From an uncultured euryarchaeote (GTDB lineage Archaea; Thermoplasmatota; Poseidoniia; Poseidoniales; Poseidoniaceae), in assembly GCA_937892945.1 (NCBI GenBank), contig CALBIL010000096.1, positions 52,489 to 116,488 of the forward strand: a stretch of 64,000 nt of DNA, in the 5' to 3' direction. The position numbers and the translations under genes are program-made. This document shows positions 1 through 64,000 of this stretch, one piece after another. Numbering within the stretch: position 1 is the stretch's first letter; each line of letters starts with the position of its first letter. The notes beneath the pieces were generated by a model that saw only the letters and a program-made list of their open reading frames with translations, ran no database searches and was not told where the DNA came from.

Positions 1-295
1 TCTTTCCAGCAATCATATTCAGCATACGATTCGTCACTGCAAATCCGCCAACGACGTTAATCATTGCGAGAACAACAGCTACAAAAGCGAGAATTCCTGA
101 AACAAGAGTCTGTTGAGCATCATATGCAACATTTGAGCCGATTAAAGCACCGATTATACTAATTCCAGAAATTGCATTTGCACCACTCATAAGAGGGGTG
201 TGCAATGTAGCTGGGACTTTGGTAATCAATTCAAATCCAAGGAAAATTGCAAGTATGAACAAAGTTAGGTTTCCGATTAAAAGTTCTGGCGTCAT
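1..295 (-). CDS. pntAB: NAD(P) transhydrogenase subunit alpha part 2 (small membrane piece), 3' end cut by window edge
   Basis: My own minus-strand translation from ATG 295 gives MTPELLIGNLTLFILAIFLGFELITKVPATLHTPLMSGANAISGISIIGALIG...VVGGFAVTNRMLNMIAGK. This is hydrophobic and typical of the PntAB piece. Its start makes an ATGA overlap with the stop of the upstream alpha-1 gene. Confidence 0.8.
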   Translation of the reverse strand, partial: MTPELLIGNLTLFILAIFLGFELITKVPATLHTPLMSGANAISGISIIGALIGSNVAYDAQQTLVSGILAFVAVVLAMINVVGGFAVTNRMLNMIAGK

Positions 296-1455
296 TCGAG
301 TACACCTCCGAGGCGTGTTTGTTTTGGATGTAAAGCGCCATCTTGGCAGAGAAGAACTCCGCCCATGCCGCTGACATAGAAATCTGAATCTTCTGGTGCA
401 CCAACCAAAATATCATCATCTTCACTGATGACAAGTTCACCCTCTTTCACAAGAGATGTGATGAATGTAGTCAAGTTGTTTGAATACAACATACTGGAAG
501 TTGTTGCGAGTGTTCCGGGCAGGTTTGAAGTTCCTACAATAATCACACCGTTTTCAGTTGTGATGACTTCTCCAGCCACCGTATCTTCACAGTTCCCACC
601 AACATCTGCATTCATATCAACGACAACTGCACCAGCTTTGAAATTTAGAATTGCGCTTGAAGGAACAGTAATTGGAGCAGGTCGTCCGAATATTCGTGCA
701 GTTGTGACAATGATATCAGCATCGGCTGCAACTCCACATACGGTATCGTTGACTTTTTGAATAAATTCACCAGTTAATGGCTTTGCATATCCGGATTCAT
801 CTTCGAAGTCATCCATTCCATCGACTTCAATGAAACGTCCACCAACGGATTCAATTTGCTCAGCAGCCGATTTACGAACATCCGATGCATACACCACAGC
901 ACCGAGGCGCTTGGCGGTTGCAATCGCTTGAAGCCCAGCAACCCCGCTTCCCATTATGACGACCTTTGCCGGACGAATGGTACCGGCTGAAGTTGTCATC
1001 ATTGGAATGCCTCTCGGGACGTGAGCAGCTCCAAGAAGAACGGCTTTGTATCCAGCAAGATTGTCTTGACTGGAATTAACGTCCATTGATTGAGCACGAG
1101 AGAGTCTTCGTGGAATCATGTCCATAGAGAGGAGAGTGATTCCTGCCTCAATACATGATTGAACATATTGAGGATTGCGGAAGGGGTCAGCAACACAAGC
1201 GATGCGGGTACCCTTAGCAACACCTTCAATTCCAGGAAATCGAATCGAAATGATTGTCTCGCACGACAATACTTCTTCGCGTGTTGAAATTTTTGCTCCA
1301 GCAGATTCGTAATCCACATCAAGATAATTTGCGGCTTTTCCTGCACCCTTTTCGATGAAGATTTCAAACCCCGCTTTGAGCAATTTCTTCATACTTGAAG
1401 GGGCAATTGCCACTCGTGTTTCGCCAGCGGGTTCCATAGGTACTCCAAGTTTCAT
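292..1455 (-). CDS. pntAA: NAD(P) transhydrogenase subunit alpha part 1 (alanine dehydrogenase/PNT fold)
   Basis: 387 aa with Rossmann motif IMGSGVAGLQAIATAKRLGA. ATG start confirmed at 1453-1455. Followed directly by the membrane alpha-2 piece. Confidence 0.9.
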   Translation of the reverse strand: MKLGVPMEPAGETRVAIAPSSMKKLLKAGFEIFIEKGAGKAANYLDVDYESAGAKISTREEVLSCETIISIRFPGIEGVAKGTRIACVADPFRNPQYVQSCIEAGITLLSMDMIPRRLSRAQSMDVNSSQDNLAGYKAVLLGAAHVPRGIPMMTTSAGTIRPAKVVIMGSGVAGLQAIATAKRLGAVVYASDVRKSAAEQIESVGGRFIEVDGMDDFEDESGYAKPLTGEFIQKVNDTVCGVAADADIIVTTARIFGRPAPITVPSSAILNFKAGAVVVDMNADVGGNCEDTVAGEVITTENGVIIVGTSNLPGTLATTSSMLYSNNLTTFITSLVKEGELVISEDDDILVGAPEDSDFYVSGMGGVLLCQDGALHPKQTRLGGVLE

Positions 1456-1658
1456 ACAATGTCCTCGATTCCCCTTGGTCGAAAATTAGACTGGGGATGT
1501 TCTTCGGACCAAGAGGAGGTTCTTAGATGGCACGCATCGAAGTTGTCAATTTCTCAAGCCAAAAACATATTTCCAACTTTTCACACGAGATACTGATGGA
1601 ATTTGACCATGTTGCTTATTGATGGTCGGGTATTGGGAAGAATACCGAGGAATTTACA

Positions 1659-2597
1659 ATGAGCAATCACCGAAGGAAAATCGCCGTTATAGGAGCTGGA
1701 AATGTTGGTGCAACTTGTGCATTCGTACTAGCACAAATGAAAATAGCTGACATCGTACTGTTGGATATCTATGAAGGATTCGCAAAAGGTAAAGCGCTTG
1801 ACATGTCACAAAATGGACAAGTACTCAATTACAACGGAACTATTACCGGAACCTCTGACTACAACGATATTGCAGGTGCGAGTGTTGTTGTCGTCACCTC
1901 TGGTTTCCCTCGACAACCTGGTATGTCACGGGAAGATCTGATTGCTAAGAACGCTGGAATCGTTAAACAAGTTGGCGAAGGTATTCGCGACCATGCCCCC
2001 GATTCTACTATCGTAATGGTCACGAATCCTCTTGACCTCATGACCTATCACATGCAAAAAGTCACAGGATTTCCTGCGAACCGCGTTTGTGGCCAAGCAG
2101 GTGTTTTAGACAGTGCACGAATGACTCATTTTGTTGCCCAAGCAGTTGGATGCTCAGAAGAGGATGTTCAAGCAATGGTGTTGGGCGGGCATGGAGATAC
2201 AATGGTTCCACTTCCTCGATTCACGACTGTTGGCGGCATTTCGATTACCCACCTTCTTGATGAGGAAACCATCGATGCCATCTGTAAGCGTACAGCCTCT
2301 GGTGGCGGAGAAATCGTCAAACTTCTTGAACGTGGTTCAGCATTCTATGCACCGGGTTCAGCAGCAGCAGTTATGGCCGAGGCGATTTTGAATGATCGGA
2401 AGCGATTGATTCCTGCATCTGCTCACCTCACGGGTCAATACGGACTTGATGATGTATACATTGGAGTCCCAGTTATTCTTGGTGCGAATGGTATTGAACG
2501 AATTCTTGAATTAGAATTATCTGAAAGCGAACTCGAGTCACTGCAAAGTTCCGGTAACTTTTACAAATCACAATTGAAAGAATTGCTTGGTTACTGA
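1659..2597 (+). CDS. mdh: malate dehydrogenase (LDH-like family)
   Basis: 312 aa. N-terminal KIAVIGAGNVGATCAF dinucleotide fold, GFPRQPGMSREDL substrate loop, and GGHGDTMVP. ATG at 1659. Confidence 0.95.
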   Translation: MSNHRRKIAVIGAGNVGATCAFVLAQMKIADIVLLDIYEGFAKGKALDMSQNGQVLNYNGTITGTSDYNDIAGASVVVVTSGFPRQPGMSREDLIAKNAGIVKQVGEGIRDHAPDSTIVMVTNPLDLMTYHMQKVTGFPANRVCGQAGVLDSARMTHFVAQAVGCSEEDVQAMVLGGHGDTMVPLPRFTTVGGISITHLLDEETIDAICKRTASGGGEIVKLLERGSAFYAPGSAAAVMAEAILNDRKRLIPASAHLTGQYGLDDVYIGVPVILGANGIERILELELSESELESLQSSGNFYKSQLKELLGY

Positions 2598-3301
2598 TTG
2601 GATTCTCGAATGATGGCAAGTGAATAGGTTTGCCCTTGAGTGGTGATGTATTTTTCATCGATGGTCCCATTTTCGACACGTGTGAATTTTTTACCGCTTC
2701 GGCCACGTGAAATCATACGTGCAAGCACTTCTTGGCCTATGTAACATCCTTTGGCTGGGTGAACCAAGTGACTTAACCCAGTAGAAAGTGGATGATTGTT
2801 TTTGGAAATTTCAAATCCATTCCAAGGAATTTGATTCTCGATTCTCCAGTCATGGAAAGGTGCGGTTTCATCTGTAAACACACATTCGACATTGAGAGAA
2901 GCGATGAGAAGTGAATACTTTTCATCAATATATCCGTGTGTTACACCATCCAATGATTCAAATCGGCCAACATTTGAGTTGGTGATGCCATATTCGATGA
3001 CAAATATGTTTCTGGACGTCACATCAACAATCGTGACTTCTTGATCGAGAATACGTGGCGTAACATGTTTCAGTAACATGTCCAATTGTGATGTATGCGA
3101 TTGAACTGCGAGAAAATCTCCCATATGAAACACAGTGGCGAGGTCGATGATTTTAGCTTGTGTAGTCGTGAATACAGTTTGCCGCACTTCACCTTGAATC
3201 ATATCGATTATTTTATTCGATGACAAACCATCAATAAATTGCAGCGCATCTGCGCCTTGCCAAACTGTCAATGATGCATCATCGTAAGCCACTCGCGGCA
3301 T
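2591..3301 (-). CDS. ygfZ: YgfZ/GcvT-family folate-binding protein
   Basis: 236 aa. C-terminal KGCYIGQEVLARM matches the YgfZ signature K-G-C-Y/F-x-G-Q-E. ATG at 3301, 9 nt after the IscA-like stop. Confidence 0.75.
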   Translation of the reverse strand: MPRVAYDDASLTVWQGADALQFIDGLSSNKIIDMIQGEVRQTVFTTTQAKIIDLATVFHMGDFLAVQSHTSQLDMLLKHVTPRILDQEVTIVDVTSRNIFVIEYGITNSNVGRFESLDGVTHGYIDEKYSLLIASLNVECVFTDETAPFHDWRIENQIPWNGFEISKNNHPLSTGLSHLVHPAKGCYIGQEVLARMISRGRSGKKFTRVENGTIDEKYITTQGQTYSLAIIRESNQ

Positions 3302-3310
3302 AGAAGAACC

Positions 3311-3697
3311 TCAAGCGAAAGATTCGCCGCATCCACACGAAGATTCAGCATTTGGATTGTTAATTCTGAATCCGCCACCCATCAATCGGTCGACGTAATC
3401 AATTTCGATACCATCAAGGAGATGGCTTGAAGCGTTTGGGACTAATACTCTGAACCCATCAATGTTCACTTCTTGACAACTTTGGTCTGTCTCTTCGACA
3501 ATCTGTAAATCATACATGTAACCTGAACAACCACCGGATAAGACTCCTACTAACAGCGCCATTGAACGGTCATCACCGAACGCATCAACGAGCATTTCTT
3601 GTGCCTTTGATGAGATAGTTAAGTTGACATTGACCACTTCCGGAGTCATGAGTTGTACAGGGCCAGATGTCTCGCATGTACCGCAGTCCATGGGCAT
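3311..3697 (-). CDS. iscA: iron-sulfur cluster insertion protein, IscA/ErpA/HesB family
   Basis: GGCSGYMYDL ... NPNAESSCGCGESFA C-terminal signature. I trimmed the track ORF (3311-3868) to ATG 3697 because the longer form overlaps the upstream TPR gene. Confidence 0.85.
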   Translation of the reverse strand: MPMDCGTCETSGPVQLMTPEVVNVNLTISSKAQEMLVDAFGDDRSMALLVGVLSGGCSGYMYDLQIVEETDQSCQEVNIDGFRVLVPNASSHLLDGIEIDYVDRLMGGGFRINNPNAESSCGCGESFA

Positions 3698-3752
3698 ACG
3701 ATGCGCCACTTCGCTATGAACCTGTTCTTCGATTGAGGGACTCTGAAAGGTT

Positions 3753-6308
3753 TCATCGGCGTTTCTTTTTACGTTCAATTTCCTTAAGAAGAATCCCACA
3801 TCGGCGAATTTGTTCTTTCGCCCGCTTAATCTCTTCAGTTTCAAGACCTCGAGGGATTGATTGCTCAAAACATTTCATTGCATCTGGATAACGTTCCATT
3901 TCAGCATATGCACTGCCCATATTGTACAAGGTTTTTCCACGAACCTCAGAAGGTCGAATGAGCATGGCTTGATGATATGCTTCGACACATTTAGGATATT
4001 CTTCAAGATAATAGTATGCGTTACCTCGTCCGTTCAGTATTCGTATGATCATGTCATCATTCCCTGCAAATGACGGGAGTGCTCTGTCAAAAGAGGAAAG
4101 TGCTTCTCTAAACTTGCCTCCTTCAATCAAAGCGACTCCTTGATTGTACCACGCAACATCTTGGTTTGCAACAGAACTTGAATTAACTTCTGTATCGACA
4201 GTTGTGGAAGCCAATCGTTGTGCTTCAATTGCTGCTTGTGTCAAGTCAAAGGCTGGTTGCGTCGGTGTTTCAACAGCAACTGGTTGGACAGCCTGCGGCC
4301 GTTGTTTCAAGGCTTGAGCGGAATCAATGAGAAGTGATGGAGTATCGTCTACAGTCGGTTGAACTGTTTCTGAACTTTGTGGCTCCGGTTGTGTTTGAAG
4401 TCCGAGCGCATTCATGTAATAGTCAGTCTGTGATTCTTGAGGGTCAACTGGAGTTAACAGAAGTTGAGGTGTAGCTGATTCAACTGTCGTTTGCTCAACA
4501 ACAGCCGGTACGACTGGGGTCAGCACTGGAGCCGGCGTAGGCGTCGGTACAGGTGCGATGGATTCAACTTGAACGACTCCACTCAGTTCGTCAGCCTTGC
4601 GGTGGCACTTTTGGGCAGTTTCTAAATCGCCAGCGGATTCGAGTGAACGGGCTAGGCCCCTCCAAATCACTGGGTTTTGGCCATCCAATTTAATCATCGA
4701 TTTCCAGATTGTTACCGCCTGAACATCATTCTTTGCAGCGGTATGAGCCCGTGCATGGTATTCGGTTTCACCCTCACCCAGGTATCCAAGTGCTTCGTGT
4801 GCCAAATGTGGGCCCTCAGGGAGTGTAGGTGGAAGCCCATGGACTGATTCTAATACATTCGCTTCACCTTCTGCCAATTCGATAAGAATCCGAATAAATT
4901 CGTCTCGGACTTGATTCATCGGTTCAATTTGAAGAAGAGTTCGCGTTGAATTGAGATAGTTCTCGACATCTCCAGTTTGGTTGCAAAGTTGGCTGCACTT
5001 TATGGCCGCCTTCAAATAATCTGATTGAACATTCATCGCTTTCATATAGCATTCAATAGCGCGTGAAGATTCCCCTTTTCTCTGATATATGGAACCGAGA
5101 TTAAACCATCCTGACCCTTGGTTCGGATCAAGTGACTGCGCATGTACAAGTGCAGAAATTGCGTGATCATCGAGTTCGAGGCGAGCCATTGCCCCTCCAG
5201 CAATCCTCCATGCACCTGCGTGATCTGCAGCAATTGTCTTCAGATGCGGGCTGAGTAATTCCAGTGCACCCTGCGCATCACCTGAACGAATCATTTCCGT
5301 TGCTTCAGCGACTAAATCATCCATCACGAATGGTTTTTCAACAGGTTCTTCGATGATTTGTGGAGGTTGCTGAACAACTGGTTCTGCCACCAAGGCCGTC
5401 ACTTCTTGAATCTCTTGTGTAGCTGCGACAACTTCTGCTGCCGATTTGAGTTCTTGATATTCAAGATGCTGGTTTTCGTCTTCATCATGATGAATTGCCT
5501 CAGCCAATATTGCTTCTTTATTAGTGACTCCGACTTCTTTCATAACTTCAGCAACGTGCTGTTCGTCATAGGTTTGAGATGGCAACTGCATTGGCATCGA
5601 TTCAATTGGTATCTGCTTTCCACTTTCTGCACATCGGCTTTTCACATCTAACAATAACGGATGGCCAGGGAAGAAGTTCAATGCACGAACCGCCATTTCA
5701 TAGGCAGCTGCATCGTCTCCAATTCTTTCGAGTAAGGTCGCAATATTGGCAGTTGCAGGAGCGTTATCTGGATTGATATCGAGACAAATTTGGAATGCTT
5801 GACGAGCGCCACGTGCATCTTGCTCTGCTTCAAGTAAAACACCACGATTGAACCATGCCATGTCGCATGAAGGGTCTAATGCGATTGCCTTATTGAAGGC
5901 GGTAAGTGCTCCTTTCGAATCATTTTTCCGAGAGCATTCTTCTCCAAGTTGAAGTAGGAACTCTACGGAGTTTTCATCGTTGGAATCTTCTTCAAATTCA
6001 CTTTTTTGTTTTTGCTCAACAACCCATTTCTTGGCAGCATTTTGCAGTTCTTCTTCTTTCAAGTAATTATTTCCATCATTGTCCATCGAATGGGCAAAAG
6101 TTAGAAACCCTTCGCGGTCCGAAATAGAATGTTGATTAATTACGCGTTCGAAGACCTTCTCTGAATAGCCGATTGAGTTTTCATCGTCATGTCCAGTTTT
6201 GTCCCCTAATCCTGCTGAACGAAGTGCTGCGGCCATGGATTCGGCTACTGCATCAGATACAGCATTGGAATCTGTAGGGTTTGGGGATTCTGCATCGGTT
6301 CCGCTCAT
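3753..6308 (-). CDS. large cytoplasmic TPR-repeat protein with Pro/Thr/Val linker and two EF-hand-like loops
   Basis: 851 aa. Multiple 34-aa TPR-like units (for example AWFNRGVLLEAEQDARGARQAFQICLDINPDN and GWFNLGSIYQRKGESSRAIECYMKAMNVQSD). No signal peptide. ATG at 6308. Confidence 0.8.
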   Translation of the reverse strand: MSGTDAESPNPTDSNAVSDAVAESMAAALRSAGLGDKTGHDDENSIGYSEKVFERVINQHSISDREGFLTFAHSMDNDGNNYLKEEELQNAAKKWVVEQKQKSEFEEDSNDENSVEFLLQLGEECSRKNDSKGALTAFNKAIALDPSCDMAWFNRGVLLEAEQDARGARQAFQICLDINPDNAPATANIATLLERIGDDAAAYEMAVRALNFFPGHPLLLDVKSRCAESGKQIPIESMPMQLPSQTYDEQHVAEVMKEVGVTNKEAILAEAIHHDEDENQHLEYQELKSAAEVVAATQEIQEVTALVAEPVVQQPPQIIEEPVEKPFVMDDLVAEATEMIRSGDAQGALELLSPHLKTIAADHAGAWRIAGGAMARLELDDHAISALVHAQSLDPNQGSGWFNLGSIYQRKGESSRAIECYMKAMNVQSDYLKAAIKCSQLCNQTGDVENYLNSTRTLLQIEPMNQVRDEFIRILIELAEGEANVLESVHGLPPTLPEGPHLAHEALGYLGEGETEYHARAHTAAKNDVQAVTIWKSMIKLDGQNPVIWRGLARSLESAGDLETAQKCHRKADELSGVVQVESIAPVPTPTPAPVLTPVVPAVVEQTTVESATPQLLLTPVDPQESQTDYYMNALGLQTQPEPQSSETVQPTVDDTPSLLIDSAQALKQRPQAVQPVAVETPTQPAFDLTQAAIEAQRLASTTVDTEVNSSSVANQDVAWYNQGVALIEGGKFREALSSFDRALPSFAGNDDMIIRILNGRGNAYYYLEEYPKCVEAYHQAMLIRPSEVRGKTLYNMGSAYAEMERYPDAMKCFEQSIPRGLETEEIKRAKEQIRRCGILLKEIERKKKRR

Positions 6309-6374
6309 AGTGTCACCAAACCTTACCGGTTAAGCGACCGGCATAAGCATTGCTTCTCAGCGTGCCATGGAAAT

Positions 6375-6971
6375 ATGCAGTATATTCAAATGCCGCCGGC
6401 AAAATCGGGGTTTATGACTCAGACACCGCTTCGCATCCTTGGGCTCTCTGGAGAGTATCGTGCAACTTCGAAGAGTGGAATGATGGTAAATCTCGCACTT
6501 TCTTATGCTGAATCGAAAGGTGCTGAGATCATGTTTTGGGATTGTGCAGAAAAGCCACTTCCTTTTGTAGGTGAAGACGGATGCTGGGAACATCCAAATG
6601 TCAAAGAATTCCAAGCACTGGCTTCCTCATGTGATGCGTTTTTAATTTGTTCACCTGAATACCACGGGACGATGTCAGGGGTTATGAAAAACACATTCGA
6701 TTGGCTTTATGATAAACACGTTGGAGGCAAGGTCTTCGGGCTCATGTGCACGCTTGGTGGTATGCAAAACTCGAACACTCTCAACCATATGCGCATCATG
6801 CTTCGGTGGTTACATGCTTGGCCTGTGCCAGAGCAGTTAGCAGTCGGGCATGTCAAAGAGGCATTTGATGACGAAGGGAATTTGACTGACGAAGATATGC
6901 AAAATCGCCTTCACGGATTGGTTAATTCAGTTATGGAGACTTCATCTCTCTTCGCGACTCAGAGTGAGTGA
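6375..6971 (+). CDS. NAD(P)H-dependent FMN reductase family protein
   Basis: LRILGLSGEYRATSKSG ... LICSPEYHGTMSGVMKNTFDWL is the FMN_red pattern. The start could also be ATG 6390 or 6414. Confidence 0.75.
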   Translation: MQYIQMPPAKSGFMTQTPLRILGLSGEYRATSKSGMMVNLALSYAESKGAEIMFWDCAEKPLPFVGEDGCWEHPNVKEFQALASSCDAFLICSPEYHGTMSGVMKNTFDWLYDKHVGGKVFGLMCTLGGMQNSNTLNHMRIMLRWLHAWPVPEQLAVGHVKEAFDDEGNLTDEDMQNRLHGLVNSVMETSSLFATQSE

Positions 6972-6976
6972 GACGA

Positions 6977-7711
6977 ATGGCTGATCAACGTCCATTTTTT
7001 GATGATGAATTCGGTGGACGGTACCTCTTGGTTGAACCCGGCGACTTCATGATGGGGGATGAAAAAGGCACTCGTTCCGAACAACCAGTCCACAATGTCA
7101 GCATCAAAGACCCATTTTTTTGCGGTGAGCGCCCAGTGACTCAGGCTCATTGGGAGACCATAATGGGTAACAATCCCTCTGCTTTTACGGATGGATGGGC
7201 GGCTGGACTACGCCCTGTCGAACAAGTATCTTGGGATGAAGTTCACGAATTTTTAAACCAATTGAATCAACTTGACCACAGTACTGAACGCCTCGGAGTA
7301 CGTGGTATCTGGCGGCTACCTTCTGAAGCGGAATGGGAATATCTCTCACGTGCGAACACAACAACGCGTTGGGCTTTTGGTGACAGAGATGGTGATTTGA
7401 GTGATTATGGCTGGCATGCAGGTAACTCGGGGGCGAGCACTCGTGAAGTGGGGCAGAAAAAAGCAAATCCATGGGGCTTTTTAGATCTTCACGGTCAAGT
7501 TTCTGAATGGTGCGAAGATACCTTTGTTGCGAATTATGAATCTCATGAAGGCATTCAATCACCAAAACAAGGAGATTCACTACGTCGAATCCACCGTGGC
7601 GGTTCATGGTTTACCGAATCTGATTCAACTCGATGTTCATCACGTGGTTCTGCGTTGACGAACCATCAGAGCGACGGTATTGGATTCCGTTTGGTTTGGC
7701 AACCAGTTTAA
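6977..7711 (+). CDS. formylglycine-generating enzyme (SUMF1/EgtB/PvdO) family protein
   Basis: PVEQVSWDEVHEFLNQLN, WRLPSEAEWEYLSRA, ANPWGFLDLHGQVSEWCED, RIHRGGSW and GFRLV motifs. The track start 6968 is GTG. ATG 6977 lies 5 nt after the upstream stop. Confidence 0.85.
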   Translation: MADQRPFFDDEFGGRYLLVEPGDFMMGDEKGTRSEQPVHNVSIKDPFFCGERPVTQAHWETIMGNNPSAFTDGWAAGLRPVEQVSWDEVHEFLNQLNQLDHSTERLGVRGIWRLPSEAEWEYLSRANTTTRWAFGDRDGDLSDYGWHAGNSGASTREVGQKKANPWGFLDLHGQVSEWCEDTFVANYESHEGIQSPKQGDSLRRIHRGGSWFTESDSTRCSSRGSALTNHQSDGIGFRLVWQPV

Positions 7712-7731
7712 TGATTCAATAAGGTGTTTGT

Positions 7732-8082
7732 ATGACTGTTCTCTATCACAATCCACGATGTTCAAAATCACGTCAAGCAGTAGCACTGTGCGAATCTTCC
7801 TCATTCGATGTCGAAATTCATTTCTACCTCACGAATCCTCTCGGATATGAGGTTCTCCACTCCCTCCTCTCTCGTCTTGAAGGAGAACTCCATCATGCAA
7901 TCCGTTGGCAGGACAAGGCGTACAAAGAGATGGATGACTCTGTTGTTGACCGTACGAGCATTGATTCAATCGCATTCTTTCTTTCAAAGAATGGACATTT
8001 AATGGAACGCCCTTGGCTTGATAATGGCGTTTCTACTCGGATTGGACGTCCAGTTGAGTCTCTGATTGGTTTTCTTCAATGA
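7732..8082 (+). CDS. arsC: arsenate reductase, glutaredoxin-coupled ArsC/Spx family
   Basis: MTVLYHNPRCSKSRQAV N-terminal catalytic Cys context, with the conserved Arg positions (AIRW, MERPW, RIGRP). AGGTG sits 6 nt upstream of ATG 7732. Confidence 0.85.
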   Translation: MTVLYHNPRCSKSRQAVALCESSSFDVEIHFYLTNPLGYEVLHSLLSRLEGELHHAIRWQDKAYKEMDDSVVDRTSIDSIAFFLSKNGHLMERPWLDNGVSTRIGRPVESLIGFLQ

Positions 8083-8587
8083 CATTTCTCTCGGCACTTG
8101 TACGAGGTGTGACATCGTAACCTACTTTCTCATCCATTGTTCCAAGCGTCTGGTGAGTTGGTATTTGCCCAGGGCCAATATTCCATTTGAGAGTGAATTG
8201 TTGATCAAGGCAAGTCACTAAGTTTCTCGACCTGAGAGAATCAATCCCTGATGCAGTACGGTCAACAGCTGGTGCTATATCTTCGTTAAATAGACTGTCC
8301 ATTGCGACACAAATCGATTGAAAGTCTCTGGAACCATCGCATAATTCCCATAGCATACTGTTCATGGTATCGAATGGTCGACGTACTTCACGTGGTGCTC
8401 GAAACAATTTTGCTAATACCCGTTCAAACCGTGTAAACCGTTTTTCGATACGAAGGACAATATTTTTCCCAGTAACTCCGTCTTCGTCGATGTGCGGTCC
8501 AATATCACCTACACGAGCCCACCATACTGGCAAACGGCAAGGATATGTTCCCGAATATTTGTTGTCATCTGCATCTGCGAGTTCCAT
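8033..8587 (-). CDS. PqqD-like domain protein
   Basis: The core RRPFDTMNSMLWELCDGSRDFQSICVAMDSLFNEDIAPAVDRTASGIDSLRSRNLV resembles the PqqD/RRE winged-helix pattern. ATG at 8587. The 3' end overlaps the convergent arsC by 50 nt. Confidence 0.5.
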   Translation of the reverse strand: MELADADDNKYSGTYPCRLPVWWARVGDIGPHIDEDGVTGKNIVLRIEKRFTRFERVLAKLFRAPREVRRPFDTMNSMLWELCDGSRDFQSICVAMDSLFNEDIAPAVDRTASGIDSLRSRNLVTCLDQQFTLKWNIGPGQIPTHQTLGTMDEKVGYDVTPRTSAERNVIEENQSETQLDVQSE

Positions 8588-8596
8588 GTTAACGCC

Positions 8597-8776
8597 TCAA
8601 AATTGTGTAAATGTCCAAATGACCATGGCTGACATGGATGCCACGCCTGTGAAGGCGACGAGTCGAGTTGCCTCAACTCGTTCTGTAAAATTCCTGAGGA
8701 ACCATGTTCCCACTCCACATACTGCAATCAGGAGCCAAAGCAAGTACCACGCGGGGGGATATGCAATTGATTCCAT
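8597..8776 (-). CDS. small two-helix membrane protein (59 aa)
   Basis: The ATG 8776 product is MESIAYPPAWYLLWLLIAVCGVGTWFLRNFTERVEATRLVAFTGVASMSAMVIWTFTQF, with two hydrophobic spans. It sits in the gap between the surface-protein stop (8802) and the PqqD-like start. Its stop is 9 nt before that start. Confidence 0.4.
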   Translation of the reverse strand: MESIAYPPAWYLLWLLIAVCGVGTWFLRNFTERVEATRLVAFTGVASMSAMVIWTFTQF

Positions 8777-8801
8777 GCCCAAGCCTCTCGAATCGAGTCC
8801 C

Positions 8802-11800
8802 TTACTGTTTCGTATCAAGATATTGCTGGCCATAGTATTGCCATTGTTCACTCGTCCAATCAGGGGGTAGTCCTTCTGGCGGCAATTTGGGGCCTTCTGG
8901 GGGAGTCTCAATCTCAACAAGTAATTTTTCATGGTGAGTGGTACTTGAGTTCGAGTCGATCGATACTGGAGGGCCAATCTTACTCGATGGTAATCCGTTG
9001 TTTGTTTGATTCAATGGTTCTTCTCTTTGTTCGTACACCTGAGGTTCTGTTTCTCGGCGCTTCTTCAAAAGAAGTGTCAAAAGGAGGGTTACAAAAAGAA
9101 TTCCAGCAATTGAAGAAGCGATGACTTCAGTAGTCATTTGGAAACCTTCAGTTTCAGTACTACTGAATTGGAAAGTACGACTGTCGGACCAACTGAGGGC
9201 GCCATCGAGCGATTCAATTGTAACACTTACTTCTCCACTCTGTTCTCCTCCAATCCGGTGCAATTCACACATCATATCGGTATATTTAGCAACCATATGA
9301 CCTGCCCCGTGTTCGAGTTCTTGTCCGGATTGGTTTACTAACACACCTTGACATACTGTTTGCCATTGTTCAGGTTGTTCAACTGTGATCAAATACCGTT
9401 CAACTTGTGTTGATGATGTAGTAATGTTGATCCAGAAGGGAGCTGGAATACCTGTCGTGAATATTTGCTCTGATTGAAGACTCATTTCTGCTTCCATCAC
9501 CCGTTGTTTATCTACAAGAATCAGGATGTCGTGGTGTAATTCATAGGGTTTCAATTCAAAATCCTCCCCCGCTTGAACATCATACGAAACTACAATTCTG
9601 GTGTTGAGTGGCATATCATCGGGAATGATCAGGTCAACAGTTACGACCATCTCTTGACCAGCAGCCATTGTCAACTGATTATATTGATCAAGAGTTCCAA
9701 TATTGAGGAATGCAATTACATTCTGATTCGGTGGTGAGGTGGATACTGAGGCCATAACCATGAAATTATTATCCCCCGCATTTCCTATGTTTTTGACGGT
9801 GATGTTTACAGTTGCAAGACCACCTACACTCGCAGTGGTTTCACTTTGATTGGTAATTAAAATCGGTTTTCGTATAGATGCCGTAATTGAATCAAAGGAA
9901 ATACTGTTATCACTGATGTCGAGGTCAGTAAGTCCATCACTGTTTGATACAAAGAATACAATTGTATTAATTTCACTTGCTTTTTCAGTACTGGGTAACA
10001 GAATCCATACTTCGATGATTGCCATGTCTTCAGCGTCATAGGGTGCCGATAACTCGATTGGTCCTGTATGGTTTGAGTCATTGATTCTCAACCACCAATC
10101 CCATTCATCAGGTATTGTTGAACTCGTGAGTACGGCCGATACATGACCATTCCCATTATTCTCGAGCTCTAAGAGAACCATTGTAGGCACACCTGGTGTC
10201 AATTTACGCGGTGCATCGAGAAGTCTTAATTCGAGGTCACTCACGGTATTTACAACGATTCCATCAAAAGGAATTCCTTGATATTCCATTCCGCTTCTTG
10301 TTGAGGCGATGACGGGAGTGATTGTAGGTGCATTATCTCCTGCTTGCCCTGTCATAGGTGCTGTAATATCGACCTTGAAGGAGGTGGAAGACCAACTGTT
10401 GATTACAGCAATGTTCAATGTTGGTTGTTCAATTATCCATTGACCTGCAGGTGAATGAAGTATGTCGATTGAGAAAATATCTTGCCGACTTGCATTGTTC
10501 CATATAGTGAATTCAACTGAGATTGTATTTCCTGCATCAATTATCAATTCCTGTTGCGTTTGATATTCGGATATCCCTACTGTCGCATTACTGATCATTG
10601 ATGCTGCCACATCAATATTTTGAGTATGGGTTCGAATAGAATTGTTTTGTGAAATTGCTGTCAAAGCAAAACTAAACATCGAATCCGGTATGGCATCAAG
10701 AGGTATGGTTAATGAAAAATCAATCATTACGGGTGTGTCAGTACGCACGAGTACACTCGAACTTTGAGTCCAAGCCAAATTTATATCCCAATTTGCGGGC
10801 AGTGCTGACGTGTCGATTGACAAATCAAAAACATCTGTAGCATCACCTAAATTCTGAATCTCAATAGAAAAAGGGCATGTACTTCCAGGAGGGCATGAAG
10901 GCGGAACTTCAGGTTTGACGATGTAGGGCTCTCGGTCAGGTATGACTTGGAATTGCATTGGTAAGGTCGTGTTAACATCTGCATATTGGCTTGAGATGCC
11001 TTTGAATGACATCTGCTGAAATCCAGTCGTAGCATTTTGGTCTGGCTGGATTTTTATATCAATGTATTTCGATTCACCAGGTGCTAATAATACTCCCGTT
11101 TGAGTATTGATGGAGACTCCACTCGTGTGTGCGAAATAGATATCCCAGTCAGCAGGTAGGCCGGTGACTCCAGGTAATACAGAATCTGAAATATTCCCAT
11201 CATTGGTAACTTCCACTCTCACAACCCCCCATTGGCCAGCAACTGAACCAACAGTGGAAATGCCATTTGAGGAGAGTGCATATTCATCTTGGCGTACCTT
11301 TTGGTCATACACAAAGACAAGTTCATCAATGTAATAGCCAATATCGGTACCTGATGCATCAGATTCAAACAAGAAACGAAATTGCGTTTGACTGTGAAAA
11401 TGCTCTTGTGGCACTGGGATGAGGGGCGAAGTCGCACCACCGTTGCTAACTGAAAATGTTTGATAATCTTGACCGTCGGCAAAATTCTGGTCAATGGTAT
11501 TGCTGATGCTGCCTAATTGAAACCATCCACCCAATGCCGTAAGAACTTCAATTTTCAATACATCTCCAGACGCACCACTTCCTGTGTAATAGAAACTCAA
11601 ACCATTCGTACGCGTTGGGTTTGATACTGCATTCGACATATCCATAACTGGAGTCACCAATGAGGTGACAAGATTGTTGGTGTAACTCGAAAACTGACCA
11701 TTCCCTACATGGCAACTGCTCCCCATTGAAAGAGATGTATCAGTACTGAGGCCCCATTGGGTGCCTTGAGTCCAACCAACCATCGCATCGCAATTAAAGT

Positions 11801-12356
11801 ACATGCTCGCAACGGTAAAACTGCCGGATTGTACATCATTTTGGGGGTTATCGTCGAGTACAGTTGAAGTGGCACGAATGACCAATGTATGGTTGCCTGC
11901 ATAGGTGGGCGTTATGGTCTTTGAAACGGAATTGGAATTTCCTCCACTTAATGCCCCTAATTGCATCGTCTCGTTAATCATTTCAAACAAAGCATATTCA
12001 TTGTGAAGAACTTTAATATTTACATCGATTGTTCCAGAGGATAGTGTTCCAAGGTTTTCAATCATAATTTCAAGTTGTATTGGGACATCAATGACAGCAT
12101 CCACTACATAGAGCATTGCAGGTCTGTTAAATCCTGGAACTGGATAGTTCGATGAAAACATTCGGTATTGTTCTTCATCACTTGCAGTGGTGTAAGAGAA
12201 TGAAACGTCAGTGACCGTGACGTCAACGCCTGATGCACGGCCAGATGATTGGATGAGAGTACTCCTTTGCATTTCTCCCCCATGCCAAGTTGGCATACTG
12301 CTCCCCAGTAAGAGCGAGAGGAAGATGAATGCTACGAACTTCTGCATGACGCTCAT
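8802..12356 (-). CDS. giant cell-surface protein with signal peptide, repeated CARDB/NEW3-like beta domains, C-terminal TM anchor and Pro-rich cytoplasmic tail
   Basis: Starting at ATG 12356 gives a signal-like MSVMQKFVAFIFLSLLLGSS. Recurrent N-x-G-x-x-x-D segments (ENLGTLSSG, TNDGNISDS, QNLGDATDV, ENNGNGHVS, KNIGNAGDN). TM span IAGILFVTLLLTLLL followed by KKRR. I trimmed the track ORF start 12491 because it overlaps the upstream gene. Confidence 0.75.
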   Translation of the reverse strand: MSVMQKFVAFIFLSLLLGSSMPTWHGGEMQRSTLIQSSGRASGVDVTVTDVSFSYTTASDEEQYRMFSSNYPVPGFNRPAMLYVVDAVIDVPIQLEIMIENLGTLSSGTIDVNIKVLHNEYALFEMINETMQLGALSGGNSNSVSKTITPTYAGNHTLVIRATSTVLDDNPQNDVQSGSFTVASMYFNCDAMVGWTQGTQWGLSTDTSLSMGSSCHVGNGQFSSYTNNLVTSLVTPVMDMSNAVSNPTRTNGLSFYYTGSGASGDVLKIEVLTALGGWFQLGSISNTIDQNFADGQDYQTFSVSNGGATSPLIPVPQEHFHSQTQFRFLFESDASGTDIGYYIDELVFVYDQKVRQDEYALSSNGISTVGSVAGQWGVVRVEVTNDGNISDSVLPGVTGLPADWDIYFAHTSGVSINTQTGVLLAPGESKYIDIKIQPDQNATTGFQQMSFKGISSQYADVNTTLPMQFQVIPDREPYIVKPEVPPSCPPGSTCPFSIEIQNLGDATDVFDLSIDTSALPANWDINLAWTQSSSVLVRTDTPVMIDFSLTIPLDAIPDSMFSFALTAISQNNSIRTHTQNIDVAASMISNATVGISEYQTQQELIIDAGNTISVEFTIWNNASRQDIFSIDILHSPAGQWIIEQPTLNIAVINSWSSTSFKVDITAPMTGQAGDNAPTITPVIASTRSGMEYQGIPFDGIVVNTVSDLELRLLDAPRKLTPGVPTMVLLELENNGNGHVSAVLTSSTIPDEWDWWLRINDSNHTGPIELSAPYDAEDMAIIEVWILLPSTEKASEINTIVFFVSNSDGLTDLDISDNSISFDSITASIRKPILITNQSETTASVGGLATVNITVKNIGNAGDNNFMVMASVSTSPPNQNVIAFLNIGTLDQYNQLTMAAGQEMVVTVDLIIPDDMPLNTRIVVSYDVQAGEDFELKPYELHHDILILVDKQRVMEAEMSLQSEQIFTTGIPAPFWINITTSSTQVERYLITVEQPEQWQTVCQGVLVNQSGQELEHGAGHMVAKYTDMMCELHRIGGEQSGEVSVTIESLDGALSWSDSRTFQFSSTETEGFQMTTEVIASSIAGILFVTLLLTLLLKKRRETEPQVYEQREEPLNQTNNGLPSSKIGPPVSIDSNSSTTHHEKLLVEIETPPEGPKLPPEGLPPDWTSEQWQYYGQQYLDTKQ

Positions 12357-12405
12357 TGCATCACATGTCTTCAATATATATGAGTCAATTGGGGAAAAAG
12401 GGACA

Positions 12406-13224
12406 TTAAGATTTTTCAATTGATGCTTTGACTTGATTTTCAGAATCTTGTAATTTAACTTGATCTTTCTTTTCTTTTGCTTTTGCAGCAAAATAAACCG
12501 TGAATGATGGAATTAATACCATGGAGAAACATCCAACCACTGCTGCAAGTGCCCAAAAGAATTCAGTTGCAGCGTCTACTGAAAAGACTTTGATGGAATC
12601 AAACTCTTCATTTACACTGAGCATTTCAATCTCTGGAGAAGTTTGTCGGTCTCCCTCTTCGACAATTTCAACACGTAATAAAGACGGACTGTGTTCATAG
12701 GCAATCAAATCTTTTGCTTTGGAAGTTGCTTCAATGAGGTCTGAACCATATACTGTACCGTTATTTCTTCGTGCAGGGTCATAAGATGTCAGGGCATGAA
12801 TGACAACGGTACCACCTGTAGGCGATTCGACTTCATGGGTGGATTTTTTTTGGCATTGCTCTGCACAGCTAAACGCTTGGTCGGATTCAATACCAAGAAG
12901 TCGATGACTGTACAATCCGGCTGAATTAATCAATCTCACTTTAGCATTCGACGAAAGTTCGAGAGCAGAAAGATGTACCCATGTGAGATTCGAACTGTTT
13001 GCAGGTATATCCCAAGACCATGTCGTAATGTTCGATGATTCTTGATAGATGCGAATTGGTTCACCAATTACATGCTCAGTTTCGGTTGTTTCAGTCGTGT
13101 AGAGATAGTACGAAGGGGAGACTGTTGCCCCATAGACAGCGTACGAGAGTAAAACTATGAGTGTCACAGACAACCCAAGTAATGTACGCAAAAGGTTCGG
13201 ATTCTGTGCCAAAGCCTTCTTCAT
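12406..13224 (-). CDS. bitopic/hairpin membrane protein with extracellular domain and several N-x-S/T sequons
   Basis: ATG 13224 gives MKKALAQNPNLLRTLLGLSVTLIVLLSYAVYG (N-terminal TM). A second TM, FFWALAAVVGCFSMVLIPSFTVYF, lies near the C-terminus. The track start 13236 is TTG. Confidence 0.6.
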   Translation of the reverse strand: MKKALAQNPNLLRTLLGLSVTLIVLLSYAVYGATVSPSYYLYTTETTETEHVIGEPIRIYQESSNITTWSWDIPANSSNLTWVHLSALELSSNAKVRLINSAGLYSHRLLGIESDQAFSCAEQCQKKSTHEVESPTGGTVVIHALTSYDPARRNNGTVYGSDLIEATSKAKDLIAYEHSPSLLRVEIVEEGDRQTSPEIEMLSVNEEFDSIKVFSVDAATEFFWALAAVVGCFSMVLIPSFTVYFAAKAKEKKDQVKLQDSENQVKASIEKS

Positions 13225-13371
13225 TATCCCTGCCAAGCGCCCCTCTGTCTTGAACCCTTGTCAATGCCCTTTTTCGCACAACGGAAGGAGGCTGAGATGT
13301 ATTCGGCGGTGCGTTTTAGCCGTTCTCTTCATATAGGGGAGTTCGGTCGGCAAATTGCTCGGTGTCTTATC

Positions 13372-13866
13372 ATGACGACTCTATACGATATACCCGCTGA
13401 AATCCTTAACCCAGCTCTTGCAGCGCGACTCGAAGAAACAAAGAGTGTTTCTACCCCTGAATGGGCTGAATTCGTCAAAACTGGAGTCGACCGAGAACGC
13501 CCTCCGTCTCAAGAAAACTGGTGGTTCCTCCGATCTGCAGCCATTCTACGCAAGGTTTCTCGTGACGGGCCAATCGGTGTAACTCATTTGGCTCAAGCAT
13601 TCGGTGGGCGAAAGGATAACGGTGCAAGCCCAAATACCCCTGGTGTTGCATCACGACACATCATCCGTACTGCTCTCCAACAACTCGAGACTTCAGGTTT
13701 AGTCGAGAAAGTTGCTGGCCGTATCGTCGATGATGAAAATGGCGATTCACTCCAACTCTTCAAAGGCCGTCGCATTACTGCTGCCGGCCACAAAATGATT
13801 GACAACGTTGCACATGAATGCCGCCCAATCGCTGAAGAACAATATCCAGGACTCTCTAAGTACTGA
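13372..13866 (+). CDS. rps19e: 30S ribosomal protein S19e
   Basis: TLYDIPAEILNPALAARLEE...PEWAEFVKTGVDRERPPSQENWWFLRSAAILRKV...GVASRHIIRTALQQLE. I trimmed the TTG 13258 start to ATG 13372. The TATA-like TCATATAGG lies about 40 nt upstream. Confidence 0.9.
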   Translation: MTTLYDIPAEILNPALAARLEETKSVSTPEWAEFVKTGVDRERPPSQENWWFLRSAAILRKVSRDGPIGVTHLAQAFGGRKDNGASPNTPGVASRHIIRTALQQLETSGLVEKVAGRIVDDENGDSLQLFKGRRITAAGHKMIDNVAHECRPIAEEQYPGLSKY

Positions 13867-13889
13867 AGGACGTGAATAAGGTGACAAGC

Positions 13890-14249
13890 ATGGTTTCGAC
13901 TCAAGACAATGAGTTGAATCAACTTCGTGAACAACGTCGCATGGCTCTTCAACAACAACTCGAACAGCAAGCTTCTCAACAAGCCAATGCTGAAGTTCAA
14001 GCACAAGAAGCACAACTAGCTTCTCAAAACCTTGACGCCGCAATGAAAAATCTGGTTTCCCCCGAAGCCCGATCTCGTATTTCTGCAATCGCGCTTGCAA
14101 CACCAGAGCGTGCTGAAATGATTAAACAAACGATCGTTCAACTTCACAGTCAAGGTAAGTTGAATTCAATAATGAATGATGAGCAATTGAAACAATTGCT
14201 CCAATCCCAATCGAAGAGCCGCCGTAGTGCGTCCATCCGAAGAATCTGA
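13890..14249 (+). CDS. DNA-binding protein, PDCD5/TFAR19 homologue (archaeal COG2118 type)
   Basis: Q-rich helical N-terminus, then [44 protein letters not shown] sits 5 nt upstream of ATG 13890. This is the usual position after S19e in archaeal operons. Confidence 0.8.
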
Positions 14250-14263
14250 GAAGGTGCTCGAAC

Positions 14264-14419
14264 ATGTCCCGAAATAAACCAGCAGCTAAGAAAATACGCC
14301 TCATGAAAGTGGGGAAGCAGAACCGACGTGTCCCCGTTTGGGTCATGTTAAAGACCGACCGAAATACTGTGTCTCACCCTAAGAGACACCACTGGCGCCG
14401 TAGTAAGCTCCAACGATGA
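14264..14419 (+). CDS. rpl39e: 50S ribosomal protein L39e (51 aa, absent from the supplied ORF track)
   Basis: My own translation is [51 protein letters not shown], with stop TGA at 14417-14419. It fills the gap between the PDCD5-like and L31e genes. Confidence 0.9.
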
Positions 14420-14429
14420 GGTGAATGAT

Positions 14430-14705
14430 ATGGTACGTGCAAATGAATCCGAATTAACTGTCCCCCTACGCAAAGCGTGGAGCATTACCCGCTACAAGCG
14501 TGCACCTCGTGCAATCCAAATCATTCGTGAACATGTGATTCATCACTTGAAAGTTCGCGAAGATGAAGAAGTTTGGATTGACCCGAGTGTCAACGAACAT
14601 ATCTGGGCCCGTGGTATCGAGAATCCACCTCGCAAGATACGCTTGCAGATAACTCGGCACGATGAACCTGATATTCCAATCGAAGTCAAATTATTTGAGG
14701 AGTGA
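14430..14705 (+). CDS. rpl31e: 50S ribosomal protein L31e
   Basis: [31 protein letters not shown]...[24 protein letters not shown] sits 5 nt upstream of ATG 14430. The GTG at 14421 is an alternative start. Confidence 0.9.
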
Positions 14706-14710
14706 ATCAT

Positions 14711-14902
14711 ATGGGAAATATCCGACCAAGTTTTATCAAAATCCGAGCCATCCATCTAGTGGAAGATCATGGTGAGAAATTCACCGCAGATTTCGATCAC
14801 AACAAGAAGATGGTTCAAGAACTCACTGACGTTGAATCGAAAAAATTACGCAACTGGATTGCTGGCTACGTCACAACCTACCGTAAGCGTAGAGTCGACT
14901 GA
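14711..14902 (+). CDS. rps17e: 30S ribosomal protein S17e
   Basis: [38 protein letters not shown]...[13 protein letters not shown]. Confidence 0.9.
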
Positions 14903-14915
14903 TTGAGGCGATGAA

Positions 14916-15149
14916 GTGACTGTGCGCGTCAATTGGGACCGCACTCCCGTTTCAGTTCATCATGAGCAGCAAGTAGTTCTTGAATACCTAGTGCTCCATT
15001 TACGAAATAAATACGGGGTACGAAAACGTTCACTCGTGATGGAGGACCGTGATGAAGGCGGATACCTTTTTTTTATCTATCAGCCGTGTAATCCTCGTTG
15101 GATTATAGAATTCGATGAACTCAATATCGAAACGAAGGAGGATGAGTGA
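14916..15149 (+). CDS. hypothetical 77-aa protein inside the ribosomal-protein/trmJ operon
   Basis: GTG start with GAGG 7 nt upstream. Its stop overlaps the start region of the next gene. I recognise no motif. Confidence 0.45.
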   Translation: MTVRVNWDRTPVSVHHEQQVVLEYLVLHLRNKYGVRKRSLVMEDRDEGGYLFFIYQPCNPRWIIEFDELNIETKEDE

Positions 15150-15151
15150 AC

Positions 15152-15991
15152 ATGGGCGATCGACTAACTCTCCCACTTCCTCGTCGGAATTATTCTTTGC
15201 ACATTATTTTGGTTGGAGCGTCTCATCCTGGCAACCTTGGTGCAGTGTGTAGAACAATGCTGAATTATGGCTTTGATTCACTCCGTCTTGTTTCACCTAC
15301 TTGCTCTCCTGATGATATTGAGGCTAGGAACCGAGCAAAGCACGCTGGGCGAATCCTCGATAAGTGTCAAGTCTTCGATACGCTTGAAGCAGCAACAATC
15401 GATTGTAGTTTGACAATTGGAACTTCAGGCAAGCGTGAGATTGGTGCCAAAACGACTTTTCGGCATTTCACTTATCCGTGGGAAATGGCAGAACGTTTGG
15501 ATACATTTACAGAATCCGTATCTCTTGTATTTGGTGAAGAAGGAAAGGGACTCTCTACAGAGTCACTTGCACTCTGTGATTTCTTGGTGACATTGCCAAC
15601 ATGGGAAGGTTATCCAATAGCCAATTTATCTCATGCAGTGAATGCGTGCGTCTATGAATTACATCGCTCAACTGTACAATCCACGCAGGGTTCGAATCCT
15701 GGCATCCCTGATATCGTTCCACTCGAACGAAGTATGAATCCTACATTGAAGAGCATTCTCCATCAAGGGATTTTTGAATTTGGCCAAGTCTTACCAGGCA
15801 ATGATGAGCGAAGAGAAAGTTTTTCTCATAATTTGAGGCGGAATCTAATGCGTTCCATGCCCACAGACGACGAGGCTACGCGACTTATAGGTGGTATTCT
15901 TGATGCAACAACTGCCCTTCAATATGTGGCTGGTAATGCTGAATGGAAAAGCGAACGCCGAAGGAAGATTACCCGTAATGAAGAAGAGTGA
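15152..15991 (+). CDS. trmJ: SPOUT (SpoU/TrmH-family) tRNA 2'-O-methyltransferase, TrmJ-like
   Basis: HIILVGASHPGNLGAVCRTMLNYGF, LVFGEEGKGLS and YPIANLSHAVNACVYEL are SPOUT motifs 1-3, followed by a C-terminal extension as in TrmJ. GGAGG lies upstream. The start is ATG 15152 or GTG 15146. Confidence 0.8.
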   Translation: MGDRLTLPLPRRNYSLHIILVGASHPGNLGAVCRTMLNYGFDSLRLVSPTCSPDDIEARNRAKHAGRILDKCQVFDTLEAATIDCSLTIGTSGKREIGAKTTFRHFTYPWEMAERLDTFTESVSLVFGEEGKGLSTESLALCDFLVTLPTWEGYPIANLSHAVNACVYELHRSTVQSTQGSNPGIPDIVPLERSMNPTLKSILHQGIFEFGQVLPGNDERRESFSHNLRRNLMRSMPTDDEATRLIGGILDATTALQYVAGNAEWKSERRRKITRNEEE

Positions 15992-16441
15992 TCAAGGAAT
16001 CCAAGATGCAATGCTCTTCGGAGTCTCACGTACATGCATGGCGATGAGTTTCAATCGATTTCCGTAGGCTGTTGAAATATGAGGCTGCACCTGTTCAAAT
16101 GCCCACTTTGCGAGATTCTCTGCCGTAGGAATAAACGGTACCACGACCGTTCGATGCCCTTCACCCATTGCATCACAAGCCTTTCTTGCTTCTGAATCTC
16201 CTTCATACACTACAAATGCGTGATCGACGACGTCATGGACATGTTCCATGAGTATGGCACTCACATCGGAAAAATCCATCAACATTCCTTCCTCGCTCAC
16301 TCCAGGTTCTTGGACTGTATCTCCTTCGATTTCTGCTTCAAATCGGTAACGATGTCCATGCATATGCCGACATTTACTTTTGTGGTTTGGAACTCGATGT
16401 CCTGTGTCAGTTTCTACAAATCGTCGTATACGTGTGGTCAT
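15992..16441 (-). CDS. queD: 6-carboxy-5,6,7,8-tetrahydropterin synthase
   Basis: GHRVPNHKSKCRHMHGHRYRFE zinc/catalytic motif of the PTPS/QueD family. ATGA overlap with the queC stop. Confidence 0.9.
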   Translation of the reverse strand: MTTRIRRFVETDTGHRVPNHKSKCRHMHGHRYRFEAEIEGDTVQEPGVSEEGMLMDFSDVSAILMEHVHDVVDHAFVVYEGDSEARKACDAMGEGHRTVVVPFIPTAENLAKWAFEQVQPHISTAYGNRLKLIAMHVRETPKSIASWIP

Positions 16442-17589
16442 TCTTCCATCTCCTCAAAATCTAATGATGCTGAATTTATGCAATACCTTTGCCCACCGAA
16501 AGCACGAGGTCCATCTTCAAAGATATGGCCTAAGTGAGCATCACACTTTGAGCATTGAACCTCAACCCGATGCATTCCATGTGTGTAATCTTCGATATGT
16601 TTGATACCTGCATCTGGATGTTCGGTATGAAACGAAGGCCAACCACATCCTGAGTCGAATTTCATTGAAGAGGTAAACAAAAGATGGCCGCAACAGATGC
16701 AAAAGTAATCACCATCTCTTTTCTCATCCCAATAGATTCCAGTAAAGGCGCGTTCAGTTGCACTTTCGCGTGTGACCAAATATTGCTCTTCCGTGAGTCG
16801 TTGCCGATAGTCCTCTTCCTTGTGTGCTTTTTCAACTGTGAGAGCATTTTGGAGCACTTCTTCCCAAGACGTTTGGTATTCAACCGGGTCAGTTAGTCCT
16901 CGACTGTGGAACGCAAGAATCCGTTCGATATCAGCACCGCTCATCCCTGAACTTCGCCCCTCTTCATCGGGATTATAGGACGTGATTGTATTGGCAAACA
17001 TGATGTTGAAATCAAGGTCCAGTTGTGTACTCGATTTCTGTGCATCTGCGAGAATTGTTGCCTTATCACCTTTTACATAGGGTAAAGTGAATGATACATT
17101 TTCACTCTCCCAATTTCCAATTGTAAATGCATGTTCAAGGGCATGGTAAAACTCAGGGCGACAATCAGGATAAATCTCATGGTCTCCCGAATGGACACCG
17201 AGAGTAATTTCAACTTTACAACTTTCTCTCGTCGAAACAGATAACGCATAGCCGTACAAAATGGAGGAAAATATGGCATTACGATTTGGAACGACAGTCG
17301 ACTTCATTTGTTCAGCCTCATAATGACCTTCCGGAATATCTTCACCACCTTGAAGAAGAGAACTTTCAAACGCACCCATGGCACTTGAAAGATCTATGAT
17401 TTTATGTTCAATATCATGCCCCTTAGATTTAAGGTATTGAATATTTAATTGCGCACGTTCAATTTCAACGCTGTGTTTTTGACCGTAATTGTATGAGATA
17501 CAATCAACTTTGTATTGATCTGCTAAGAGTCTCATCAAAAGAGCTGTAGAATCCATTCCGCCTGAGAGCGCCATCACTGCTCGCTTCAT
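16438..17589 (-). CDS. queC: 7-cyano-7-deazaguanine synthase (QueC) fused to peptide methionine-(R)-sulfoxide reductase (MsrB)
   Basis: The N-terminus MKRAVMALSGGMDSTALL (PP-loop) plus VPNRN and YPDCRPEF indicates QueC. Residues of about 259-380 carry CICCG, GCGWPSF, CSKCDAHLGHIF and RYCINS, which indicates MsrB. It is a single uninterrupted 383-codon frame. Confidence 0.85.
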   Translation of the reverse strand: MKRAVMALSGGMDSTALLMRLLADQYKVDCISYNYGQKHSVEIERAQLNIQYLKSKGHDIEHKIIDLSSAMGAFESSLLQGGEDIPEGHYEAEQMKSTVVPNRNAIFSSILYGYALSVSTRESCKVEITLGVHSGDHEIYPDCRPEFYHALEHAFTIGNWESENVSFTLPYVKGDKATILADAQKSSTQLDLDFNIMFANTITSYNPDEEGRSSGMSGADIERILAFHSRGLTDPVEYQTSWEEVLQNALTVEKAHKEEDYRQRLTEEQYLVTRESATERAFTGIYWDEKRDGDYFCICCGHLLFTSSMKFDSGCGWPSFHTEHPDAGIKHIEDYTHGMHRVEVQCSKCDAHLGHIFEDGPRAFGGQRYCINSASLDFEEMEE

Positions 17590-18249
17590 TCAGTCCACCC
17601 CCATCCACTTATGAGTTTGAAGACTCAAACGCCAAGGAGGCGTCTGCTTGACTACGGATTCAGTCATTGCAAAGTTCTTGCCATTCCATTCGACACTTTC
17701 GGTATCAATGTAGCATGGTTGTAAAAAGTGATGAGAAAACCCATCCATTAATCCATCGTAAAGTTGTAAATCTTGCCCAACATAGACACATTTGAGTTCA
17801 TCACCACTGCGTTGGCGAATTTTTACTTGAGGATACATTTGATCTTTTGGAGATATACAAATCCAATCCAGCAACCCATCTGGGATTTCAATGGTCCCGT
17901 TTGATTCACATGAGAGTTGGTATCCTCTTGATTTAAACAAACGATGAAGCGGCCATAGATCATTCAACATCGGCTCGCCACCTGTTAAAATAATTCTTTT
18001 GGATGGGTATTTCATAACTTCACCCAAAATATCAACGGCAGCCATCTCGCCAAATGTTTCGAAATCGGTATCACACCATTCGCATTGTAAATTGCATTTC
18101 CCAAAACGAATGAATACATGAGGTATTCCTGCATGTACGCCTTCTCCCTGGACGGAATGAAAGATTTCTACAATCTTGTACATAGTTCCCAAATCAGAAG
18201 CAGAATCGACGGGATGACCTCCCGAGAGTTCACATGCTGTATCGTTCAT
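17590..18249 (-). CDS. queE: 7-carboxy-7-deazaguanine synthase (radical SAM)
   Basis: FHSVQGEGVHAGIPHVFIRFGKCNLQCEWCDT cluster motif. AGGTGA sits 5 nt upstream of ATG 18249. The stop abuts the queC ATG. Confidence 0.9.
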   Translation of the reverse strand: MNDTACELSGGHPVDSASDLGTMYKIVEIFHSVQGEGVHAGIPHVFIRFGKCNLQCEWCDTDFETFGEMAAVDILGEVMKYPSKRIILTGGEPMLNDLWPLHRLFKSRGYQLSCESNGTIEIPDGLLDWICISPKDQMYPQVKIRQRSGDELKCVYVGQDLQLYDGLMDGFSHHFLQPCYIDTESVEWNGKNFAMTESVVKQTPPWRLSLQTHKWMGVD

Positions 18250-18258
18250 TAAATCACC

Positions 18259-18837
18259 TTAAAGTGGGCGAGATTGAATAAGTTGCATCAGTTCTTGCCG
18301 AGGTTCAGCCTTATCGAAAAATACACCACGCATGGCCGAAGTCGTCATTACAGAATTTTGTTTACGAACACCGCGGCAACGCATGCATCCATGCGATGCT
18401 TCAAGGATTACTGCAGCACCGAGTGGATTCAGATGCTTTTCAAGGTCATCGGCAATACCTTTTGTAATGCGTTCTTGATTTTGCAATCGATGCGCGTGTG
18501 CGTCAACAATTCGTGCTAATTTACTAATTCCAACAATCCGATCTACTGGAATGTATGCGATATGAGCTCGCCCAGTGAATGGCTGTAAATGATGCTCACA
18601 GGTCGAATGGAATTCAATATCGCGAAGGAGGACTATGCCGTCATAGCCTTCGCCATTAAATGTAGATTTAAGAAGTTCTTCAGTATCGGTAGTATAACCG
18701 GAAAAGATTTCACCCCATGATTCAATGACTCGCCTAGGTGTCTTTTCTAAGCCTTCTCGTTGAGCATCACCCTCGAGATATTCGAGCAATGTTTTGACTG
18801 CGCTTTCTGCTTCATCTTTTGTTACCATCTTCTTCAC
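18259..18837 (-). CDS. folE: GTP cyclohydrolase I
   Basis: EFHSTCEHHLQPFTGRAHIAYIP and ASHGCMRCRGV motifs. The track start is GTG 18837. An ATG at 18828 is the alternative. Confidence 0.95.
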   Translation of the reverse strand: MKKMVTKDEAESAVKTLLEYLEGDAQREGLEKTPRRVIESWGEIFSGYTTDTEELLKSTFNGEGYDGIVLLRDIEFHSTCEHHLQPFTGRAHIAYIPVDRIVGISKLARIVDAHAHRLQNQERITKGIADDLEKHLNPLGAAVILEASHGCMRCRGVRKQNSVMTTSAMRGVFFDKAEPRQELMQLIQSRPL

Positions 18838-18998
18838 TACCGTCCGTGCCGAGCATCAATTTCATCCAACTGGTCGAGAAGTTTGCGACAAGCGGTTCGA
18901 ACCGCATCCGCTAGACTCACGAATTTATGTTGGTCTCCAACATGCTTGCGCAGGTCTTCGACCAATTCCGCAGGCATGTCCAAGGAGATTTTCGGCAT
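18837..18998 (-). CDS. small ribbon-helix-helix (CopG/Arc/MetJ-like) protein, 53 aa
   Basis: ATG 18998 gives MPKISLDMPAELVEDLRKHVGDQHKFVSLADAVRTACRKLLDQL..., a beta strand followed by two helices. The stop TAG overlaps the folE GTG by 1 nt. I rejected the longer track ORF (to 19112) because the upstream part has no motif support and holds promoter-like sequence. Confidence 0.55.
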   Translation of the reverse strand: MPKISLDMPAELVEDLRKHVGDQHKFVSLADAVRTACRKLLDQLDEIDARHGR

Positions 18999-19026
18999 AA
19001 TCTGTGGTTCAGTGCAGAGCATATAA

Positions 19027-19044
19027 GTATTCGCAGGCGAATAC
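19027..19044. promoter_or_regulatory. perfect 8+8 inverted repeat GTATTCGC-AG-GCGAATAC abutting a TATA-like box; candidate operator of the RHH/preQ0 operon
   Basis: Read directly from the sequence. The arms are exact reverse complements. On the minus strand it is followed at once by TTATAT (19026-19021) and then by 22 nt to ATG 18998. Confidence 0.4.
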
Positions 19045-19138
19045 CAGAGTATTATCTGGTCAAACTGGCCTAATTTCAGTGAAATATCAACAGAATTGAA
19101 GCGAACGTTCAAAGAACTCCGTGGGTGCCAATAAATTG

Positions 19139-20632
19139 ATGACTCAATATGCTGCAGATGCTTTCGCCCATCTCCAAAATTTAAGAAACCTTTCAGGTCA
19201 TCGGGATACCATCGGTTTATCAGATGAAGTAGTCCACCAATTCATCTCCACAGACTCCACCTTGGGAATGGCAATTTCTGAAGCAGTCGGCCGAAGGAAC
19301 ACTCTCGCAGATGAATTTGGTAATGATTTGATGAAACTTTCAGAATCTGAATTAGTCAAGGAACTTCAATCGGATTTCATCAACTTTTACGCTCCCGCAA
19401 CAGTCAATCCCTATGTCGCACTTGCTGCTCGTGGACCTTGGATCATCACAGCACATGGCGCAGTTCTTCACGATAATGGCGGCTATGGTATGCTTGGTAG
19501 TGGCCATGGTCCGAGCACCATTATTTCTGCAATGTCTGAGAATTGGGTGATGGCCAATGTCATGACTCCTTCGTACAGCCATAAGCGTCTTGCAACGCGC
19601 TTGCAAAGTGAACTTGGGCATACACGTGGTTTCTGCCCATTTACACGCTTTATTTGTATGAACAGTGGTTCCGAATCAGTGACCGTCAGTCTTCGGATTG
19701 CTGACGTCAATGCTCGAAAAATGACCGGCCCTGGTGGTCGACATGAAGGTAAAGAAATCAAACTCATGGCTGTTGAAAAGGCATTCCATGGTCGTACCGA
19801 CCGGCCTGCTCAGATTTCACATTCATGTAAACCTGCATACGACCAAAACCTTGCAACATTTAGGAATCGAGATAATTTAATTCTCGTTCCTGCGAATAAT
19901 GTGGCTGCACTTGAGGCTGCATATGCAAAAGCAGAAGCAGATGGATACTTTATCGAACTCATGGCTATAGAACCAGTCCAAGGAGAAGGGAACCCAGGAT
20001 CTTGTGTCGAACGTGATTTTTACGATGCTGCACGTCGATTGACGCTCGAACACGGTTCGATGTTGCTCGTCGACTCTATTCAAGCAGGAATTCGAGGACA
20101 AGGCTGCCTTTCCATCATCGACTATGATGGATTCCAAGACGCTGAATGCCCAGATTTGGAAACATGGTCAAAGGCGCTCAATGCTGGTCAGTATCCCTTA
20201 TCGGTACTTGGACTCAACCAGAGAGCTTCAGAAAACTATGTTGTTGGGATTTACGGGAATACCATGACTACAAATCCACGTGCTCTTGAAACTGCATGTG
20301 AAGTACTCGAACAAATCACTCCAGAATTACGTGCAAATATCCGGGACAGAGGCGCAGAATTTGTTGAAAAACTGGAACTCCTCGCCATTGAGATGCCCGG
20401 CATCATCACCCAAGTCCAAGGCACTGGATTGTTGTTGAGTGCTGAACTCGAGCCAAATCAATTCCCTGTTGTTGGATTTGATGCTGTTGAGACTTGGTGT
20501 AGAAAAAACGGACTCGGCGTTATCCACGGTGGAACCAATGCTCTCCGGTTTACGCCACATTTCGGCATCACCTCGGCAGAAATAGATGCAATCATTGAAG
20601 TCGTTCGTGCTTCATTTCACCACTTTTCTTAA
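19139..20632 (+). CDS. class III pyridoxal-phosphate aminotransferase with long N-terminal extension
   Basis: NSGSESV, AFHGRTDRP, LLVDSIQAGIRGQG and a WSKALNAG lysine context follow the class III order of motifs. The track start 19121 is GTG. The first ATG is 19139. Confidence 0.8.
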   Translation: MTQYAADAFAHLQNLRNLSGHRDTIGLSDEVVHQFISTDSTLGMAISEAVGRRNTLADEFGNDLMKLSESELVKELQSDFINFYAPATVNPYVALAARGPWIITAHGAVLHDNGGYGMLGSGHGPSTIISAMSENWVMANVMTPSYSHKRLATRLQSELGHTRGFCPFTRFICMNSGSESVTVSLRIADVNARKMTGPGGRHEGKEIKLMAVEKAFHGRTDRPAQISHSCKPAYDQNLATFRNRDNLILVPANNVAALEAAYAKAEADGYFIELMAIEPVQGEGNPGSCVERDFYDAARRLTLEHGSMLLVDSIQAGIRGQGCLSIIDYDGFQDAECPDLETWSKALNAGQYPLSVLGLNQRASENYVVGIYGNTMTTNPRALETACEVLEQITPELRANIRDRGAEFVEKLELLAIEMPGIITQVQGTGLLLSAELEPNQFPVVGFDAVETWCRKNGLGVIHGGTNALRFTPHFGITSAEIDAIIEVVRASFHHFS

Positions 20633-20633
20633 C

Positions 20634-21857
20634 TCATGAAAGTGAAGTTACGATATCCTCTCGATTGAATTGTCGAGAAGCATAGTAGGCTGCTAGACTC
20701 GCGTACACAATTGATGAGATTCCCCAAATCAAAACGTGCTCAGTTATGACTCGGTTCATCAGGAGTTCACGCAATGCCAGGAGAATATTGACTACAGGTA
20801 TTGCAAACCAGAATCCCTCGATACCGTCGAGGTTGATGACTTGTGTAAACAATGCAGGGAAGAGAATTAACATCAATGCTGGAGCCAATATTGAACCCGC
20901 TTCCTTTACACTATGAGAACGCATAGCCAATGCTAATTCAAAGGCTACAACCATGACCGCAAAGAGCATGATTGAAAGAACGATGAGGCAAATCGAAATC
21001 ACCGAGAGTTGTGGTACGCCAATGAAACTTGAAGATGATGCGAGATATCCAATCGCAAACAAGAGTCCGAAAACCTGTAACAGGACTCCCACACCAGTAA
21101 TCGTTGCTACAGCGAGCCATTTGCCGAATAAGAGTTCCATCCGTGTACATGGGAGACAGAGTAATGCCTCAAGCGTTCCTCGCTCTCGTTCTCCAGCAGT
21201 CATGTCAATGGAGGGTTGAATCGCACTGGAATAGGTCCAAATTGCCAAGACTAAGGGGATGAACATTGAAAGAATCATACCGGACTGTTCACCAGAGGTT
21301 GCTACATCACCAGAAGAAATTTCACCATCCCATCTCAAAGGATCAAGGGTTGTATTTACATCCAGCCCACCTTGCTCGATCCGCTCTCGGGTTTCAGAAC
21401 TTTCCCATTCTGAAAGGGTATTTAAGAGGCGGTTTCGAGCTTCATTGGAACGTTCAGATGTCGAGAGGTGAAGAATTGCATACCCCCACACATCATCATT
21501 TGACTCAAATCGTAACACCGCATCAGTCGAACTGTTTCGCACACGTTCGAGGTCTTGACCAGGTTCAGATAAACTCGTCAAGTTTGGTAACAATTCAATC
21601 GAATAGTCCATGCTGCTGAGCGATATATTCTCAGCGAGATTCTCTGGTAAGCCATCCGTCTGAATCACAATCGATAATTCGAGTGCGTCGAGTTCTGCAG
21701 TTTCTGATTCGAGTAAGATTGGGAACAGAATGAACAGCAAAGGGAACATCAGGAGAGGTATCACAATAATTGCGATTATTGTGCGCCAGTCTCGAGTGAA
21801 CTCAACCACTTCCTTCTTGGCAATGGCGCGTACACGTAGGAAACTTCCTTCACTCAC
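20634..21857 (-). CDS. ABC-2 type transporter permease (NatB-like)
   Basis: 407 aa. An N-terminal TM and large extracytoplasmic loop are followed by 5 hydrophobic spans. Its start overlaps the ATPase gene stop by 8 nt. Confidence 0.75.
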   Translation of the reverse strand: MSEGSFLRVRAIAKKEVVEFTRDWRTIIAIIVIPLLMFPLLFILFPILLESETAELDALELSIVIQTDGLPENLAENISLSSMDYSIELLPNLTSLSEPGQDLERVRNSSTDAVLRFESNDDVWGYAILHLSTSERSNEARNRLLNTLSEWESSETRERIEQGGLDVNTTLDPLRWDGEISSGDVATSGEQSGMILSMFIPLVLAIWTYSSAIQPSIDMTAGERERGTLEALLCLPCTRMELLFGKWLAVATITGVGVLLQVFGLLFAIGYLASSSSFIGVPQLSVISICLIVLSIMLFAVMVVAFELALAMRSHSVKEAGSILAPALMLILFPALFTQVINLDGIEGFWFAIPVVNILLALRELLMNRVITEHVLIWGISSIVYASLAAYYASRQFNREDIVTSLS

Positions 21858-22695
21858 TTTCCATCACCTCGCGGGTGGTTTGGGGAGTCTTTGGTGTGAA
21901 GAAGCGACGCCACCAGCCAGTGAATGCACTTTCCCTGTCATTGTCCTCTTTGCGAGTCCTCGCTTGGTCCTGGGTAAGAGATACATATGCCTCTTCAAGT
22001 GATTCTGTCTTGCTATCTTCCAAGAGCGTTAAGGGGGAACCATCTGCTCGAATCTCACCATTGTGTATGATTACAATCCGGTCACATACTTGCTGTGCTT
22101 CAGCAAGTTGATGCGTTGAGTAGATCACAGTACCACCTTCATCACGCAATTGTCGGACCAGTGCACGTACAGTTCTTGCACTGGTAATATCCAAGCCAGC
22201 CGTTGGCTCATCGAGCAAGAGGATATTGGGGCCGTGGGCTAATGCTCGTAACAAAGCAGTTTTTTGTTTCATGCCCCGAGAGAACCCTTTGGTATGTCGA
22301 CTCAAACTCTCTTTCATGTCCAAGTGCTCCGCAAATTTCTCAGTCCGAGCCCATGAAACTGAATCGGGTATGCCGTGCATGCGACTATGATATCGGATAT
22401 TTTCCCATGCAGTGAGTCTCGAATACAATCCCGTCGATTCAGGGACGACACCGAGTTCATGGCGCATTGTTGTAACCGGTTCCCCGTTGCTGAGGTTGAC
22501 CGTCCCACTCGATGGTTTGTATACACCTGCCATGAGTCTCAGGAGGGTGGTTTTTCCAGCACCATTACTGCCAACTAAACCTACAATTTCGCCTGAATAT
22601 ATTTCCAAATTAATTTCATGTAACGCTTCAACTTCAGCGAAGTTTTTTGTCACACCTTGGATGGAAAGAAGAGATTTCGGCATAAAATCCCTCAT
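21850..22695 (-). CDS. ABC transporter ATP-binding protein (NatA-like)
   Basis: Walker A GSNGAGKTT, signature FSRGMKQK, Walker B ILLLDEPTAGLD. Confidence 0.9.
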   Translation of the reverse strand: MRDFMPKSLLSIQGVTKNFAEVEALHEINLEIYSGEIVGLVGSNGAGKTTLLRLMAGVYKPSSGTVNLSNGEPVTTMRHELGVVPESTGLYSRLTAWENIRYHSRMHGIPDSVSWARTEKFAEHLDMKESLSRHTKGFSRGMKQKTALLRALAHGPNILLLDEPTAGLDITSARTVRALVRQLRDEGGTVIYSTHQLAEAQQVCDRIVIIHNGEIRADGSPLTLLEDSKTESLEEAYVSLTQDQARTRKEDNDRESAFTGWWRRFFTPKTPQTTREVMESE

Positions 22696-23039
22696 GACAC
22701 TCGGCCGGTTTCGATTGCTTGATTCAAACCTGGATGCTTTACTTCTAAATTACAAGCTCGATCTAATTGTTGCTTAATTTGAGCGAAAATCTCTTGTTGT
22801 GATACTCCCATTTCGACGAGATTGCCAATCATATCGAAAGCGCCTTGGATTGCACCTGCGTCCAGATAGGCTTCATTGCTAATCTGACGGTTTTGACGTA
22901 AGAGTTCTAATCGATTTGCTAAGAATTCAACTTCCCTGCGGATTCTCGGCCCATCGATATGGGGTAGAGCGATGAGGTTGTCTACACAGGTTCGCATCAA
23001 TTCAATGAGGAGACGCAAAGATATGATGCTTACCCTCAA
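22692..23039 (-). CDS. hypothetical helical protein upstream of the ABC transporter
   Basis: ATGA overlap with the ABC ATPase start. The track start is TTG 23039, and the first ATG is at 22997. I recognise no motif. Confidence 0.5.
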   Translation of the reverse strand: MRVSIISLRLLIELMRTCVDNLIALPHIDGPRIRREVEFLANRLELLRQNRQISNEAYLDAGAIQGAFDMIGNLVEMGVSQQEIFAQIKQQLDRACNLEVKHPGLNQAIETGRVS

Positions 23040-23043
23040 AATC

Positions 23044-23475
23044 TCATGCAGCCTGAGTCAGTTCAACTAAGACTCCGCCCGTTGATTTGGGATGGACGAA
23101 TGCAATCATTTTACCACCAGCACCCTTTCTTGGTACGGTATCTATCATCAGAATATCATGTTCAATGAGATGTGCGATGAGTCCATTTAAATCTCCAACG
23201 CGAAAGCAAATCTGTTGTACCCCTTTACCTTTTTTGACTAAGAATTTACCAATAGGAGTGTCGGTGCTGGTTGGCTCAAGTAACTCTATTTTAGTAGGAT
23301 GGTCGTCTTCAGACGCCACATTTGTAGAAAAAAAGCGTGTCGTAACTCCTTGGTCTTCGACCAACTCATCTTCACCATGTTCTGAAAGACCTAGCAACCT
23401 CCAAAAAGTACTGCCTCCTTCAAGTGATTCGACCGCAATTCCAATGTGATCTACGTGTATGGGTCCAAATTTCAT
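23044..23475 (-). CDS. mce: methylmalonyl-CoA epimerase (VOC/glyoxalase fold)
   Basis: IHVDHIGIAVESLEG ... VQQICFRVGDL ... IAFVHPKSTGGVLVEL. GAGGTGA sits 4 nt upstream of ATG 23475. Adjacent to the mutase. Confidence 0.85.
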   Translation of the reverse strand: MKFGPIHVDHIGIAVESLEGGSTFWRLLGLSEHGEDELVEDQGVTTRFFSTNVASEDDHPTKIELLEPTSTDTPIGKFLVKKGKGVQQICFRVGDLNGLIAHLIEHDILMIDTVPRKGAGGKMIAFVHPKSTGGVLVELTQAA

Positions 23476-23484
23476 TTTATCACC

Positions 23485-25086
23485 TCAAAAACCACTTGGA
23501 GCCATCCAAGTCCCAAATACATCTTTCATTGCTTGCACGATTTCACCAAGTGTGCAATCATTCTTTACAGCAAAAAGTACATGTGGGAATAAATTCTCCT
23601 CAGATTCTGCCGCCTTAACAATTGCATCGAGGCATGTTTGGACGGTTTCTGAGTCCCTGTTCATGCGTAAATGTTCTAATCTTCGACATTGTTCTTCACC
23701 AACAGATGGGTCCAATTTAAGCACTTCAGTAACAGTGTCATCTTCCATGAGTCCATGATTGACTCCAACAATTTTTCTTCGCTCCGATTCGACATCATTG
23801 AGATGCTGGTAAGCTGCGTTGTGAATTTCACGTTGCTGCCATCCTTGTTCAATAGCCTTTAAAGCCCCCCCGAGTGATTCAATCTTTTCGATTTGTTCCA
23901 ATGCCAAATCATGAATTTGTTTTGTTAATGCTTCAACGTGATAGGAACCACCAAGAGGGTCAACAACATCTGCAGCACCACTTTCTTCAGCAATTATTTG
24001 CTGTGTTCGCAAAGCCACTGTAGCCGATTTTTCAGTAGGAAGGCCGAGTGCTTCATCGTAGGAATTTGTGTGTAAACTCTGCGTCCCACCACATACTGCT
24101 GCCAATGCCTGAATCGTAACCCGAGCAATATTATTGAGCGGTTGTTGAGCAGTCAAACTTACGCCAGCTACTTGAGTATGGAATCGTAACATTGAGGACT
24201 TCGGGTTCTTGGGTGCATATCGTGAAGTCATCAATTCATACCACAATGATCGGGCTGCACGAAACTTTGCCGCTTCTTCAAAGAAATCATTGTGACAATT
24301 GAAGAAAAATGAAAGCCTTGGGCCAAAAGAATCGACATCGAGACCTTTGTCAATGGCCGCTTCAACATAGGCAAGGGCATTTGCAAGCGTAAATGCAACC
24401 TCTTGGACTGCAGTAGAACCTGCTTCACGGATGTGATAACCGGAAATTGAAATTGTATTCCATTTTGGAACATGTTCTGAACAGTACTCGAAAATGTCTG
24501 TAATGAGCCGCATACTCTGCTTAGGAGGGAATACATATGTCCCCCGTGCAATGTATTCTTTCAGAATATCATTTTGTATTGTACCTAATACTTCCTGAGA
24601 TGAAACACCCTGTTCTTCAGCAACTGCAATGTACATGGCGAGTAAGATCATTGCAGGTGCATTAATCGTCATCGAAGTACTCACTTTATCCAATGGTATT
24701 CCTTGGAGAAGTTGACGCATATCATCAACCGTTGAAATTGAAACACCGACTTTGCCAACCTCGCCGAGTGACATTTCATCATCGGCATCCAGACCGAGTT
24801 GTGTCGGTAAATCAAATGCTACAGAAAGTCCTTTTTGACCGCGTTCAAGTAAAAGTTTGAACCGTTCATTCGTTGCCTTTGCACTCGAAAAACCGGCATA
24901 TTGTCGCATTGTCCACAAGCGTGAGCGATACATTGTAGAATGGATTCCACGAGTGTAAGGTGGTGCTCCTGCACTTCCGATTTGAGATACCTCCGCACCA
25001 AGTTTATCCAGTGTACTTGAGTCGCTTTGCAACTCTAAATCAAGACCGCTGAGCGTCTTCCAGTCGTCTTTACGTTGACTGACCAT
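23485..25086 (-). CDS. mcmA: methylmalonyl-CoA mutase, large catalytic subunit (no B12-binding domain in this ORF)
   Basis: PPYTRGIHSTMYRSRLWTMRQYAGFSSAKATNERFKLLLERGQKGLSVAFDLPTQLG. GGAGGG lies upstream of ATG 25086. Confidence 0.95.
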   Translation of the reverse strand: MVSQRKDDWKTLSGLDLELQSDSSTLDKLGAEVSQIGSAGAPPYTRGIHSTMYRSRLWTMRQYAGFSSAKATNERFKLLLERGQKGLSVAFDLPTQLGLDADDEMSLGEVGKVGVSISTVDDMRQLLQGIPLDKVSTSMTINAPAMILLAMYIAVAEEQGVSSQEVLGTIQNDILKEYIARGTYVFPPKQSMRLITDIFEYCSEHVPKWNTISISGYHIREAGSTAVQEVAFTLANALAYVEAAIDKGLDVDSFGPRLSFFFNCHNDFFEEAAKFRAARSLWYELMTSRYAPKNPKSSMLRFHTQVAGVSLTAQQPLNNIARVTIQALAAVCGGTQSLHTNSYDEALGLPTEKSATVALRTQQIIAEESGAADVVDPLGGSYHVEALTKQIHDLALEQIEKIESLGGALKAIEQGWQQREIHNAAYQHLNDVESERRKIVGVNHGLMEDDTVTEVLKLDPSVGEEQCRRLEHLRMNRDSETVQTCLDAIVKAAESEENLFPHVLFAVKNDCTLGEIVQAMKDVFGTWMAPSGF

Positions 25087-25127
25087 GTACCCTCCATGAA
25101 GAGGGACTTCATCAACACTCGCACGGA

Positions 25128-25634
25128 TCAGTGGTGGTGTTGGCCGTCTGGTCCATGTGCATGGCCGTGGGCTTGCTCATCTCCGGTTGCTTCTCGTAGT
25201 TCGACGATTTCAACGTTGAAAGTGAGAGCCTGTCCTGCAAGTGCATGATTAAAGTCTGCAGTCACCATTTCATCAGATAATTCCGAAATGATAAACGGCA
25301 TAGGGCCTTCTTGCCCTTGTGCTACGAGTTGCATTCCAACTTCCAATGTTGCTTCCTCTTCGAGTTGTGCAAACTGTTCTCGAGCAATCTGTTGGACTGC
25401 GGCTTCATCTCGGTCACCGTATGCTCTTTCAGATGGGAGCGTGAATTCTTTCTTATCACCAACTTTAGCGCCCATGATTTCTTCTTCAAAACCAGGGATC
25501 ATTTGTTTGTGTCCGACGAGGAATGAGAGTGGTTCTCGTCCTTCGCTGCTGTCAAAAACTTCTCCGCTTTCAGGGAGAGTTCCAGTGTAATGTACACTTG
25601 CTACCATATTTTCGCTTACTGTTAATTCTGTCAT
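25128..25634 (-). CDS. slyD: FKBP-type peptidyl-prolyl isomerase, SlyD-like with His-rich tail
   Basis: VHYTGTLPESGEVFDSS ... FLVGHKQMIPGFEE, an IF-domain insert, and a C-terminal HGHAHGPDGQHHH. Confidence 0.85.
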   Translation of the reverse strand: MTELTVSENMVASVHYTGTLPESGEVFDSSEGREPLSFLVGHKQMIPGFEEEIMGAKVGDKKEFTLPSERAYGDRDEAAVQQIAREQFAQLEEEATLEVGMQLVAQGQEGPMPFIISELSDEMVTADFNHALAGQALTFNVEIVELREATGDEQAHGHAHGPDGQHHH

Positions 25635-25638
25635 AATT

Positions 25639-26553
25639 TCACCTTCTTGTTGTCATGCGAGAAACTAAATCTTTTAGTTTGTCTGCGACTTGCCGAGGTA
25701 GAATCTCTTCTTCTACCTTTAGTTCGATGAACTCGAGTGAATCTGTAACACCCATTCGTTCACCCTTCGCCCAAACTTGCCCAAGGACATTGGAGCGTTG
25801 TTCTTCAGCGATTGAATCATTATCTAAAATTGCTCGAGCTGCATATTTGTATTCGAGGTATTTTTGACGGTTTAGTTTCTTTTCTTGTTTTTGGCGACCG
25901 CCACCTTTCTTATCTCCACGACGTCTTTTCCTACGACGGTCTGAAGAAGGCTTTGGGACCTCTGTTTGGATTGTTTTGAATACATCATTTCGTGATTTCA
26001 AGTCTGTGCTCACTTTCTCAACTGCTGGTTGAACATGTGCGGGAACTGATGTTTGTTCTGCTGAAACAAATTCGATAACAGGTTCTGCTACAACAGAAGT
26101 AGATTCGGCAGATACCGCCGTCGCAATAGTTCGTTGAGCCTTCGCATTTTTACGAGACTCTTCTGACTTACGCCTTAGTTCAGCCATACGATCTTCACGA
26201 GAAACTTTTGGAGCAGATATCTCTTGTTTCTCAACGGATGTTGTAAATGTTGGTTCTTCTGTGACCTCTGCTTTTGGCTGAGGTTGAGATTTTGGTTTCA
26301 CTTTTGGTTTGGCTTTTTCTTCCTGAGTGCCCAATCTGCTCAATGCTTGCTGACGCTTTTTGGCCAACTCATCATGTGCTGATTGTTTGTTTGTTTCAGG
26401 TCTTGGAGATGGTTTTGGAGCTGGAGCGTTTCGGCGTTGAATCTGGGAACGTTCACTCATGCGTTTGTTACGCTGAGCACTCGCGTCGCGGGCGAATGGG
26501 TTGAATGGCTCATCTTTTTTCCGCCTCTCGCCGCTAATCTTTGATTCCCCCAA
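25639..26553 (-). CDS. highly basic, low-complexity protein with a roughly 75-aa structured C-terminal domain; unknown function
   Basis: 304-codon frame rich in K/R/Q/E/P, with RRRKRRRGDKKGGGRQKQEKK. The C-terminus is KYLEYKYAARAILDNDSIAEEQRSNVLGQVWAKGERMGV.... Start uncertain: the track start is TTG, and the first in-frame ATG is at 26460. Confidence 0.55.
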   Translation of the reverse strand: MGESKISGERRKKDEPFNPFARDASAQRNKRMSERSQIQRRNAPAPKPSPRPETNKQSAHDELAKKRQQALSRLGTQEEKAKPKVKPKSQPQPKAEVTEEPTFTTSVEKQEISAPKVSREDRMAELRRKSEESRKNAKAQRTIATAVSAESTSVVAEPVIEFVSAEQTSVPAHVQPAVEKVSTDLKSRNDVFKTIQTEVPKPSSDRRRKRRRGDKKGGGRQKQEKKLNRQKYLEYKYAARAILDNDSIAEEQRSNVLGQVWAKGERMGVTDSLEFIELKVEEEILPRQVADKLKDLVSRMTTRR

Positions 26554-26602
26554 TCACTTCTCGCCATTGACTCCTTAAAAACAATTAGCGTAAAGTCAAA
26601 GG

Positions 26603-27616
26603 CTAGACGGCCCATGTCACCTGAGTTTGGTCGGTGCGGAGATACTGTTCAACACCACTTTCTTCATACGGTGTCTGCCTTCCATTGTCGAGTTCAATTC
26701 TCCCGAGTAGTGCAATCATCGTCCCATTGTCTATGCAATACATCCTTGGAGGTGCGTGCGATGTTGATTCGCGCTCTTCTGCCATTTGCTCACACATGGT
26801 TCTCAAACGAGAATTACATGCAACTCCACCACCTAAGAGCAGCTCTTTCTTACCAGTATGGGAAAGTGCACGTTCGGCAACTTCGACACATGCTGCAAAA
26901 GCATGCTCTTGCAAAGACCAACAAACTGCTCCGAGTTCAGCTCCATTTTCAATAAGGCGTTGTGCTGCAGTCATAACTCCGGAAAATGCCAAGTCCATGC
27001 CACGTACTGCAAATGGCAATTCAAGTCCGTTTAAAGAAGGGTTATCTTGGAGTGCCAGCCATTCTGCCGCAAGTTTTTCGATGACTGGTCCGCCAGGAAA
27101 TGGAATACCTTGGACCCGTGCAAATTTATCGAGCATGTTTCCAATTCCAATATCAAGAGTTTCACCTAAAACCCGATATTTACCATCGAGGTGAGCAATC
27201 ACTTGGGTATTTCCACCAGACACGTAGAGGAGTACTGGATCGTTACAGCCGCATTGTTGCCTACCGATTTCTATGTGCGCAACACAATGGTTCACGCCGA
27301 TCAAAGGAACCGATAAACGGCTCGATATCCCACGTGCAATTGCTGCTCCAACACGCAAACATGGGCCTAAGCCTGGGCCTTGCGAGAAGGAAACTGCACC
27401 GATGTCGGTTGGTGATAATTGATATGTTTCGAGTAATGAAGTAAACAAAGAATGAGCAACTTCTTTGTGGTGGTCTGCAGCCTCTCTCGGGTGAATTCCC
27501 CCTTTATCTGGACGAACTGTATCGGAACAGGCTGGATGTGGGTTCCCATCAGAATCGACTAATCCAAACGACAGTGTATGTGCCGTTGATTCAATACCAA
27601 GTGTCCAGCCACCCAT
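26603..27616 (-). CDS. kae1: tRNA N6-adenosine threonylcarbamoyltransferase Kae1 (KEOPS catalytic subunit)
   Basis: LGIESTAHTLSFGLV, GGIHPREAADHH, GVNHCVAHIE and GGVACNSRLR. Confidence 0.95.
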   Translation of the reverse strand: MGGWTLGIESTAHTLSFGLVDSDGNPHPACSDTVRPDKGGIHPREAADHHKEVAHSLFTSLLETYQLSPTDIGAVSFSQGPGLGPCLRVGAAIARGISSRLSVPLIGVNHCVAHIEIGRQQCGCNDPVLLYVSGGNTQVIAHLDGKYRVLGETLDIGIGNMLDKFARVQGIPFPGGPVIEKLAAEWLALQDNPSLNGLELPFAVRGMDLAFSGVMTAAQRLIENGAELGAVCWSLQEHAFAACVEVAERALSHTGKKELLLGGGVACNSRLRTMCEQMAEERESTSHAPPRMYCIDNGTMIALLGRIELDNGRQTPYEESGVEQYLRTDQTQVTWAV

Positions 27617-27674
27617 CTCAATCGTCTATGCCAGAGAGCCATTGTTCTTCAACCCTCAGCCTCTCGCAGTTAAT

Positions 27675-28949
27675 ATGCGCACAGTCTTCCTAGATGTTGG
27701 GCCACTCGCACATTTGGCCGGAAACGGGTCATTGCAAGGGCATTCAATTCTGGATTCAAATGAATTAATCGCCGCTCCAGGCATGGGCATTGTGGTTATG
27801 GACGACACTATTGAAAAAATCGCACCATCGGCAGAAATCCAGGATGAATATGGTGCTGCGGACAGTAGTCAAACGGATTTATCGGAAGTTACTGTGCTTT
27901 CGTTAAATGGAAAAGCAGTCATACCCGGTTTGGTTGACGGTCACACACATTTGTTATGGGCAGGAGACCGTTCTCGAGAACTCTCATGGAGGCATTCTGG
28001 GAAGTCGTACAAGGAAATCTCGAATTTAGGTGGCGGGATTCAAGACACGGTCAAATCAACATCTCAAGCAACAGATGAACATCTTTTGCAACTTGGTTAT
28101 GCGCGAATGCGTTCATCACTCCGTTCGGGAACCACACACCTTGAGGCAAAAAGCGGATACGGCCTGACTACCGAATCAGAATTGAGATTATTACGAATTG
28201 CATCACAACTGCAATCGATGGACCATCTCCCGTCACTCGATTTGACATGGCTCGGCGCTCATGACACGCCAGCTGGGATGAACACAAACCAGTATGTTGA
28301 ACACATATTATCTGAACAATTACCCAGTGTGTTGGAACAAGGATTCGCCCGTTCTGCAGATGTGTTTTGTGAGCCGGGTTGGTTCACAATCGAACAATCA
28401 GAAGATATTCTCAAATCATCCCGAGCAGGAGGTCTTGAACTCCGTATGCACATCGATGAGTTCTCCGATGGTGGAGGGGGAGGCCTGGCTACAGAACTCA
28501 AGGTGACAACGGCCGATCATGCGCATTATACAAATCATGAATCGAGAATGGAAATGGAATCAGCTGGGGTAAATACTGGATTTTTACCAGGAACTCCATA
28601 CGCCATGGGATCACAATGGCCAAACTTCAATGATGCAATTGAAAATGATTTCACTTGGAGTATAGCGACAGACTTCAATCCGAATTGCAAAACATTGAGT
28701 ATGCCTTTTTTGGGCTCCCTTCTCTCACAACGTTGTTCAGTCCACCCACTTGCTGCACTTGTAGCAGCTACAAGGAACCCTTCCGAAACTACACCACACC
28801 CTTCTGGAAAGGTGCATGGCAGAATCCAAGAAGGTGGAATCGCAAATTTCAACGTACTCAATGCACCTTATTGGGAAGCATGGTGTATGCAACCATCCGA
28901 GACTCCATTTATTTCTACATGCTTGAATGGAAAATTAATCCATCATTGA
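27675..28949 (+). CDS. hutI: imidazolonepropionase
   Basis: PGLVDGHTHLLWAGDRSRE, EAKSGYGL and HIDEFSD... are amidohydrolase motifs in HutI order. The track start 27642 is TTG, so I trimmed it to ATG 27675. Confidence 0.9.
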   Translation: MRTVFLDVGPLAHLAGNGSLQGHSILDSNELIAAPGMGIVVMDDTIEKIAPSAEIQDEYGAADSSQTDLSEVTVLSLNGKAVIPGLVDGHTHLLWAGDRSRELSWRHSGKSYKEISNLGGGIQDTVKSTSQATDEHLLQLGYARMRSSLRSGTTHLEAKSGYGLTTESELRLLRIASQLQSMDHLPSLDLTWLGAHDTPAGMNTNQYVEHILSEQLPSVLEQGFARSADVFCEPGWFTIEQSEDILKSSRAGGLELRMHIDEFSDGGGGGLATELKVTTADHAHYTNHESRMEMESAGVNTGFLPGTPYAMGSQWPNFNDAIENDFTWSIATDFNPNCKTLSMPFLGSLLSQRCSVHPLAALVAATRNPSETTPHPSGKVHGRIQEGGIANFNVLNAPYWEAWCMQPSETPFISTCLNGKLIHH

Positions 28950-29000
28950 TTTATATCTAATTGCATTTTAAAATATATTTGATAGTATTCGTTTACAAAG

Positions 29001-29354
29001 GTGATTAAAGTGAAAATCAATATGGTACTTATTGAAACTGTAGTCTGTTCAGGTGCTCCTGGGAAAGAAGCTCGATTTAAGAGAATGCTCAACGTACGCC
29101 AAGAGTATAAACGCAGACAACCAGGTTGTCTCGCTGCTTGGATCGCACAATCGACTGATGGGCAAGGATTGTTTCTGGTTCATTCGGTGTTTCAAGATAA
29201 AAAGTCATGGAAACGGATTTCTAAATCGATCGTGGAAAAGCTCGATTCGAAAGATGGTGGCTTAGAAAGCGTGATCGGAGGTCCGCCACTTGTTGGAATG
29301 TTCGAAACTCCACTTTCTGCTTTGAACCTCGCCGGTACTATGGATCTCGAGTGA
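29001..29354 (+). CDS. small hypothetical protein, possibly ABM/dimeric alpha-beta-barrel fold
   Basis: MVLIETVVCSGAPGKEARFKRML...LFLVHSVFQDKKSWKRI looks ABM-like. Start ambiguous between GTG 29001, GTG 29010 (AGGTGA 5 nt upstream) and ATG 29022. Confidence 0.4.
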   Translation: MIKVKINMVLIETVVCSGAPGKEARFKRMLNVRQEYKRRQPGCLAAWIAQSTDGQGLFLVHSVFQDKKSWKRISKSIVEKLDSKDGGLESVIGGPPLVGMFETPLSALNLAGTMDLE

Positions 29355-29620
29355 ATTACCGTGCACCGTTATGTCGCATAATGTATGTTATACGACATTG
29401 TCCCGGAGAGCTTGGATTTAAAATTTCGAGTAGATACGACAATAACGTCTCAGTGGCCTCTTTTGAGTCGCACTTCTAATCACAGAGTTCACTTTTTATG
29501 AAATATTGACGCAAAGTAGGGGGTCGGAGTGGTAAAAACTCTCAAAAAGTCCAACCTATCTTCGAACACGTAGTTTACGAAGAATCTAAGGCGAACTACT
29601 CTGTGCGAAGAACGATTCTC

Positions 29621-29773
29621 ATGGATGTTGTTGAAGGATTCTGCCTGAAGTGCAAAACATATGGGCCAATTAAAGACGGTCAGCTCATAAAAATGAAAAA
29701 CGGTAGAACACGAATGGGCGGTGTTTGTTCACAGCCTGGATGTACTGGCAAGATTTCCAAGATCGTGAGTTGA
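29621..29773 (+). CDS. small zinc-ribbon protein, DUF5679-like (50 aa, absent from ORF track)
   Basis: My own translation is MDVVEGFCLKCKTYGPIKDGQLIKMKNGRTRMGGVCSQPGCTGKISKIVS, with CxxC ... CxxxC. The stop is at 29771-29773. Confidence 0.7.
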   Translation: MDVVEGFCLKCKTYGPIKDGQLIKMKNGRTRMGGVCSQPGCTGKISKIVS

Positions 29774-29831
29774 ATTCACCTGCCTACACCGATGTGGTTT
29801 AATACACCGTTTCAGTGGACAGGCTACCTAG

Positions 29832-29907
29832 GGGTTCGTGGTCTAGGGGTTATGACGTCGCCTTGACATGGCGAAGATCGAGAGTTCAATTCTCTCCGAA
29901 CCCACCA
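29832..29907 (+). tRNA. tRNA-Val (anticodon GAC), CCA encoded
   Basis: Folded by hand. Acceptor GGGTTCG/CGAACCC, anticodon stem TCGCC/GGCGA with loop TTGACAT, T arm GAGAG-TTCAATT-CTCTC, 5-nt variable loop, discriminator A, then CCA. Confidence 0.95.
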
Positions 29908-29996
29908 TTTCAACACATCAATTACATGAGTTTTGTCTAAAAGCCTTACAATTGTCAATTGATTTTAAAACCAATGCAAAAGGGATACGAGTGAAC

Positions 29997-30362
29997 TCAT
30001 TCCGAGAGATTCTCTGGTTCTGGAAGTTCAAGTTCATCGATATCGATTATCGATAATGGTTTTTCTTTTTCGTCAGACATTGAAAAGTCAGTCGAACCCC
30101 CTTCCCATGAAGCAATCTTCTCGCTTTCTTCGAATTCCTCTTCAGGTATTGCATGCTGATCTGAGATCGAATAGAGTGAAGGGTCGATAATCTCGCGCTC
30201 ATGGTTTGAACTTGGAAGGGGGGCTTCGCGTTCCTCGAGATGAATCCCCGAATGGAAGGTCCCACATTCCGAACAGCGAATACTGCCAATTTGTTCAATA
30301 CAGCCGCAAACCGGGCACGATGATTTACCCTTTAAAGACTCAAGTGGGTCGTGAGAGGGCAT
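29997..30362 (-). CDS. small acidic zinc-ribbon protein (121 aa)
   Basis: CPVCGCIEQIGSIRCSECG ribbon followed by a D/E-rich tail. ATG 30362 lies 4 nt after the stop of the EF-hand gene. The track start 30377 is TTG. Confidence 0.55.
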   Translation of the reverse strand: MPSHDPLESLKGKSSCPVCGCIEQIGSIRCSECGTFHSGIHLEEREAPLPSSNHEREIIDPSLYSISDQHAIPEEEFEESEKIASWEGGSTDFSMSDEKEKPLSIIDIDELELPEPENLSE

Positions 30363-30366
30363 CCTT

Positions 30367-32229
30367 TCACTCCACAAACATGTCTTCTTGATAGCCTGTT
30401 ACAAGGTCTCCAGTTCCATCTTCTTTGATAGTTACTGTCTCCTCGTCATCGTCAAACTCAATAATAACTCCAAAGACTTCCTCGTCATCTAACGAGATTC
30501 CGACGTGTGATCCAATGTCAATATCGTCAGCATCCCCATCATCGTCAACATCTTGTTCTTCTTCTGAATCTTCATCGTGTTCTTCTTCGGAATCTTCATC
30601 GGATTCATCTTCAGAATCTTCATCGTGTTCTTCTTCAGTATCTTCATCGGATTCATCATCAGAATCTTCATCGTTTGATTCTTCTGAACGAGCTTCATCG
30701 GTATCATCTTCGACTTCTTTCATAGCTTTGGCACGTGCTCGCCATCCAGGCACTACAGCGAGGTGAGTCGCAAGTGAGGCAAGAAGTCCAAGGCCACCAA
30801 GAACCATCATTATTATTCCATCTGCATAGAATCCGGCAGGCATCGACGAGGCCTCTCCGGAGAATGGAGTGAGTGAGTTTTTACATTCACCAACTTGAAC
30901 AGACGGGTCACAGGGATAGATATCACCTACAAGAATTTCGTTATGAGGGAGGCCGTATGCCGTTTCTAAGGCAACATTACCGCCAGTACCGTCTACAGCT
31001 AACGGTCCTATTCCGCCAAGTCCGTTGATTAGCCATGCAGCAATGAAAAGTCCAAATGCCAAATGAATGAGTGGCCAAATGATATCATTCCATTGCTTGC
31101 CCATCATTTTCCGTTGCATTTCAGTAGGGAATGGTTTGTCAACCTTCTTTGAAAGTCTCGAATCGTCATCGACTGCATCATCTGCATCTTCTAAAGATTC
31201 AAGCGCAGTAACGAATTCAATTATATCGATAGCACCGTCACCATCATCGTCAACATTTACAAGGAATGACTCAATGTCTTTCGAACTGACTTCAGAGTCA
31301 ATAAGTACTTCGATAGCGTTGGTAAATTCCTCTACAGTAACATTTCCATCGCCGTCTTTGTCGAGTGAATTGAAGAACCGACTTGGTGAATCGCCAGATT
31401 CATCCATGGCATCGGATATCAGATGTAACAATGAAATCGATTCGAATGTTTCTTCCTCGTCCTCCTCGTCCTCCTCGTCAACTTCTTCTTCATCGAAATC
31501 ATCTTCCATTTCTTCAAGGTCGGAGTCCTCATAATCTTCCGCGTTGTCAGATTCTTCATCAACTTCGGGTTCGAGTTCCGAGTCCTCAAATTCGTCATCA
31601 TCTTCCGATGAGTGTTCATCGTCAGGGTCATCGCCTTCTTCATCGTGTTCAGATTCTTCATCTTCCGCAGTTTCACTCTCAGTTTCGAGTTCGTCTTCAA
31701 TCGGGTCATCACTCGTTGCATCTTCCTCGACGTCCTTGAGAGGTGTACTTGCTTCATCCGAATCGCTCGAGTACGACTCGCCCGTGATTGTTTCATGTAA
31801 TTCGCCGAGGTCAATTTGACCATCGCCATCTTCATCGATTGTTTTTATTAAGCGTTCAACTTGCGAGGGTGGTAAATCAGCTAATTTAAGGCTAAGTAAA
31901 CCGGATTTCAATTCAGCCGAGTCGATTAATCCATCTCCGTCAGTATCGAACTTCTTGAAAAGGATCGGAATTGTGATTCCCGTCTCAGTAAGCCATTTTC
32001 TCAAGACATCAACGACGTCATCCGCAACAAATATTGTACCACAATGGCTGCATTTGGTTGAGTCTAAAGGCACGAGACCGTTACATGCGCCACATTCACC
32101 AAGTGATTCATCAGATACGCCGGAAAATGAAATATCACATTCAGGGCAGTTCTCGGAATTGAGTGGGACGATGGCCCTACATGCTCCACATTCGGCCATT
32201 GCAATTTCTTCTTTGGTTTCGTCAGACAT
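30367..32229 (-). CDS. membrane protein with double zinc ribbon, four EF-hand Ca2+-binding loops, polyacidic linkers and two TM helices
   Basis: Two CxxC...CxxC ribbons. EF loops DTDGDGLIDSAE, DEDGDGQIDLGE, DKDGDGNVTVEE and DDDGDGAIDIIE. Hydrophobic spans IIWPLIHLAFGLFIAAWLINGLGGIGPL and GIIMMVLGGLGLLASLATHLAVV. I prefer ATG 32229 (AGGTG 5 nt upstream) to ATG 32250. Confidence 0.8.
   Translation of the reverse strand: MSDETKEEIAMAECGACRAIVPLNSENCPECDISFSGVSDESLGECGACNGLVPLDSTKCSHCGTIFVADDVVDVLRKWLTETGITIPILFKKFDTDGDGLIDSAELKSGLLSLKLADLPPSQVERLIKTIDEDGDGQIDLGELHETITGESYSSDSDEASTPLKDVEEDATSDDPIEDELETESETAEDEESEHDEEGDDPDDEHSSEDDDEFEDSELEPEVDEESDNAEDYEDSDLEEMEDDFDEEEVDEEDEEDEEETFESISLLHLISDAMDESGDSPSRFFNSLDKDGDGNVTVEEFTNAIEVLIDSEVSSKDIESFLVNVDDDGDGAIDIIEFVTALESLEDADDAVDDDSRLSKKVDKPFPTEMQRKMMGKQWNDIIWPLIHLAFGLFIAAWLINGLGGIGPLAVDGTGGNVALETAYGLPHNEILVGDIYPCDPSVQVGECKNSLTPFSGEASSMPAGFYADGIIMMVLGGLGLLASLATHLAVVPGWRARAKAMKEVEDDTDEARSEESNDEDSDDESDEDTEEEHDEDSEDESDEDSEEEHDEDSEEEQDVDDDGDADDIDIGSHVGISLDDEEVFGVIIEFDDDEETVTIKEDGTGDLVTGYQEDMFVE
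30553..30672. repeat. about 48-nt tandem repeat (about 2.5 copies) encoding an EEEHDEDSEDESDEDS-type acidic tract
   Basis: GAATCTTCATCGTGTTCTTCTTC recurs at 30566 and 30614, and ATCTTCATCGG recurs at 30592 and 30640. Both give a 48-nt period. Confidence 0.7.
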
Positions 32230-32284
32230 TACCACACCTGCTCCTCCCATTGCATCTTCGGATATAATGATTCATAGACTTTGA

Positions 32285-33199
32285 ATGATGAACTCGCAAT
32301 ACGAGCAGTCGTATGCGCGGGGTGAGACGATCGAAAAAGGAAGAATATTTACCACAGAATTCGTGAGTGATGATGAAACGCTCGGCTGGGTTGACAAAGA
32401 AAGTCAATCAACCGAGGAACACATACTCTTGTTTTCGCGATTGCCTCATCGGCGGTTACTTGAGCACCTTGATATCAATTCAGTCGAAGCATATTGGCTC
32501 ACAGAAAGGGCTACTGAAGGCGCAATCCGTCCAGATATGATTGATATCCGAAACCTTATCGTGGGTCATCTTTCGAATCATGCCGGAATTGTAATTCTCG
32601 AAGGACTTGAATGGCTCATGACTCTTCATGGCGAAGATGCTGTTCTTTCATTCGTGCGAGAACTTCGCGAGTCCGTTTATAGAACTCAATGGTCAATCGT
32701 CATGCCAATCCGTTCATTAGCATTCGAAGCACTTTGGTTGGCGCGACTGCGCCGTGAAGCTCCAGCAACGAACCTTACATTACCAAATCGAGATACTGAA
32801 AGTGTGATGCATGCCGATATCGATTCTGCAGAGGTTATTGATGCTGAAATTGCATTAAAACCCATGGAAGTATTCGAAGATGGCTCGCCGCATTTGGTAA
32901 TGTTGTCGAGATTACCATCGACTGGGTTTACACTCCCATTACTACGCAAACGCATACTCCAATGGAGAAGGATGGGTCTTGATGTCTCTGAAGCCGAGGC
33001 TGCGTTAAGTTTCAAACCTGATGAAGCCTACGCTTTGTATTCTCTTGTTGAAGAAAAAGTCAGAAGAGCCGTGGAATTGGAGCAACATCTCAATACTTCC
33101 TCGGCTGGATTTTCAGCAACGGATGAAGCAACTGCACGTTTCCGAATCCGACAACTTACTGGCCTTGACGAACTTGAGAAGCAATTCTTTGAAGATTAA
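32285..33199 (+). CDS. DUF835-like domain protein with helical C-terminal extension
   Basis: HILLFSRLPHRRLLEH...AYWLTE...IRPDMIDIRNLIVGHLSNHAGIVILEGLEWLMTLHGEDAVLSFVRELRESVYRTQWSIVMPI follows the DUF835 pattern as I remember it (xItR..P ... WLt ... vvLLdGlEyLi..ngfe.vl.fl..lrd). Not verified by HMM. Confidence 0.55.
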   Translation: MMNSQYEQSYARGETIEKGRIFTTEFVSDDETLGWVDKESQSTEEHILLFSRLPHRRLLEHLDINSVEAYWLTERATEGAIRPDMIDIRNLIVGHLSNHAGIVILEGLEWLMTLHGEDAVLSFVRELRESVYRTQWSIVMPIRSLAFEALWLARLRREAPATNLTLPNRDTESVMHADIDSAEVIDAEIALKPMEVFEDGSPHLVMLSRLPSTGFTLPLLRKRILQWRRMGLDVSEAEAALSFKPDEAYALYSLVEEKVRRAVELEQHLNTSSAGFSATDEATARFRIRQLTGLDELEKQFFED

Positions 33200-34743
33200 C
33201 GGGGTAGACGGCCTACTTCAGCCTCAACTCTCGCTAACCATGTCCCAGTAAGAAGTTCGTTGGCAACAGCAATAATGTCTGCGCTCGTACTTCGGTCTCC
33301 GTCCAATGGTTTGACGACTGTTCGAATTCGTTGCTTCATGGCACAGACCACTTTTGAAGGTTGCACTTCATTGAATTCTAATGCTTCACATGCTACAATA
33401 AACTCACAGGCCAATACCTCCGCAAGGCGATTGGTTGCTTGAAGTAAATTCCAACATGCAGTGGCACCCATACTGACATGGTCTTCCTGGCCGGCTGAGG
33501 TCGAGGTTGAAAAGATGGAACGCGGTCCCGCATGTCCGTGAAGCTCTCCGAGCGATGCACCTGCAACATATTGAACAATCATCAAACCCGATTCAAGGCC
33601 AGAATCTTTCGCTAAAAAAGCGGGTAATCCACTGCGAGCAGGATCGAGCATCTGGTCGATTCTACGTTCTGAAATGGACCCGAGTTCAAACATTGCAGCT
33701 GTCATTGAATCGGCAGTTAATGCTAACACTTCTCCGTGGAAATTACCTTGTGAGATCACTTCATGTGGCCCCGGATTAGAAATATCGGGGAATATAAGTG
33801 GGTTATCAGTTGCACTGTTTAATTCAATATCCAAAGTATTCTGCAGTGAAGTAAGTCGTTCGTATATGGCTCCGTGGACTTGTGGCGCACATCGGAATGA
33901 ATATGCATCTTGGACTTGTTCGCAATTCGAATGGGATTCTATTATCGGTGAATCTTTGAGAATTGCGCGTATACGTTGAGCGATTCGTACTTGGCCGGGG
34001 TGGGGTCGGGCATGGTGGACTCGTTCATCTGAAGGTTTGACACTTGCCTTACGTGCTTCGATTGAAGTACAAAGGGCAAGGTCTGCATAGACCAATAAAT
34101 CTGCGAGACGTTGTTCTGCTAAAACTAAAAAACTACACATCTGACTTGTCCCATTGATGAGAGATAATCCGTCTTTAGCACGCAATTCAAGTGGAATTAA
34201 ACCATGCTCTTTCATTTGATTCAATGTCGGTTCAGTCCCATGAGTATCTGACAATACCTCTCCTTCACCAATAAGGCTCAATGCCATGTGGGAAAGAGGG
34301 GCTAAGTCGCCACTTGCGCCAAGACTTCCAATACGAGGGATTGCCGGAGTAATGTTGTAATTGAGGAAATTAACTAATTGTTGTAACACTTCAGGATGAA
34401 CTCCAGAATTCCCTTTCGAAAGTGAGTTGATACGTACCGTCATCATAGCCCGTACTGCTTCTTTTGACATGAGTTCCCCAATTGCGGTTGCGTGTGAACG
34501 AACTAAGTTGGTTTGCAACTGCGCTAAGTCTTCCGAAGAAATACGTTGGTGGACAAGGGCGCCGAATCCAGTATTGATTCCATAGACTGTTTCATCGTTC
34601 GACAAAATTCTTTCAACAACGGAACGTGCTGCTTCGATGCGAGGGATAGCATCGAGCGATACAGATACCTGTGCTCCACCATGAGCAATTCGCATTACTT
34701 CTGCTGCTGTAAGTGTATGTCCATCAAGTGAAATAATTGTCAT
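33196..34743 (-). CDS. hutH: histidine ammonia-lyase
   Basis: GSLGASGDLAPLSHMA (the Ala-Ser-Gly MIO-forming triad). ATGA overlap with the hutU stop. Confidence 0.95.
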   Translation of the reverse strand: MTIISLDGHTLTAAEVMRIAHGGAQVSVSLDAIPRIEAARSVVERILSNDETVYGINTGFGALVHQRISSEDLAQLQTNLVRSHATAIGELMSKEAVRAMMTVRINSLSKGNSGVHPEVLQQLVNFLNYNITPAIPRIGSLGASGDLAPLSHMALSLIGEGEVLSDTHGTEPTLNQMKEHGLIPLELRAKDGLSLINGTSQMCSFLVLAEQRLADLLVYADLALCTSIEARKASVKPSDERVHHARPHPGQVRIAQRIRAILKDSPIIESHSNCEQVQDAYSFRCAPQVHGAIYERLTSLQNTLDIELNSATDNPLIFPDISNPGPHEVISQGNFHGEVLALTADSMTAAMFELGSISERRIDQMLDPARSGLPAFLAKDSGLESGLMIVQYVAGASLGELHGHAGPRSIFSTSTSAGQEDHVSMGATACWNLLQATNRLAEVLACEFIVACEALEFNEVQPSKVVCAMKQRIRTVVKPLDGDRSTSADIIAVANELLTGTWLARVEAEVGRLPR

Positions 34744-36776
34744 TGTACATCCTCCTGGAATAATTCTTCGAGTAAGTCATCGTTCATGTGATTTGGCAAT
34801 GTGACTCGTAGCAGTGGCTCGGAATCCATCGCTCTTTGAATGGCAAACTCTGCACCCTCGTTACGTGCCCAGGCTCGACGAGCAACGCCATTGTTGACAT
34901 CCCAGTGCAACATTCGCTGAAGTTTCGATTCACACTCATCGCTTCCATCAAGCAGCATTCCAAATCCGCCATTTACGACTTCACCCCATCCTACGCCGCC
35001 ACCGTTGTGGAGGCTAACCCATGTAGCGCCACGGAATGCATCACCGACGAAATTTTGTACGGCCATATCTGCAGTTTGTATCGAACCATCGCGGATGTTT
35101 GCAGTTTCTCTGTATGGACTATCCGTACCTGAAACATCATGGTGATCTCTCCCGAGAACAATCGGGCCAGAGAGAAGACCATTACCAATGGCTGCATTCA
35201 TTGCAGAAGCAATTTTCCTTCGACCTTCGTCGTCAGCATACAAGATTCTTGCTTGACTCCCAACGACCATGTCATTTGCCCCTGCGCCACGAATCCATCG
35301 GATATTATCGATTAATTGCTGTCGAATTTCAAGAGGTGAACTTGGCAACATTTCTTCGAGAACTTGGCAAGCAATATCATCGGTAATTTTCAAATCTGCG
35401 GGGTCACCTGAACAACAAACCCATCGGTAGGGACCGAAACCGTAGTCAAAACATATTGGACCCATGATATCTTCAACATAACTCGGATATCGAAATCCAC
35501 CTTCTTCCGTCATAACATCTGCTCCAGCGCGACTTGCTTCAAGTAAAAACGCATTTCCGTAATCCCAGAAATACATTCCGTTCTCAGACATTTTATTGAT
35601 CGCATCCGCATGGCGCCGGAGCGTTGAACGTACTTCATCGGCAAAACGTTCTGGCTCGTCTGAAAGCATAGACGCAGCATCGTCATAGGAATGGCCTACC
35701 GGGAAGTACCCTCCTTGGAAGGGGTTGTGTAAACTGGTTTGGTCACTACCAAGATCTACCGATATATCGCGCTCGACTAATCGTTCCCAAAGTTCGACAA
35801 TGTTGCCGATGTAACCGATTGAAAGAGGAGATTTACTTTCTGCCGCCGCAACCATTTGGTCGATGGCATCATCAACATCATCGGTTACAGTTGTAAGCCA
35901 ACCTTGTTCATGTCGTTTATGAGCTGCATGTGAATTTGATTCAGCAACAATACAAGAGGCACCGGCAATAACCGCTGCCTTGGCTTGCGCCCCAGACATT
36001 CCTCCGAGTCCTGAGGTGACAAATGTAACACCACCAAGACCCTCGTCACCACCAAGCCCGAGATGAGAACGTGCCGCATTTAGAAGAGTTATGGTCGTAC
36101 CATGGACGATTCCTTGTGGACCAATATACATGTATGAACCCGCAGTCATTTGACCGTATTGCGTGACTCCAAGTGCGTTCATCCGTTCGTAATTATCTTG
36201 AGATGATGCATTTGGGATGACCATTCCGTTGGTAACAATGACTCGAGGTGCGTCAGGTAATGAGGGGAAGAGTCCGAGTGGGTGGCCCGAGTAAATGACA
36301 AGCGTTTGTGATTCCGTCATGTTGCAAAGATATGCCATAACCAGTCGATATTGAGCCCAGTTTTGGAAGACTGAGCCGTTGCCGCCATACGTGATAAGTT
36401 CGTGTGGGAATTGAGCAACAGCCGGGTCGAGATTATTTTGAATCATCAACATAATTGATGCTGCTTGACTGCATTTGGCTGGATAAGCGTCGATTGGATG
36501 CGCCCGCATTTCATATCCCGTGGGCCGGTAACGCCACATAATAATTCGGCCAAATGAATTTAATTCTCCCAAAAACTCTCTTGCGAGTACTTTGTGTTGA
36601 TCGTTTGGGAAATAGCGTAATGCGTTACGAAGGGCTAGTTTCTTCTCTTGTGGAGTGAGTATCTGGCGCCGCGGGGGTGCGTGGTCAACAGTATCATCCC
36701 ATTTGGGGCAGGGTGGGATGGTATCAGGTATACCTTCACCCAGACTCATCCAAAGTGCAGATGTTTTGGCCCCCAT
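34740..36776 (-). CDS. hutU: urocanate hydratase (long, about 680-aa form)
   Basis: LALRNALRYFP, GGMSGAQAKA, GPQGIVHGT and LHNGGGVGWGE motifs. Confidence 0.95.
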   Translation of the reverse strand: MGAKTSALWMSLGEGIPDTIPPCPKWDDTVDHAPPRRQILTPQEKKLALRNALRYFPNDQHKVLAREFLGELNSFGRIIMWRYRPTGYEMRAHPIDAYPAKCSQAASIMLMIQNNLDPAVAQFPHELITYGGNGSVFQNWAQYRLVMAYLCNMTESQTLVIYSGHPLGLFPSLPDAPRVIVTNGMVIPNASSQDNYERMNALGVTQYGQMTAGSYMYIGPQGIVHGTTITLLNAARSHLGLGGDEGLGGVTFVTSGLGGMSGAQAKAAVIAGASCIVAESNSHAAHKRHEQGWLTTVTDDVDDAIDQMVAAAESKSPLSIGYIGNIVELWERLVERDISVDLGSDQTSLHNPFQGGYFPVGHSYDDAASMLSDEPERFADEVRSTLRRHADAINKMSENGMYFWDYGNAFLLEASRAGADVMTEEGGFRYPSYVEDIMGPICFDYGFGPYRWVCCSGDPADLKITDDIACQVLEEMLPSSPLEIRQQLIDNIRWIRGAGANDMVVGSQARILYADDEGRRKIASAMNAAIGNGLLSGPIVLGRDHHDVSGTDSPYRETANIRDGSIQTADMAVQNFVGDAFRGATWVSLHNGGGVGWGEVVNGGFGMLLDGSDECESKLQRMLHWDVNNGVARRAWARNEGAEFAIQRAMDSEPLLRVTLPNHMNDDLLEELFQEDVQ

Positions 36777-36841
36777 GTTTGTTCCTTGGAGGTATTGCCC
36801 TTGAGCATTCTTATGAGCGCCTCACAAACCAATGCTTCAAA

Positions 36842-38089
36842 TCAGGCGCTTCGATTACGAGCCCCAGGCTTCCATAGTGTGAATATAAGACCGGAACACA
36901 TCATCAGTATGGCGAATATTTGAAATCCATATTGGAGTGAAACAATGTCTTTTTCCAGTAGATATCCAGCACTTGCACTTGAAATGGAGAAGGTGAGCGA
37001 CATGATAAGCATGTCAATTGAGAACACCCGGCCACGGATTTCATCTTCAACCCACATTTGGGTTAATATCGTTGACAAGACCCAATTTGCACCACTTGCA
37101 GAATGGGCGAGCATCACTAAGAATACAGTTAGCCATACATTAATCCCAAGTGTATAGCCGACAAAGAAGTAGAAAAATCCAGAAACCATTACCAATACTC
37201 CAATCAACATTGGCCACTTTTCTTGGTCTGTTAGGAACTTACGTGCGAGAATGGGGCCAGTTCCTGTGCCAATTCCACGTGCGAAAAAGAATAATCCGAA
37301 TCCAAGCGCCACACCGAATCCATCTACGTTCGAACCGGCAATGACCAGAAATACACCAGCCAATCCTCCTCCCGCTATATTCCATGATGCCTTTGCGAAT
37401 ACGATTCGTAGCAATCGCGCTTCTTGAGTAATACGAGTCCAGCCTTTTCGGATGTTTGAAAACGCTGTCGAAAGCAATGGCCCAGAGAGTTCCTTGTCAA
37501 TGGTTTGAGGAATGGTCAATGGTAGCAACAGTATGGCACCGAATAAGAAGGTACCAGCATCGATAATAAACGCAGCATCGGTCCCAAAATACTCAACGAC
37601 GATACCACCAAGCATTGCTCCTAAACACAGAGCAGTCGACCACGATGCAGCGTCCAGGGCATTTGCTGTAGCCAAATCTTCTTTCGATACCACATTGGGC
37701 AGAGCTGCACGTTCGGCGGTAACATATGCACCGTGCAGCAACATCATGAGCCCAGATAGTCCCAGCATCCAAGGTATGTCTTCAGGACCGTCAACTGCTA
37801 AGAATCCGAGTGCCAGAAACATTTGGAGAACATTCGACCAAACCATGATGTGTTTACGATCCATTCGGTCTGCAAGTAAACCACTAATCGGTTGAAGCAA
37901 GGCAAAGCAGAGCATTCGAACAGTGAATAAGATACCAAGTAAAAATTCAGAATCCGTATATTTGAATATTAAGAGGAACAGTGCAATTGTATTGAACCAT
38001 TCACCCAGCATCGAAATGACAGATGCAAGCCATAACCGCCTAAATTTAGAATTTGAAGTAATGAGGTCCCAATAACCAATCTTTGTCAT
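36842..38089 (-). CDS. MFS transporter
   Basis: 415 aa with about 12 hydrophobic spans. The GLLADRMDRKHIM loop 2-3 motif is present. ATGA overlap with the stop of the upstream oxidoreductase. Confidence 0.8.
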   Translation of the reverse strand: MTKIGYWDLITSNSKFRRLWLASVISMLGEWFNTIALFLLIFKYTDSEFLLGILFTVRMLCFALLQPISGLLADRMDRKHIMVWSNVLQMFLALGFLAVDGPEDIPWMLGLSGLMMLLHGAYVTAERAALPNVVSKEDLATANALDAASWSTALCLGAMLGGIVVEYFGTDAAFIIDAGTFLFGAILLLPLTIPQTIDKELSGPLLSTAFSNIRKGWTRITQEARLLRIVFAKASWNIAGGGLAGVFLVIAGSNVDGFGVALGFGLFFFARGIGTGTGPILARKFLTDQEKWPMLIGVLVMVSGFFYFFVGYTLGINVWLTVFLVMLAHSASGANWVLSTILTQMWVEDEIRGRVFSIDMLIMSLTFSISSASAGYLLEKDIVSLQYGFQIFAILMMCSGLIFTLWKPGARNRSA

Positions 38090-40383
38090 TCCTCTTCATC
38101 TCCCTTCGAAAGGGACAGTTTGGATTCAAGTGACACTTCTATCCATTTAGAAGTGGGTGTGTTTGAGACTGCGGCTGTTGAATTCAAGGGGACTAAGGAG
38201 TTCGCCTCTGGGAAATATGTGGCGATGTTTTTCCGAGGTATTTCATAAGCGACTGCAAGCCACCCATCCGAATGTCGCTTCTCACCTTCAAAATGACTTG
38301 TAATCGAGAGTTTTTGACGGTTTTTCCAGCCCCTTTCAACCATGTCGAGGGCGTTCATCAACACGATTCTCCGATTTCCACTCAGCCCTCGGTATCTATC
38401 GTGGACATCATAAATTGTAGTGTTGTATTGGTCGTGAGAGCGGATTGTCATCATGATGAATCGGTCAGCATCAATTGAAAGGTTTGGTAGTGGATGCGTG
38501 GTAAAATGGGCTTTACCAGATGGCGTTGAAAAAGTACGAGTGTCTCGAGGGGGATTTGGGAGTAAAAATCCATTTTCATTTCTGACTCGCTGATTATAGT
38601 TATCGAATCCATCGAGTGAACGTTCCATCAAATCGCGTATACGATCGTAGTTTTCTGACAAGTCAAGCCACTTGATTGGGGAATCTGTGAACAGATTTGA
38701 GGCAAGGTGGGAGACGATCCATGGCTCACTTCGCAATTCCTTCGATGCTGGTTGAAGGCCACCACGTGATTGATGTACAATACCCATGGAGTTCTCGACT
38801 GTGACAAATTGAGTCACCTCTCCTTGGACATCAAGCTCGGTGCGTCCAAGGCATGGTAAGATAATCGCTTGTTCACCGGTCACCAGATGTGAACGGTTGA
38901 GTTTGGTTGAAACTTGAACCGTAAGTCCAACCTTGCGTAATCCTTCAGCCGTTGCGTGGGTGTCAGGGGTTGCAGAAATGAAGTTCCCTCCCATACAAAA
39001 GAAGACATCAACATCCCCCTCTCTCATCGCATGTATCGCCTTGACGACATCGTAACCATGTTCTTTCGGTATCGAGATATTCAATCCCTCTTCCATTTTT
39101 TTGATGAAGGAGGGTGGTGGTGCCTCCCAAATACCTACAGTGCGGTCACCTTGAACATTGGAATGGCCGCGGACTGGGCAGAAACCTGCACCAGGCCGAC
39201 CTACATGCCCCCCCATGAGAAGAAGATTGACGATTTCTTGTATGACCGATACCCCATTTGGTTGCTGTGTGAGACCCATTGCCCAACATGCAATGGTAGC
39301 TTTTGATTTGGCTAATACCTTGCCGACTTGAATAATGAGTTCCTTCTCAATCCCAGAATTCAATTCAAGGACTGGCCAAGAATACGAGTTTGCATCTTCG
39401 ACCATAGATTGGAACCCTTCGGTATCATTGTCTATAAATTCTTGATCTAAACCGCCAAACTCAGAATGTACTTTGATAAATCCTTTCATCAAAGCAGCAT
39501 CACCGCCAATACGCACAGGTAGGTGGTAATCTGCGAGTTTCGTGGTCCCAAAGTCTAATTTCATGTAATCTTGAGGGTGTTTAAAACGTTCAAGACCAGC
39601 CTCAGGTAAAGGGTTGATGTGGACTATTGTGGCCCCTTTGTTTTTTGCATCACGCAAAGCAGTTAGCATTCGTGGATGATTTGTCCCTGGGTTTTGACCA
39701 ATCACCATAATCACATCAGCATGATTGAAATCTTCAAGATGCACTGTTCCCTTGCCAATACCAATGGTTGGGCCAAGGCCTTTACCACTCGATTCATGAC
39801 ACATATTCGAGCAATCAGGAAGATTATTGGTACCGATACTGCGGACCATGGCTTGGTAGAGGAATGCCGCTTCGTTACTCGTTCGCCCAGATGTGTAAAA
39901 TACAGAACGATCGGGGTTATTCATTGATTTAAGTTCTGAAGCAATTATTTCGAATGCTCTTTGCCACGTGATCGGAACATAGTGCGAACTGCCTTTCTCG
40001 AGGTGCATTGGATGGGTGAGCCGACCCTGTTTGTTCAGCCAGTAATCACTTTGTTCAGAGAGTTCTTGAACGCTGTGCTTTGCAAAGAATTCTGGCGTAA
40101 CTCTATTTTTTGTTGCTTCATCGGCTACTGCCTTTGCTCCGTTTTCACAAAACTCGAAATGTGTACGATGTTGTGGATCGGGCCAAGCACATCCAGGACA
40201 ATCGAAACCATTCTGCTGGTTAACCATCGTGAGAGTTTTTGCAGAACGTATCAATCCCATTTTTTTGATACCGTGTTTGAGTGATGAGGTGACTGCTGGA
40301 ATCCCCGCTGCCATTTTCTTCGGTTTCTTTATTTTTAATGAGCGGAGGTCTGGTGGAGTGTCTGCTCGAACATCATCCCTCAT
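38086..40383 (-). CDS. molybdopterin oxidoreductase, FdhF/YdeP family
   Basis: GFDCPGCAWPDP (the YdeP-type N-terminal Cys cluster), CSNMCHESSG and GQNPGTNHPRM. The track start 40449 is TTG and overlaps fdhD, so I trimmed it to ATG 40383. There is no in-frame TGA. Confidence 0.85.
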   Translation of the reverse strand: MRDDVRADTPPDLRSLKIKKPKKMAAGIPAVTSSLKHGIKKMGLIRSAKTLTMVNQQNGFDCPGCAWPDPQHRTHFEFCENGAKAVADEATKNRVTPEFFAKHSVQELSEQSDYWLNKQGRLTHPMHLEKGSSHYVPITWQRAFEIIASELKSMNNPDRSVFYTSGRTSNEAAFLYQAMVRSIGTNNLPDCSNMCHESSGKGLGPTIGIGKGTVHLEDFNHADVIMVIGQNPGTNHPRMLTALRDAKNKGATIVHINPLPEAGLERFKHPQDYMKLDFGTTKLADYHLPVRIGGDAALMKGFIKVHSEFGGLDQEFIDNDTEGFQSMVEDANSYSWPVLELNSGIEKELIIQVGKVLAKSKATIACWAMGLTQQPNGVSVIQEIVNLLLMGGHVGRPGAGFCPVRGHSNVQGDRTVGIWEAPPPSFIKKMEEGLNISIPKEHGYDVVKAIHAMREGDVDVFFCMGGNFISATPDTHATAEGLRKVGLTVQVSTKLNRSHLVTGEQAIILPCLGRTELDVQGEVTQFVTVENSMGIVHQSRGGLQPASKELRSEPWIVSHLASNLFTDSPIKWLDLSENYDRIRDLMERSLDGFDNYNQRVRNENGFLLPNPPRDTRTFSTPSGKAHFTTHPLPNLSIDADRFIMMTIRSHDQYNTTIYDVHDRYRGLSGNRRIVLMNALDMVERGWKNRQKLSITSHFEGEKRHSDGWLAVAYEIPRKNIATYFPEANSLVPLNSTAAVSNTPTSKWIEVSLESKLSLSKGDEEE

Positions 40384-40435
40384 ACGCTCACCAAGTCGTC
40401 CTGCGTAGGGGGGGTTCTCAAGGCTTGTTGTATAC

Positions 40436-41206
40436 TCAGTGGGAAACAAGGCCTATTGCGACACAGCTTTCAGGCTTCATGAAGGAAAAAATCCGCATCC
40501 CAAGGCTTCGCGCAGTATCTGCTGCTAAAGATGAGCACGCACCGATGCAAACAATTGTCCCGATACCCGAACGAGCGGCTTTCGCAACGAGGTCCCACCC
40601 GCATCTGCCTGAAAGTAAGAGTAATTCCTCTTCAAAAGAAACACTCCCGGACAAACCACTTCCAATAGATTTGTCAACTGCATTATGTCGCCCGATGTCC
40701 TCTCTTAGATGTCGTAAACCAAGTTGGTGATTCCAAAGTGCTGCAGCATGCATACCACCGGTTTCAGTAAAACCAATTTGGAGTGTCTTCATCGACTCTA
40801 AGGCTTGATAAAGAACAGAATGATGAATTGGTTGGTGTGATTTTGTAAAAGCTGGTAGTCCATCCATTAATTCTTCCAGTCCATCTGCATTACAAGCACC
40901 GCAAGATGAAGTGATCACTCGTTGATTTGATTCTAATGGTGGAATCGGTTGGTTGATGGAAACAAGTACTGAACCACTCTTCGTTTGTTCGGAGATAATT
41001 TCCGCATCTGGAAAGCATCCGTATCCTTCACTGTATGCATGGCCGAGAAACAAATCCTCTAGGTCCGTGGGTGTTCCAAGTAAACTTGCAATTTTATTCT
41101 CTGCTGACAGCAAATGAATGAGCGTCTCACTGGCTAATTGATCTTCGGCCAGATGAGTGCCTCCCGCTGAATATCGGTGAATACCTATGCGGCGGCTACG
41201 CTCCAT
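40436..41206 (-). CDS. fdhD: formate dehydrogenase accessory sulfurtransferase FdhD
   Basis: ITSSCGACN catalytic loop, GGMHAAAL and LLLSGRCGWDLVAKAARSGI. Confidence 0.85.
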   Translation of the reverse strand: MERSRRIGIHRYSAGGTHLAEDQLASETLIHLLSAENKIASLLGTPTDLEDLFLGHAYSEGYGCFPDAEIISEQTKSGSVLVSINQPIPPLESNQRVITSSCGACNADGLEELMDGLPAFTKSHQPIHHSVLYQALESMKTLQIGFTETGGMHAAALWNHQLGLRHLREDIGRHNAVDKSIGSGLSGSVSFEEELLLLSGRCGWDLVAKAARSGIGTIVCIGACSSLAADTARSLGMRIFSFMKPESCVAIGLVSH

Positions 41207-41222
41207 GATACGCTATTCAACA

Positions 41223-41783
41223 TCAACTTGAAGTCTCTTCGGATTCATCTGGTCGTTCGATATCGAAAAACTCGAATTGTAAATCGACTAATTCACTACT
41301 GGATTTTGCTTCTGCGTATGCATCTAAAGGTTCCTTATTGAGTTCGAAAAACCGCTCACCCCACCTGAATGCACCAAGGACTTCCCTCGCCTGTTCCTTT
41401 TCACCGATGAGGTACAGTACTGTTGCAAGCGCTTCAGCCGTTGTAAGGCGCCCAGGTTTCCCCCAATTGACGGGGTTTGCTGCTAAGAGAAGAGGTAACA
41501 TGCGCGGTTGGAGGCGCGTTTTATTCATGACTTGGCGCACACTTTCCTCGATGTGTGCCCAACTGCAATCAAGGCCGACGAGTGAGCCGCCTTTGAGAAG
41601 TAATTGATGATCCTCAGGTCCAAACACCTTCCCGCACAATGGTTCGAGTATGATACCCCTCTTTGGAAGCGTATTGAGGCGTTTGTGTAAACGGAGATTT
41701 CCACGTTTTGAAGCAAGAACGGCGGTGTTTTTCTTCGGGTCATCCTGAGCAAGCCAAACCGCATGAACAGATATCTTGGGCAT
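41223..41783 (-). CDS. tsr3: 16S rRNA aminocarboxypropyltransferase Tsr3
   Basis: WLAQDDPKKNTA, GLDCSWAHIE, LLAANPVNWGKPGRLTTAEALATVLYLIG and FRWGERFFELN. ATG 41783 lies 4 nt after the mbf1 stop. The track start is TTG. Confidence 0.85.
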   Translation of the reverse strand: MPKISVHAVWLAQDDPKKNTAVLASKRGNLRLHKRLNTLPKRGIILEPLCGKVFGPEDHQLLLKGGSLVGLDCSWAHIEESVRQVMNKTRLQPRMLPLLLAANPVNWGKPGRLTTAEALATVLYLIGEKEQAREVLGAFRWGERFFELNKEPLDAYAEAKSSSELVDLQFEFFDIERPDESEETSS

Positions 41784-41787
41784 AGAC

Positions 41788-42291
41788 TCACCGGAGGTCG
41801 TCAAGGTAATCGCCAAGCGTCATTCCACGTCCTGTTGAATTGTCGACACGCTGTGTTTCCGAGGGAGTTGAAGATTCAAAGAGTGTTATCGAAAGAACTC
41901 TTTCAAATTTCTTAAGGACTGGGTCGGTTGGTCTTTTGCCACTTTCTGTAGATTTGATGATGTTTACTGTTTCAGCCATTCGCTTGCCGAGTGTCGATTG
42001 GTTCCAACCTTTGGCCTTACGGCCATTCGTAATTCGCAAAGCATAATCGTCGACGAGTTCTAATGTCGATTTAAGCATGATGTCTTTGCCTTTCTTTCCT
42101 TTAGCAGAATAGGCGGTAAGATGAGCCGGGCGCGCATTCATACTTTGAGCACGTGCCAAACCTGGTGCGGTCTCCTTTGGCCCGAGGTTCATTTTATCAG
42201 AACAACGTGCGCAAGCAGTAACTTCTGCCTTCCCCATTTTGACATGACGGACACTGACTTTCATTGCACCACATAATTCGCAATCAGCCAT
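41788..42291 (-). CDS. mbf1: archaeal multiprotein bridging factor 1 (zinc ribbon plus HTH)
   Basis: MADCELCG...CARCS ribbon and an HTH_3-like segment GWNQSTLGKRMAETVNIIKSTESGKRPTDPVLKKFERVL. I trimmed the start to ATG 42291. Confidence 0.85.
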   Translation of the reverse strand: MADCELCGAMKVSVRHVKMGKAEVTACARCSDKMNLGPKETAPGLARAQSMNARPAHLTAYSAKGKKGKDIMLKSTLELVDDYALRITNGRKAKGWNQSTLGKRMAETVNIIKSTESGKRPTDPVLKKFERVLSITLFESSTPSETQRVDNSTGRGMTLGDYLDDLR

Positions 42292-42409
42292 GCCACTCAG
42301 TCCCACTTCGTGGTCACGGCGACTGTCTTTGAAGCCTTCGGAAGGATAGACAGCAATTTGCAAGAGCGACGACTTAACAAACTGTAGCCACGACGAGTGT
42401 TTGAGTCCA

Positions 42410-43630
42410 ATGAGTTCTGAGGTTGAAAAAAACAATATCCCTCATTCATCACACTCTGATGATGAGATTAAAAAATTAGAAGAAGACTATCAAAAACTTC
42501 TTGATGATTCACAGAATTTAATCAACGAGCGTTCCTATCTTGAAACTGAGATACGCACCCTGAAAAAAAGGGCTACACGACTCGATGATGAAGTCCGATT
42601 GCTGAAAACACCACCTCTTATTATTGGACATCTGCAAGATGTTCTGGACGAACGTACTGCCATTGTACGCTCATCAAATGGTACGGTATTCCAAGTCTCC
42701 TTGAATCAACGCCTCGATCCTGAGCGATTAAAACCAGGCACTCGCGTTGCATTAAATCAAGATACTTTAGCAGTAATTGAAGTTCTGCATGAAGCATGGG
42801 ATCCAATGGTAAGTGGTGCAGAAATGGTTGAGAAACCTGATGTAACGTACGATTCAGTTGCAGGACTTGATGAGCAAATCCAAACTATACGAGAAGCAAT
42901 AGAATTGCCACTTCTCGAACCTAAACTCTTCACCGATATTGGGATTGTCCCCCCAAAGGGAATTTTACTCGTCGGTCCACCCGGTTGTGGAAAAACACTC
43001 CTTGCAAAAGCCGTAGCACATCACACAGATGCAACGTTCATCCGAATGGTTGGCAGCGAACTGGCTCAAAAATACATTGGCGAGGGTGGAAGAATGGTGA
43101 GGGAATTATTTTCCTTAGCCAAGGAAAAATCTCCATCGATTATTTTCCTCGATGAAATTGATGCCATTGGCGCCAAAAGATTGGATGGTTCAACAAGTGG
43201 AGACCGTGAAGTTCAGAGAACATTGATGCAATTACTTGCAGAACTCGATGGATTTGATTCTCTTGAAGATGTCAAGATTATTGCTGCAACAAATCGCCCA
43301 GATATTCTTGATGATGCGTTGTTGCGCCCCGGTCGTTTCGACCGTATTGTAACCATACCTCTTCCAGATGCAGTGGGTCGCAAAGCCATTCTCGCTCTGC
43401 ATATCTCTAAAATGTCAACTTCAAGGATAAATTTGAAGGCTATTGTCGATAAAACAGAAGGCTATTCCGGTGCTGAACTCAAGGCAATCAGCGTTGAGGC
43501 TGGAATGGTTGCAATTCGTGATAAGCGAAACAAAATCACTCAGGCAGATATTCTTCTTGCTGTGGAAAGGATTCAGATTAAGAAATCTACCAGTGGTGTG
43601 ACTTCCTCACCGGATGCCCTATACGGATGA
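42410..43630 (+). CDS. pan: proteasome-activating nucleotidase (AAA+ Rpt homologue)
   Basis: Coiled-coil N-terminus, OB segment, Walker A GPPGCGKTLLAKAVA, Walker B IIFLDEIDA and ATNRPDILDDALLRPGRFD. The track start is TTG 42401. The first ATG is 42410. Confidence 0.95.
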   Translation: MSSEVEKNNIPHSSHSDDEIKKLEEDYQKLLDDSQNLINERSYLETEIRTLKKRATRLDDEVRLLKTPPLIIGHLQDVLDERTAIVRSSNGTVFQVSLNQRLDPERLKPGTRVALNQDTLAVIEVLHEAWDPMVSGAEMVEKPDVTYDSVAGLDEQIQTIREAIELPLLEPKLFTDIGIVPPKGILLVGPPGCGKTLLAKAVAHHTDATFIRMVGSELAQKYIGEGGRMVRELFSLAKEKSPSIIFLDEIDAIGAKRLDGSTSGDREVQRTLMQLLAELDGFDSLEDVKIIAATNRPDILDDALLRPGRFDRIVTIPLPDAVGRKAILALHISKMSTSRINLKAIVDKTEGYSGAELKAISVEAGMVAIRDKRNKITQADILLAVERIQIKKSTSGVTSSPDALYG

Positions 43631-43683
43631 TTTCCTTCTGTTGAAGCGTTAACATTCAAGTCCTGCCTCTTTAACCTCGACGC

Positions 43684-44730
43684 ATGGAAGCGATAGTTGA
43701 ATGCGTACCGAATATCTCTGAGGGCCGTGATTCTGATAAAATCAACCGGATCATATCGGTCGTCCTCGGCATTGATGGATGTGCTGTACTGGGTGTAGAG
43801 CCGGACAGCGATTACAATAGAACTGTAATCACCATTGCAGGTGAGCCAGAAGCCGTTAAAGAGGCTGCATTTTTGCTTATTCAAAAGGCAACTGAAGAAA
43901 TCGATATGACTGCGCATGAAGGCGAACACCCACGTCTTGGTGCAGTTGATGTTTGTCCGTTTGTCCCGTTGAAAGGGTTCAGTATGGATGACTGCGTCAA
44001 ATTGGCTCATTCTTTAGCCCAACGCGTTGGAGATGAATGTAATGTCCCGACATTCTTGTATGGCGCAGCATCTCTCAATGAAGAGAAGAATTTACTTTCA
44101 ACAATTCGCAAAGGTCAATATGAAGGCTTAGAAGCGCGGTTAAGCGGTGGCGAAACACCTCATTCTGAGCACACACGGTTTCCAGATCATGGGCCAAAAG
44201 AATGGACTGAGCAAGCAAAACGCTCTGGTGGAATCACGATTGGAGCGCGTGGAATCTTAGTTGCATACAACGTCAATATAGACGAACCTGATGCAGTTGT
44301 AGCGAAGAAAATAGCCTCACTTGTTCGATCAACAGGACGCCTCATCAAGCGACCCGACGGCAGAAAAATGCGAATCAGTGGAGTTTTACCAATGGTGCAA
44401 GGGATGGGTGTTTCACTTGAAACTCATGGAATAAGTCAAGTTTCAATGAATTTACGAGATGTCGAACAATGTCCTATGCATGTAGCCTATGAAGCTTGCA
44501 AAAGTATTGCAAACGACCATGGTATTGTAGCGCCAGGAAGTGAACTTGTTGGATTAGTCCCTCTCGAAGCAATGCTGGTGTCTGGTCGCTGGTATGCAGC
44601 AGAAGGAGAAACGGATGAACACGTACTCGTGAAGGCAGCAATAGAAGGATTAGGATTAAGTCAACTTGAACCGTTTGCACCTGGAAAAAGAATAATTGAA
44701 TGGGCTTTGCTTGAGGCGGTGAATCGATGA
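43684..44730 (+). CDS. ftcD: glutamate formimidoyltransferase
   Basis: The N-terminus MEAIVECVPNISEGRD, plus GEHPRLGAVDVCPFVP, is the formiminotransferase signature. Confidence 0.9.
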   Translation: MEAIVECVPNISEGRDSDKINRIISVVLGIDGCAVLGVEPDSDYNRTVITIAGEPEAVKEAAFLLIQKATEEIDMTAHEGEHPRLGAVDVCPFVPLKGFSMDDCVKLAHSLAQRVGDECNVPTFLYGAASLNEEKNLLSTIRKGQYEGLEARLSGGETPHSEHTRFPDHGPKEWTEQAKRSGGITIGARGILVAYNVNIDEPDAVVAKKIASLVRSTGRLIKRPDGRKMRISGVLPMVQGMGVSLETHGISQVSMNLRDVEQCPMHVAYEACKSIANDHGIVAPGSELVGLVPLEAMLVSGRWYAAEGETDEHVLVKAAIEGLGLSQLEPFAPGKRIIEWALLEAVNR

Positions 44731-45356
44731 ATTGGATGGATTTGACTCTTCGTGAGTTTCAAGATGCTTTGGCATCGTCCGACCCCACTCCTGGTGGCGG
44801 AACTGCTGCTGCTGTCGCATTGGGTCAAGCAACTGCTCTTACTCGAATGGTTGCTGAATTAACTTTAGGTAAAGACAAATGGCAAGAAGGTTGGAATTCT
44901 GCTGAAAAAGCATTAGCCATTGCCGAAAAGACATACGCCCGTTCTGGTGAACTCGCTCAACTTGACAGTGAGGCATTTGACGAAGTTATGGCGTCGTTCC
45001 GACTCCCCAAGTCAAGTGATGATGAAGTTCAGGTGCGCCGGAACAGCATACGACAGGCGACTCTTAAGGCATCAGAGATCCCTTACGAAACCGTCGTTCT
45101 TGGGATGGAGCTACTTGCATGCCAAGAAGCGTTAGCAGTTCATGGAAATGCAAATGCAGTATCGGATGTCGGCGTTGCAGCTCTTTTAGCCAGTGCTGCA
45201 GTCAAAGGTGCCCTGTTCAATGTAGAAATAAATCTCCAGTCATTACCAGTTGAGATGGGAACAGAAATGCGAACGCAAGTGCCCGGGATACGAATGGAAT
45301 GCAGTGAAGTTTCTCGAAAGATTATGCATGCGGTTCATGAGCGGATGAGTCAATGA
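44727..45356 (+). CDS. formimidoyltetrahydrofolate cyclodeaminase
   Basis: FQDALASSDPTPGGGTAAAVALGQATAL is the cyclodeaminase N-terminal motif. ATGA overlap with the transferase stop. Confidence 0.85.
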   Translation: MNWMDLTLREFQDALASSDPTPGGGTAAAVALGQATALTRMVAELTLGKDKWQEGWNSAEKALAIAEKTYARSGELAQLDSEAFDEVMASFRLPKSSDDEVQVRRNSIRQATLKASEIPYETVVLGMELLACQEALAVHGNANAVSDVGVAALLASAAVKGALFNVEINLQSLPVEMGTEMRTQVPGIRMECSEVSRKIMHAVHERMSQ

Positions 45357-47648
45357 TTAGCGTACTTGCGAGCCTGTGGAAATCTCACCGTCAATGGTGA
45401 TGAGTCGGACGTTTCCTTCACCATCATCCGCTGCAAGCATCATGCCTTCAGAAGTAACTCCACGCAATGCTCGAGGTTTGAGGTTTGCAACAAATACAAC
45501 GGACTTCCCGACCATCTCCTCTGCAGAGTAAAATTCCTTCAACCCAGCACATATTGTCCTTCCCTGCTCAGTTCCATCATCAATCGATACGACGAATAAA
45601 CGGTCAGCATTGGGGTGGTCTTCAACAGTAGTGATCTTGCCAACGCGCAAGTCGACTTCCATAAATGTTTCAAAGTTAAGATAGGTTATTCCTTCAGGTG
45701 CGTCTGTCATCTTTGTTTCCTCCATAGGTTTCTTGTTCTTTTTGCCACCTTTTACCGTGTGGCCAGTTTGATCTTCTGATTCTGAAGAGTCGACAAGTGA
45801 CTGTTCAGATGCGAGTATTTCTTCTAAATCAAGACGTTGGAATAAAGGTTCAGGCTTTGAAGCATTCCATGTCATTGGAGCATGCCAATCAATCGCAGAA
45901 TCCCAAGATACCTGAGATACGTCACCGGATTGTCCAAGAGAGGTCCACAATCGAGTAGAACTGAAAGGCAAAAATGGCTGCATTGTAATTGCTAAGAATC
46001 GCGATATCCGCCAACCGAAGGCAAGAGATGCCATGGCGCTCTTGCGTTCATCATCGTATTGAGGATTTGAACCATCATCCGATACTGAAAGATATTTCCA
46101 TGGTGTTGCTAATTGTAATAATTGATTGCCAACCTGGGCTGCATTCATTGCGTATCGCAATGCTTCTTTGTAACGGTGACGTGAAAGTGATTCTGTAATG
46201 GACGCATGGATCTCTTCAAGTTTCCCTTGGGTTGCTATCGTGTTCTCGATGTTGTCAAACTCTGCAAATGGGCCATTCTTGGCAGATGGTAATCGCGCAC
46301 CAAGCGTAAGGACACGGTGAACAAAATTACCGTATGCTGCAATTAATTCACTGTTTATTTTTTCAACGAAATCAGGCCAATTGAAATCAGTATCATGATT
46401 TTCTGGCATATTTATTCCAAGGTAATAGCGGAGGGTATCTGGGTCAAAACGTTCAAGGAATGATGGAAGCCATACAGCATGCTTACGGGATTTCGAGAAT
46501 TGACCTCCAGCAAGCATCAGATATTCCATAGCTGGTACATTCGTTTCCAAAGCAAAATCGCCAGGGCCAGGTAGTTGAACTGGGTCAACGATCGTTTTAC
46601 CATTTTTAGCATGGTTCAAACCCATAATGAGGGCCGGCCAAATGACCGTGTGGAAGGGTATGTTGTCTTTGCCAAGAAAATACAAATGTCGTGGTGTTGT
46701 TCCATCTTCACCGATGCACCACCATTTCATCCAAGCATCTTTGCCGAGCGTATGATGTTCTGGAACTGCGAATTCCTCTGCCCAAATACGGGCACATGTA
46801 GAATATCCCTGAACAGCTTCAAACCATACATAGACACATTTCCCGTCCCACTCATCGCCCTCCATTGGTAAGGGGATTCCCCATGAAAGGTCACGTGTAA
46901 CGGCACGAGGTCTCAACCCCATGTCCAGCCATTGTTTTGTCATGGCACGTACATTTGATTTCCAATTGCCCTGCTGGTTGGCAGCATGTTGCTCTAAAAC
47001 ACCTTGAAATGCATCAAGTCGGTAAAAGAGATGGTCGGTATCGCGGATTTCAATCGGAGAACCAGGATTCATCTTTGAGACTGGATTTTTCAATTCAGCT
47101 GCTTCATATGTTGCTCCACATGCATCGCATTGGTCGCCTCTTGCGCCATCTTGGAAACATGCAGGGCATGTCCCCTCAACATATCGATCGGGTAGGAAAC
47201 GTCCACCTCCATCTTGATGAATTTCATAATATTGTTCCATTGTTTTTGTTTCAAAGAATCCTGCGTTCATCAACTCGATGAAGTTCTCCTGAACCATTGC
47301 TTTATGTCGCGGGTCTGTTGTCCGATTAAACAAGGAACCACCGTATTCAATGCCTCGTGAATCGACATGCGGTTCCCAGGAACAACCAAGGTTGAGTAAT
47401 GCTTTCGAGTTAAGAGCGTGATACTCATCAACGACTTGTTGTGGGGTGATGCCATTTTGCTCAGCACTTACGGTGATTGGTGTCCCATGCTCATCTGAAC
47501 CAGATACCATCAGCACCTTGTTGCCTCGAGCACGTTCAAAACGCGCTTGGATGTCTGGTGGCAGGTAACACCCAGCCACATGGCCAAGATGGAGAGGGCC
47601 GTTGGCATATGGCCAAGCAACACAAATCAAGACATGTTCATCAGTCAT
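45357..47648 (-). CDS. metG: methionine--tRNA ligase with C-terminal Trbp111/EMAP-like tRNA-binding domain
   Basis: WPYANGPLHLGHVAG (HIGH), a CPACFQDGARGDQCDACG knuckle, QFSKSRKH (KMSKS variant), and a C-terminal DLRVGKI...HPNADRL OB-fold. Confidence 0.95.
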   Translation of the reverse strand: MTDEHVLICVAWPYANGPLHLGHVAGCYLPPDIQARFERARGNKVLMVSGSDEHGTPITVSAEQNGITPQQVVDEYHALNSKALLNLGCSWEPHVDSRGIEYGGSLFNRTTDPRHKAMVQENFIELMNAGFFETKTMEQYYEIHQDGGGRFLPDRYVEGTCPACFQDGARGDQCDACGATYEAAELKNPVSKMNPGSPIEIRDTDHLFYRLDAFQGVLEQHAANQQGNWKSNVRAMTKQWLDMGLRPRAVTRDLSWGIPLPMEGDEWDGKCVYVWFEAVQGYSTCARIWAEEFAVPEHHTLGKDAWMKWWCIGEDGTTPRHLYFLGKDNIPFHTVIWPALIMGLNHAKNGKTIVDPVQLPGPGDFALETNVPAMEYLMLAGGQFSKSRKHAVWLPSFLERFDPDTLRYYLGINMPENHDTDFNWPDFVEKINSELIAAYGNFVHRVLTLGARLPSAKNGPFAEFDNIENTIATQGKLEEIHASITESLSRHRYKEALRYAMNAAQVGNQLLQLATPWKYLSVSDDGSNPQYDDERKSAMASLAFGWRISRFLAITMQPFLPFSSTRLWTSLGQSGDVSQVSWDSAIDWHAPMTWNASKPEPLFQRLDLEEILASEQSLVDSSESEDQTGHTVKGGKKNKKPMEETKMTDAPEGITYLNFETFMEVDLRVGKITTVEDHPNADRLFVVSIDDGTEQGRTICAGLKEFYSAEEMVGKSVVFVANLKPRALRGVTSEGMMLAADDGEGNVRLITIDGEISTGSQVR

Positions 47649-47813
47649 TACGGCCCCTCAAATCAATGGAAATGCACCCACCTCTTGACTTTCACCCCTG
47701 TTCATTCAATATATGCCTCCGATTTGAACGATACAAAGGATACGAAGGGACATTTTCAATAACCCCTTGCTCTTCCTAAAGACAGGCCACCCGCTAGGAG
47801 TCTCAGAAGTCAC

Positions 47814-48848
47814 ATGGCAATGACCACCTTAATCCTGTATGCATCACTCGCTCTCGGAGTCTCCTTTCTCTGCTCTATTTTAGAAGCAGTAGTTCTTTCA
47901 ATACCTCACACGCACATCGCCGTATTGGAAAAAGAGGGGAAGAAAAGTGGTGCTGTATGGGCGAATCTCAAAGAAGATGATGCTGTTAAGCCACTAACTG
48001 CAATCCTAACACTCAATACAATAGCGCACACAATGGGAGCTGCTGGTGTCGGTTCAGAAGTTCAATCTATTTGGGGCGAAAGTGCTCTTACCGTTGCCTC
48101 TATTGTCCTCACAATTGCGGTATTATTCTTGTCAGAAATCATACCAAAAACGCTAGGGACTGCATACTGGAAGAAATTGGCACCTTTTACTGGGAAAGTT
48201 TTGAATGTTTTGATTCGACTTTTAGTGATTTTAATCGTCCCAATTCAAGCACTCAAAGCGGTGTTACCTAAAGGCGACCATGCATTGGTTACACGAGATG
48301 ATGTTGCAGCACTCGCCGACCTTGGTGGTGAAGAAGGGATCATCGAGGAAGATGAAGGAAAAGTCATTCAAAACTTGCTCAAACTTCGTGAGATTAAAGT
48401 GGTCGATATTATGACGCCTCGAGTTGTTATGACTGCATTTAGTTTGTCAAGTACCGTCAAAGAAGTACTCGATGAGCACAAAATCATTCGTGTGTCGCGT
48501 ATTCCGGTCTATGATAATACAATCGACGATGCGTCAGGTATCGTAATTCGTTCGGAAATACTCATGGCTGCCAGCCGAGATGAGTGGGAATCCCCTATGC
48601 GTGATTTCAAGAAATCAGTGATCGCCCTCCCATCAACTGCAAATGTAGATGAAGTACTCGAAATGTTCCTTGAAAAACGTCAGCAATTTGCATTGGTCCA
48701 AGACGAATTCGGTGGAACTTCTGGTGTTGTTACAATGGAAGACGTATTGGAAACACTCTTGGGCGAGGAAATTGTAGATGAGCTCGATGAAGTTGATGAC
48801 ATGCGAGAACTTGCGCGTGAACAAGCCGACTTAGGTGAGCAAGATTGA
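47814..48848 (+). CDS. CNNM/CorC-type transporter (DUF21 membrane domain plus CBS pair)
   Basis: N-terminal four-helix hydrophobic domain, then VVDIMTPR...IPVYD... and ALVQDEFGGTSGVVTMEDVLE CBS motifs. TAGGAG lies upstream of ATG 47814. Confidence 0.85.
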   Translation: MAMTTLILYASLALGVSFLCSILEAVVLSIPHTHIAVLEKEGKKSGAVWANLKEDDAVKPLTAILTLNTIAHTMGAAGVGSEVQSIWGESALTVASIVLTIAVLFLSEIIPKTLGTAYWKKLAPFTGKVLNVLIRLLVILIVPIQALKAVLPKGDHALVTRDDVAALADLGGEEGIIEEDEGKVIQNLLKLREIKVVDIMTPRVVMTAFSLSSTVKEVLDEHKIIRVSRIPVYDNTIDDASGIVIRSEILMAASRDEWESPMRDFKKSVIALPSTANVDEVLEMFLEKRQQFALVQDEFGGTSGVVTMEDVLETLLGEEIVDELDEVDDMRELAREQADLGEQD

Positions 48849-49847
48849 ATCAAATGTTTCGAGCCAACCTTGAATGTGAGACTCTCGTTCTACATTCGTC
48901 TTCGCTCCGGAGTGACCCATGCTTTCGATAAGGTGGTGCGTCAAGTGACCACTGCTCGACATTGCCTCAACCGTTGCATCATAATGTTCACGGCCTAAAC
49001 GCAAATCGGTCATGGCTTGAAGGCATAACGTTGGCACAGAAGGTACGCCCCAGAGCGGAATGTCAAATTGTTCAAGGCTTTGGGAAGTAATCGAAGGATG
49101 CATGGCTCGAACATCGCGGAATACTCTCCTCAAATGCGAAGTATGTAGGAGAGGTGGGATTTTCAACCTTTGACGGATTTCATCTAGGATTTTCGAATAC
49201 AACATGAGTGGAGATTCGAGGATTAATCCACTCAGTGGCCGTCCATATGGGGTATTATCAGGGTCGCATGCAAGACGAGTACAGATGTAGCCGCCCATGC
49301 TGTGCCCGTAATAGAATACCTGAGACACATGTGCCGGCTCAATGATCTCATCCAGCCGCTTGACATGGTATTGCATGTGTTTTGCAGCAGTCAGAGCATT
49401 CCATCGAGGGATGCCTGAGGACTTCCCATGCCCTGGTAACTCGCAGATAACTACGTGCCAGCCTTTAGCTACAAACCACTCTGCGCGCCCCTGTACTGAA
49501 GCTGAACTGCTTCTCCATCCGTGAATGAATACAATGAGAGGTGCGGCATGTTCTTGTTGGTACGATTGAATGTGTGTTGATAACGATTCAAATGTACTAA
49601 AATGCGACTTCCATTCTTTAGAATCAATTGATTTCTTTGGTTTCCCAGGTGCAATGAATATTGCGATTGTCATGAATTCGATATACACATTGTACATACA
49701 ACATATGGCAAGGGTAATCAAAATAGTTGTTGGTAAAAGCAATTGTTCGATGATGCAAAGAATCACTATAGCCAATAAGATTGACCATGTGAACGTACGC
49801 TTCCACTTAGGAGAAGGCGAAAACATAGAATCACCAAGTTGAATCAC
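48831..49847 (-). CDS. membrane-anchored alpha/beta hydrolase
   Basis: Two N-terminal hydrophobic spans, then IVFIHGW, GHGKS and the nucleophile elbow GHSMGG, a late Asp, and MGHSG His. The track start is GTG 49847 (GTGA overlap with the upstream stop). ATG 49826 is the alternative. Confidence 0.75.
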   Translation of the reverse strand: MIQLGDSMFSPSPKWKRTFTWSILLAIVILCIIEQLLLPTTILITLAICCMYNVYIEFMTIAIFIAPGKPKKSIDSKEWKSHFSTFESLSTHIQSYQQEHAAPLIVFIHGWRSSSASVQGRAEWFVAKGWHVVICELPGHGKSSGIPRWNALTAAKHMQYHVKRLDEIIEPAHVSQVFYYGHSMGGYICTRLACDPDNTPYGRPLSGLILESPLMLYSKILDEIRQRLKIPPLLHTSHLRRVFRDVRAMHPSITSQSLEQFDIPLWGVPSVPTLCLQAMTDLRLGREHYDATVEAMSSSGHLTHHLIESMGHSGAKTNVERESHIQGWLETFDSILLT

Positions 49848-50761
49848 TTAGCTTTCTTTTTGTCTTTCTTGTCATCTGGAAGTGGACTTTCATCGTTTGA
49901 CACGTCGCTTTTTGCTTCAGCTGCATCCACTTTAGCCTTCTCTGCCATAGCAGTTTCCTTTGCAGCCTTCTTTGCAGACTTTTGCTCTTGGCGTTGTGTG
50001 AAACGGTCGCCGTATGAAGCCATGCTCTCGAGTTTACCAATAAATCCAGTAGAGACTTCTCCTTCTGCAGGTATATGCTTGACGAGGAATGCGCCAAATA
50101 ATGAGTCGTAAAGACCTTGATTGGATTCACTTCCGCGCTTCATCGAAGAATTAATGAAATAGAGGACAATGAATAGAATTCCAAGGATTGACCAAACCGA
50201 GGCCCAGATTTGTTCACTTCCTTTCGTTGAAAACATTGAACCTGCGTTGATCATCAAGAAGATGATTCCCAGGAGTGCAAGAATTCCAGTCGAATTCGCA
50301 AAGAGTGCGTGCAAAAAGTTAGGCTTATTTCCAGCAGATGTAATGTTCTTTGTACGGGAGATGAAATTGCCGAGTGTTCGACCTGACATAATTGGTACGA
50401 CAATGAGGTTCAGTGTCAAGGCGGCAAGGGCAACGATTGCGAATATCGTTGAAAAGGCATCGAGTATGGCAACGGAGAAAAGGAATCCGAAAATAGGGCC
50501 GAGATTCACAACAAAGTTGGTAAACGAAGCAATTCGGCGAGCATTTGGTGATGCAATTTCGAAGTTTTCAGGTAGTCCTTCGGGGGCATTTCGAACTTTC
50601 TTAGCTTTGGCTGGCTTTGCTGCCGCTGCTTTACCGGCTGACTTTACCGGCTTTGTTTTTGCAACTGCTTTCGCGACAGGTACGGCCTTGGCCACAGCCT
50701 TTGCTACTGGCTTCTTTTCTGATTTTGAGCCAACATCACTTGCTTTATCGAGTAATCCCAT
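49844..50761 (-). CDS. RDD-like polytopic membrane protein with Ala/Lys-rich N- and C-terminal tails
   Basis: AKAVAKAVPVAKAVAKTKPVKSAGKAAAAKPAKAKK tail. Core ARRIASFTNFVVNL ... SGRTLGNFISRTK ... GLYDSLFGAFLVKH resembles the RDD pattern. The track start is TTG 50788. I prefer ATG 50761. Confidence 0.5.
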   Translation of the reverse strand: MGLLDKASDVGSKSEKKPVAKAVAKAVPVAKAVAKTKPVKSAGKAAAAKPAKAKKVRNAPEGLPENFEIASPNARRIASFTNFVVNLGPIFGFLFSVAILDAFSTIFAIVALAALTLNLIVVPIMSGRTLGNFISRTKNITSAGNKPNFLHALFANSTGILALLGIIFLMINAGSMFSTKGSEQIWASVWSILGILFIVLYFINSSMKRGSESNQGLYDSLFGAFLVKHIPAEGEVSTGFIGKLESMASYGDRFTQRQEQKSAKKAAKETAMAEKAKVDAAEAKSDVSNDESPLPDDKKDKKKAK

Positions 50762-50784
50762 TATTTCACTTCCATCTCTTAATT

Positions 50785-51783
50785 TCAACTATCATCGGAC
50801 TGATAGAGTGTTGCGACTGTACTGTAGACTTCGAAGTTAGAGGACTCAACGAAAGCGTTGATTGAGTCTTCACTCATGTTTCCGAGTTGCCCATCGACGA
50901 TTGCTACGAATTGTTTACGCAAGTCATCTCCAGCTGATGCTGCATCACTTGCTACCTCTTGATAAATCTCAAACTCCTCACTTTCTATGAAAGCAGAAAC
51001 GACTTCCTCGGAAAGGTCTGAGCCAAGTAAATCATCAACAATTCCTACAAACGAGGCAAAGAGTTCGTCTGTGTCGCCAGAAAGTTCTGAATGAACCGCC
51101 TCTTCAGCAACTGTTGGTTCAGATTCTTCCGCCATCATAGCCATGATTAACTTGCGTTCAGACATGAGTCCTTCGAGAACTGGACGGAGTTGTGAAAGAA
51201 GTTCTGCATCCCCTGATGATTTGGCAGCCTGATATTCAGGTTTGAGCGTTCGAAGTTCATGCTCCAAGGATGAAAGTTGAGACTGTAGGTCGTCAGAATC
51301 TTCATCTTGAATTAATTCCACTACGGGTGCGTCTCTGATTTCGGAAACCTTTGCATCATGCTCTTTTTTACGAAGTACGAGGATTTCACGGTCAAGTGAA
51401 TGGCCAAAGCGTTCTGAATAGCGATCGAGCAATGAACCAGTTTCACCTTTCGCTAGTCTGTCGATATGTCCGTAAATTTGTTGAAGGGGTTTATCGGAAC
51501 GCTTAGCCCACATACTTGCATACTCACTACCGGTTGTTTGTGCTGCAGGAACGGCTGCGTCAGGCATTGGAAGCGGAGTTGGGGCCGCAGGGAGAGGCAA
51601 AGCTGCTGCAGGAGCCGGAAGTGGAGTTGGAGCAGCAGGTAGTGGGAGGGGGGCTGCAGGGGCCGGGAGTGGCAAAGCAAGACCCGAGAGTGCAGGCAAA
51701 GGCATGCCAGGGAGAGGTGGGAGCGGTAAACCCGGTGCAGGGGGGTTTTGAGCATTCTTTTTCTTGCCTTTGCGTAGACCCAT
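50785..51783 (-). CDS. proline/alanine-repeat protein with coiled-coil centre and duplicated acidic C-terminal module; unknown function
   Basis: GAGGTGA sits 5 nt upstream of ATG 51783 (the track start 51837 is GTG). N-terminal MGLRKGKKKN is followed by about 68 aa of PLP/PAP repeats. Two roughly 40-aa C-terminal repeats are present. Confidence 0.6.
   Translation of the reverse strand: MGLRKGKKKNAQNPPAPGLPLPPLPGMPLPALSGLALPLPAPAAPLPLPAAPTPLPAPAAALPLPAAPTPLPMPDAAVPAAQTTGSEYASMWAKRSDKPLQQIYGHIDRLAKGETGSLLDRYSERFGHSLDREILVLRKKEHDAKVSEIRDAPVVELIQDEDSDDLQSQLSSLEHELRTLKPEYQAAKSSGDAELLSQLRPVLEGLMSERKLIMAMMAEESEPTVAEEAVHSELSGDTDELFASFVGIVDDLLGSDLSEEVVSAFIESEEFEIYQEVASDAASAGDDLRKQFVAIVDGQLGNMSEDSINAFVESSNFEVYSTVATLYQSDDS
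51544..51747. repeat. degenerate in-frame tandem repeats encoding the (A/L)PLPAAPTPLP-type proline tract
   Basis: PLPLPAAPTPLPAPAAALPLPAAPTPLP is visible in the translation. The matching DNA is GC-rich with recurring GGAGCNGCAGG units. Confidence 0.6.
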
Positions 51784-51876
51784 GTGGTTCACCTCTAAAC
51801 CGCTGGATGCGGGTGGAGTCTTGAACCTTACCTTCACCTTTGCACAAGATTATGGTAATTCAAAGGCTTCTGAGAT

Positions 51877-53079
51877 TTAGGAAACAACTTTGGCCCAACC
51901 TTTCAAAATGAGGAATGTTGCCCCCGCTTCATGGATTTCGAATCGGTCACCCGATTGCTTATCGAACACTTGATCTCCGAATTTACAGATGGAGTCATCC
52001 ACAATCATTTCAACTTCCATTTTATCCTGGGTATTGAGAACAACAGCCTCGTGTAATGCTGAATAAGGATTCGAACCATCAGGGTCAAGGCGGCTGAGCG
52101 GGAATTCACTGACACGCATTCCAGTTTTACCATGCAGTGACGTTGGCCAACGGATTTGCCTCCGAACGTCGATGGTTACAACTTCATCTGTTTCACCCGC
52201 TGAACCGAGGACGACCGAAGAATCTGTCTTCAATAAATCGAGAAACAATCCTTCATGCTTCTCCAATACTCCAAAACTTCCATTTCTGAGTCGCTCTGCA
52301 CGAGCATCATGATTCACAACATCGGCTAATTTCTGAATTGAAGTTTTACCTTTCGTGGATGTTCGCCCTTCACGCTGTGATTGACTAAGAAGGCCTTGAT
52401 GGAGTGTATTTACTTCCGCTGTGTACCCTTGTTCTTTTCGAGATATCGTACGTAGCTTCTCAATCATATCACCCATTCCATCGCGTATGCGTCGAGTCCA
52501 ACCTTCGGAAGTAAGATCGTGATAGCGAGCTAGGCCACCTTTGACATCAACCCCTTCGCCACGGATATAGGATACTATTTCACGTCTGGCTTCTGAATCA
52601 AGATGGAACAGAGAAGGGTCGCGATAGTGCAAATGGAATCCGCGATGCCCGGAAAAAGTGACTTGAAGGTATTTTTCATCAAATCCAAATTCCGGCTCAA
52701 GGAAATCATTCCAGAGAGACCATGCTTGTTCTTGTATGACTTCGAGCATCCCAGGGAAATCTTTGTCAGTGACTCCGGGGAGATGATCGCCATCCAAATC
52801 AAAAATGAGGTCGGCACCACGCCAGGTTTTGTCTGACATTTTGAGTTCAAACGGGCGGTCCCAATACGCCGTGGAATAAAAGCATGAATGCATCGAACGT
52901 TCGGTGATGAATTGCCGAACAGAATTCATGTCACCGAATCCTTTGTGACGTATTGGTGGGGCGCCACCAAAAGGAATGAACATCCATTCCCTTGTTTTTA
53001 ATCGAGGAGGAGTCCAAAACTCTGCACTTCTATAGTATGCTCCAAAGCGGTGTGCAAACCTTGCCCATCCTGTTGCCAT
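51877..53079 (-). CDS. priS: DNA primase small (catalytic) subunit PriS
   Basis: REWMFIPFGG...IRHKGF, the catalytic DLIFDLDGDH acidic motif and FSGHRGFHLH. I trimmed the GTG 53124 start to ATG 53079. Confidence 0.85.
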   Translation of the reverse strand: MATGWARFAHRFGAYYRSAEFWTPPRLKTREWMFIPFGGAPPIRHKGFGDMNSVRQFITERSMHSCFYSTAYWDRPFELKMSDKTWRGADLIFDLDGDHLPGVTDKDFPGMLEVIQEQAWSLWNDFLEPEFGFDEKYLQVTFSGHRGFHLHYRDPSLFHLDSEARREIVSYIRGEGVDVKGGLARYHDLTSEGWTRRIRDGMGDMIEKLRTISRKEQGYTAEVNTLHQGLLSQSQREGRTSTKGKTSIQKLADVVNHDARAERLRNGSFGVLEKHEGLFLDLLKTDSSVVLGSAGETDEVVTIDVRRQIRWPTSLHGKTGMRVSEFPLSRLDPDGSNPYSALHEAVVLNTQDKMEVEMIVDDSICKFGDQVFDKQSGDRFEIHEAGATFLILKGWAKVVS

Positions 53080-53131
53080 GGAATTCCCCAAAGAGAGGGA
53101 ATGGGTGAGGGTTATTGAATACACGCCGAGA

Positions 53132-53338
53132 TTATTCGGTCATCCAGAAGCGTTCCTCTGCTTCTCCGACGGTTGTTGAAGTGTCTGCACCAGTTGCTTC
53201 AACATAATGTTTCCAGCACATGTAGTACTTACCGACAACCATTGCATTTCCAAAAGTGAGGCGGATTCCACAGTTTTCACATCGGGGTCCGATTTCACCG
53301 TTTGGGGCTTGAGCGAGCGTAATGTGTTCGTGTGGCAT
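53132..53338 (-). CDS. small hypothetical protein with CxxC...CxxH element (68 aa)
   Basis: GAGGG sits 5 nt upstream of ATG 53338. CENCG ... MCWKH. It lies directly upstream of priS on the same strand. Confidence 0.4.
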   Translation of the reverse strand: MPHEHITLAQAPNGEIGPRCENCGIRLTFGNAMVVGKYYMCWKHYVEATGADTSTTVGEAEERFWMTE

Positions 53339-53597
53339 AGAATCCCTCTACTACAACGCAGAGGCATTAAGTCTTTGAACTTGAGGTTTCAAAAAACTCG
53401 CACCTCGGCTTCTTCCGATTCGAGAGTTAGGCACCGATGTAACAAATCAAGTGAAACTTCACACCATTCATCTCCCCCTGGATTTTCATCGAGAAGGAGG
53501 TTCGAACAATTGACTACTGTGACACTCGACGCAGCAGGCACAGTTGGGGATATTCGTATTGAATCACACCTGGTATTGATGTGCTGTTGAATATTGC

Positions 53598-54482
53598 TCA
53601 CTCATTTGATCCGATGAAGGACATTGATTCTGTGTTGAAATCTGATTGTATCAAACCGAGTTCTTGACCTTCACGGATAAAACGACGTACTGAGGCTCTT
53701 CCTTCCGCTTCGTAATCGATAGTACGATCATTAACATACATGCCGACGAATTCACGGTTTGTTTCATCATCGATACCACGACCCCATTGTTTTGCAAATT
53801 CCAAAGCTTCATCCGGAGATTTTAGAGCAAATTCAATACTCATTTTTGTATATTTTGTAATATCTTCCATGACTTGTTCTCCGAGATCTCGTCGCACAAC
53901 ATTGCCCCCCAAGGGCATTGGCCATCCATTGGTGCGATCATTCCACCATACACCTAGGTCAAGATGAACCTCAAGGTTGTCATCGACATAAGTCAATTGA
54001 CCCTCGTGAATAATGAGTCCACTTTTGTATGTTCCATCAAGAATGCGAGGAATAATCTCGTCGAAAGGAACGACTGCAATATCACAATCACCCCAAGAAA
54101 GTCGAAGACCCAAATATGCACTTGTTTTCAAACCTGGAACTGCGATCGTTGATGAACGAACTTCGTCTAAGGAGGCGCCCGGAAGTGAAACCACCATAGG
54201 TCCATATCCTTCACCCATTGAAGCGCCGCAATTCATCAATGCATAATCCTTTGAAATTTCTGGAAATGCGTGAATCGAAACTGCTGAAACTTCCAGTTCA
54301 GATCTCATTGCGCGGTGGTTGAGAGTTTCTATATCCTGTAATTCATGGATGAAATTATAGCCTGGTGTAGGAAATGCTCCTGTCGTCATAGCATGAAACA
54401 TAAAAGCATCATCAGGGTCAGGAGAGTGCCCGATTCGAACTATCTTATTGCCGTCTTCATCAAGAGGTAACTGTGCCACCAT
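53598..54482 (-). CDS. mqnD: MqnA/MqnD-family menaquinone (futalosine pathway) protein, probably 1,4-dihydroxy-6-naphthoate synthase
   Basis: VRIGHSPDPDDAFMFHAM and a periplasmic-binding-protein-like fold pattern. GGGAG sits 4 nt upstream of ATG 54482. The track start 54530 is GTG. Confidence 0.65.
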   Translation of the reverse strand: MVAQLPLDEDGNKIVRIGHSPDPDDAFMFHAMTTGAFPTPGYNFIHELQDIETLNHRAMRSELEVSAVSIHAFPEISKDYALMNCGASMGEGYGPMVVSLPGASLDEVRSSTIAVPGLKTSAYLGLRLSWGDCDIAVVPFDEIIPRILDGTYKSGLIIHEGQLTYVDDNLEVHLDLGVWWNDRTNGWPMPLGGNVVRRDLGEQVMEDITKYTKMSIEFALKSPDEALEFAKQWGRGIDDETNREFVGMYVNDRTIDYEAEGRASVRRFIREGQELGLIQSDFNTESMSFIGSNE

Positions 54483-54597
54483 GATGCTCCCACATGGGGG
54501 ACCTTGATGAACCAACCGCCGGCATTCCACAACGATTAACGAAACTGTGCGTCAAGTATTCAAGTGGAGTCGACCAAGAGAGTATGGGGCAGAGGGC

Positions 54598-56733
54598 ATG
54601 GTGGCGGGACTTTCCAAATTCCAAACCCATATCTGCCTTATACTGACCTGTTTATTCATCCTCCCCTCTGCAGCCGGACAATATTCGGACATTGCTTATC
54701 TTGATGTTACGACCGTATCTTCAGCGACAGAATCACAGGCTGTCGACATGAACCCTAATGGTACATATCTTGCAAGTGCTTATGGTGGTCTCGTGGCGAT
54801 TCATGAAGTCAATTCTCTGGAACTCATGATGTCATTCACGGTAGAGAGTGATGTATTGGATGTCGAGTTTTCACCCGATGGTCAATTCTTAGCGTTCTCA
54901 CGTTCAGGCCAGGCTGCAGATACAGACACAATTCAATTGATTGATGTGCATGCAATGGAACTGACCTCAAAACAACACGGGTCGAATTCACAACCCGAAA
55001 AGATTCAATGGTCACCAGATGGAAGTCTGTTGGCTGTTCCGAACAGCAACAATGGTATTGACATGTTGCGCATCACAGATATGGAGGTTGAGAGAACGCT
55101 CACTGGAGAGCACAATGCACGTATTACATGCATCGCTTTTTCCTCTCTTGGCTACACCTTGACGGGTGATGAAGCAGGACGTCTCGTCATGTGGACGCCT
55201 CAAGGCCACTCTACTGAAAAAGAATGGAACCTCTATTCAAAGATTAAATCCTGCAGTTTTGATTCGGTTGATGAACGGTTTGCAGTGTTGACTACAGATG
55301 GAGAGTTAAGCACATGGCTCTTTGACGGTGGATCAATTTCTAAAGTTACCTTCGATGGAGGGGGTGGGTTACATTGGTCTTCAGATGACAATTCAATTCA
55401 TGTGTTAGAAGTTGGAAGTACTCCGCGTGTAATCACTGTTGATTCGGAGAATTTAGAAGTTTCCATCTCGATTTATCTCGCACATCAAGCGCTTGATTTT
55501 ACTCTGAGAGAAAACCAATTTGGAACTCGTGAGATGGTGTTTGTAGCCACAAATACTGGACATATTGCCGTCTATGGTGCAACGGCCCTCCCCATTGGGT
55601 ACGGTGAAAATGGAGCTGACCTCGATGGAGATAATGTTCCTGACTCTTATGATGGCGATGATGATGGGGACGCCATACTTGATGAAAACGACAACAAGTG
55701 CCAAGATGTTGAACTTCAATGTAGCAAATCCCCTAATATTGAAACCATACGTCATGTTGAGATCATAATAGATTCTACTTCATTCCAAATTAAAGACACC
55801 TTTACTTTGGACTCTCGTACATCTTCGGCATTAAGGAATCTATCGAGGGGGTCATTGATTGGCGATATTAAATTGAGCCAAGAGGAGGCGGATTTCTTAT
55901 CGGAGACTATCTGTGAAAATATGGATCAAAATCACTATGTAAGTTCATGGACAAATGTTATTCTTCTTTCGTCCGGACAACTGCAAGACGGATATGTCGA
56001 CTGTCAGATTGAAAGAGGCATGGTACTTACTCCAAAAAATGATTACAGTACGCATATCGCATTCACCTATAGCCTGACCTTTAATTTAAGTGACTCGATG
56101 ACTTATCCCTTTGAATTCACTTTACAATCCCAACCATCTGCTACCGATGCATCACTTGCCCAACACGCACAGATGCACCCCCTTGATGTCTCAGTCCATA
56201 GTACGAATTCTCAATCACTCTATTGGTCACCATGGTGGGTCATCGAAGGTGAACTTTCATTCACATTGGAGGAAGAAATGGAGCCTGAACCGAGTGTTTC
56301 AGAAAAAATATCGGAGATACTCATTTCTTATCCAATACTTTTTGTCCCGATACTGGGACTTCTCGCAGCTGGTATTGTTTATATTATTCGAATACAGAAT
56401 TCAATTGATATGGATTTTGATGATGAACACCATCCAAACGTGAAAGAAGAGGTAGGAGATGAATCCGAAGAGCCTTATGAAGAACCTGTTATGACAGATG
56501 AACCAGTTATTCAAGCACCTGCCAAACCCAGAAGAAAAGCCAAACAATCACCCCTTGGAACTGATGGCCCGATTACAAAAGTGAAACGGAAACGACTTGA
56601 TAGCGTCGTATCGGAACCAAAAACAGTTTCGAAAAAGAAGACAGTATCAAAGAAAAAAGTGGTCGTAGAATCTAAAATTAAAAAAGTGATAAAAAAACGC
56701 CGTGTCGTCACATACTCAGATGCCGAAGAGTAA
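54598..56733 (+). CDS. secreted/anchored beta-propeller (WD40/PD40-like) protein with TSP3-like Ca2+-binding repeat, C-terminal TM and Lys-rich tail
   Basis: ATG 54598 gives the signal-like MVAGLSKFQTHICLILTCLFILPSAAG. Repeated FSPDGQFLAF, WSPDGSLLAV and IAFSSLGYTLTGDEAGRLVMW blades. DLDGDNVPDSYDGDDDGDAILDENDNKC. TM ILFVPILGLLAAGIVYII. Confidence 0.7.
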   Translation: MVAGLSKFQTHICLILTCLFILPSAAGQYSDIAYLDVTTVSSATESQAVDMNPNGTYLASAYGGLVAIHEVNSLELMMSFTVESDVLDVEFSPDGQFLAFSRSGQAADTDTIQLIDVHAMELTSKQHGSNSQPEKIQWSPDGSLLAVPNSNNGIDMLRITDMEVERTLTGEHNARITCIAFSSLGYTLTGDEAGRLVMWTPQGHSTEKEWNLYSKIKSCSFDSVDERFAVLTTDGELSTWLFDGGSISKVTFDGGGGLHWSSDDNSIHVLEVGSTPRVITVDSENLEVSISIYLAHQALDFTLRENQFGTREMVFVATNTGHIAVYGATALPIGYGENGADLDGDNVPDSYDGDDDGDAILDENDNKCQDVELQCSKSPNIETIRHVEIIIDSTSFQIKDTFTLDSRTSSALRNLSRGSLIGDIKLSQEEADFLSETICENMDQNHYVSSWTNVILLSSGQLQDGYVDCQIERGMVLTPKNDYSTHIAFTYSLTFNLSDSMTYPFEFTLQSQPSATDASLAQHAQMHPLDVSVHSTNSQSLYWSPWWVIEGELSFTLEEEMEPEPSVSEKISEILISYPILFVPILGLLAAGIVYIIRIQNSIDMDFDDEHHPNVKEEVGDESEEPYEEPVMTDEPVIQAPAKPRRKAKQSPLGTDGPITKVKRKRLDSVVSEPKTVSKKKTVSKKKVVVESKIKKVIKKRRVVTYSDAEE

Positions 56734-56760
56734 TGCCAGGATACAAAGAATTCAATGCAT

Positions 56761-57558
56761 CTACCACGCGAATTCGGCGCCACTCTCGAGACCGCATGCT
56801 TCTACAAGGAATTCATTGAGCCCAGAAAGGTGCTCATCGTCAATCCTGTTGAACACTTCTCCGAAATATCGGTCAAGGCGTTCATAATCAAGATCAGAAC
56901 GAGTAAGAGCCCATTGAATGACTTTTTCTCTCTGCTCACTGTTTTGTTCAAACATCCGGAGATTTTCAGTGAGTATGCCTTGAGCAACTCGGAGAGATTC
57001 TATTGGTGTGTCCTTACGTGCAGCAAAGACTCCGAAAACCATCGGTTTTTGGGTGAATTGAAGCCAGTCAGTACCGAGGTCGAGTTGTACTGACGCAGGA
57101 TTTTTCTTTGCCTCTTCAAGTGCCCTGTCTCCGATGAGCAAGGCACCATCACATTTCGCAAGCATACTTCCAAGGTCAGGGCCCATGAGTTCGAGATGTG
57201 GCGCAAGATGACGTTTTCCAAGAAGATATTTGAGCAATTGTACAGATGTCGCTGAATCTGTGGGGAGTGCGATTGATTTCATGCTTTCAAGAGGCATAGT
57301 TCCAAAGACCAATACGCTTCCAACTTCTCCTCGACTGCAAATTCCGATATCTGGTAAGAGGATAAGTTCGTCGGAGTGTCGGGCATAATCTGCAGCTGGA
57401 ATCGGTGCTAAGATGCAATCTTTTCGTAGGAGATGACCTGTGAGCCAGGCCGGTGGGGCTGCAAGAACCTCCCATTTTTTATCAAGGCCGTAAAACAAAG
57501 GGTCGCAATTCAAAAAAGCAACTCTTCCTATTGTGTTCATCCAAAGTGAATCCTGCAT
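56761..57558 (-). CDS. mqnA: chorismate dehydratase (futalosine pathway MqnA)
   Basis: IGRVAFLNCDPLFYGL ... LAPIPAADYARH pattern. It follows the radical SAM mqn gene after 9 nt. Confidence 0.7.
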   Translation of the reverse strand: MQDSLWMNTIGRVAFLNCDPLFYGLDKKWEVLAAPPAWLTGHLLRKDCILAPIPAADYARHSDELILLPDIGICSRGEVGSVLVFGTMPLESMKSIALPTDSATSVQLLKYLLGKRHLAPHLELMGPDLGSMLAKCDGALLIGDRALEEAKKNPASVQLDLGTDWLQFTQKPMVFGVFAARKDTPIESLRVAQGILTENLRMFEQNSEQREKVIQWALTRSDLDYERLDRYFGEVFNRIDDEHLSGLNEFLVEACGLESGAEFAW

Positions 57559-57567
57559 AACATCAAC

Positions 57568-58782
57568 TCAAAGGTTTGCCATTTTCAATTGTGTACGCGG
57601 TTTTACAACTGGGGGGATGAATATTTCGAACTTTTCATAAGTCGTATTCCGTTGGACAGGTATGCAACCAGCATCTGAGATGAGGCGGGCTAAACGTATA
57701 CGATCGTGGTCCAAGGGGGTCGTTGAACCTGCGAGATGCATAATCGATTCTTTTTGAACGGTACCATCGATATCATCTGCGCCATATTGGAGGGCAAGTT
57801 CCGCCAATTCATCTCCAATGTTCATTCTGTATGCTTTGATGTGGGGGATTGAGTCGAGCATGAGACGCGAAATTGCAATCGTACGAAGTATCTCGCTACC
57901 CGTTGCCAATTGAGCCTCTGGTAAGCGTGAATGGTCCGGTAGGTATGGGTAAGGTACGAAACACTGGAAACCTTGTGTTTCGTCGTTAAGTTCACGAAGT
58001 TGAATCATGTGCATCAATCGCTGTTCGAGTGTCTCAATGGTTCCGAAAAGCATAGTGCAATTCGTTGGGATTTGTAATTCATGTGCACTTCGATGAATTT
58101 CAAGATATTCTGATGAACTTTCTTTACCATTACAAATGACAGCACGGACTTCATCATCGAGAATTTCAGCACCGCCACCAGGTAATGAACCAAGTCCAGC
58201 GGTTTTCAATCTTTGAAGCGTCTCTTTGAACGTAATATTTGATAATTGAGAAAGATGCTTTATTTCAACAGCCGTTAAGGCTTTAATCGAAATATGAGGG
58301 AATCGTTGCCTCGTTGCCTTGAAAAGCGATTCATAGTGCTCCACTGCCCAATCAGGGTGAAGACCGCCTACAGAGTGGACTTCGTCTACTACATCAGCAT
58401 ACTGGCTTAAATCATCGAGGTAAGCTTCGATATCGAGCGAATAAGCATCGTCTGCCCTCTTCGAACGACGGAAGGCGCAGAACTTGCATGCGAGTACGCA
58501 TACATTTGTTTGATTGACATGGACATTTGAATTAAAAAAAGCAAATGAGCCAAAACGTGCTTTTCGAACACAATCAGATAAGCGTCCAACTTCTGAAAGA
58601 TTAGCATGAGAATAAAGTAGAAGGCCATCGGTAAGAGTAAGCCGTTGACCGTTGGCAACCTTTTCTGCGATTGGGCGTATCTGCCCGCTCCATGAAGACA
58701 AATCACCTACGAATTCACTAAGTTTTCCCTTCCAATCGGGGTTTGAACCAGCGTCTTGGGTAGAAGATTCCCATGCTGACAT
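57568..58782 (-). CDS. radical SAM enzyme of the MqnC/MqnE/CofH family (futalosine pathway)
   Basis: CVLACKFCAF CxxxCxxC cluster, GGLHPDW and GGGAEILDD. I cannot separate MqnC from MqnE by eye. Confidence 0.8.
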   Translation of the reverse strand: MSAWESSTQDAGSNPDWKGKLSEFVGDLSSWSGQIRPIAEKVANGQRLTLTDGLLLYSHANLSEVGRLSDCVRKARFGSFAFFNSNVHVNQTNVCVLACKFCAFRRSKRADDAYSLDIEAYLDDLSQYADVVDEVHSVGGLHPDWAVEHYESLFKATRQRFPHISIKALTAVEIKHLSQLSNITFKETLQRLKTAGLGSLPGGGAEILDDEVRAVICNGKESSSEYLEIHRSAHELQIPTNCTMLFGTIETLEQRLMHMIQLRELNDETQGFQCFVPYPYLPDHSRLPEAQLATGSEILRTIAISRLMLDSIPHIKAYRMNIGDELAELALQYGADDIDGTVQKESIMHLAGSTTPLDHDRIRLARLISDAGCIPVQRNTTYEKFEIFIPPVVKPRTQLKMANL

Positions 58783-58845
58783 GGCCTAACCTGTGGCGCT
58801 TCATTCTTCAAGATGTGGTTACTTCCATAAGGAAGTAAATATGAA

Positions 58846-61734
58846 TCATTGAATTGCAAAATATCGAGAATTGACAATGAACTTTCTAAACTCATCGACA
58901 ATGAAAACTCCAGAAGCAACAAGAGTAATCACGAACCAATCACTTGCTTGCAAACTCATGGTCGAAAGAAGGTTACCAATTTGAACATCCATAATTGGAA
59001 TCGTATAATTTGAAAGTTGAACAAAGAAAAGTAGTAAACTCAGTGAGATCACTAAAGCATAGTTTATGGCATTATTTGAGAATAATCCGAGTTTGAAAAT
59101 ACTTTCATCACTTGATCTGCAATTGAGTACATTGAACAGTTGATAAAGAATGAAGACTGAAAATGTCATGGTTTGGGCATACGCAAATTTACCGTCCGCA
59201 TATTCTTCTGAAGCAAGAGTGTCACCTGCAAGGCATGCATCCCTGTCATAGCCAGTAAAGGTGTCAAGGTCTGTGAGAGGAGGTGTTTCACAGAGTTCAC
59301 CGTTTATCCCGCCTCCTGCGAGGAAGAAGACCAAGAGAGTACCAGTAACCATGACAGCGCCTAACCAAAAGATGAGGACGATATCACTGAAATTTGGAAG
59401 GCCTTCATTCACCGGACGCGGTGGACGGGACATGACATTACCATGCTTCTTTTCGACCCCAAGTGCAACGGCTGGTGGGCCGTCCATCAAGATGTTAATG
59501 ACTAAAATTTGAGTAGCTGTAAGTGGCAAGTTCCAACCAAACACAAAGGTTGAGATGATGATTAAGGCGACCGCAGCCACGTTTGTTGAAACTTGATAGC
59601 GTACGAAATTACGAATGTTTTGATAAATTTTACGTCCCTCTTCTATAGCGTGGACGATATTGGCGAAATTGTCATCTTGCAAGACCATGTCAGCGGCGTC
59701 TTTCGCTACATCAGTTCCAGCAATGCCCATCGCAATACCGATATTAGCGCGGGAGAGGGCAGGTGCATCATTTACGCCATCTCCAGTCATTGCGACAATC
59801 TCACCCCGAGATTGGAGACCTGATACAATACGCATTTTTTGTTCGGGTGTCACTCTCGAGAAAATACTCGCTTGAGACGCTGCTTCACTGATTGCATCAT
59901 CATCGAGTGTCGCTAGAACACTACCGTTGATTGGAGCAATTCCACCTTCCGTGATGTTCAGTTCTCTTCCAATTGCTTCAGCTGTATATTGTTGGTCCCC
60001 TGTAATCATTTTTACTCTGATTCCAGCTTGTTGACAGATGGCAATTGCATCTTTCACTTCAGCACGAGGAGGATCCATAATTCCTACGAGTCCGAGGAAA
60101 ATGAAACCTGATTCCACGACATTTACATCATGTATGTCTTCATCATCATCTAATTTACGTGCGCAAAGAGCGAGAACACGCATTGCTTGGCTCGCCATAT
60201 CTTTATTGGCTTGGGATGCGAAATCAATATCTAACTTTTCGATAGGTACAATTTCACCATCCACTATTTTCCAGTCGACAAGTGAAACATAACCTCCAGC
60301 GCCTCCTTTAGAAAAGACCCAACGTTCACCTTCGTATTCATGAATGACTGACATACGTTTGCGTGTGGTATCGAAAAAGAACTCATGAATCCTTGAATGG
60401 CGTTGTGCGAATTTGCGAACATCACCGTTAATTTTCCAACCTAAAACTGCACATGCTGAATCAGTTGGGTTACCAATTGCTTGCCATTGAGAATCTACTT
60501 TGGAAATCTGTGAATTATGGCAGAGACTCAAACAAGCTGCTGAGAGTCGGAAAACCAGGTCGCTCTGGAGATCTTCCATTTTAGAGTCCGACACTTCTAC
60601 GCCATCCAAGGAAAGTTTACCTTTGGGTTTGAAACCTTCACCGGAAACAGTAAATGCGCCGTCTGTTGTTACGAATTGACGCACAGTCATTTGGTTTTTT
60701 GTAAGTGTGCCAGTTTTGTCTGAACAAATAACAGTAGTTGATCCCAATGTCTCAACGGCTTTCATCCGCCGTATGATGGCCTTATGACGCGCCATATTAC
60801 GCATTCCAAGAGCGAGAGTGATGACAAGAATAATCGGTAACCCTTCTGGTACAATTGCGACAAAGATGGCAATGGCGACAATGAATTGCTCGACTGCTAC
60901 GTCACGGAGGCCGATAGTATCGATTGCAGGGTCGCCATAAGCGATGAGGACCTTAATCGAAACCAAGAGCGTAGCAACAACCAGAGCGATAAATCCTAAG
61001 AAACGACCAAGGGATTCTAATTTCAATTCCAATGGAGTCTTCGGCGATTCTGAACCGACGATATCGCTTGCAATACGACCAAGTTCAGTCGACATCCCAG
61101 TTTCAACTACAATCCCAATTGCTCGACCAGTAGAAACACATGTTCCCATGTACGCCATATTATTACGATCAGCAAGAAGTGTTGATGAAGGAAGTGCATC
61201 TGTAGATTTTAGAATACTGTTTGACTCTCCTGTCAATGAGGACTCATCAATTTTACATTGATACGATTCTACAACACGTATGTCTGCTGGGACATTCAGA
61301 CCTTCATCGAGTTTTACAACATCACCGGGGACGAGGTCAGGTGTTGGAATTGACCATTCTATTCCATCTCTGATGACAACACAGGTAGAGACCGACATCT
61401 GTTTGAGTGCATCCATTGCTTGTTCTGCTTGACCTTCTTGCCAAAACCCAAAAGTTGCATTAGCTGTAAGTACAATAAAAATGAATATTGCATCACCTGG
61501 TTGGTCAGGATGAATAAGCAATGCGACGATGGCAGCTGTAATCAGCAAATAATTCAAAGGGTCATGATATTGTGAAAAGAAACGAAGAAGAGATGATGTC
61601 TTTTCGGGTTCCTTCAACTTGTTCATTCCATGAAGAGAACGGCGATTTTGAACTTCTTGTTCACTTAGTCCATTCAAATCAGTATCGAGAGCATGGATTG
61701 TTTCATCAGAATTTAAATCATGCCATGAACTCAT
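58846..61734 (-). CDS. type II P-type cation ATPase, Ca2+-ATPase-like
   Basis: TGES, VPEGLP (M4), phosphorylation site CSDKTGTLT, KGGAG, MITGDQ, TGDGVNDAPAL and NILMDGPPA (M6). I trimmed the start to ATG 61734 (GAGGGG 8 nt upstream). The track ORF start 61902 would overlap the divergent OPT gene. Confidence 0.9.
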   Translation of the reverse strand: MSSWHDLNSDETIHALDTDLNGLSEQEVQNRRSLHGMNKLKEPEKTSSLLRFFSQYHDPLNYLLITAAIVALLIHPDQPGDAIFIFIVLTANATFGFWQEGQAEQAMDALKQMSVSTCVVIRDGIEWSIPTPDLVPGDVVKLDEGLNVPADIRVVESYQCKIDESSLTGESNSILKSTDALPSSTLLADRNNMAYMGTCVSTGRAIGIVVETGMSTELGRIASDIVGSESPKTPLELKLESLGRFLGFIALVVATLLVSIKVLIAYGDPAIDTIGLRDVAVEQFIVAIAIFVAIVPEGLPIILVITLALGMRNMARHKAIIRRMKAVETLGSTTVICSDKTGTLTKNQMTVRQFVTTDGAFTVSGEGFKPKGKLSLDGVEVSDSKMEDLQSDLVFRLSAACLSLCHNSQISKVDSQWQAIGNPTDSACAVLGWKINGDVRKFAQRHSRIHEFFFDTTRKRMSVIHEYEGERWVFSKGGAGGYVSLVDWKIVDGEIVPIEKLDIDFASQANKDMASQAMRVLALCARKLDDDEDIHDVNVVESGFIFLGLVGIMDPPRAEVKDAIAICQQAGIRVKMITGDQQYTAEAIGRELNITEGGIAPINGSVLATLDDDAISEAASQASIFSRVTPEQKMRIVSGLQSRGEIVAMTGDGVNDAPALSRANIGIAMGIAGTDVAKDAADMVLQDDNFANIVHAIEEGRKIYQNIRNFVRYQVSTNVAAVALIIISTFVFGWNLPLTATQILVINILMDGPPAVALGVEKKHGNVMSRPPRPVNEGLPNFSDIVLIFWLGAVMVTGTLLVFFLAGGGINGELCETPPLTDLDTFTGYDRDACLAGDTLASEEYADGKFAYAQTMTFSVFILYQLFNVLNCRSSDESIFKLGLFSNNAINYALVISLSLLLFFVQLSNYTIPIMDVQIGNLLSTMSLQASDWFVITLVASGVFIVDEFRKFIVNSRYFAIQ

Positions 61735-61754
61735 AAAAAAGACCCCTCGGAAGA

Positions 61755-61768
61755 ACCGAATGTTCGGT
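61755..61768. promoter_or_regulatory. inverted repeat ACCGAA-TG-TTCGGT in the ATPase/OPT divergent control region
   Basis: Read directly from the sequence. It lies 21 nt upstream of ATPase ATG 61734, between a TATA-like TTATTATCATAA (minus strand, about 61783-61796) and the SD. Confidence 0.3.
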
Positions 61769-61856
61769 GGTAAGAGGGTGGACTTATGATAATAATGGTG
61801 GGGGTCCCTTTTGTTGCGAGCGATGTATTCAACAACTGCCTTGAGTTGGAGATGAT

Positions 61857-63905
61857 ATGAGCGGTTTGGGTGAACCTTACATCCCTGCGAGTGAGTCGCC
61901 AAAAGAGTTGACTTTGCGTGTCGTCATCGTCGGTATTGTTTTGGGAATTCTAATGACCGCAGCAAATGCCTACCTCGGGCTTTACGCAGGGATGACGGTA
62001 TCTGCAAGTATTCCTGCAGCTGTCATGTCAATGATTATTTTGAGGACGATGTTTAACGATGTGTCGATTCTTGAAAACAATGCAGTTCAAACAATGGCAA
62101 GTGCAGGTGAATCACTTGCAGCAGGTATCATTTTCACTGTCCCAGCACTCCTTGTCATCGGTATTTGGGATGAGATTCAATGGCTTGATACCTTGATTAT
62201 CGCTCTTCTTGGTGGTTTACTTGGAACCATGTTTACCATTGCTTTACGTCGTTTGTTCATTGTTGAAGAAGCACTTCCCTATCCCGAAGGGGTTGCATGT
62301 AGAGAAGTTCTCGTTGCAGGTGAAGAAGGTGGAGAAGGCGCTTTAGCAATTCTCTACGCCCTCGGAATTGGCGCAATTTATGGCTTAATGGTGAAAGGAT
62401 TCAAAGTAACACACCACAATGTTGAATCTGCTTGGGAGTTTTTGGGCACTCGAGTCTATGCCGGTATGGACCTTTCAATTGCACTTCTTTCTGTAGGATA
62501 TATTGTTGGAATCCGAATTGCCTCGTTTATTTTCCTCGGTGGAGTACTTGGATTCGGAGTACTTGTACCAATGTACGGCTTAATTCGCGGATGGCCGGAT
62601 TCACCTGATTTAGTAACTGGCTTTTATTCAATTTGGGCTTCAGAAATTCGTTATGTAGGCGTTGGTGCAATGGTTGTTGGAGGTGTCTATACACTTTGGT
62701 CAATGCGAAAAACAATCTTTACAGGACTCTCAAAGGCACTCATTAAAACCGATAAGTCAGATGAAGTTCTGCTTAGAACTGAATTAGATTTACCTTTAAA
62801 CAAAGTGTTGATGGTTTGCGGTATACTCGTTGGTTTGACATTCCTCTACTATTGGTGGGCGACGGGATCCTTGATTTTAGCGCTTGCAGGAGCCCTTTTC
62901 CTTGGTGTTGTCTCCTTCTTTTTCGCAGCAGTCGCTGGATATATTGCAGGTGTCGTTGGTTCTTCAAACTCGCCAGTCTCAGGTATGACAATCGCTACGC
63001 TCTTGTTTACCGTAGCATTAGTATGGGTTGTTGGAGACTTCTTCCTCGGATTAGGAACTGAAGAACTCATGCTCGCAACCTTACTCATCGCAGCTATTGT
63101 CGCTTCATCAGCAGCAATTGCTGGTGACGTCATGCAGGACCTCAAGACTGGACACATGGTCGGAGCAACGCCGTGGCGCCAGCAAACTGCAGAGATTATT
63201 GGCGTGGTAACCGGTGCTATCATCATTGGGCCAACTCTTCAACTTCTTCACAAAGCATTTCGAATTTCCAAAACAGCCTGTGAAATGAATCCTCTTCCTG
63301 ATGATCCGACCTGTTCAAATGCTTTGTTTGCTCCACAAGCCGAATTAATTGGGGCCATTGTTCAAGGAGCATTTGGAGGAGACTTAAATATCCAAATGGT
63401 GATGCTCGGTGCGATTATTGCAGTAGCCTTGATCATGCTAAAAATGCCGGTTATGAGTGTTGCCATCGGAATCTATCTGCCACTCGGTCTATCTGTCCCG
63501 ATCATGCTGGGTGGTATCATCTCATATTTCGCCCTCAATTCGGCCTACCTTCGGATTGATGGAAACCTCGACGGCCATCCTTCTAAAGAAGCTGAGAAAG
63601 CTGGCAAGGAGGTTGAAAATCGTGGCGTCCTCATAGGTGCAGGATTCATTGCAGGTGAATCCATACTTGGTGTTTTAATTGCGGTCCTCATTGTCATGAA
63701 AATTAAACTCGATGTCATCTTCGGAGTTTCAACCCTCAATGATTTATTTTCACTCCTCTTCTTTGGTTGGTTTGTTGCAGTATTTATTTGGCTCGCCACA
63801 CGAGCATTACCGAAAGGTGGTAATCTCTTCAACGAGGCAATATTTATTGTTAAGAATATTACTTGGAAGTTCTTCAATGCCTTCAAACTCAAGAACTTGA
63901 AGTGA
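61857..63905 (+). CDS. OPT-family oligopeptide transporter
   Basis: 682 aa with about 16 hydrophobic spans. The N-terminal ELTLRVVIVGIVLGILMTAANAYLGLYAGMTVSASIPAAVMSM is typical of the bacterial/archaeal OPT clade. GGAG lies upstream of ATG 61857. Confidence 0.9.
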   Translation: MSGLGEPYIPASESPKELTLRVVIVGIVLGILMTAANAYLGLYAGMTVSASIPAAVMSMIILRTMFNDVSILENNAVQTMASAGESLAAGIIFTVPALLVIGIWDEIQWLDTLIIALLGGLLGTMFTIALRRLFIVEEALPYPEGVACREVLVAGEEGGEGALAILYALGIGAIYGLMVKGFKVTHHNVESAWEFLGTRVYAGMDLSIALLSVGYIVGIRIASFIFLGGVLGFGVLVPMYGLIRGWPDSPDLVTGFYSIWASEIRYVGVGAMVVGGVYTLWSMRKTIFTGLSKALIKTDKSDEVLLRTELDLPLNKVLMVCGILVGLTFLYYWWATGSLILALAGALFLGVVSFFFAAVAGYIAGVVGSSNSPVSGMTIATLLFTVALVWVVGDFFLGLGTEELMLATLLIAAIVASSAAIAGDVMQDLKTGHMVGATPWRQQTAEIIGVVTGAIIIGPTLQLLHKAFRISKTACEMNPLPDDPTCSNALFAPQAELIGAIVQGAFGGDLNIQMVMLGAIIAVALIMLKMPVMSVAIGIYLPLGLSVPIMLGGIISYFALNSAYLRIDGNLDGHPSKEAEKAGKEVENRGVLIGAGFIAGESILGVLIAVLIVMKIKLDVIFGVSTLNDLFSLLFFGWFVAVFIWLATRALPKGGNLFNEAIFIVKNITWKFFNAFKLKNLK

Positions 63906-64000
63906 GTATTTCGAGTTTCATTTCAACTTGAATGAATGAAAACCATCAAAGGGCTCCCGCCAAGCCAAAGGTTTGCGAGCCGATTCCATGACCAAGACAA

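Follow-up and report, generated by a model that had tools for sequence, protein, structure and literature searches.

This study focused on a single open reading frame in a stretch of 64,000 nucleotides (the window) from an uncultured member of the Poseidoniaceae, in which a QueC domain lacking all four zinc-binding cysteines is joined in frame to a complete MsrB domain. The encoded protein is probably bifunctional, with two halves that act independently of each other, and would have arisen by the merging of translationally coupled neighboring genes in a lineage whose QueC has no zinc site. No description of a QueC-MsrB fusion was found in the literature searched, which agrees with the preliminary description of this DNA, whose author knew of no described fusion of this kind, and nothing relevant was found there on methionine sulfoxide reductase in Marine Group II.

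The reading frame is part of an operon for preQ0 synthesis, with the gene order folE-queE-queC::msrB-queD, and the genes are arranged as follows.

15992 to 16441, minus strand: queD (PTPS family); its ATG overlaps the TGA of queC::msrB (ATGA)
16438 to 17589, minus strand: fused queC::msrB ORF, 383 aa, a single ATG-to-TGA frame with the TGA at 16438-16440
17590 to 18249, minus strand: queE (radical SAM); its TGA abuts the ATG of queC::msrB
18259 to 18837, minus strand: folE (GTP cyclohydrolase I, zinc-dependent type), the first enzyme of the operon

The single frame of 383 codons that had been reported is genuine, with both domains matched within it, and its junction has good assembly support. 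At least 10 contigs (among them ENA ERZ7462832 NODE_4248, at 27x coverage) encode precisely this 383-aa protein, so that an assembly artifact can be ruled out, and both domains occur together in more than 100 protein clusters at 66-90% identity (JGI, ENA, NCBI, Logan, Tara). In this 94%-complete genome, queC::msrB is the sole QueC and the sole MsrB; MsrA is a separate gene on a different contig, and an arcTGT of 768 aa, with TGT and PUA domains, is also encoded. Wherever the stretch of a Poseidoniia locus extended to these genes, their order was folE-queE-queC-(msrB)-queD, and msrB lies inside the operon, flanked by queC and queD, and not at its end. No qat or CBASS genes were found in the context of queC::msrB.

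The QueC half matched Pfam PF06508 over aa 3-228 (139.7 bits against a cut-off of 22, E 1.2e-40), and scored below the cut-off of the NCBIfam equivalog TIGR00364 (133.5 against 150.3). Its features are given below.

16822 to 17589, minus strand: QueC domain, aa 1-256, with a lineage-specific C-terminal helix (Pfam PF06508 at aa 3-228)
17548 to 17565, minus strand: PP-loop SGGMDS (ATP pyrophosphatase motif), aa 9-14, invariant among 69 relatives
17464 to 17487, minus strand: YxQxHxxE motif YGQKHSVE, aa 35-42, with Y35, Q37, H39 and E42 invariant
17278 to 17292, minus strand: VPxRN motif VPNRN, aa 100-104, invariant in the alignment
17161 to 17172, minus strand: YPDC motif, aa 140-143, invariant in the alignment
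16909 to 16992, minus strand: former zinc-knuckle segment NTITSYNPDEEGRSSGMSGADIERILAF, aa 200-227, placed by alignment columns, with Y205 kept
16978-16980, 16948-16950, 16939-16941 and 16930-16932, minus strand: zinc-ligand columns S204, S214, S217 and D220, respectively

The residues that were invariant in the 69 fused, unfused and bacterial relatives (S9-S14, Y35, Q37, H39, E42, L78, V100-N104, Y140-C143, K176 and Y205) agree with the experimentally defined signature of QueC, in which YxQxHxxE, VPxRN and YPDC, together with K165 and Y189, were established as catalytic by mutagenesis (bioRxiv 10.64898/2026.04.08.717055). K176 and Y205 are the equivalents of K165 and Y189, the latter being essential in E. 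coli. The hallmark of canonical QueC in the same 2026 survey of PF06508 is C(x)8CxxCxxC, and the enzyme is described in the literature as a zinc metalloenzyme, with zinc stated to be required. The QueC half does not have this motif. When read from the alignment to its nearest Cys-containing relatives, such as NTNTCYNPDKEGRSCGKCGSCQERLLAF, the ligand columns are S204, S214, S217 and D220, and the only cysteines of the domain are C30, C123 and C143. None are found among its last 110 residues, so the zinc ligands have not simply been displaced. The loss of all four cysteines, as first proposed, was thereby upheld, and the Cys-less segment is real, but its extent had been drawn slightly too narrowly (16921-16980 instead of 16909-16992). 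As the literature holds zinc to be required, activity of the Cys-less QueC can only be inferred. The QueC half most likely belongs to a distinct and undescribed QueC lineage without a zinc site.

All 20 of the aligned unfused QueC sequences of Poseidoniales, with msrB either adjacent or absent, carried the same Cys-less motif, and among 150 Poseidoniia sequences, whether msrB was fused, adjacent or missing, the ligand columns held S204 in 147, S214 in 138, and S/T217 and D220 in all 150. Cys-less QueC was also found in Marine Group III archaea, Planctomycetota, Verrucomicrobiota and marine viral contigs. No msrB was found within 3 kb of the queC genes of Planctomycetota and Verrucomicrobiota, nor near those of Marine Group III or of the viral contigs. 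The two planctomycete genomes examined (7.7 and 6.7 Mb) have no full-length QueC other than the Cys-less type, which is encoded by at least 546 species-representative genome stretches and is conserved over a range of about 55-90% identity; the QueC of the fused protein shares only 30-39% identity with that of other Thermoplasmatota. Relatives of the subfamily are present on at least 536 viral-contig stretches, with 73 of the best 80 being Cys-less, and the viral gene often adjoins folE and queE. In the matched records of cultured phages, no close relatives of the Cys-less type were present other than those of Flavobacterium phage 'immuto', for which no modification data were found. Judged from these alignments, the loss of the cysteines predates the fusion, is independent of it, and is wider in distribution. 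The preliminary description had suggested that the MsrB zinc module might replace the lost QueC zinc site; this idea is not supported, as the same Cys-less motif is present in unfused and msrB-free Poseidoniales, PVC bacteria, Marine Group III and viruses.

The MsrB half matched the Pfam SelR/MsrB family PF01641 over aa 265-379 (162 bits against a cut-off of 24.9, E 6e-48), and also exceeded the cut-off of NCBIfam MsrB TIGR00357 (161.6 against 113.05). All of the expected motifs are present, and the domain is complete, as had been described.

16441 to 16821, minus strand: MsrB domain, aa 257-383 (Pfam SelR/MsrB, TIGR00357, motifs and structural match)
16690-16701, minus strand: zinc pair CICC, aa 297-300
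16630-16650, minus strand: resolving-Cys motif GCGWPSF, aa 314-320
16543-16554, minus strand: zinc pair CSKC, aa 346-349
16525-16536, minus strand: HLGH, aa 352-355
16471-16488, minus strand: catalytic RYCINS, aa 368-373

All 54 fused and all 50 adjacent MsrB sequences compared had kept HLGH, the motif of the catalytic Cys and the two CxxC pairs, and GCGWP was present in 53/54 and 41/50, respectively. Zinc economy and a general avoidance of oxidizable Cys-zinc sites are poor explanations of the Cys loss, since the MsrB half keeps its Cys4 zinc site and the operon keeps a zinc-type FolE.

The join between the two halves falls within a single predicted helix.

16798 to 16866, minus strand: predicted continuous helix, aa 242-264, across the QueC/MsrB join (AlphaFold2, with split relatives compared)

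QueC of this lineage, including that of unfused relatives, ends in a helix of some 30 aa that merges directly into the N-terminus of MsrB, and the separate linker of about 10 aa that had been proposed does not exist. The stop and start codons of split relatives fall close to the position equivalent to aa 256-258, and the QueC of unfused relatives ends at the equivalent of aa 256-262. The AlphaFold2 model of the fused protein had a pLDDT of 93 and a pTM of 0.84, with the former knuckle (aa 201-230) modeled without metal at a mean pLDDT of 85-95. Target-normalized TM-scores were 0.75-0.77 for the QueC half against 2PG3 and 3BL5, and 0.91 (rmsd 1.1 Å) for the MsrB half against 3CXK, and the solved structure of Cap9 (9NTO) was matched only weakly. 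Junction lengths in fused proteins form two classes, of 43 and 29 residues, and the junction sequence is poorly conserved in the alignment of relatives. The pTM value, taken with the continuous junction helix, hints at a fixed geometry between the domains, something for which a fusion of purely incidental origin would have no need.

Among 180 Poseidoniia loci (some genomes being counted twice), the genes were fused in 88 and adjacent in 54, and the remaining 38 had no msrB in the examined stretch. The fusion is retained in most of the sampled genera of both Poseidoniales families, and several genera with no msrB match in the assembly (such as g6, g12, g13 and g20) have the same Cys-less QueC. 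In the non-fused Poseidoniales genomes checked, msrB was beside queC in all 17 with a second match, and was absent in all 8 with only one. This linkage is tighter than that of a casual neighbor, an observation that speaks against an incidental merger and allows for a functional connection. Split junctions consisted of an ATGA overlap (L015), a TGA followed at once by ATG (L032), or a TAG, three bases, and then ATG (L033). Fused forms have seamless joins, and differ from their split relatives by one stop codon or a one-base frame change. Programmed read-through of an in-frame stop in two genera (g4 and g7) was considered and ruled out, as an ATG that follows the stop by 0-3 nt represents ordinary coupling.

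A careful concatenated tree (90 rows by 364 columns) interleaved the split and fused forms and needed three fused/split changes; its well-supported branches force three, and none of 200 bootstrap trees allowed a single change. On this phylogeny, the fusion is a labile state, with at least three changes between fused and split forms. Since the state is labile and the junctions are translationally coupled, a plain merger of neighboring genes is favored. A quick MsrB tree had suggested that two independent fusions lay behind the 43- and 29-residue junctions, but this was not upheld by the careful tree, in which the short-junction clade is nested within a large, mostly fused clade, so that a secondary deletion of 14 residues is as likely.

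In the reading that is probably correct, the QueC half would carry out the two ATP-dependent steps from 7-carboxy-7-deazaguanine to preQ0, and this preQ0 would feed the formation of archaeosine in tRNA via the arcTGT of the genome. The Cys4 zinc knuckle has been replaced by a conserved set of Ser, Ser (His), Ser-Thr and Asp, residues which may keep the same small fold by means of hydrogen bonds, or possibly a hard metal. The MsrB half is a standard zinc-containing, two-cysteine MsrB that should reduce methionine-R-sulfoxide in proteins with thioredoxin. By comparison with split relatives, an msrB gene situated between queC and queD became merged with the coupled queC by loss of the stop and start codons, and the fusion probably does no more than fix co-expression at 1:1, with no new chemistry. 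A bolder proposal, and one that is decidedly unlikely, is that the Ser/Ser(His)/Ser-Thr/Asp set, far from being a scar, forms a working metal-free or hard-metal (Mg/Ca/Mn) knuckle, in an isozyme that spread from Poseidoniia to Planctomycetota and Verrucomicrobiota and has relatives in marine viruses, and that the entry of msrB into the preQ0 operon, along with its repeated fusion to queC, belonged to the same adaptation to photo-oxidative surface waters. If true, the 'hallmark' zinc site of QueC would be dispensable, given a working replacement knuckle, and the Cys loss and msrB fusion would be functionally linked even though they are separable.

A functional coupling of the two halves was also raised in the preliminary description. 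Under this view, the fusion and the order-wide placement of msrB in the preQ0 operon would both be functional: MsrB might repair oxidized methionines of QueC or QueE in cis or locally, or might link the output of preQ0/archaeosine to the redox state of thioredoxin in sunlit surface water. The restriction of Poseidoniales msrB to three situations (fused to queC, directly after it, or nowhere), its position within the operon, the retention of the fusion in most sampled genera of both families, and the rigid helical connector predicted at pTM 0.84 are all in keeping with such a role. We nevertheless regard it as rather unlikely, given that the fused/split state is labile and the junction sequence poorly conserved, that genera with no msrB match keep the same Cys-less QueC, and that this QueC type occurs with no msrB nearby in PVC bacteria, in Marine Group III and in viruses. 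Nor does the active site offer a lineage-specific, oxidation-prone methionine that would account for the link to msrB, a candidate that was rejected because Cys4 relatives without a link to msrB have Met or Leu at position 12 (SGG[M/L]DS), and M95, just as often.

The missing zinc motif, a score under the TIGR00364 cut-off, and the known repurposing of the QueC fold might together be taken to mean that the QueC half has ceased to make preQ0, and is either a pseudoenzyme or has altered chemistry, stopping at the amide ADG or modifying proteins as do QatC and Cap9. This is very unlikely, as all of the catalytic motifs lost by QatC are invariant in Cys-less QueC, which is maintained over about 55-90% identity and, in this genome, is the only QueC alongside folE, queD, queE and arcTGT, in a preQ0 operon free of qat and CBASS genes. 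Substitution of the lost QueC knuckle by the MsrB zinc ribbon has almost no probability in its favor, even though both features occur in one polypeptide with a defined domain arrangement predicted; the identical motif in unfused, msrB-free, bacterial and viral QueC, the interleaving of split and fused forms on the tree, and the confident modeling of the knuckle segment (pLDDT 85-95) all stand against it. Least credible, and practically negligible, is an artifact of assembly or gene calling in which a sequencing error joined two genes. The small difference between split and fused relatives (a stop codon or a single-base frame change) would allow it, but not the identical ORF on separate contigs, the more than 100 clusters with both domains, or the 88 fused loci, some of them on contigs longer than 1 Mb.

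Poseidoniales are widespread marine planktonic archaea, and the Cys-less type is their only QueC, as it is in some marine Planctomycetota. A whole QueC lineage thus has every catalytic residue and yet no zinc ligand, in a family for which Cys4 is the hallmark. If Cys-less QueC is active, the zinc site would be structural and replaceable. Fused proteins are named only as 'MsrB' at NCBI and only as 'QueC' at JGI, so one of the two functions will be overlooked in automated pathway reconstructions. The fusion also provides a clean, datable case of operon neighbors merging and then splitting again.

The fused protein can be compared with several known systems. Canonical QueC (E. coli; B. subtilis 3BL5; Pectobacterium 2PG3; 'Cluster 1' of PF06508, bioRxiv 10.64898/2026.04.08.717055) shares its predicted fold, the SGGxDS, YxQxHxxE, VPxRN and YPDC motifs, the K165/Y189 equivalents, and the folE, queD and queE context, but has C(x)8CxxCxxC where the fused protein has S-x9-S-xx-S-xx-D, with a loop that is one residue longer between the first two ligand positions, and lacks both the additional C-terminal helix of about 30 aa and the MsrB fusion. 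Zinc-containing, two-cysteine MsrB enzymes (E. coli 6SYM; Burkholderia pseudomallei 3CEZ/3CXK) are 50-55% identical to the MsrB half, superpose on its model with target-normalized TM-scores of about 0.9 and an rmsd of about 1 Å, and share the two CxxC pairs together with the resolving Cys in GCGWP and the catalytic Cys in RYCINS. Unlike these proteins, the MsrB half has no start codon of its own, and its N-terminal helix is predicted to be continuous with the C-terminal helix of QueC. MsrB is likewise a module of multi-domain proteins in MsrA-MsrB (Treponema 5FA9, Helicobacter 7E43, Streptococcus 3E0M) and Neisseria PilB (Trx-MsrA-MsrB), but there the partners belong to one repair pathway, whereas in queC::msrB the domain is joined to an enzyme of nucleoside-precursor synthesis that is not known to have any connection to redox.

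In GAT-QueC of Crenarchaeota, a QueC-family domain is fused to a glutamine amidotransferase, a partner that shares its chemistry. Both are two-domain archaeal proteins of the 7-deazaguanine pathway with a QueC-family domain, but the fused protein has no amidotransferase domain (its Pfam matches were QueC, SelR and a weak PP-loop family), and MsrB does not take part in QueC chemistry. It also does not correspond to QatC, which has lost YxQxHxxE, VPxRN and YPDC and has qatABD as neighbors, nor to Cap9, which occurs in a CBASS context. The Cys-less QueC of marine viruses and that of Flavobacterium phage vB_FspM_immuto (MW353176, annotated as QueC) belong to the same subfamily and lack all four cysteines; the viral genes are often in preQ0 clusters beside folE and queE, and none were accompanied by msrB. 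In most viral proteins the cysteines have given way to a second set of residues, S, D, S, S ('SDYKSASSVERIEAF'), and these proteins form a clade of their own, unlike those of Poseidoniales.

The queC::msrB gene was found within a closely packed minus-strand operon comprising four genes:

18259-18837, minus strand, folE
17590-18249, minus strand, queE; its TGA directly abuts the ATG of queC::msrB
16438-17589, minus strand, queC::msrB; a single open frame of 383 codons
15992-16441, minus strand, queD; its ATG overlaps the TGA of queC::msrB

A small ORF (18837-19112, minus strand) directly upstream of folE ends at the folE start, and a 281-aa ORF on the plus strand (15146-15991) converges on queD, the two ends meeting. 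The equivalent of the latter on an identical ENA contig matches SpoU_methylase, so that a tRNA-modification gene abuts the preQ0 operon.

A Pfam search placed QueC at aa 3-228 (E 1.2e-40) and SelR/MsrB at aa 265-379 (E 6e-48) of the product. The MsrB half scored above its NCBIfam cut-off (TIGR00357, 161.6 vs 113), the QueC half below its equivalog cut-off (TIGR00364, 133.5 vs 150.3). The in-frame fusion reported in the preliminary description is genuine: the frame is single and carries both domains, an identical protein is encoded on at least 10 contigs, and among the matches listed both domains were present in 120 of 120 clusters (66-90% identity, several data sources). A match to the query occurred in 179 of 201 Poseidoniales species genomes and, among the matches listed, about 100 from these archaea span nearly all of its 383 aa. 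The source genome (2.03 Mb, 94% complete) has one QueC and one MsrB, both those of the fusion, together with an arcTGT of 768 aa (TGT + PUA) and a separate MsrA gene on another contig.

The fusion by itself is ordinary; what deserves attention is an undescribed QueC lineage free of the zinc site. The claim that the four zinc-binding cysteines are gone from QueC was borne out, as alignment to the nearest Cys-containing relatives (e.g. P0123, NTNTCYNPDKEGRSCGKCGSCQERLLAF) put S204, S214, S217 and D220 in the ligand columns, and a search of the QueC domain revealed neither a Cys beyond C143 nor displaced Cys ligands. The experimentally defined QueC signature (SGGxDS, YxQxHxxE, VPxRN, YPDC, and K165 and Y189 in E. 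coli numbering; bioRxiv 10.64898/2026.04.08.717055) was found complete in the query, and its residues were invariant across 69 aligned sequences, which took in fused and unfused forms as well as bacterial relatives. The same study still lists C(x)8CxxCxxC among the canonical QueC hallmarks, and mentions neither a Cys-less canonical QueC nor an MsrB fusion. Three QueC representatives (P0229, P0233 and P0247, e.g. CGKCGSDIERLEAF) carry Cys, Cys, Cys, Asp in the ligand columns, a form that may be intermediate toward Cys-less QueC with its invariant Asp.

Cys loss and fusion did not prove to go together. Twenty unfused Poseidoniales QueC of about 260 aa share with the fusion the motif NTxTSYNPDxxGRSSGxSGxD[IV]ERILAFH, and the ligand columns of 150 distinct Poseidoniia sequences were S in 147/150, S in 138/150, S/T in 150/150 and D in 150/150. 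Scanned with the Cys-less motif, species-representative genomes gave at least 599 stretches, 546 of them encoding relatives; archaea of Marine Groups II and III are among the best 80 of these at least 546, as are Pirellulaceae, Planctomycetaceae, Mariniblastus and one Pedosphaera genome. No msrB was found within 3 kb of the bacterial Cys-less queC genes, which also lacked que neighbours except for the Pedosphaera copy, which adjoins queE. In two planctomycete genomes (7.7 and 6.7 Mb) the Cys-less copy was the sole full-length QueC. The Pedosphaera MAG G401 (holding locus L129) has two full-length QueC matches (C13:13677-14357 and C187:2705-3382). Viral contigs were also rich in this subfamily: the best 80 of at least 536 IMG/VR loci comprised 63 Cys-less loci of a second kind (S, D, S, S), 10 of the query type and 7 with Cys4, many adjoining folE and queE and none with an msrB neighbour. 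Among cultured phages, the S, D, S, S type occurs in Flavobacterium phage vB_FspM_immuto. A quick tree nested the bacterial Cys-less sequences as a single clade among archaeal ones, and on the sampled QueC tree one change suffices to separate Cys4 from Cys-less forms. QueC of other Thermoplasmatota is 30-39% identical to the query, so the Poseidoniia protein represents a separate lineage rather than the ordinary QueC of the phylum. The distribution of these sequences thus shows that Cys loss is independent of fusion. One further locus, L099 (CALDQY010000058.1, a 4.3-kb contig in a 'Rhodobiaceae' MAG), has a queE-queC-msrB segment typical of Poseidoniaceae and nearly identical to archaeal loci, and the contig is probably mis-binned.

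Across 180 Poseidoniia loci (some genomes counted twice), 88 were fused, 54 had adjacent queC and msrB, and 38 had no msrB in the stretch examined; wherever msrB was found, it sat between queC and queD. It adjoined queC in all 17 non-fused genomes checked that had a second match, and no msrB match was present anywhere in the assemblies of the eight checked with one match only. The full-length query gave a single, QueC-only match in Poseidoniales genomes G002, G005, G029, G041, G068, G105, G126 and G155 (genera g6, g12, g13, g20 and g21), with no msrB beside queC, and MsrB therefore seems to be missing from whole genera. Split junctions consisted of an ATGA overlap (L015), TGA followed directly by ATG (L032), or TAG, 3 bases and ATG (L033), arrangements that read as classic coupling. 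Where the stop lies in frame (genera g4 and g7), an ATG comes within 0-3 nt of it, and programmed read-through was rejected in favour of such coupling. Fused junctions were seamless and of two length classes, 43 and 29 residues. Three fused/split changes were required on a careful LG+C20 tree of the two proteins, concatenated in 90 rows x 364 columns; well-supported branches likewise forced three, and none of 200 bootstrap trees permitted a single change. Both junction lengths fell inside one large, mostly fused clade, within which split genera g11, g21 and g23 were nested, and a lone fused locus (L183) lay next to the clade of split g4 sequences. All fused (54/54) and all adjacent (50/50) MsrB copies retained the catalytic Cys motif, HLGH and the two CxxC pairs; GCGWP was retained in 53/54 and 41/50, respectively. 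On the QueC tree, f1 and f3, the main two families of Poseidoniales, interleave (e.g. f3 g23 with f1 g1/g2; f1 g3 with f3 g16), the family label needing 9 changes over 85 rows, which suggests operon exchange within the order or merely weak resolution.

An AlphaFold2 model of the fusion, built on the 69-sequence alignment, had a mean pLDDT of 93 and a pTM of 0.84. The former zinc-knuckle segment (aa 201-230) was modelled at pLDDT 85-95 without any metal, and a single predicted helix (aa 242-264) spans the join. By target-normalised TM-score, the MsrB half superposed on solved MsrB 3CXK (0.91) and the QueC half on solved QueC 2PG3 (0.75) and 3BL5 (0.77).

Domain anatomy, operon order, junction types and repeated change between fused and split states all emerge from sequence comparison, and the locus is best explained as encoding a bifunctional protein derived from two merged, translationally coupled neighbour genes. 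The Cys-less QueC would be catalytically active, given that it is the sole copy, has an intact signature and lies in a pathway context, the two planctomycete genomes examined offering a parallel case. The two halves presumably act independently; functional coupling of MsrB and QueC, kept alive by the tight msrB-queC linkage, is improbable. An oxidation-prone methionine peculiar to the lineage (SGGMDS, M95) was rejected as the reason for that linkage, since M or L at position 12 and M95 were just as frequent in Cys4 relatives. The preliminary reading holds in part: fusion and Cys loss are both real, but the proposal that the MsrB zinc module may replace the lost QueC site is not supported, as unfused QueC shows the same loss. 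Zinc economy or a general 'oxidation-proofing' is a weak driver, because the same chain keeps the Cys4 zinc site of MsrB and the operon keeps a zinc-type FolE.

Some QueC relatives of 650-730 aa (P0123, P0124, P0142) are interrupted by inteins (Intein_splicing, Hint and LAGLIDADG domains) at a site corresponding to about aa 138-143 of the query, just before YPDC; P0124 is of the Cys-less type. Fusion proteins such as P0030, P0064 and P0046 are labelled 'peptide-methionine (R)-S-oxide reductase MsrB' alone by NCBI and '7-cyano-7-deazaguanine synthase' alone by JGI, each name concealing one function.

Follow-up and report, generated by a model that had tools for sequence, protein, structure and literature searches.

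An EF-hand membrane protein family of Poseidoniales as a candidate cytoplasmic Ca2+ sensor or scaffold

Ca2+ signalling is, to our knowledge, barely documented in archaea, and we know of few canonical calmodulin-type EF-hand pairs from these organisms. In eukaryotes, an EF-hand sensor is covalently joined to a membrane segment in STIM1, LETM1 and the Miro-type proteins; calmodulin gates SK or KCNQ channels, and calsequestrin is a folded luminal protein made of thioredoxin-like domains. In Pseudomonas aeruginosa, the EF-hand protein EfhP (PA4107) binds Ca2+ with a Kd of 13.7 uM and exposes hydrophobic surface on binding, and mutating the +X and -Z positions removes Ca2+ binding (PMC9132961). 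For EF hands or calcium in Poseidoniales or Marine Group II, our literature search returned a single passing remark, a mention in PMC9258230 of Poseidoniaceae-specific gene modules with calcium-binding domains.

A conserved protein family of the Poseidoniales

We analysed a 64 kb stretch of DNA (the window), which contains on its minus strand an open reading frame of 627 aa at 30367..32250, with the start at 32229 falling on Met8 (Table 1). The original prediction had placed the gene at 30367-32229, and we found that this ORF is real and conserved across orthologous loci. The start at 32229 is also correct, because the longer start, ATG 32250, is not conserved in orthologous loci and was ruled out, and because conserved upstream elements precede Met8. 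Among these, ...CATGAATCATTATATCC... is kept in 20 of the 21 loci compared, at a distance of 30-45 nt before Met8. The divergent DUF835 gene shares this TATA-like element, which precedes its ATG by 17-23 nt and is a putative promoter, while the conserved AGGTGTG, 6-12 nt before the Met8 ATG, would have a Shine-Dalgarno-like function.

The family was found only in Poseidoniales (Marine Group II), uncultured archaea that are abundant in the surface ocean, with more than 130 full-length members. All 54 Poseidoniales species genomes recovered by our scan carry the gene, more than 100 full-length orthologues are 57-97% identical to the window protein, and an orthologue is present in the Marine Group II assembly CM001443.1. 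Named homologues all belong to Candidatus Poseidoniaceae or Poseidoniales, in agreement with the archaeal origin proposed from the sequence. Furthermore, a chance or artefactual reading was ruled out: a six-frame translation of the whole 64 kb gave five matches to PROSITE PS00018, four of them inside this ORF, which is itself conserved in the 54 species.

The gene is not an orphan, the family being already deposited under an EF-hand label: 'EF-hand domain-containing protein' at NCBI and 'Ca2+-binding EF-hand superfamily protein / RPABC4-Spt4' at JGI. The deposited Poseidoniales orthologues do not differ from the window protein in family or architecture, and none is characterised. The claim that no characterised archaeal protein has this architecture therefore holds in that we found none among PDB sequences or in the literature, but it has to be read beside hundreds of deposited orthologues that were annotated automatically.

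Table 1. Features of the EF-hand gene and its neighbours. Residue numbers follow the 627-aa ORF; the protein itself starts at Met8.
Feature	Position in window	Strand	Description
Small acidic zinc-ribbon protein	29997..30362	-	121 aa; begins 5 nt past the stop codon of the EF gene
EF-hand membrane protein CDS	30367..32229	-	620 aa, stop codon included; ORF list
Tudor/KOW/SH3-like beta-barrel, C-terminal	30370..30528	-	aa 575-627; model + Foldseek
Acidic disordered tail	30529..30711	-	aa 514-574; contains 48-nt tandem repeat; variable in orthologues
Basic juxtamembrane segment 2	30712..30750	-	aa 501-513, PGWRARAKAMKEV; 4 K/R
Transmembrane helix 2	30751..30822	-	aa 477-500; hydropathy; model helix 474-523
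Predicted extracellular loop	30823..31014	-	aa 413-476; C447 + C456
Transmembrane helix 1	31015..31083	-	aa 390-412; hydropathy; model helix 385-410
Basic juxtamembrane segment 1	31084..31152	-	aa 367-389, SKKVDKPFPTEMQRKMMGKQWND; 6 K/R
EF-hand pair 2	31174..31431	-	aa 274-359; loops aa 297-308, 334-345; Pfam EF-hand_7, PS00018
Acidic disordered linker 1	31435..31770	-	aa 161-272; 58% D+E, 12% S
EF-hand pair 1	31783..31971	-	aa 94-156; loops aa 102-113, 139-150; Pfam EF-hand_7, PS00018
Zinc ribbon 2	32041..32094	-	aa 53-70, CGAC-x10-CSHC
Zinc ribbon 1	32137..32190	-	aa 21-38, CGAC-x10-CPEC; invariant cysteines
AGGTGTG, Shine-Dalgarno-like	32233..32239	-	conserved, 6-12 nt before Met8 ATG
AT-rich TATA-like element ggatataatgatt	32260..32272		between two divergent genes; conserved
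DUF835 protein, divergent (inactivated KaiC-like)	32285..33199	+	304 aa; Pfam PF05763 E = 1.2e-13

EF-hand pairs, zinc ribbons, membrane hairpin and barrel

The four EF hands are genuine members of the EF-hand superfamily, with matches to Pfam EF-hand_1 (E = 1.1e-19, 68.9 bits against a cut-off of 25.4) and, over two stretches of which the first covers aa 97-153, to EF-hand_7 (E = 3.4e-17, 63 bits against a cut-off of 30), canonical 12-residue loops with ligand-type residues at positions 1, 3, 5, 9 and 12, Gly at 6 and a hydrophobic residue at 8, and paired helix-loop-helix units. The loops lie exactly where they had been predicted, PS00018 matching at 31912-31947, 31801-31836, 31327-31362 and 31216-31251, and the loop starts of both pairs are 37 residues apart as proposed, calmodulin having a spacing of 36. 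In the AlphaFold2 model, with pLDDT of 75-87 for pair 1 and 77-87 for pair 2, helices flank each loop and short beta bridges form within the loops. Pair 1 aligns to the C-lobe of calmodulin (residues 85-156) and pair 2 to the N-lobe (residues 14-81), and the whole protein matches calmodulin with E values down to 5e-14. A match to XopAW (NCBIfam) reaches 33.8 bits against a cut-off of 120; we ruled out this identity, as the match merely reflects the shared EF hands.

Across 130-138 family members, at least 99% have D at loop position 1 and E at position 12, and at least 97% have D, N, S or T at positions 3, 5 and 9, so that all four loops keep ligand-type residues at positions 1, 3, 5, 9 and 12 in 97-100% of members, whereas the non-ligand positions 2, 7 and 11 vary freely. 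This pattern of conservation points to Ca2+ binding by the loops. The inter-loop segment LADLPPSQVERL of pair 1 is nearly invariant even though it holds no ligands. The number of strict EF loops per family protein ranges from two to seven, and one of the two pairs has been lost in a few divergent members.

Two zinc ribbons had been predicted at the N-terminus, and their CxxC motifs are indeed found at aa 21, 35, 53 and 67. All four motifs are present in 138 of the 141 full-length proteins, and the cysteines of the motifs are invariant, the four of ribbon 1 in alignment A1 (20 sequences). Pfam scores for the ribbons of the window protein lie below cut-off for DZR (PF12773; 16.9 bits against 27.3), for Zn_ribbon_15 and, on ribbon 2, for UPF0547 (PF10571; E = 4.3e-4, 20.8 bits against 29), and precomputed DZR or UPF0547 matches exist for several orthologues. 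The ribbons together with EF pair 1 are 50-93% identical across species, close to the values for Kae1 and urocanase in the same loci. This N-terminal part is thus about as conserved as the neighbouring housekeeping genes.

The acidic tracts follow a different pattern. The linker between the EF pairs is about 110 aa long and acidic as described, but 'almost entirely' D/E/S was slightly generous, these residues making up 70% of aa 161-275. It varies in length and sequence, and some orthologues carry an extra EF pair inside it. The tail contains the predicted 48-nt tandem repeat, at 30556-30688 with 2.8 copies and 88% matches (TRF), and both tracts have pLDDT below 50. The acidic tracts evolve via repeat slippage.

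In the membrane region, the predicted hairpin of two helices around a loop of about 64 aa with two cysteines was recovered. Its outer flanks carry the protein's only basic patches, the juxtamembrane segments, in which F374, P375, M382, M383, K385, W387, N388 and D389 (segment 1) and W503, R504, R506 and K508 through V513 (segment 2) are invariant. Within Poseidoniaceae, W392, P393, H396 and N409 of the first helix are invariant as well. The loop, with the motifs VDGTGG, YPCDP..VQ.GEC.NSLTPF and SSMPAGFY, forms the best-conserved core of the module, also in relatives that lack EF hands, and a G, G, Y, C, D, Q, C, P series in it is invariant. Neither the whole-protein Pfam scan nor the PDB sequence search gave a usable match to the hairpin and loop, and a profile of the hairpin found only 53 clusters among 1.84 billion representatives. 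A PFF1_TM match (Pfam, E = 0.0071), covering part of the second helix and the acidic tail, is probably compositional. We also considered an M2-like His/Trp pore and dropped it, since the transmembrane histidines are replaced by Y, Q or L in divergent members.

The same hairpin occurs in proteins without EF hands, where it is present as a tandem duplicate. This duplication fits hairpins that pair, and the hairpin module is probably oligomeric. The membrane hairpin stands as predicted and is more than the anchor that had been proposed: together with its Cys loop it ranks with the best-conserved regions of the protein and forms an unannotated module in its own right.

The orientation of the hairpin can be read from its charges. 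Six and four K/R residues lie on the outer flanks, compared to one in the loop, and there is no signal peptide. By the positive-inside rule, both termini are predicted to be cytoplasmic. The eight zinc-ribbon cysteines lie on the N-terminal side of the hairpin, and the conserved Cys pair lies in the loop. Modelling supported the two transmembrane helices and folded EF pairs; the full-length AlphaFold2 model has a mean pLDDT of 53, at which only the EF pairs and transmembrane helices are usable, and the ribbons, the loop and the full-length arrangement are of low confidence.

At the C-terminus, what had been noted as a short beta-like module is beta-structured and, by model and Foldseek, a complete Tudor/KOW/SH3-like barrel. 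The model has five strands in an SH3-like barrel fold and a pLDDT of 88.6 (AlphaFold2, alignment A6). Its PDB matches by Foldseek include Agenet, the Tudor domains of SMN, PHF1 and TDRD3, and the Spt5 KOW domain (TM-score 0.72-0.80, rmsd 1.2-2.3 A), at E values of about 1e-2 and identities of 10-23%. Sequence matches are all sub-threshold in Pfam, the best being to the RimP SH3 domain (1.5e-4; 10 of 21 members), followed by LSM (0.0054) and Tudor (0.027), and the best PDB sequence match is LSm5 (E = 0.19). F593, F599, Y620 and F625 of the barrel are invariant (alignment A1).

Conserved neighbours and candidate partners

Conserved neighbours had been proposed as a further check, and in the loci examined, divergent lineages included, the order DUF835 gene, EF gene and small zinc-ribbon gene is always the same. 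The DUF835 protein scores 51.4 bits against a Pfam cut-off of 33.1, its counterpart in a divergent lineage 61.4 bits, and a search of PDB sequences gave no matches. PMC5847659 lists DUF835 as 'iKaiC', an output domain of archaeal response regulators. In every locus that reaches far enough upstream, the DUF835 gene lies next to the EF gene and is transcribed divergently.

The small zinc-ribbon gene lies directly downstream in every locus reaching that far, the most divergent included, and starts 4-20 nt after the stop codon of the EF gene across loci. From this spacing, the two genes are probably translationally coupled. Its product conserves the motifs CPxC..RCxEC, IDPSLYSL and WxGGSTDF, gave nothing significant in Pfam and has 461 homologues, all unnamed or 'hypothetical', for which the named organisms are Poseidoniales.

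The conserved flanks of the three-gene set contain histidine-utilisation genes upstream and ABM, amidohydrolase and Kae1 genes downstream. Gene order over some 14 kb is shared throughout the order Poseidoniales, so that the neighbourhood was only partly useful as a clue to function and the adjacency of the DUF835 gene is weaker evidence than it looks. Only in the most divergent contigs is the downstream synteny broken with the three genes kept. Furthermore, a P2A-type ATPase, a probable Ca2+ exporter, is encoded in the same window, which fits a low cytoplasmic Ca2+ concentration.

Proposed role and comparison with known Ca2+-binding proteins

We lean, with modest confidence, towards a membrane-embedded cytoplasmic Ca2+ sensor or scaffold and away from a calsequestrin-like store. 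Under this hypothesis, the protein would be integral to the membrane, with both the large N-terminal part and the C-terminal tail in the cytoplasm, where it would resemble a calmodulin that has been divided into its halves and fastened to the membrane. The two EF pairs, each corresponding to one calmodulin lobe, would bind Ca2+ via their canonical DxDxDG...E loops, long acidic disordered spacers would link the lobes to each other and to the membrane, and the double zinc ribbon and the Tudor/SH3-like barrel would supply protein-binding surfaces at either end. Ca2+ binding would alter the conformation of the lobes and thereby their contacts. These could form in cis, with the pair of invariant basic juxtamembrane segments, and could also form in trans, with the DUF835 protein and the small zinc-ribbon protein. 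The hairpin, with its disulfide-type extracellular loop, would act as a functional and probably oligomeric module.

The near-invariant ribbons and EF pair 1, set against unconserved acidic tracts, argue for a sensor or scaffold rather than a store, and the three-gene arrangement, the 4-20 nt spacing, the common TATA-like element and the output role of DUF835 suggest the two neighbours as candidate partners. The analysis establishes which domains are present, how conserved they are, their restriction to one lineage and the gene neighbourhood; topology, Ca2+ binding, sensing over buffering and the partners are inferred. The variable number of EF pairs and their losses fit a modular binder more readily than a finely tuned switch, and the basic juxtamembrane segments could be conserved merely as topology determinants or lipid contacts. 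In a wider version, which we consider speculative and rather unlikely, the DUF835 protein, the EF-hand hairpin protein and the small zinc-ribbon protein would form a self-contained archaeal Ca2+ signalling unit, in which the hairpin loop senses or conducts at the surface, the lobes read Ca2+ and the signal passes to a KaiC-type hub. If true, one of the ocean's most abundant archaeal orders would have a native second-messenger pathway in the style of calmodulin.

Several other roles were weighed against the sensor or scaffold. The protein could be a high-capacity cytoplasmic or membrane-proximal buffer of Ca2+ or divalent cations, with low-affinity polyacidic tracts and a few high-affinity EF sites, that protects the cell in seawater, where Ca2+ is about 10 mM. 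The composition speaks in its favour: D+E content is 32% compared to a window median of 13%, two long D/E/S tracts are present, acidity is kept in all family members (median D+E 0.31), and repeat expansion alters tract length and would thus tune capacity. We nevertheless consider it improbable, as the sequence of the tracts is unconserved while the structured modules are nearly invariant, neither Pfam nor the AlphaFold2 model contains a thioredoxin-like calsequestrin fold, and the protein, being single-copy and membrane-bound, would add little bulk capacity unless it is very abundant. Invariant non-ligand surfaces, zinc ribbons and a Tudor-like domain would moreover have no role in a pure buffer.

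A Ca2+-regulated membrane conduit, in which oligomeric hairpins form a channel- or transporter-like pore gated by the tethered lobes, is slightly more doubtful again. It would account for the conserved hairpin and loop, the polar intrahelix residues H396, N409, D477 and H496 within Poseidoniaceae, the Gly-rich packing motifs, the tandem hairpins of EF-less relatives, which suggest hairpin-hairpin assembly, and the basic amphipathic juxtamembrane segments, which appear to resemble calmodulin targets. The intramembrane histidines are not kept in divergent members, however, no channel in PDB or Pfam is similar, the loop cannot be modelled, and two transmembrane helices per subunit with a 64-aa loop are not diagnostic for a channel.

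The RPABC4/Spt4-like annotation of the ribbons by JGI and the fold matches of the C-terminal barrel to Spt5 KOW, Sm-like and Tudor domains raise the idea that the protein tethers a basic macromolecule to the membrane, for instance the transcription machinery or proteins of ribosomes or chromatin. The ribbons and the barrel would do the binding, with the acidic tracts as nucleic-acid mimics and Ca2+ as a modulator. This is very unlikely: both the Tudor-like domain and the ribbon region are strongly acidic, which argues against direct nucleic-acid binding, no gene for transcription or translation machinery was identified beside the three conserved genes, and the fold matches are distant. Least credible of all is an inverted topology with the EF hands and acidic tracts outside, permanently Ca2+-loaded in seawater and structural or cell-surface in role. 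Many prokaryotic DxDxDG Ca2+ sites do lie outside the cell (PMC3123361), and EfhP is predicted to be periplasmic (PMC9132961). Here, however, 390 residues of acidic N-terminal domain would need to be translocated with no signal peptide and against the K/R bias; the eight ribbon cysteines would then face oxidising conditions, and the conserved Cys pair would be cytoplasmic.

The sensor or scaffold reading lends itself to experiment, the soluble N-terminal half being likely easy to express, so that Ca2+ affinity, switching and partners are testable without culturing. A candidate partner set is named, and two unannotated modules, the 2-TM/Cys-loop hairpin and the acidic Tudor-like barrel, are defined for domain databases. 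Should the sensor reading be wrong and the protein merely a buffer or structural, its interest would be modest.

Compared to known systems, the likeness to EfhP is limited to the EF motif: both are prokaryotic, with canonical EF hands and an association with the cell envelope, but EfhP has one EF pair, is predicted to be periplasmic and lacks zinc ribbons, acidic tracts, hairpin and Tudor-like domain. With calsequestrin and other polyacidic Ca2+ buffers the protein shares a very high D/E content. Of the proposed Ca2+ binding and buffering parts, the EF hands are genuine, but the calsequestrin comparison is weak: Pfam and PDB gave no such match, and the acidic parts, which are driven by repeats and little conserved, are predicted to be disordered and, from the positive-inside rule, to face the cytoplasm. 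STIM1, LETM1 and the Miro-type proteins share the concept of a membrane-joined sensor and no sequence relationship outside the EF hands; their topologies and partner domains (SAM, GTPase, LETM) differ, and they all lack the double zinc ribbon, the 2-TM/Cys-loop module and the Tudor-like barrel.

The likeness to calmodulin comprises one lobe per EF pair, the same canonical loops and nearly the same pair spacing. Calmodulins are soluble proteins of about 150 aa with four EF hands and a short central helix, whereas the Poseidoniales protein has 620 aa, is membrane-bound and carries zinc ribbons, a 2-TM hairpin and a Tudor-like barrel as further fused domains. Its number of pairs varies among orthologues, and the helix is replaced by an acidic, disordered linker at least about 110 aa long, the lobes lying about 135 residues apart (aa 157-290) with the acidic tract at aa 161-272. 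Though not a member of the calmodulin family, the protein may work like calmodulin.

An EF-hand membrane protein family of Poseidoniales

The EF gene lies in a minus-strand ORF of 627 aa, in which the start originally predicted (32229) is Met8; we place the start there because CATGAATCATTATATCC and AGGTGTG upstream of it are conserved (20 of the 21 loci compared). The ORF, the CxxC motifs and the EF-hand loops of the original prediction were all borne out, with the PROSITE loops falling exactly on the nucleotides assigned to them. Scripts likewise recovered the 37-residue loop-to-loop spacing of both EF pairs, the 64-aa two-cysteine loop between hydrophobic helices and two D/E/S-rich tracts, and Tandem Repeats Finder located the 48-nt repeat that had been described. 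D and E make up 32% of the protein, against a median of 13% for the 46 ORFs of the window. When the window is translated in all six frames, PS00018 matches five times, four of them inside this ORF; the pattern is therefore not due to chance.

Table. Features of the EF gene, its surroundings and related loci (window positions unless otherwise stated)
Feature	Position	Strand	Remarks
CxxC motifs	aa 21, 35, 53, 67 of 627-aa ORF		script check
EF-hand loops	aa 102-114, 139-151, 297-309, 334-346		PROSITE PS00018
Hydrophobic segments	~aa 390-412, 477-500		flank 64-aa loop with C447, C456
EF ORF	30367..32250	-	627 aa
48-nt tandem repeat	30556-30688		2.8 copies, 88% matches; Tandem Repeats Finder
DUF835-EF intergenic gap	32230-32284		~55 bp
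AGGTGTG	32233-32239		precedes EF gene
Quasi-palindromic TATA-like element	32262-32268		conserved; 17-23 nt from DUF835 ATG, ~35 nt from EF ATG
tRNA-Val (anticodon GAC)	29832-29907	+	between small zinc-ribbon and ABM-domain genes; ARAGORN, Rfam
Histidine-utilisation genes	33196-36776	-	
Histidine-utilisation genes	43684-45356	+	
P2A-type P-type ATPase	58846-61902	-	1018 aa; NCBIfam
CNNM/CBS (CorC-like) divalent-cation transporter	47814-48848	+	
WD40 beta-propeller protein	54547-56733	+	728 aa
TPR protein	3753-6308	-	851 aa
EF-less hairpin protein P0148	L060 1541-3460		
EF-less hairpin protein P0324	L061		
EF-less hairpin protein P0154	L064 1671-3590		

In Pfam, EF-hand_1 (E = 1.1e-19) and EF-hand_7 (E = 3.4e-17, in two stretches), as well as EF-hand_6, EF-hand_5 and EF-hand_8, scored above their gathering scores; the zinc-ribbon models DZR, UPF0547 and Zn_ribbon_15 matched below threshold. 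EF pair 2 aligns to calmodulin residues 14-81 and EF pair 1 to residues 85-156, each as a complete lobe (whole-protein E down to 5e-14). It carries every testable feature of the EF-hand superfamily and is therefore counted as a member.

Searching 5.8 billion proteins, we found well over 100 full-length relatives (57-97% identity), called, where named, [quoted passage not shown] by NCBI and [quoted passage not shown] by JGI. The family is thus already deposited, auto-annotated and uncharacterised, and the EF gene is no discovery of an unknown gene. A profile of the hairpin region (alignment A2) matched just 53 clusters among 1.84 billion cluster representatives. When one genome was scanned for each GTDB species, 54 EF-gene loci emerged, the MG-II assembly CM001443.1 among them, all from Poseidoniales or unclassified euryarchaeal MAGs with the sole exception of a contig binned as Salinimicrobium. 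This contig (CAXRAI010000071.1, in a Bacteroidota MAG bin) shows the archaeal gene order in full, urocanase through methylmalonyl-CoA mutase, and is therefore presumably a mis-binned Poseidoniales contig. These relatives identify the source as a Marine Group II archaeon, probably one of the Poseidoniaceae. The EF gene is a real gene of a lineage-specific family, accurately described in the original prediction.

Conserved modules and drifting acidic tracts

Alignment of 20 sequences shows no change at the zinc-ribbon cysteines and almost none across residues 78-157, which make up EF pair 1 with its non-ligand segment LADLPPSQVERL. Little or no variation is likewise seen in the two basic juxtamembrane segments, in a large part of the hairpin and loop, and in the final ~50 residues. 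The two acidic tracts differ in length and could not be aligned. Even between the window protein and the 97%-identical homologue P0001, the tracts (31435-31770 and 30529-30711) differ by indels of whole repeats, which indicates fast repeat expansion and contraction.

The four CxxC motifs are present in 138 of 141 full-length proteins, and strict EF loops number from 2 to 7 per protein, with exactly four in 87 of the 141. Some members hold an extra EF pair within linker 1 or in the tail, and a few divergent ones have lost one of the two pairs. Across 130-138 members, D at loop position 1 and E at position 12 each occur in 99% or more, and D/N/S/T occupy positions 3, 5 and 9 in 97% or more. G predominates at position 6 and I/V/L fill position 8; there is free variation at positions 2, 7 and 11. 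These counts bear the signature of selection for metal coordination, and the refuting outcome named at the outset, orthologues that do not conserve the loops, was not found.

AlphaFold2 modelled the full-length protein poorly as a whole (mean pLDDT 53), but with confidence for both EF pairs (75-87) and moderate confidence for the two TM helices; the acidic tracts, ribbons and loop scored less than 50. The C-terminal 55 residues, modelled on a 21-sequence alignment, form five strands (pLDDT 88.6) that Foldseek places near Agenet, SMN/PHF1/TDRD3 Tudor and Spt5 KOW domains of the PDB (TM-score 0.72-0.80, rmsd 1.2-2.3 A, E about 1e-2). Because these matches agree with weak, recurrent ones to RimP-SH3, Tudor and LSM in Pfam and to LSm5 in the PDB, what had been termed a short beta-like module is indeed beta and, more specifically, is predicted to be an unusually acidic SH3-like barrel.

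The hairpin and loop had no match in Pfam or the PDB. Three basic proteins of 610-640 aa (P0148, P0324 and P0154) contain two tandem hairpin/Cys-loop copies without EF hands or zinc ribbons, and the loop core (DG.GG ... Y.CD...Q...C ... P.G.Y) is common to P0148/P0154 and the EF family. The hairpin with its Cys loop is thus a module in its own right, and hairpins probably pair with each other. The EF-less genes are followed by a 211-aa ORF, which opens with a zinc-knuckle-like CxxC...C motif, and then by a VWA protein.

No signal peptide was found in the EF protein. Six K/R residues precede TM1 and four follow TM2, against one in the 64-aa loop, so by the positive-inside rule both termini would be cytoplasmic and the loop outside; the alternative is an inverted topology with extracellular EF hands. 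Eight zinc-ligand cysteines on the N-terminal side, and in the loop a conserved pair of cysteines that would suit a disulfide, accord with cytoplasmic termini.

Gene neighbourhood and intergenic region

The 54 species loci are colinear throughout: molybdopterin oxidoreductase, MFS transporter, urocanase, histidine ammonia-lyase, DUF835 (divergent), EF gene, small zinc-ribbon gene, ABM, amidohydrolase, Kae1, a hypothetical gene, FKBP and methylmalonyl-CoA mutase. Since the whole order is colinear, adjacency by itself is weak evidence. In the most divergent contigs an AlaX-like gene replaces the downstream genes; even there the EF gene keeps the small zinc-ribbon gene on its 3′ side and, wherever the contig is long enough, DUF835 on its 5′ side. 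In archaeal response regulators, DUF835 is classed as an output domain of the inactivated-KaiC type (PMC5847659). The small zinc-ribbon gene starts 4-20 nt past the stop codon of the EF gene, the distance being 5 nt in the window, and its product has conserved motifs of its own (CPxC..RCxEC, IDPSLYSL, WxGGSTDF) and 461 homologues, unnamed or “hypothetical”, the named ones from Poseidoniales.

The DUF835-EF gap is very short, and its TATA-like element may act as one bidirectional promoter element for both genes; DUF835 may be leaderless, and the EF gene has AGGTGTG ahead of its start. The histidine ammonia-lyase and urocanase genes directly adjoin DUF835, which is convergent with the lyase gene (4-nt overlap of stop codons); formiminotransferase and cyclodeaminase genes lie ~9 kb beyond. 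The window ATPase best matches PMR1-type and SERCA-type Ca2+ ATPases in NCBIfam, at 694 bits, below the equivalog cut-off of 798, and is a probable Ca2+ exporter of this type.

Proposed function and known systems

We propose that the EF protein would be a membrane-embedded Ca2+ sensor or scaffold facing the cytoplasm, with Ca2+ binding, topology and partners as we infer them. Flexible acidic tethers would hold two calmodulin-like lobes, and the shape that these take on with Ca2+ would govern how they contact the invariant basic juxtamembrane segments, the DUF835 protein or the small zinc-ribbon protein. Docking would fall to the zinc ribbons and the Tudor-like barrel. The probable Ca2+ ATPase fits with a cell that keeps cytoplasmic Ca2+ low. 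Alternatively, the protein could be a Ca2+-gated conduit or a tether for basic macromolecules. A bulk Ca2+ buffer is less favoured than sensing or scaffolding, because non-ligand surfaces are nearly invariant, because the ribbons and EF pair 1 (50-93% identity across species) are conserved about like Kae1 or urocanase of the same loci, and because the acidic tracts are free to drift, with repeat slippage altering them.

The only trace of the family that we found in the literature is a remark on calcium-binding domains in gene modules specific to Poseidoniaceae and Thalassarchaeaceae (PMC9258230). The whole architecture, the hairpin/Cys-loop module, the acidic Tudor-like barrel and the conserved three-gene unit (DUF835, EF and small zinc-ribbon genes) appear to be undescribed, and their importance would rise if a Ca2+-signalling unit of the EF gene and its neighbours were confirmed. 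Calmodulin and calsequestrin were both rejected as identities after their defining features were tested and found lacking. Among characterised prokaryotic proteins, EfhP of Pseudomonas aeruginosa comes closest in concept. EfhP is predicted to be periplasmic, carries two EF hands, binds Ca2+ with a Kd of 13.7 uM and shows Ca2+-dependent hydrophobic exposure (PMC9132961); the EF motif is all that it has in common with the EF protein.
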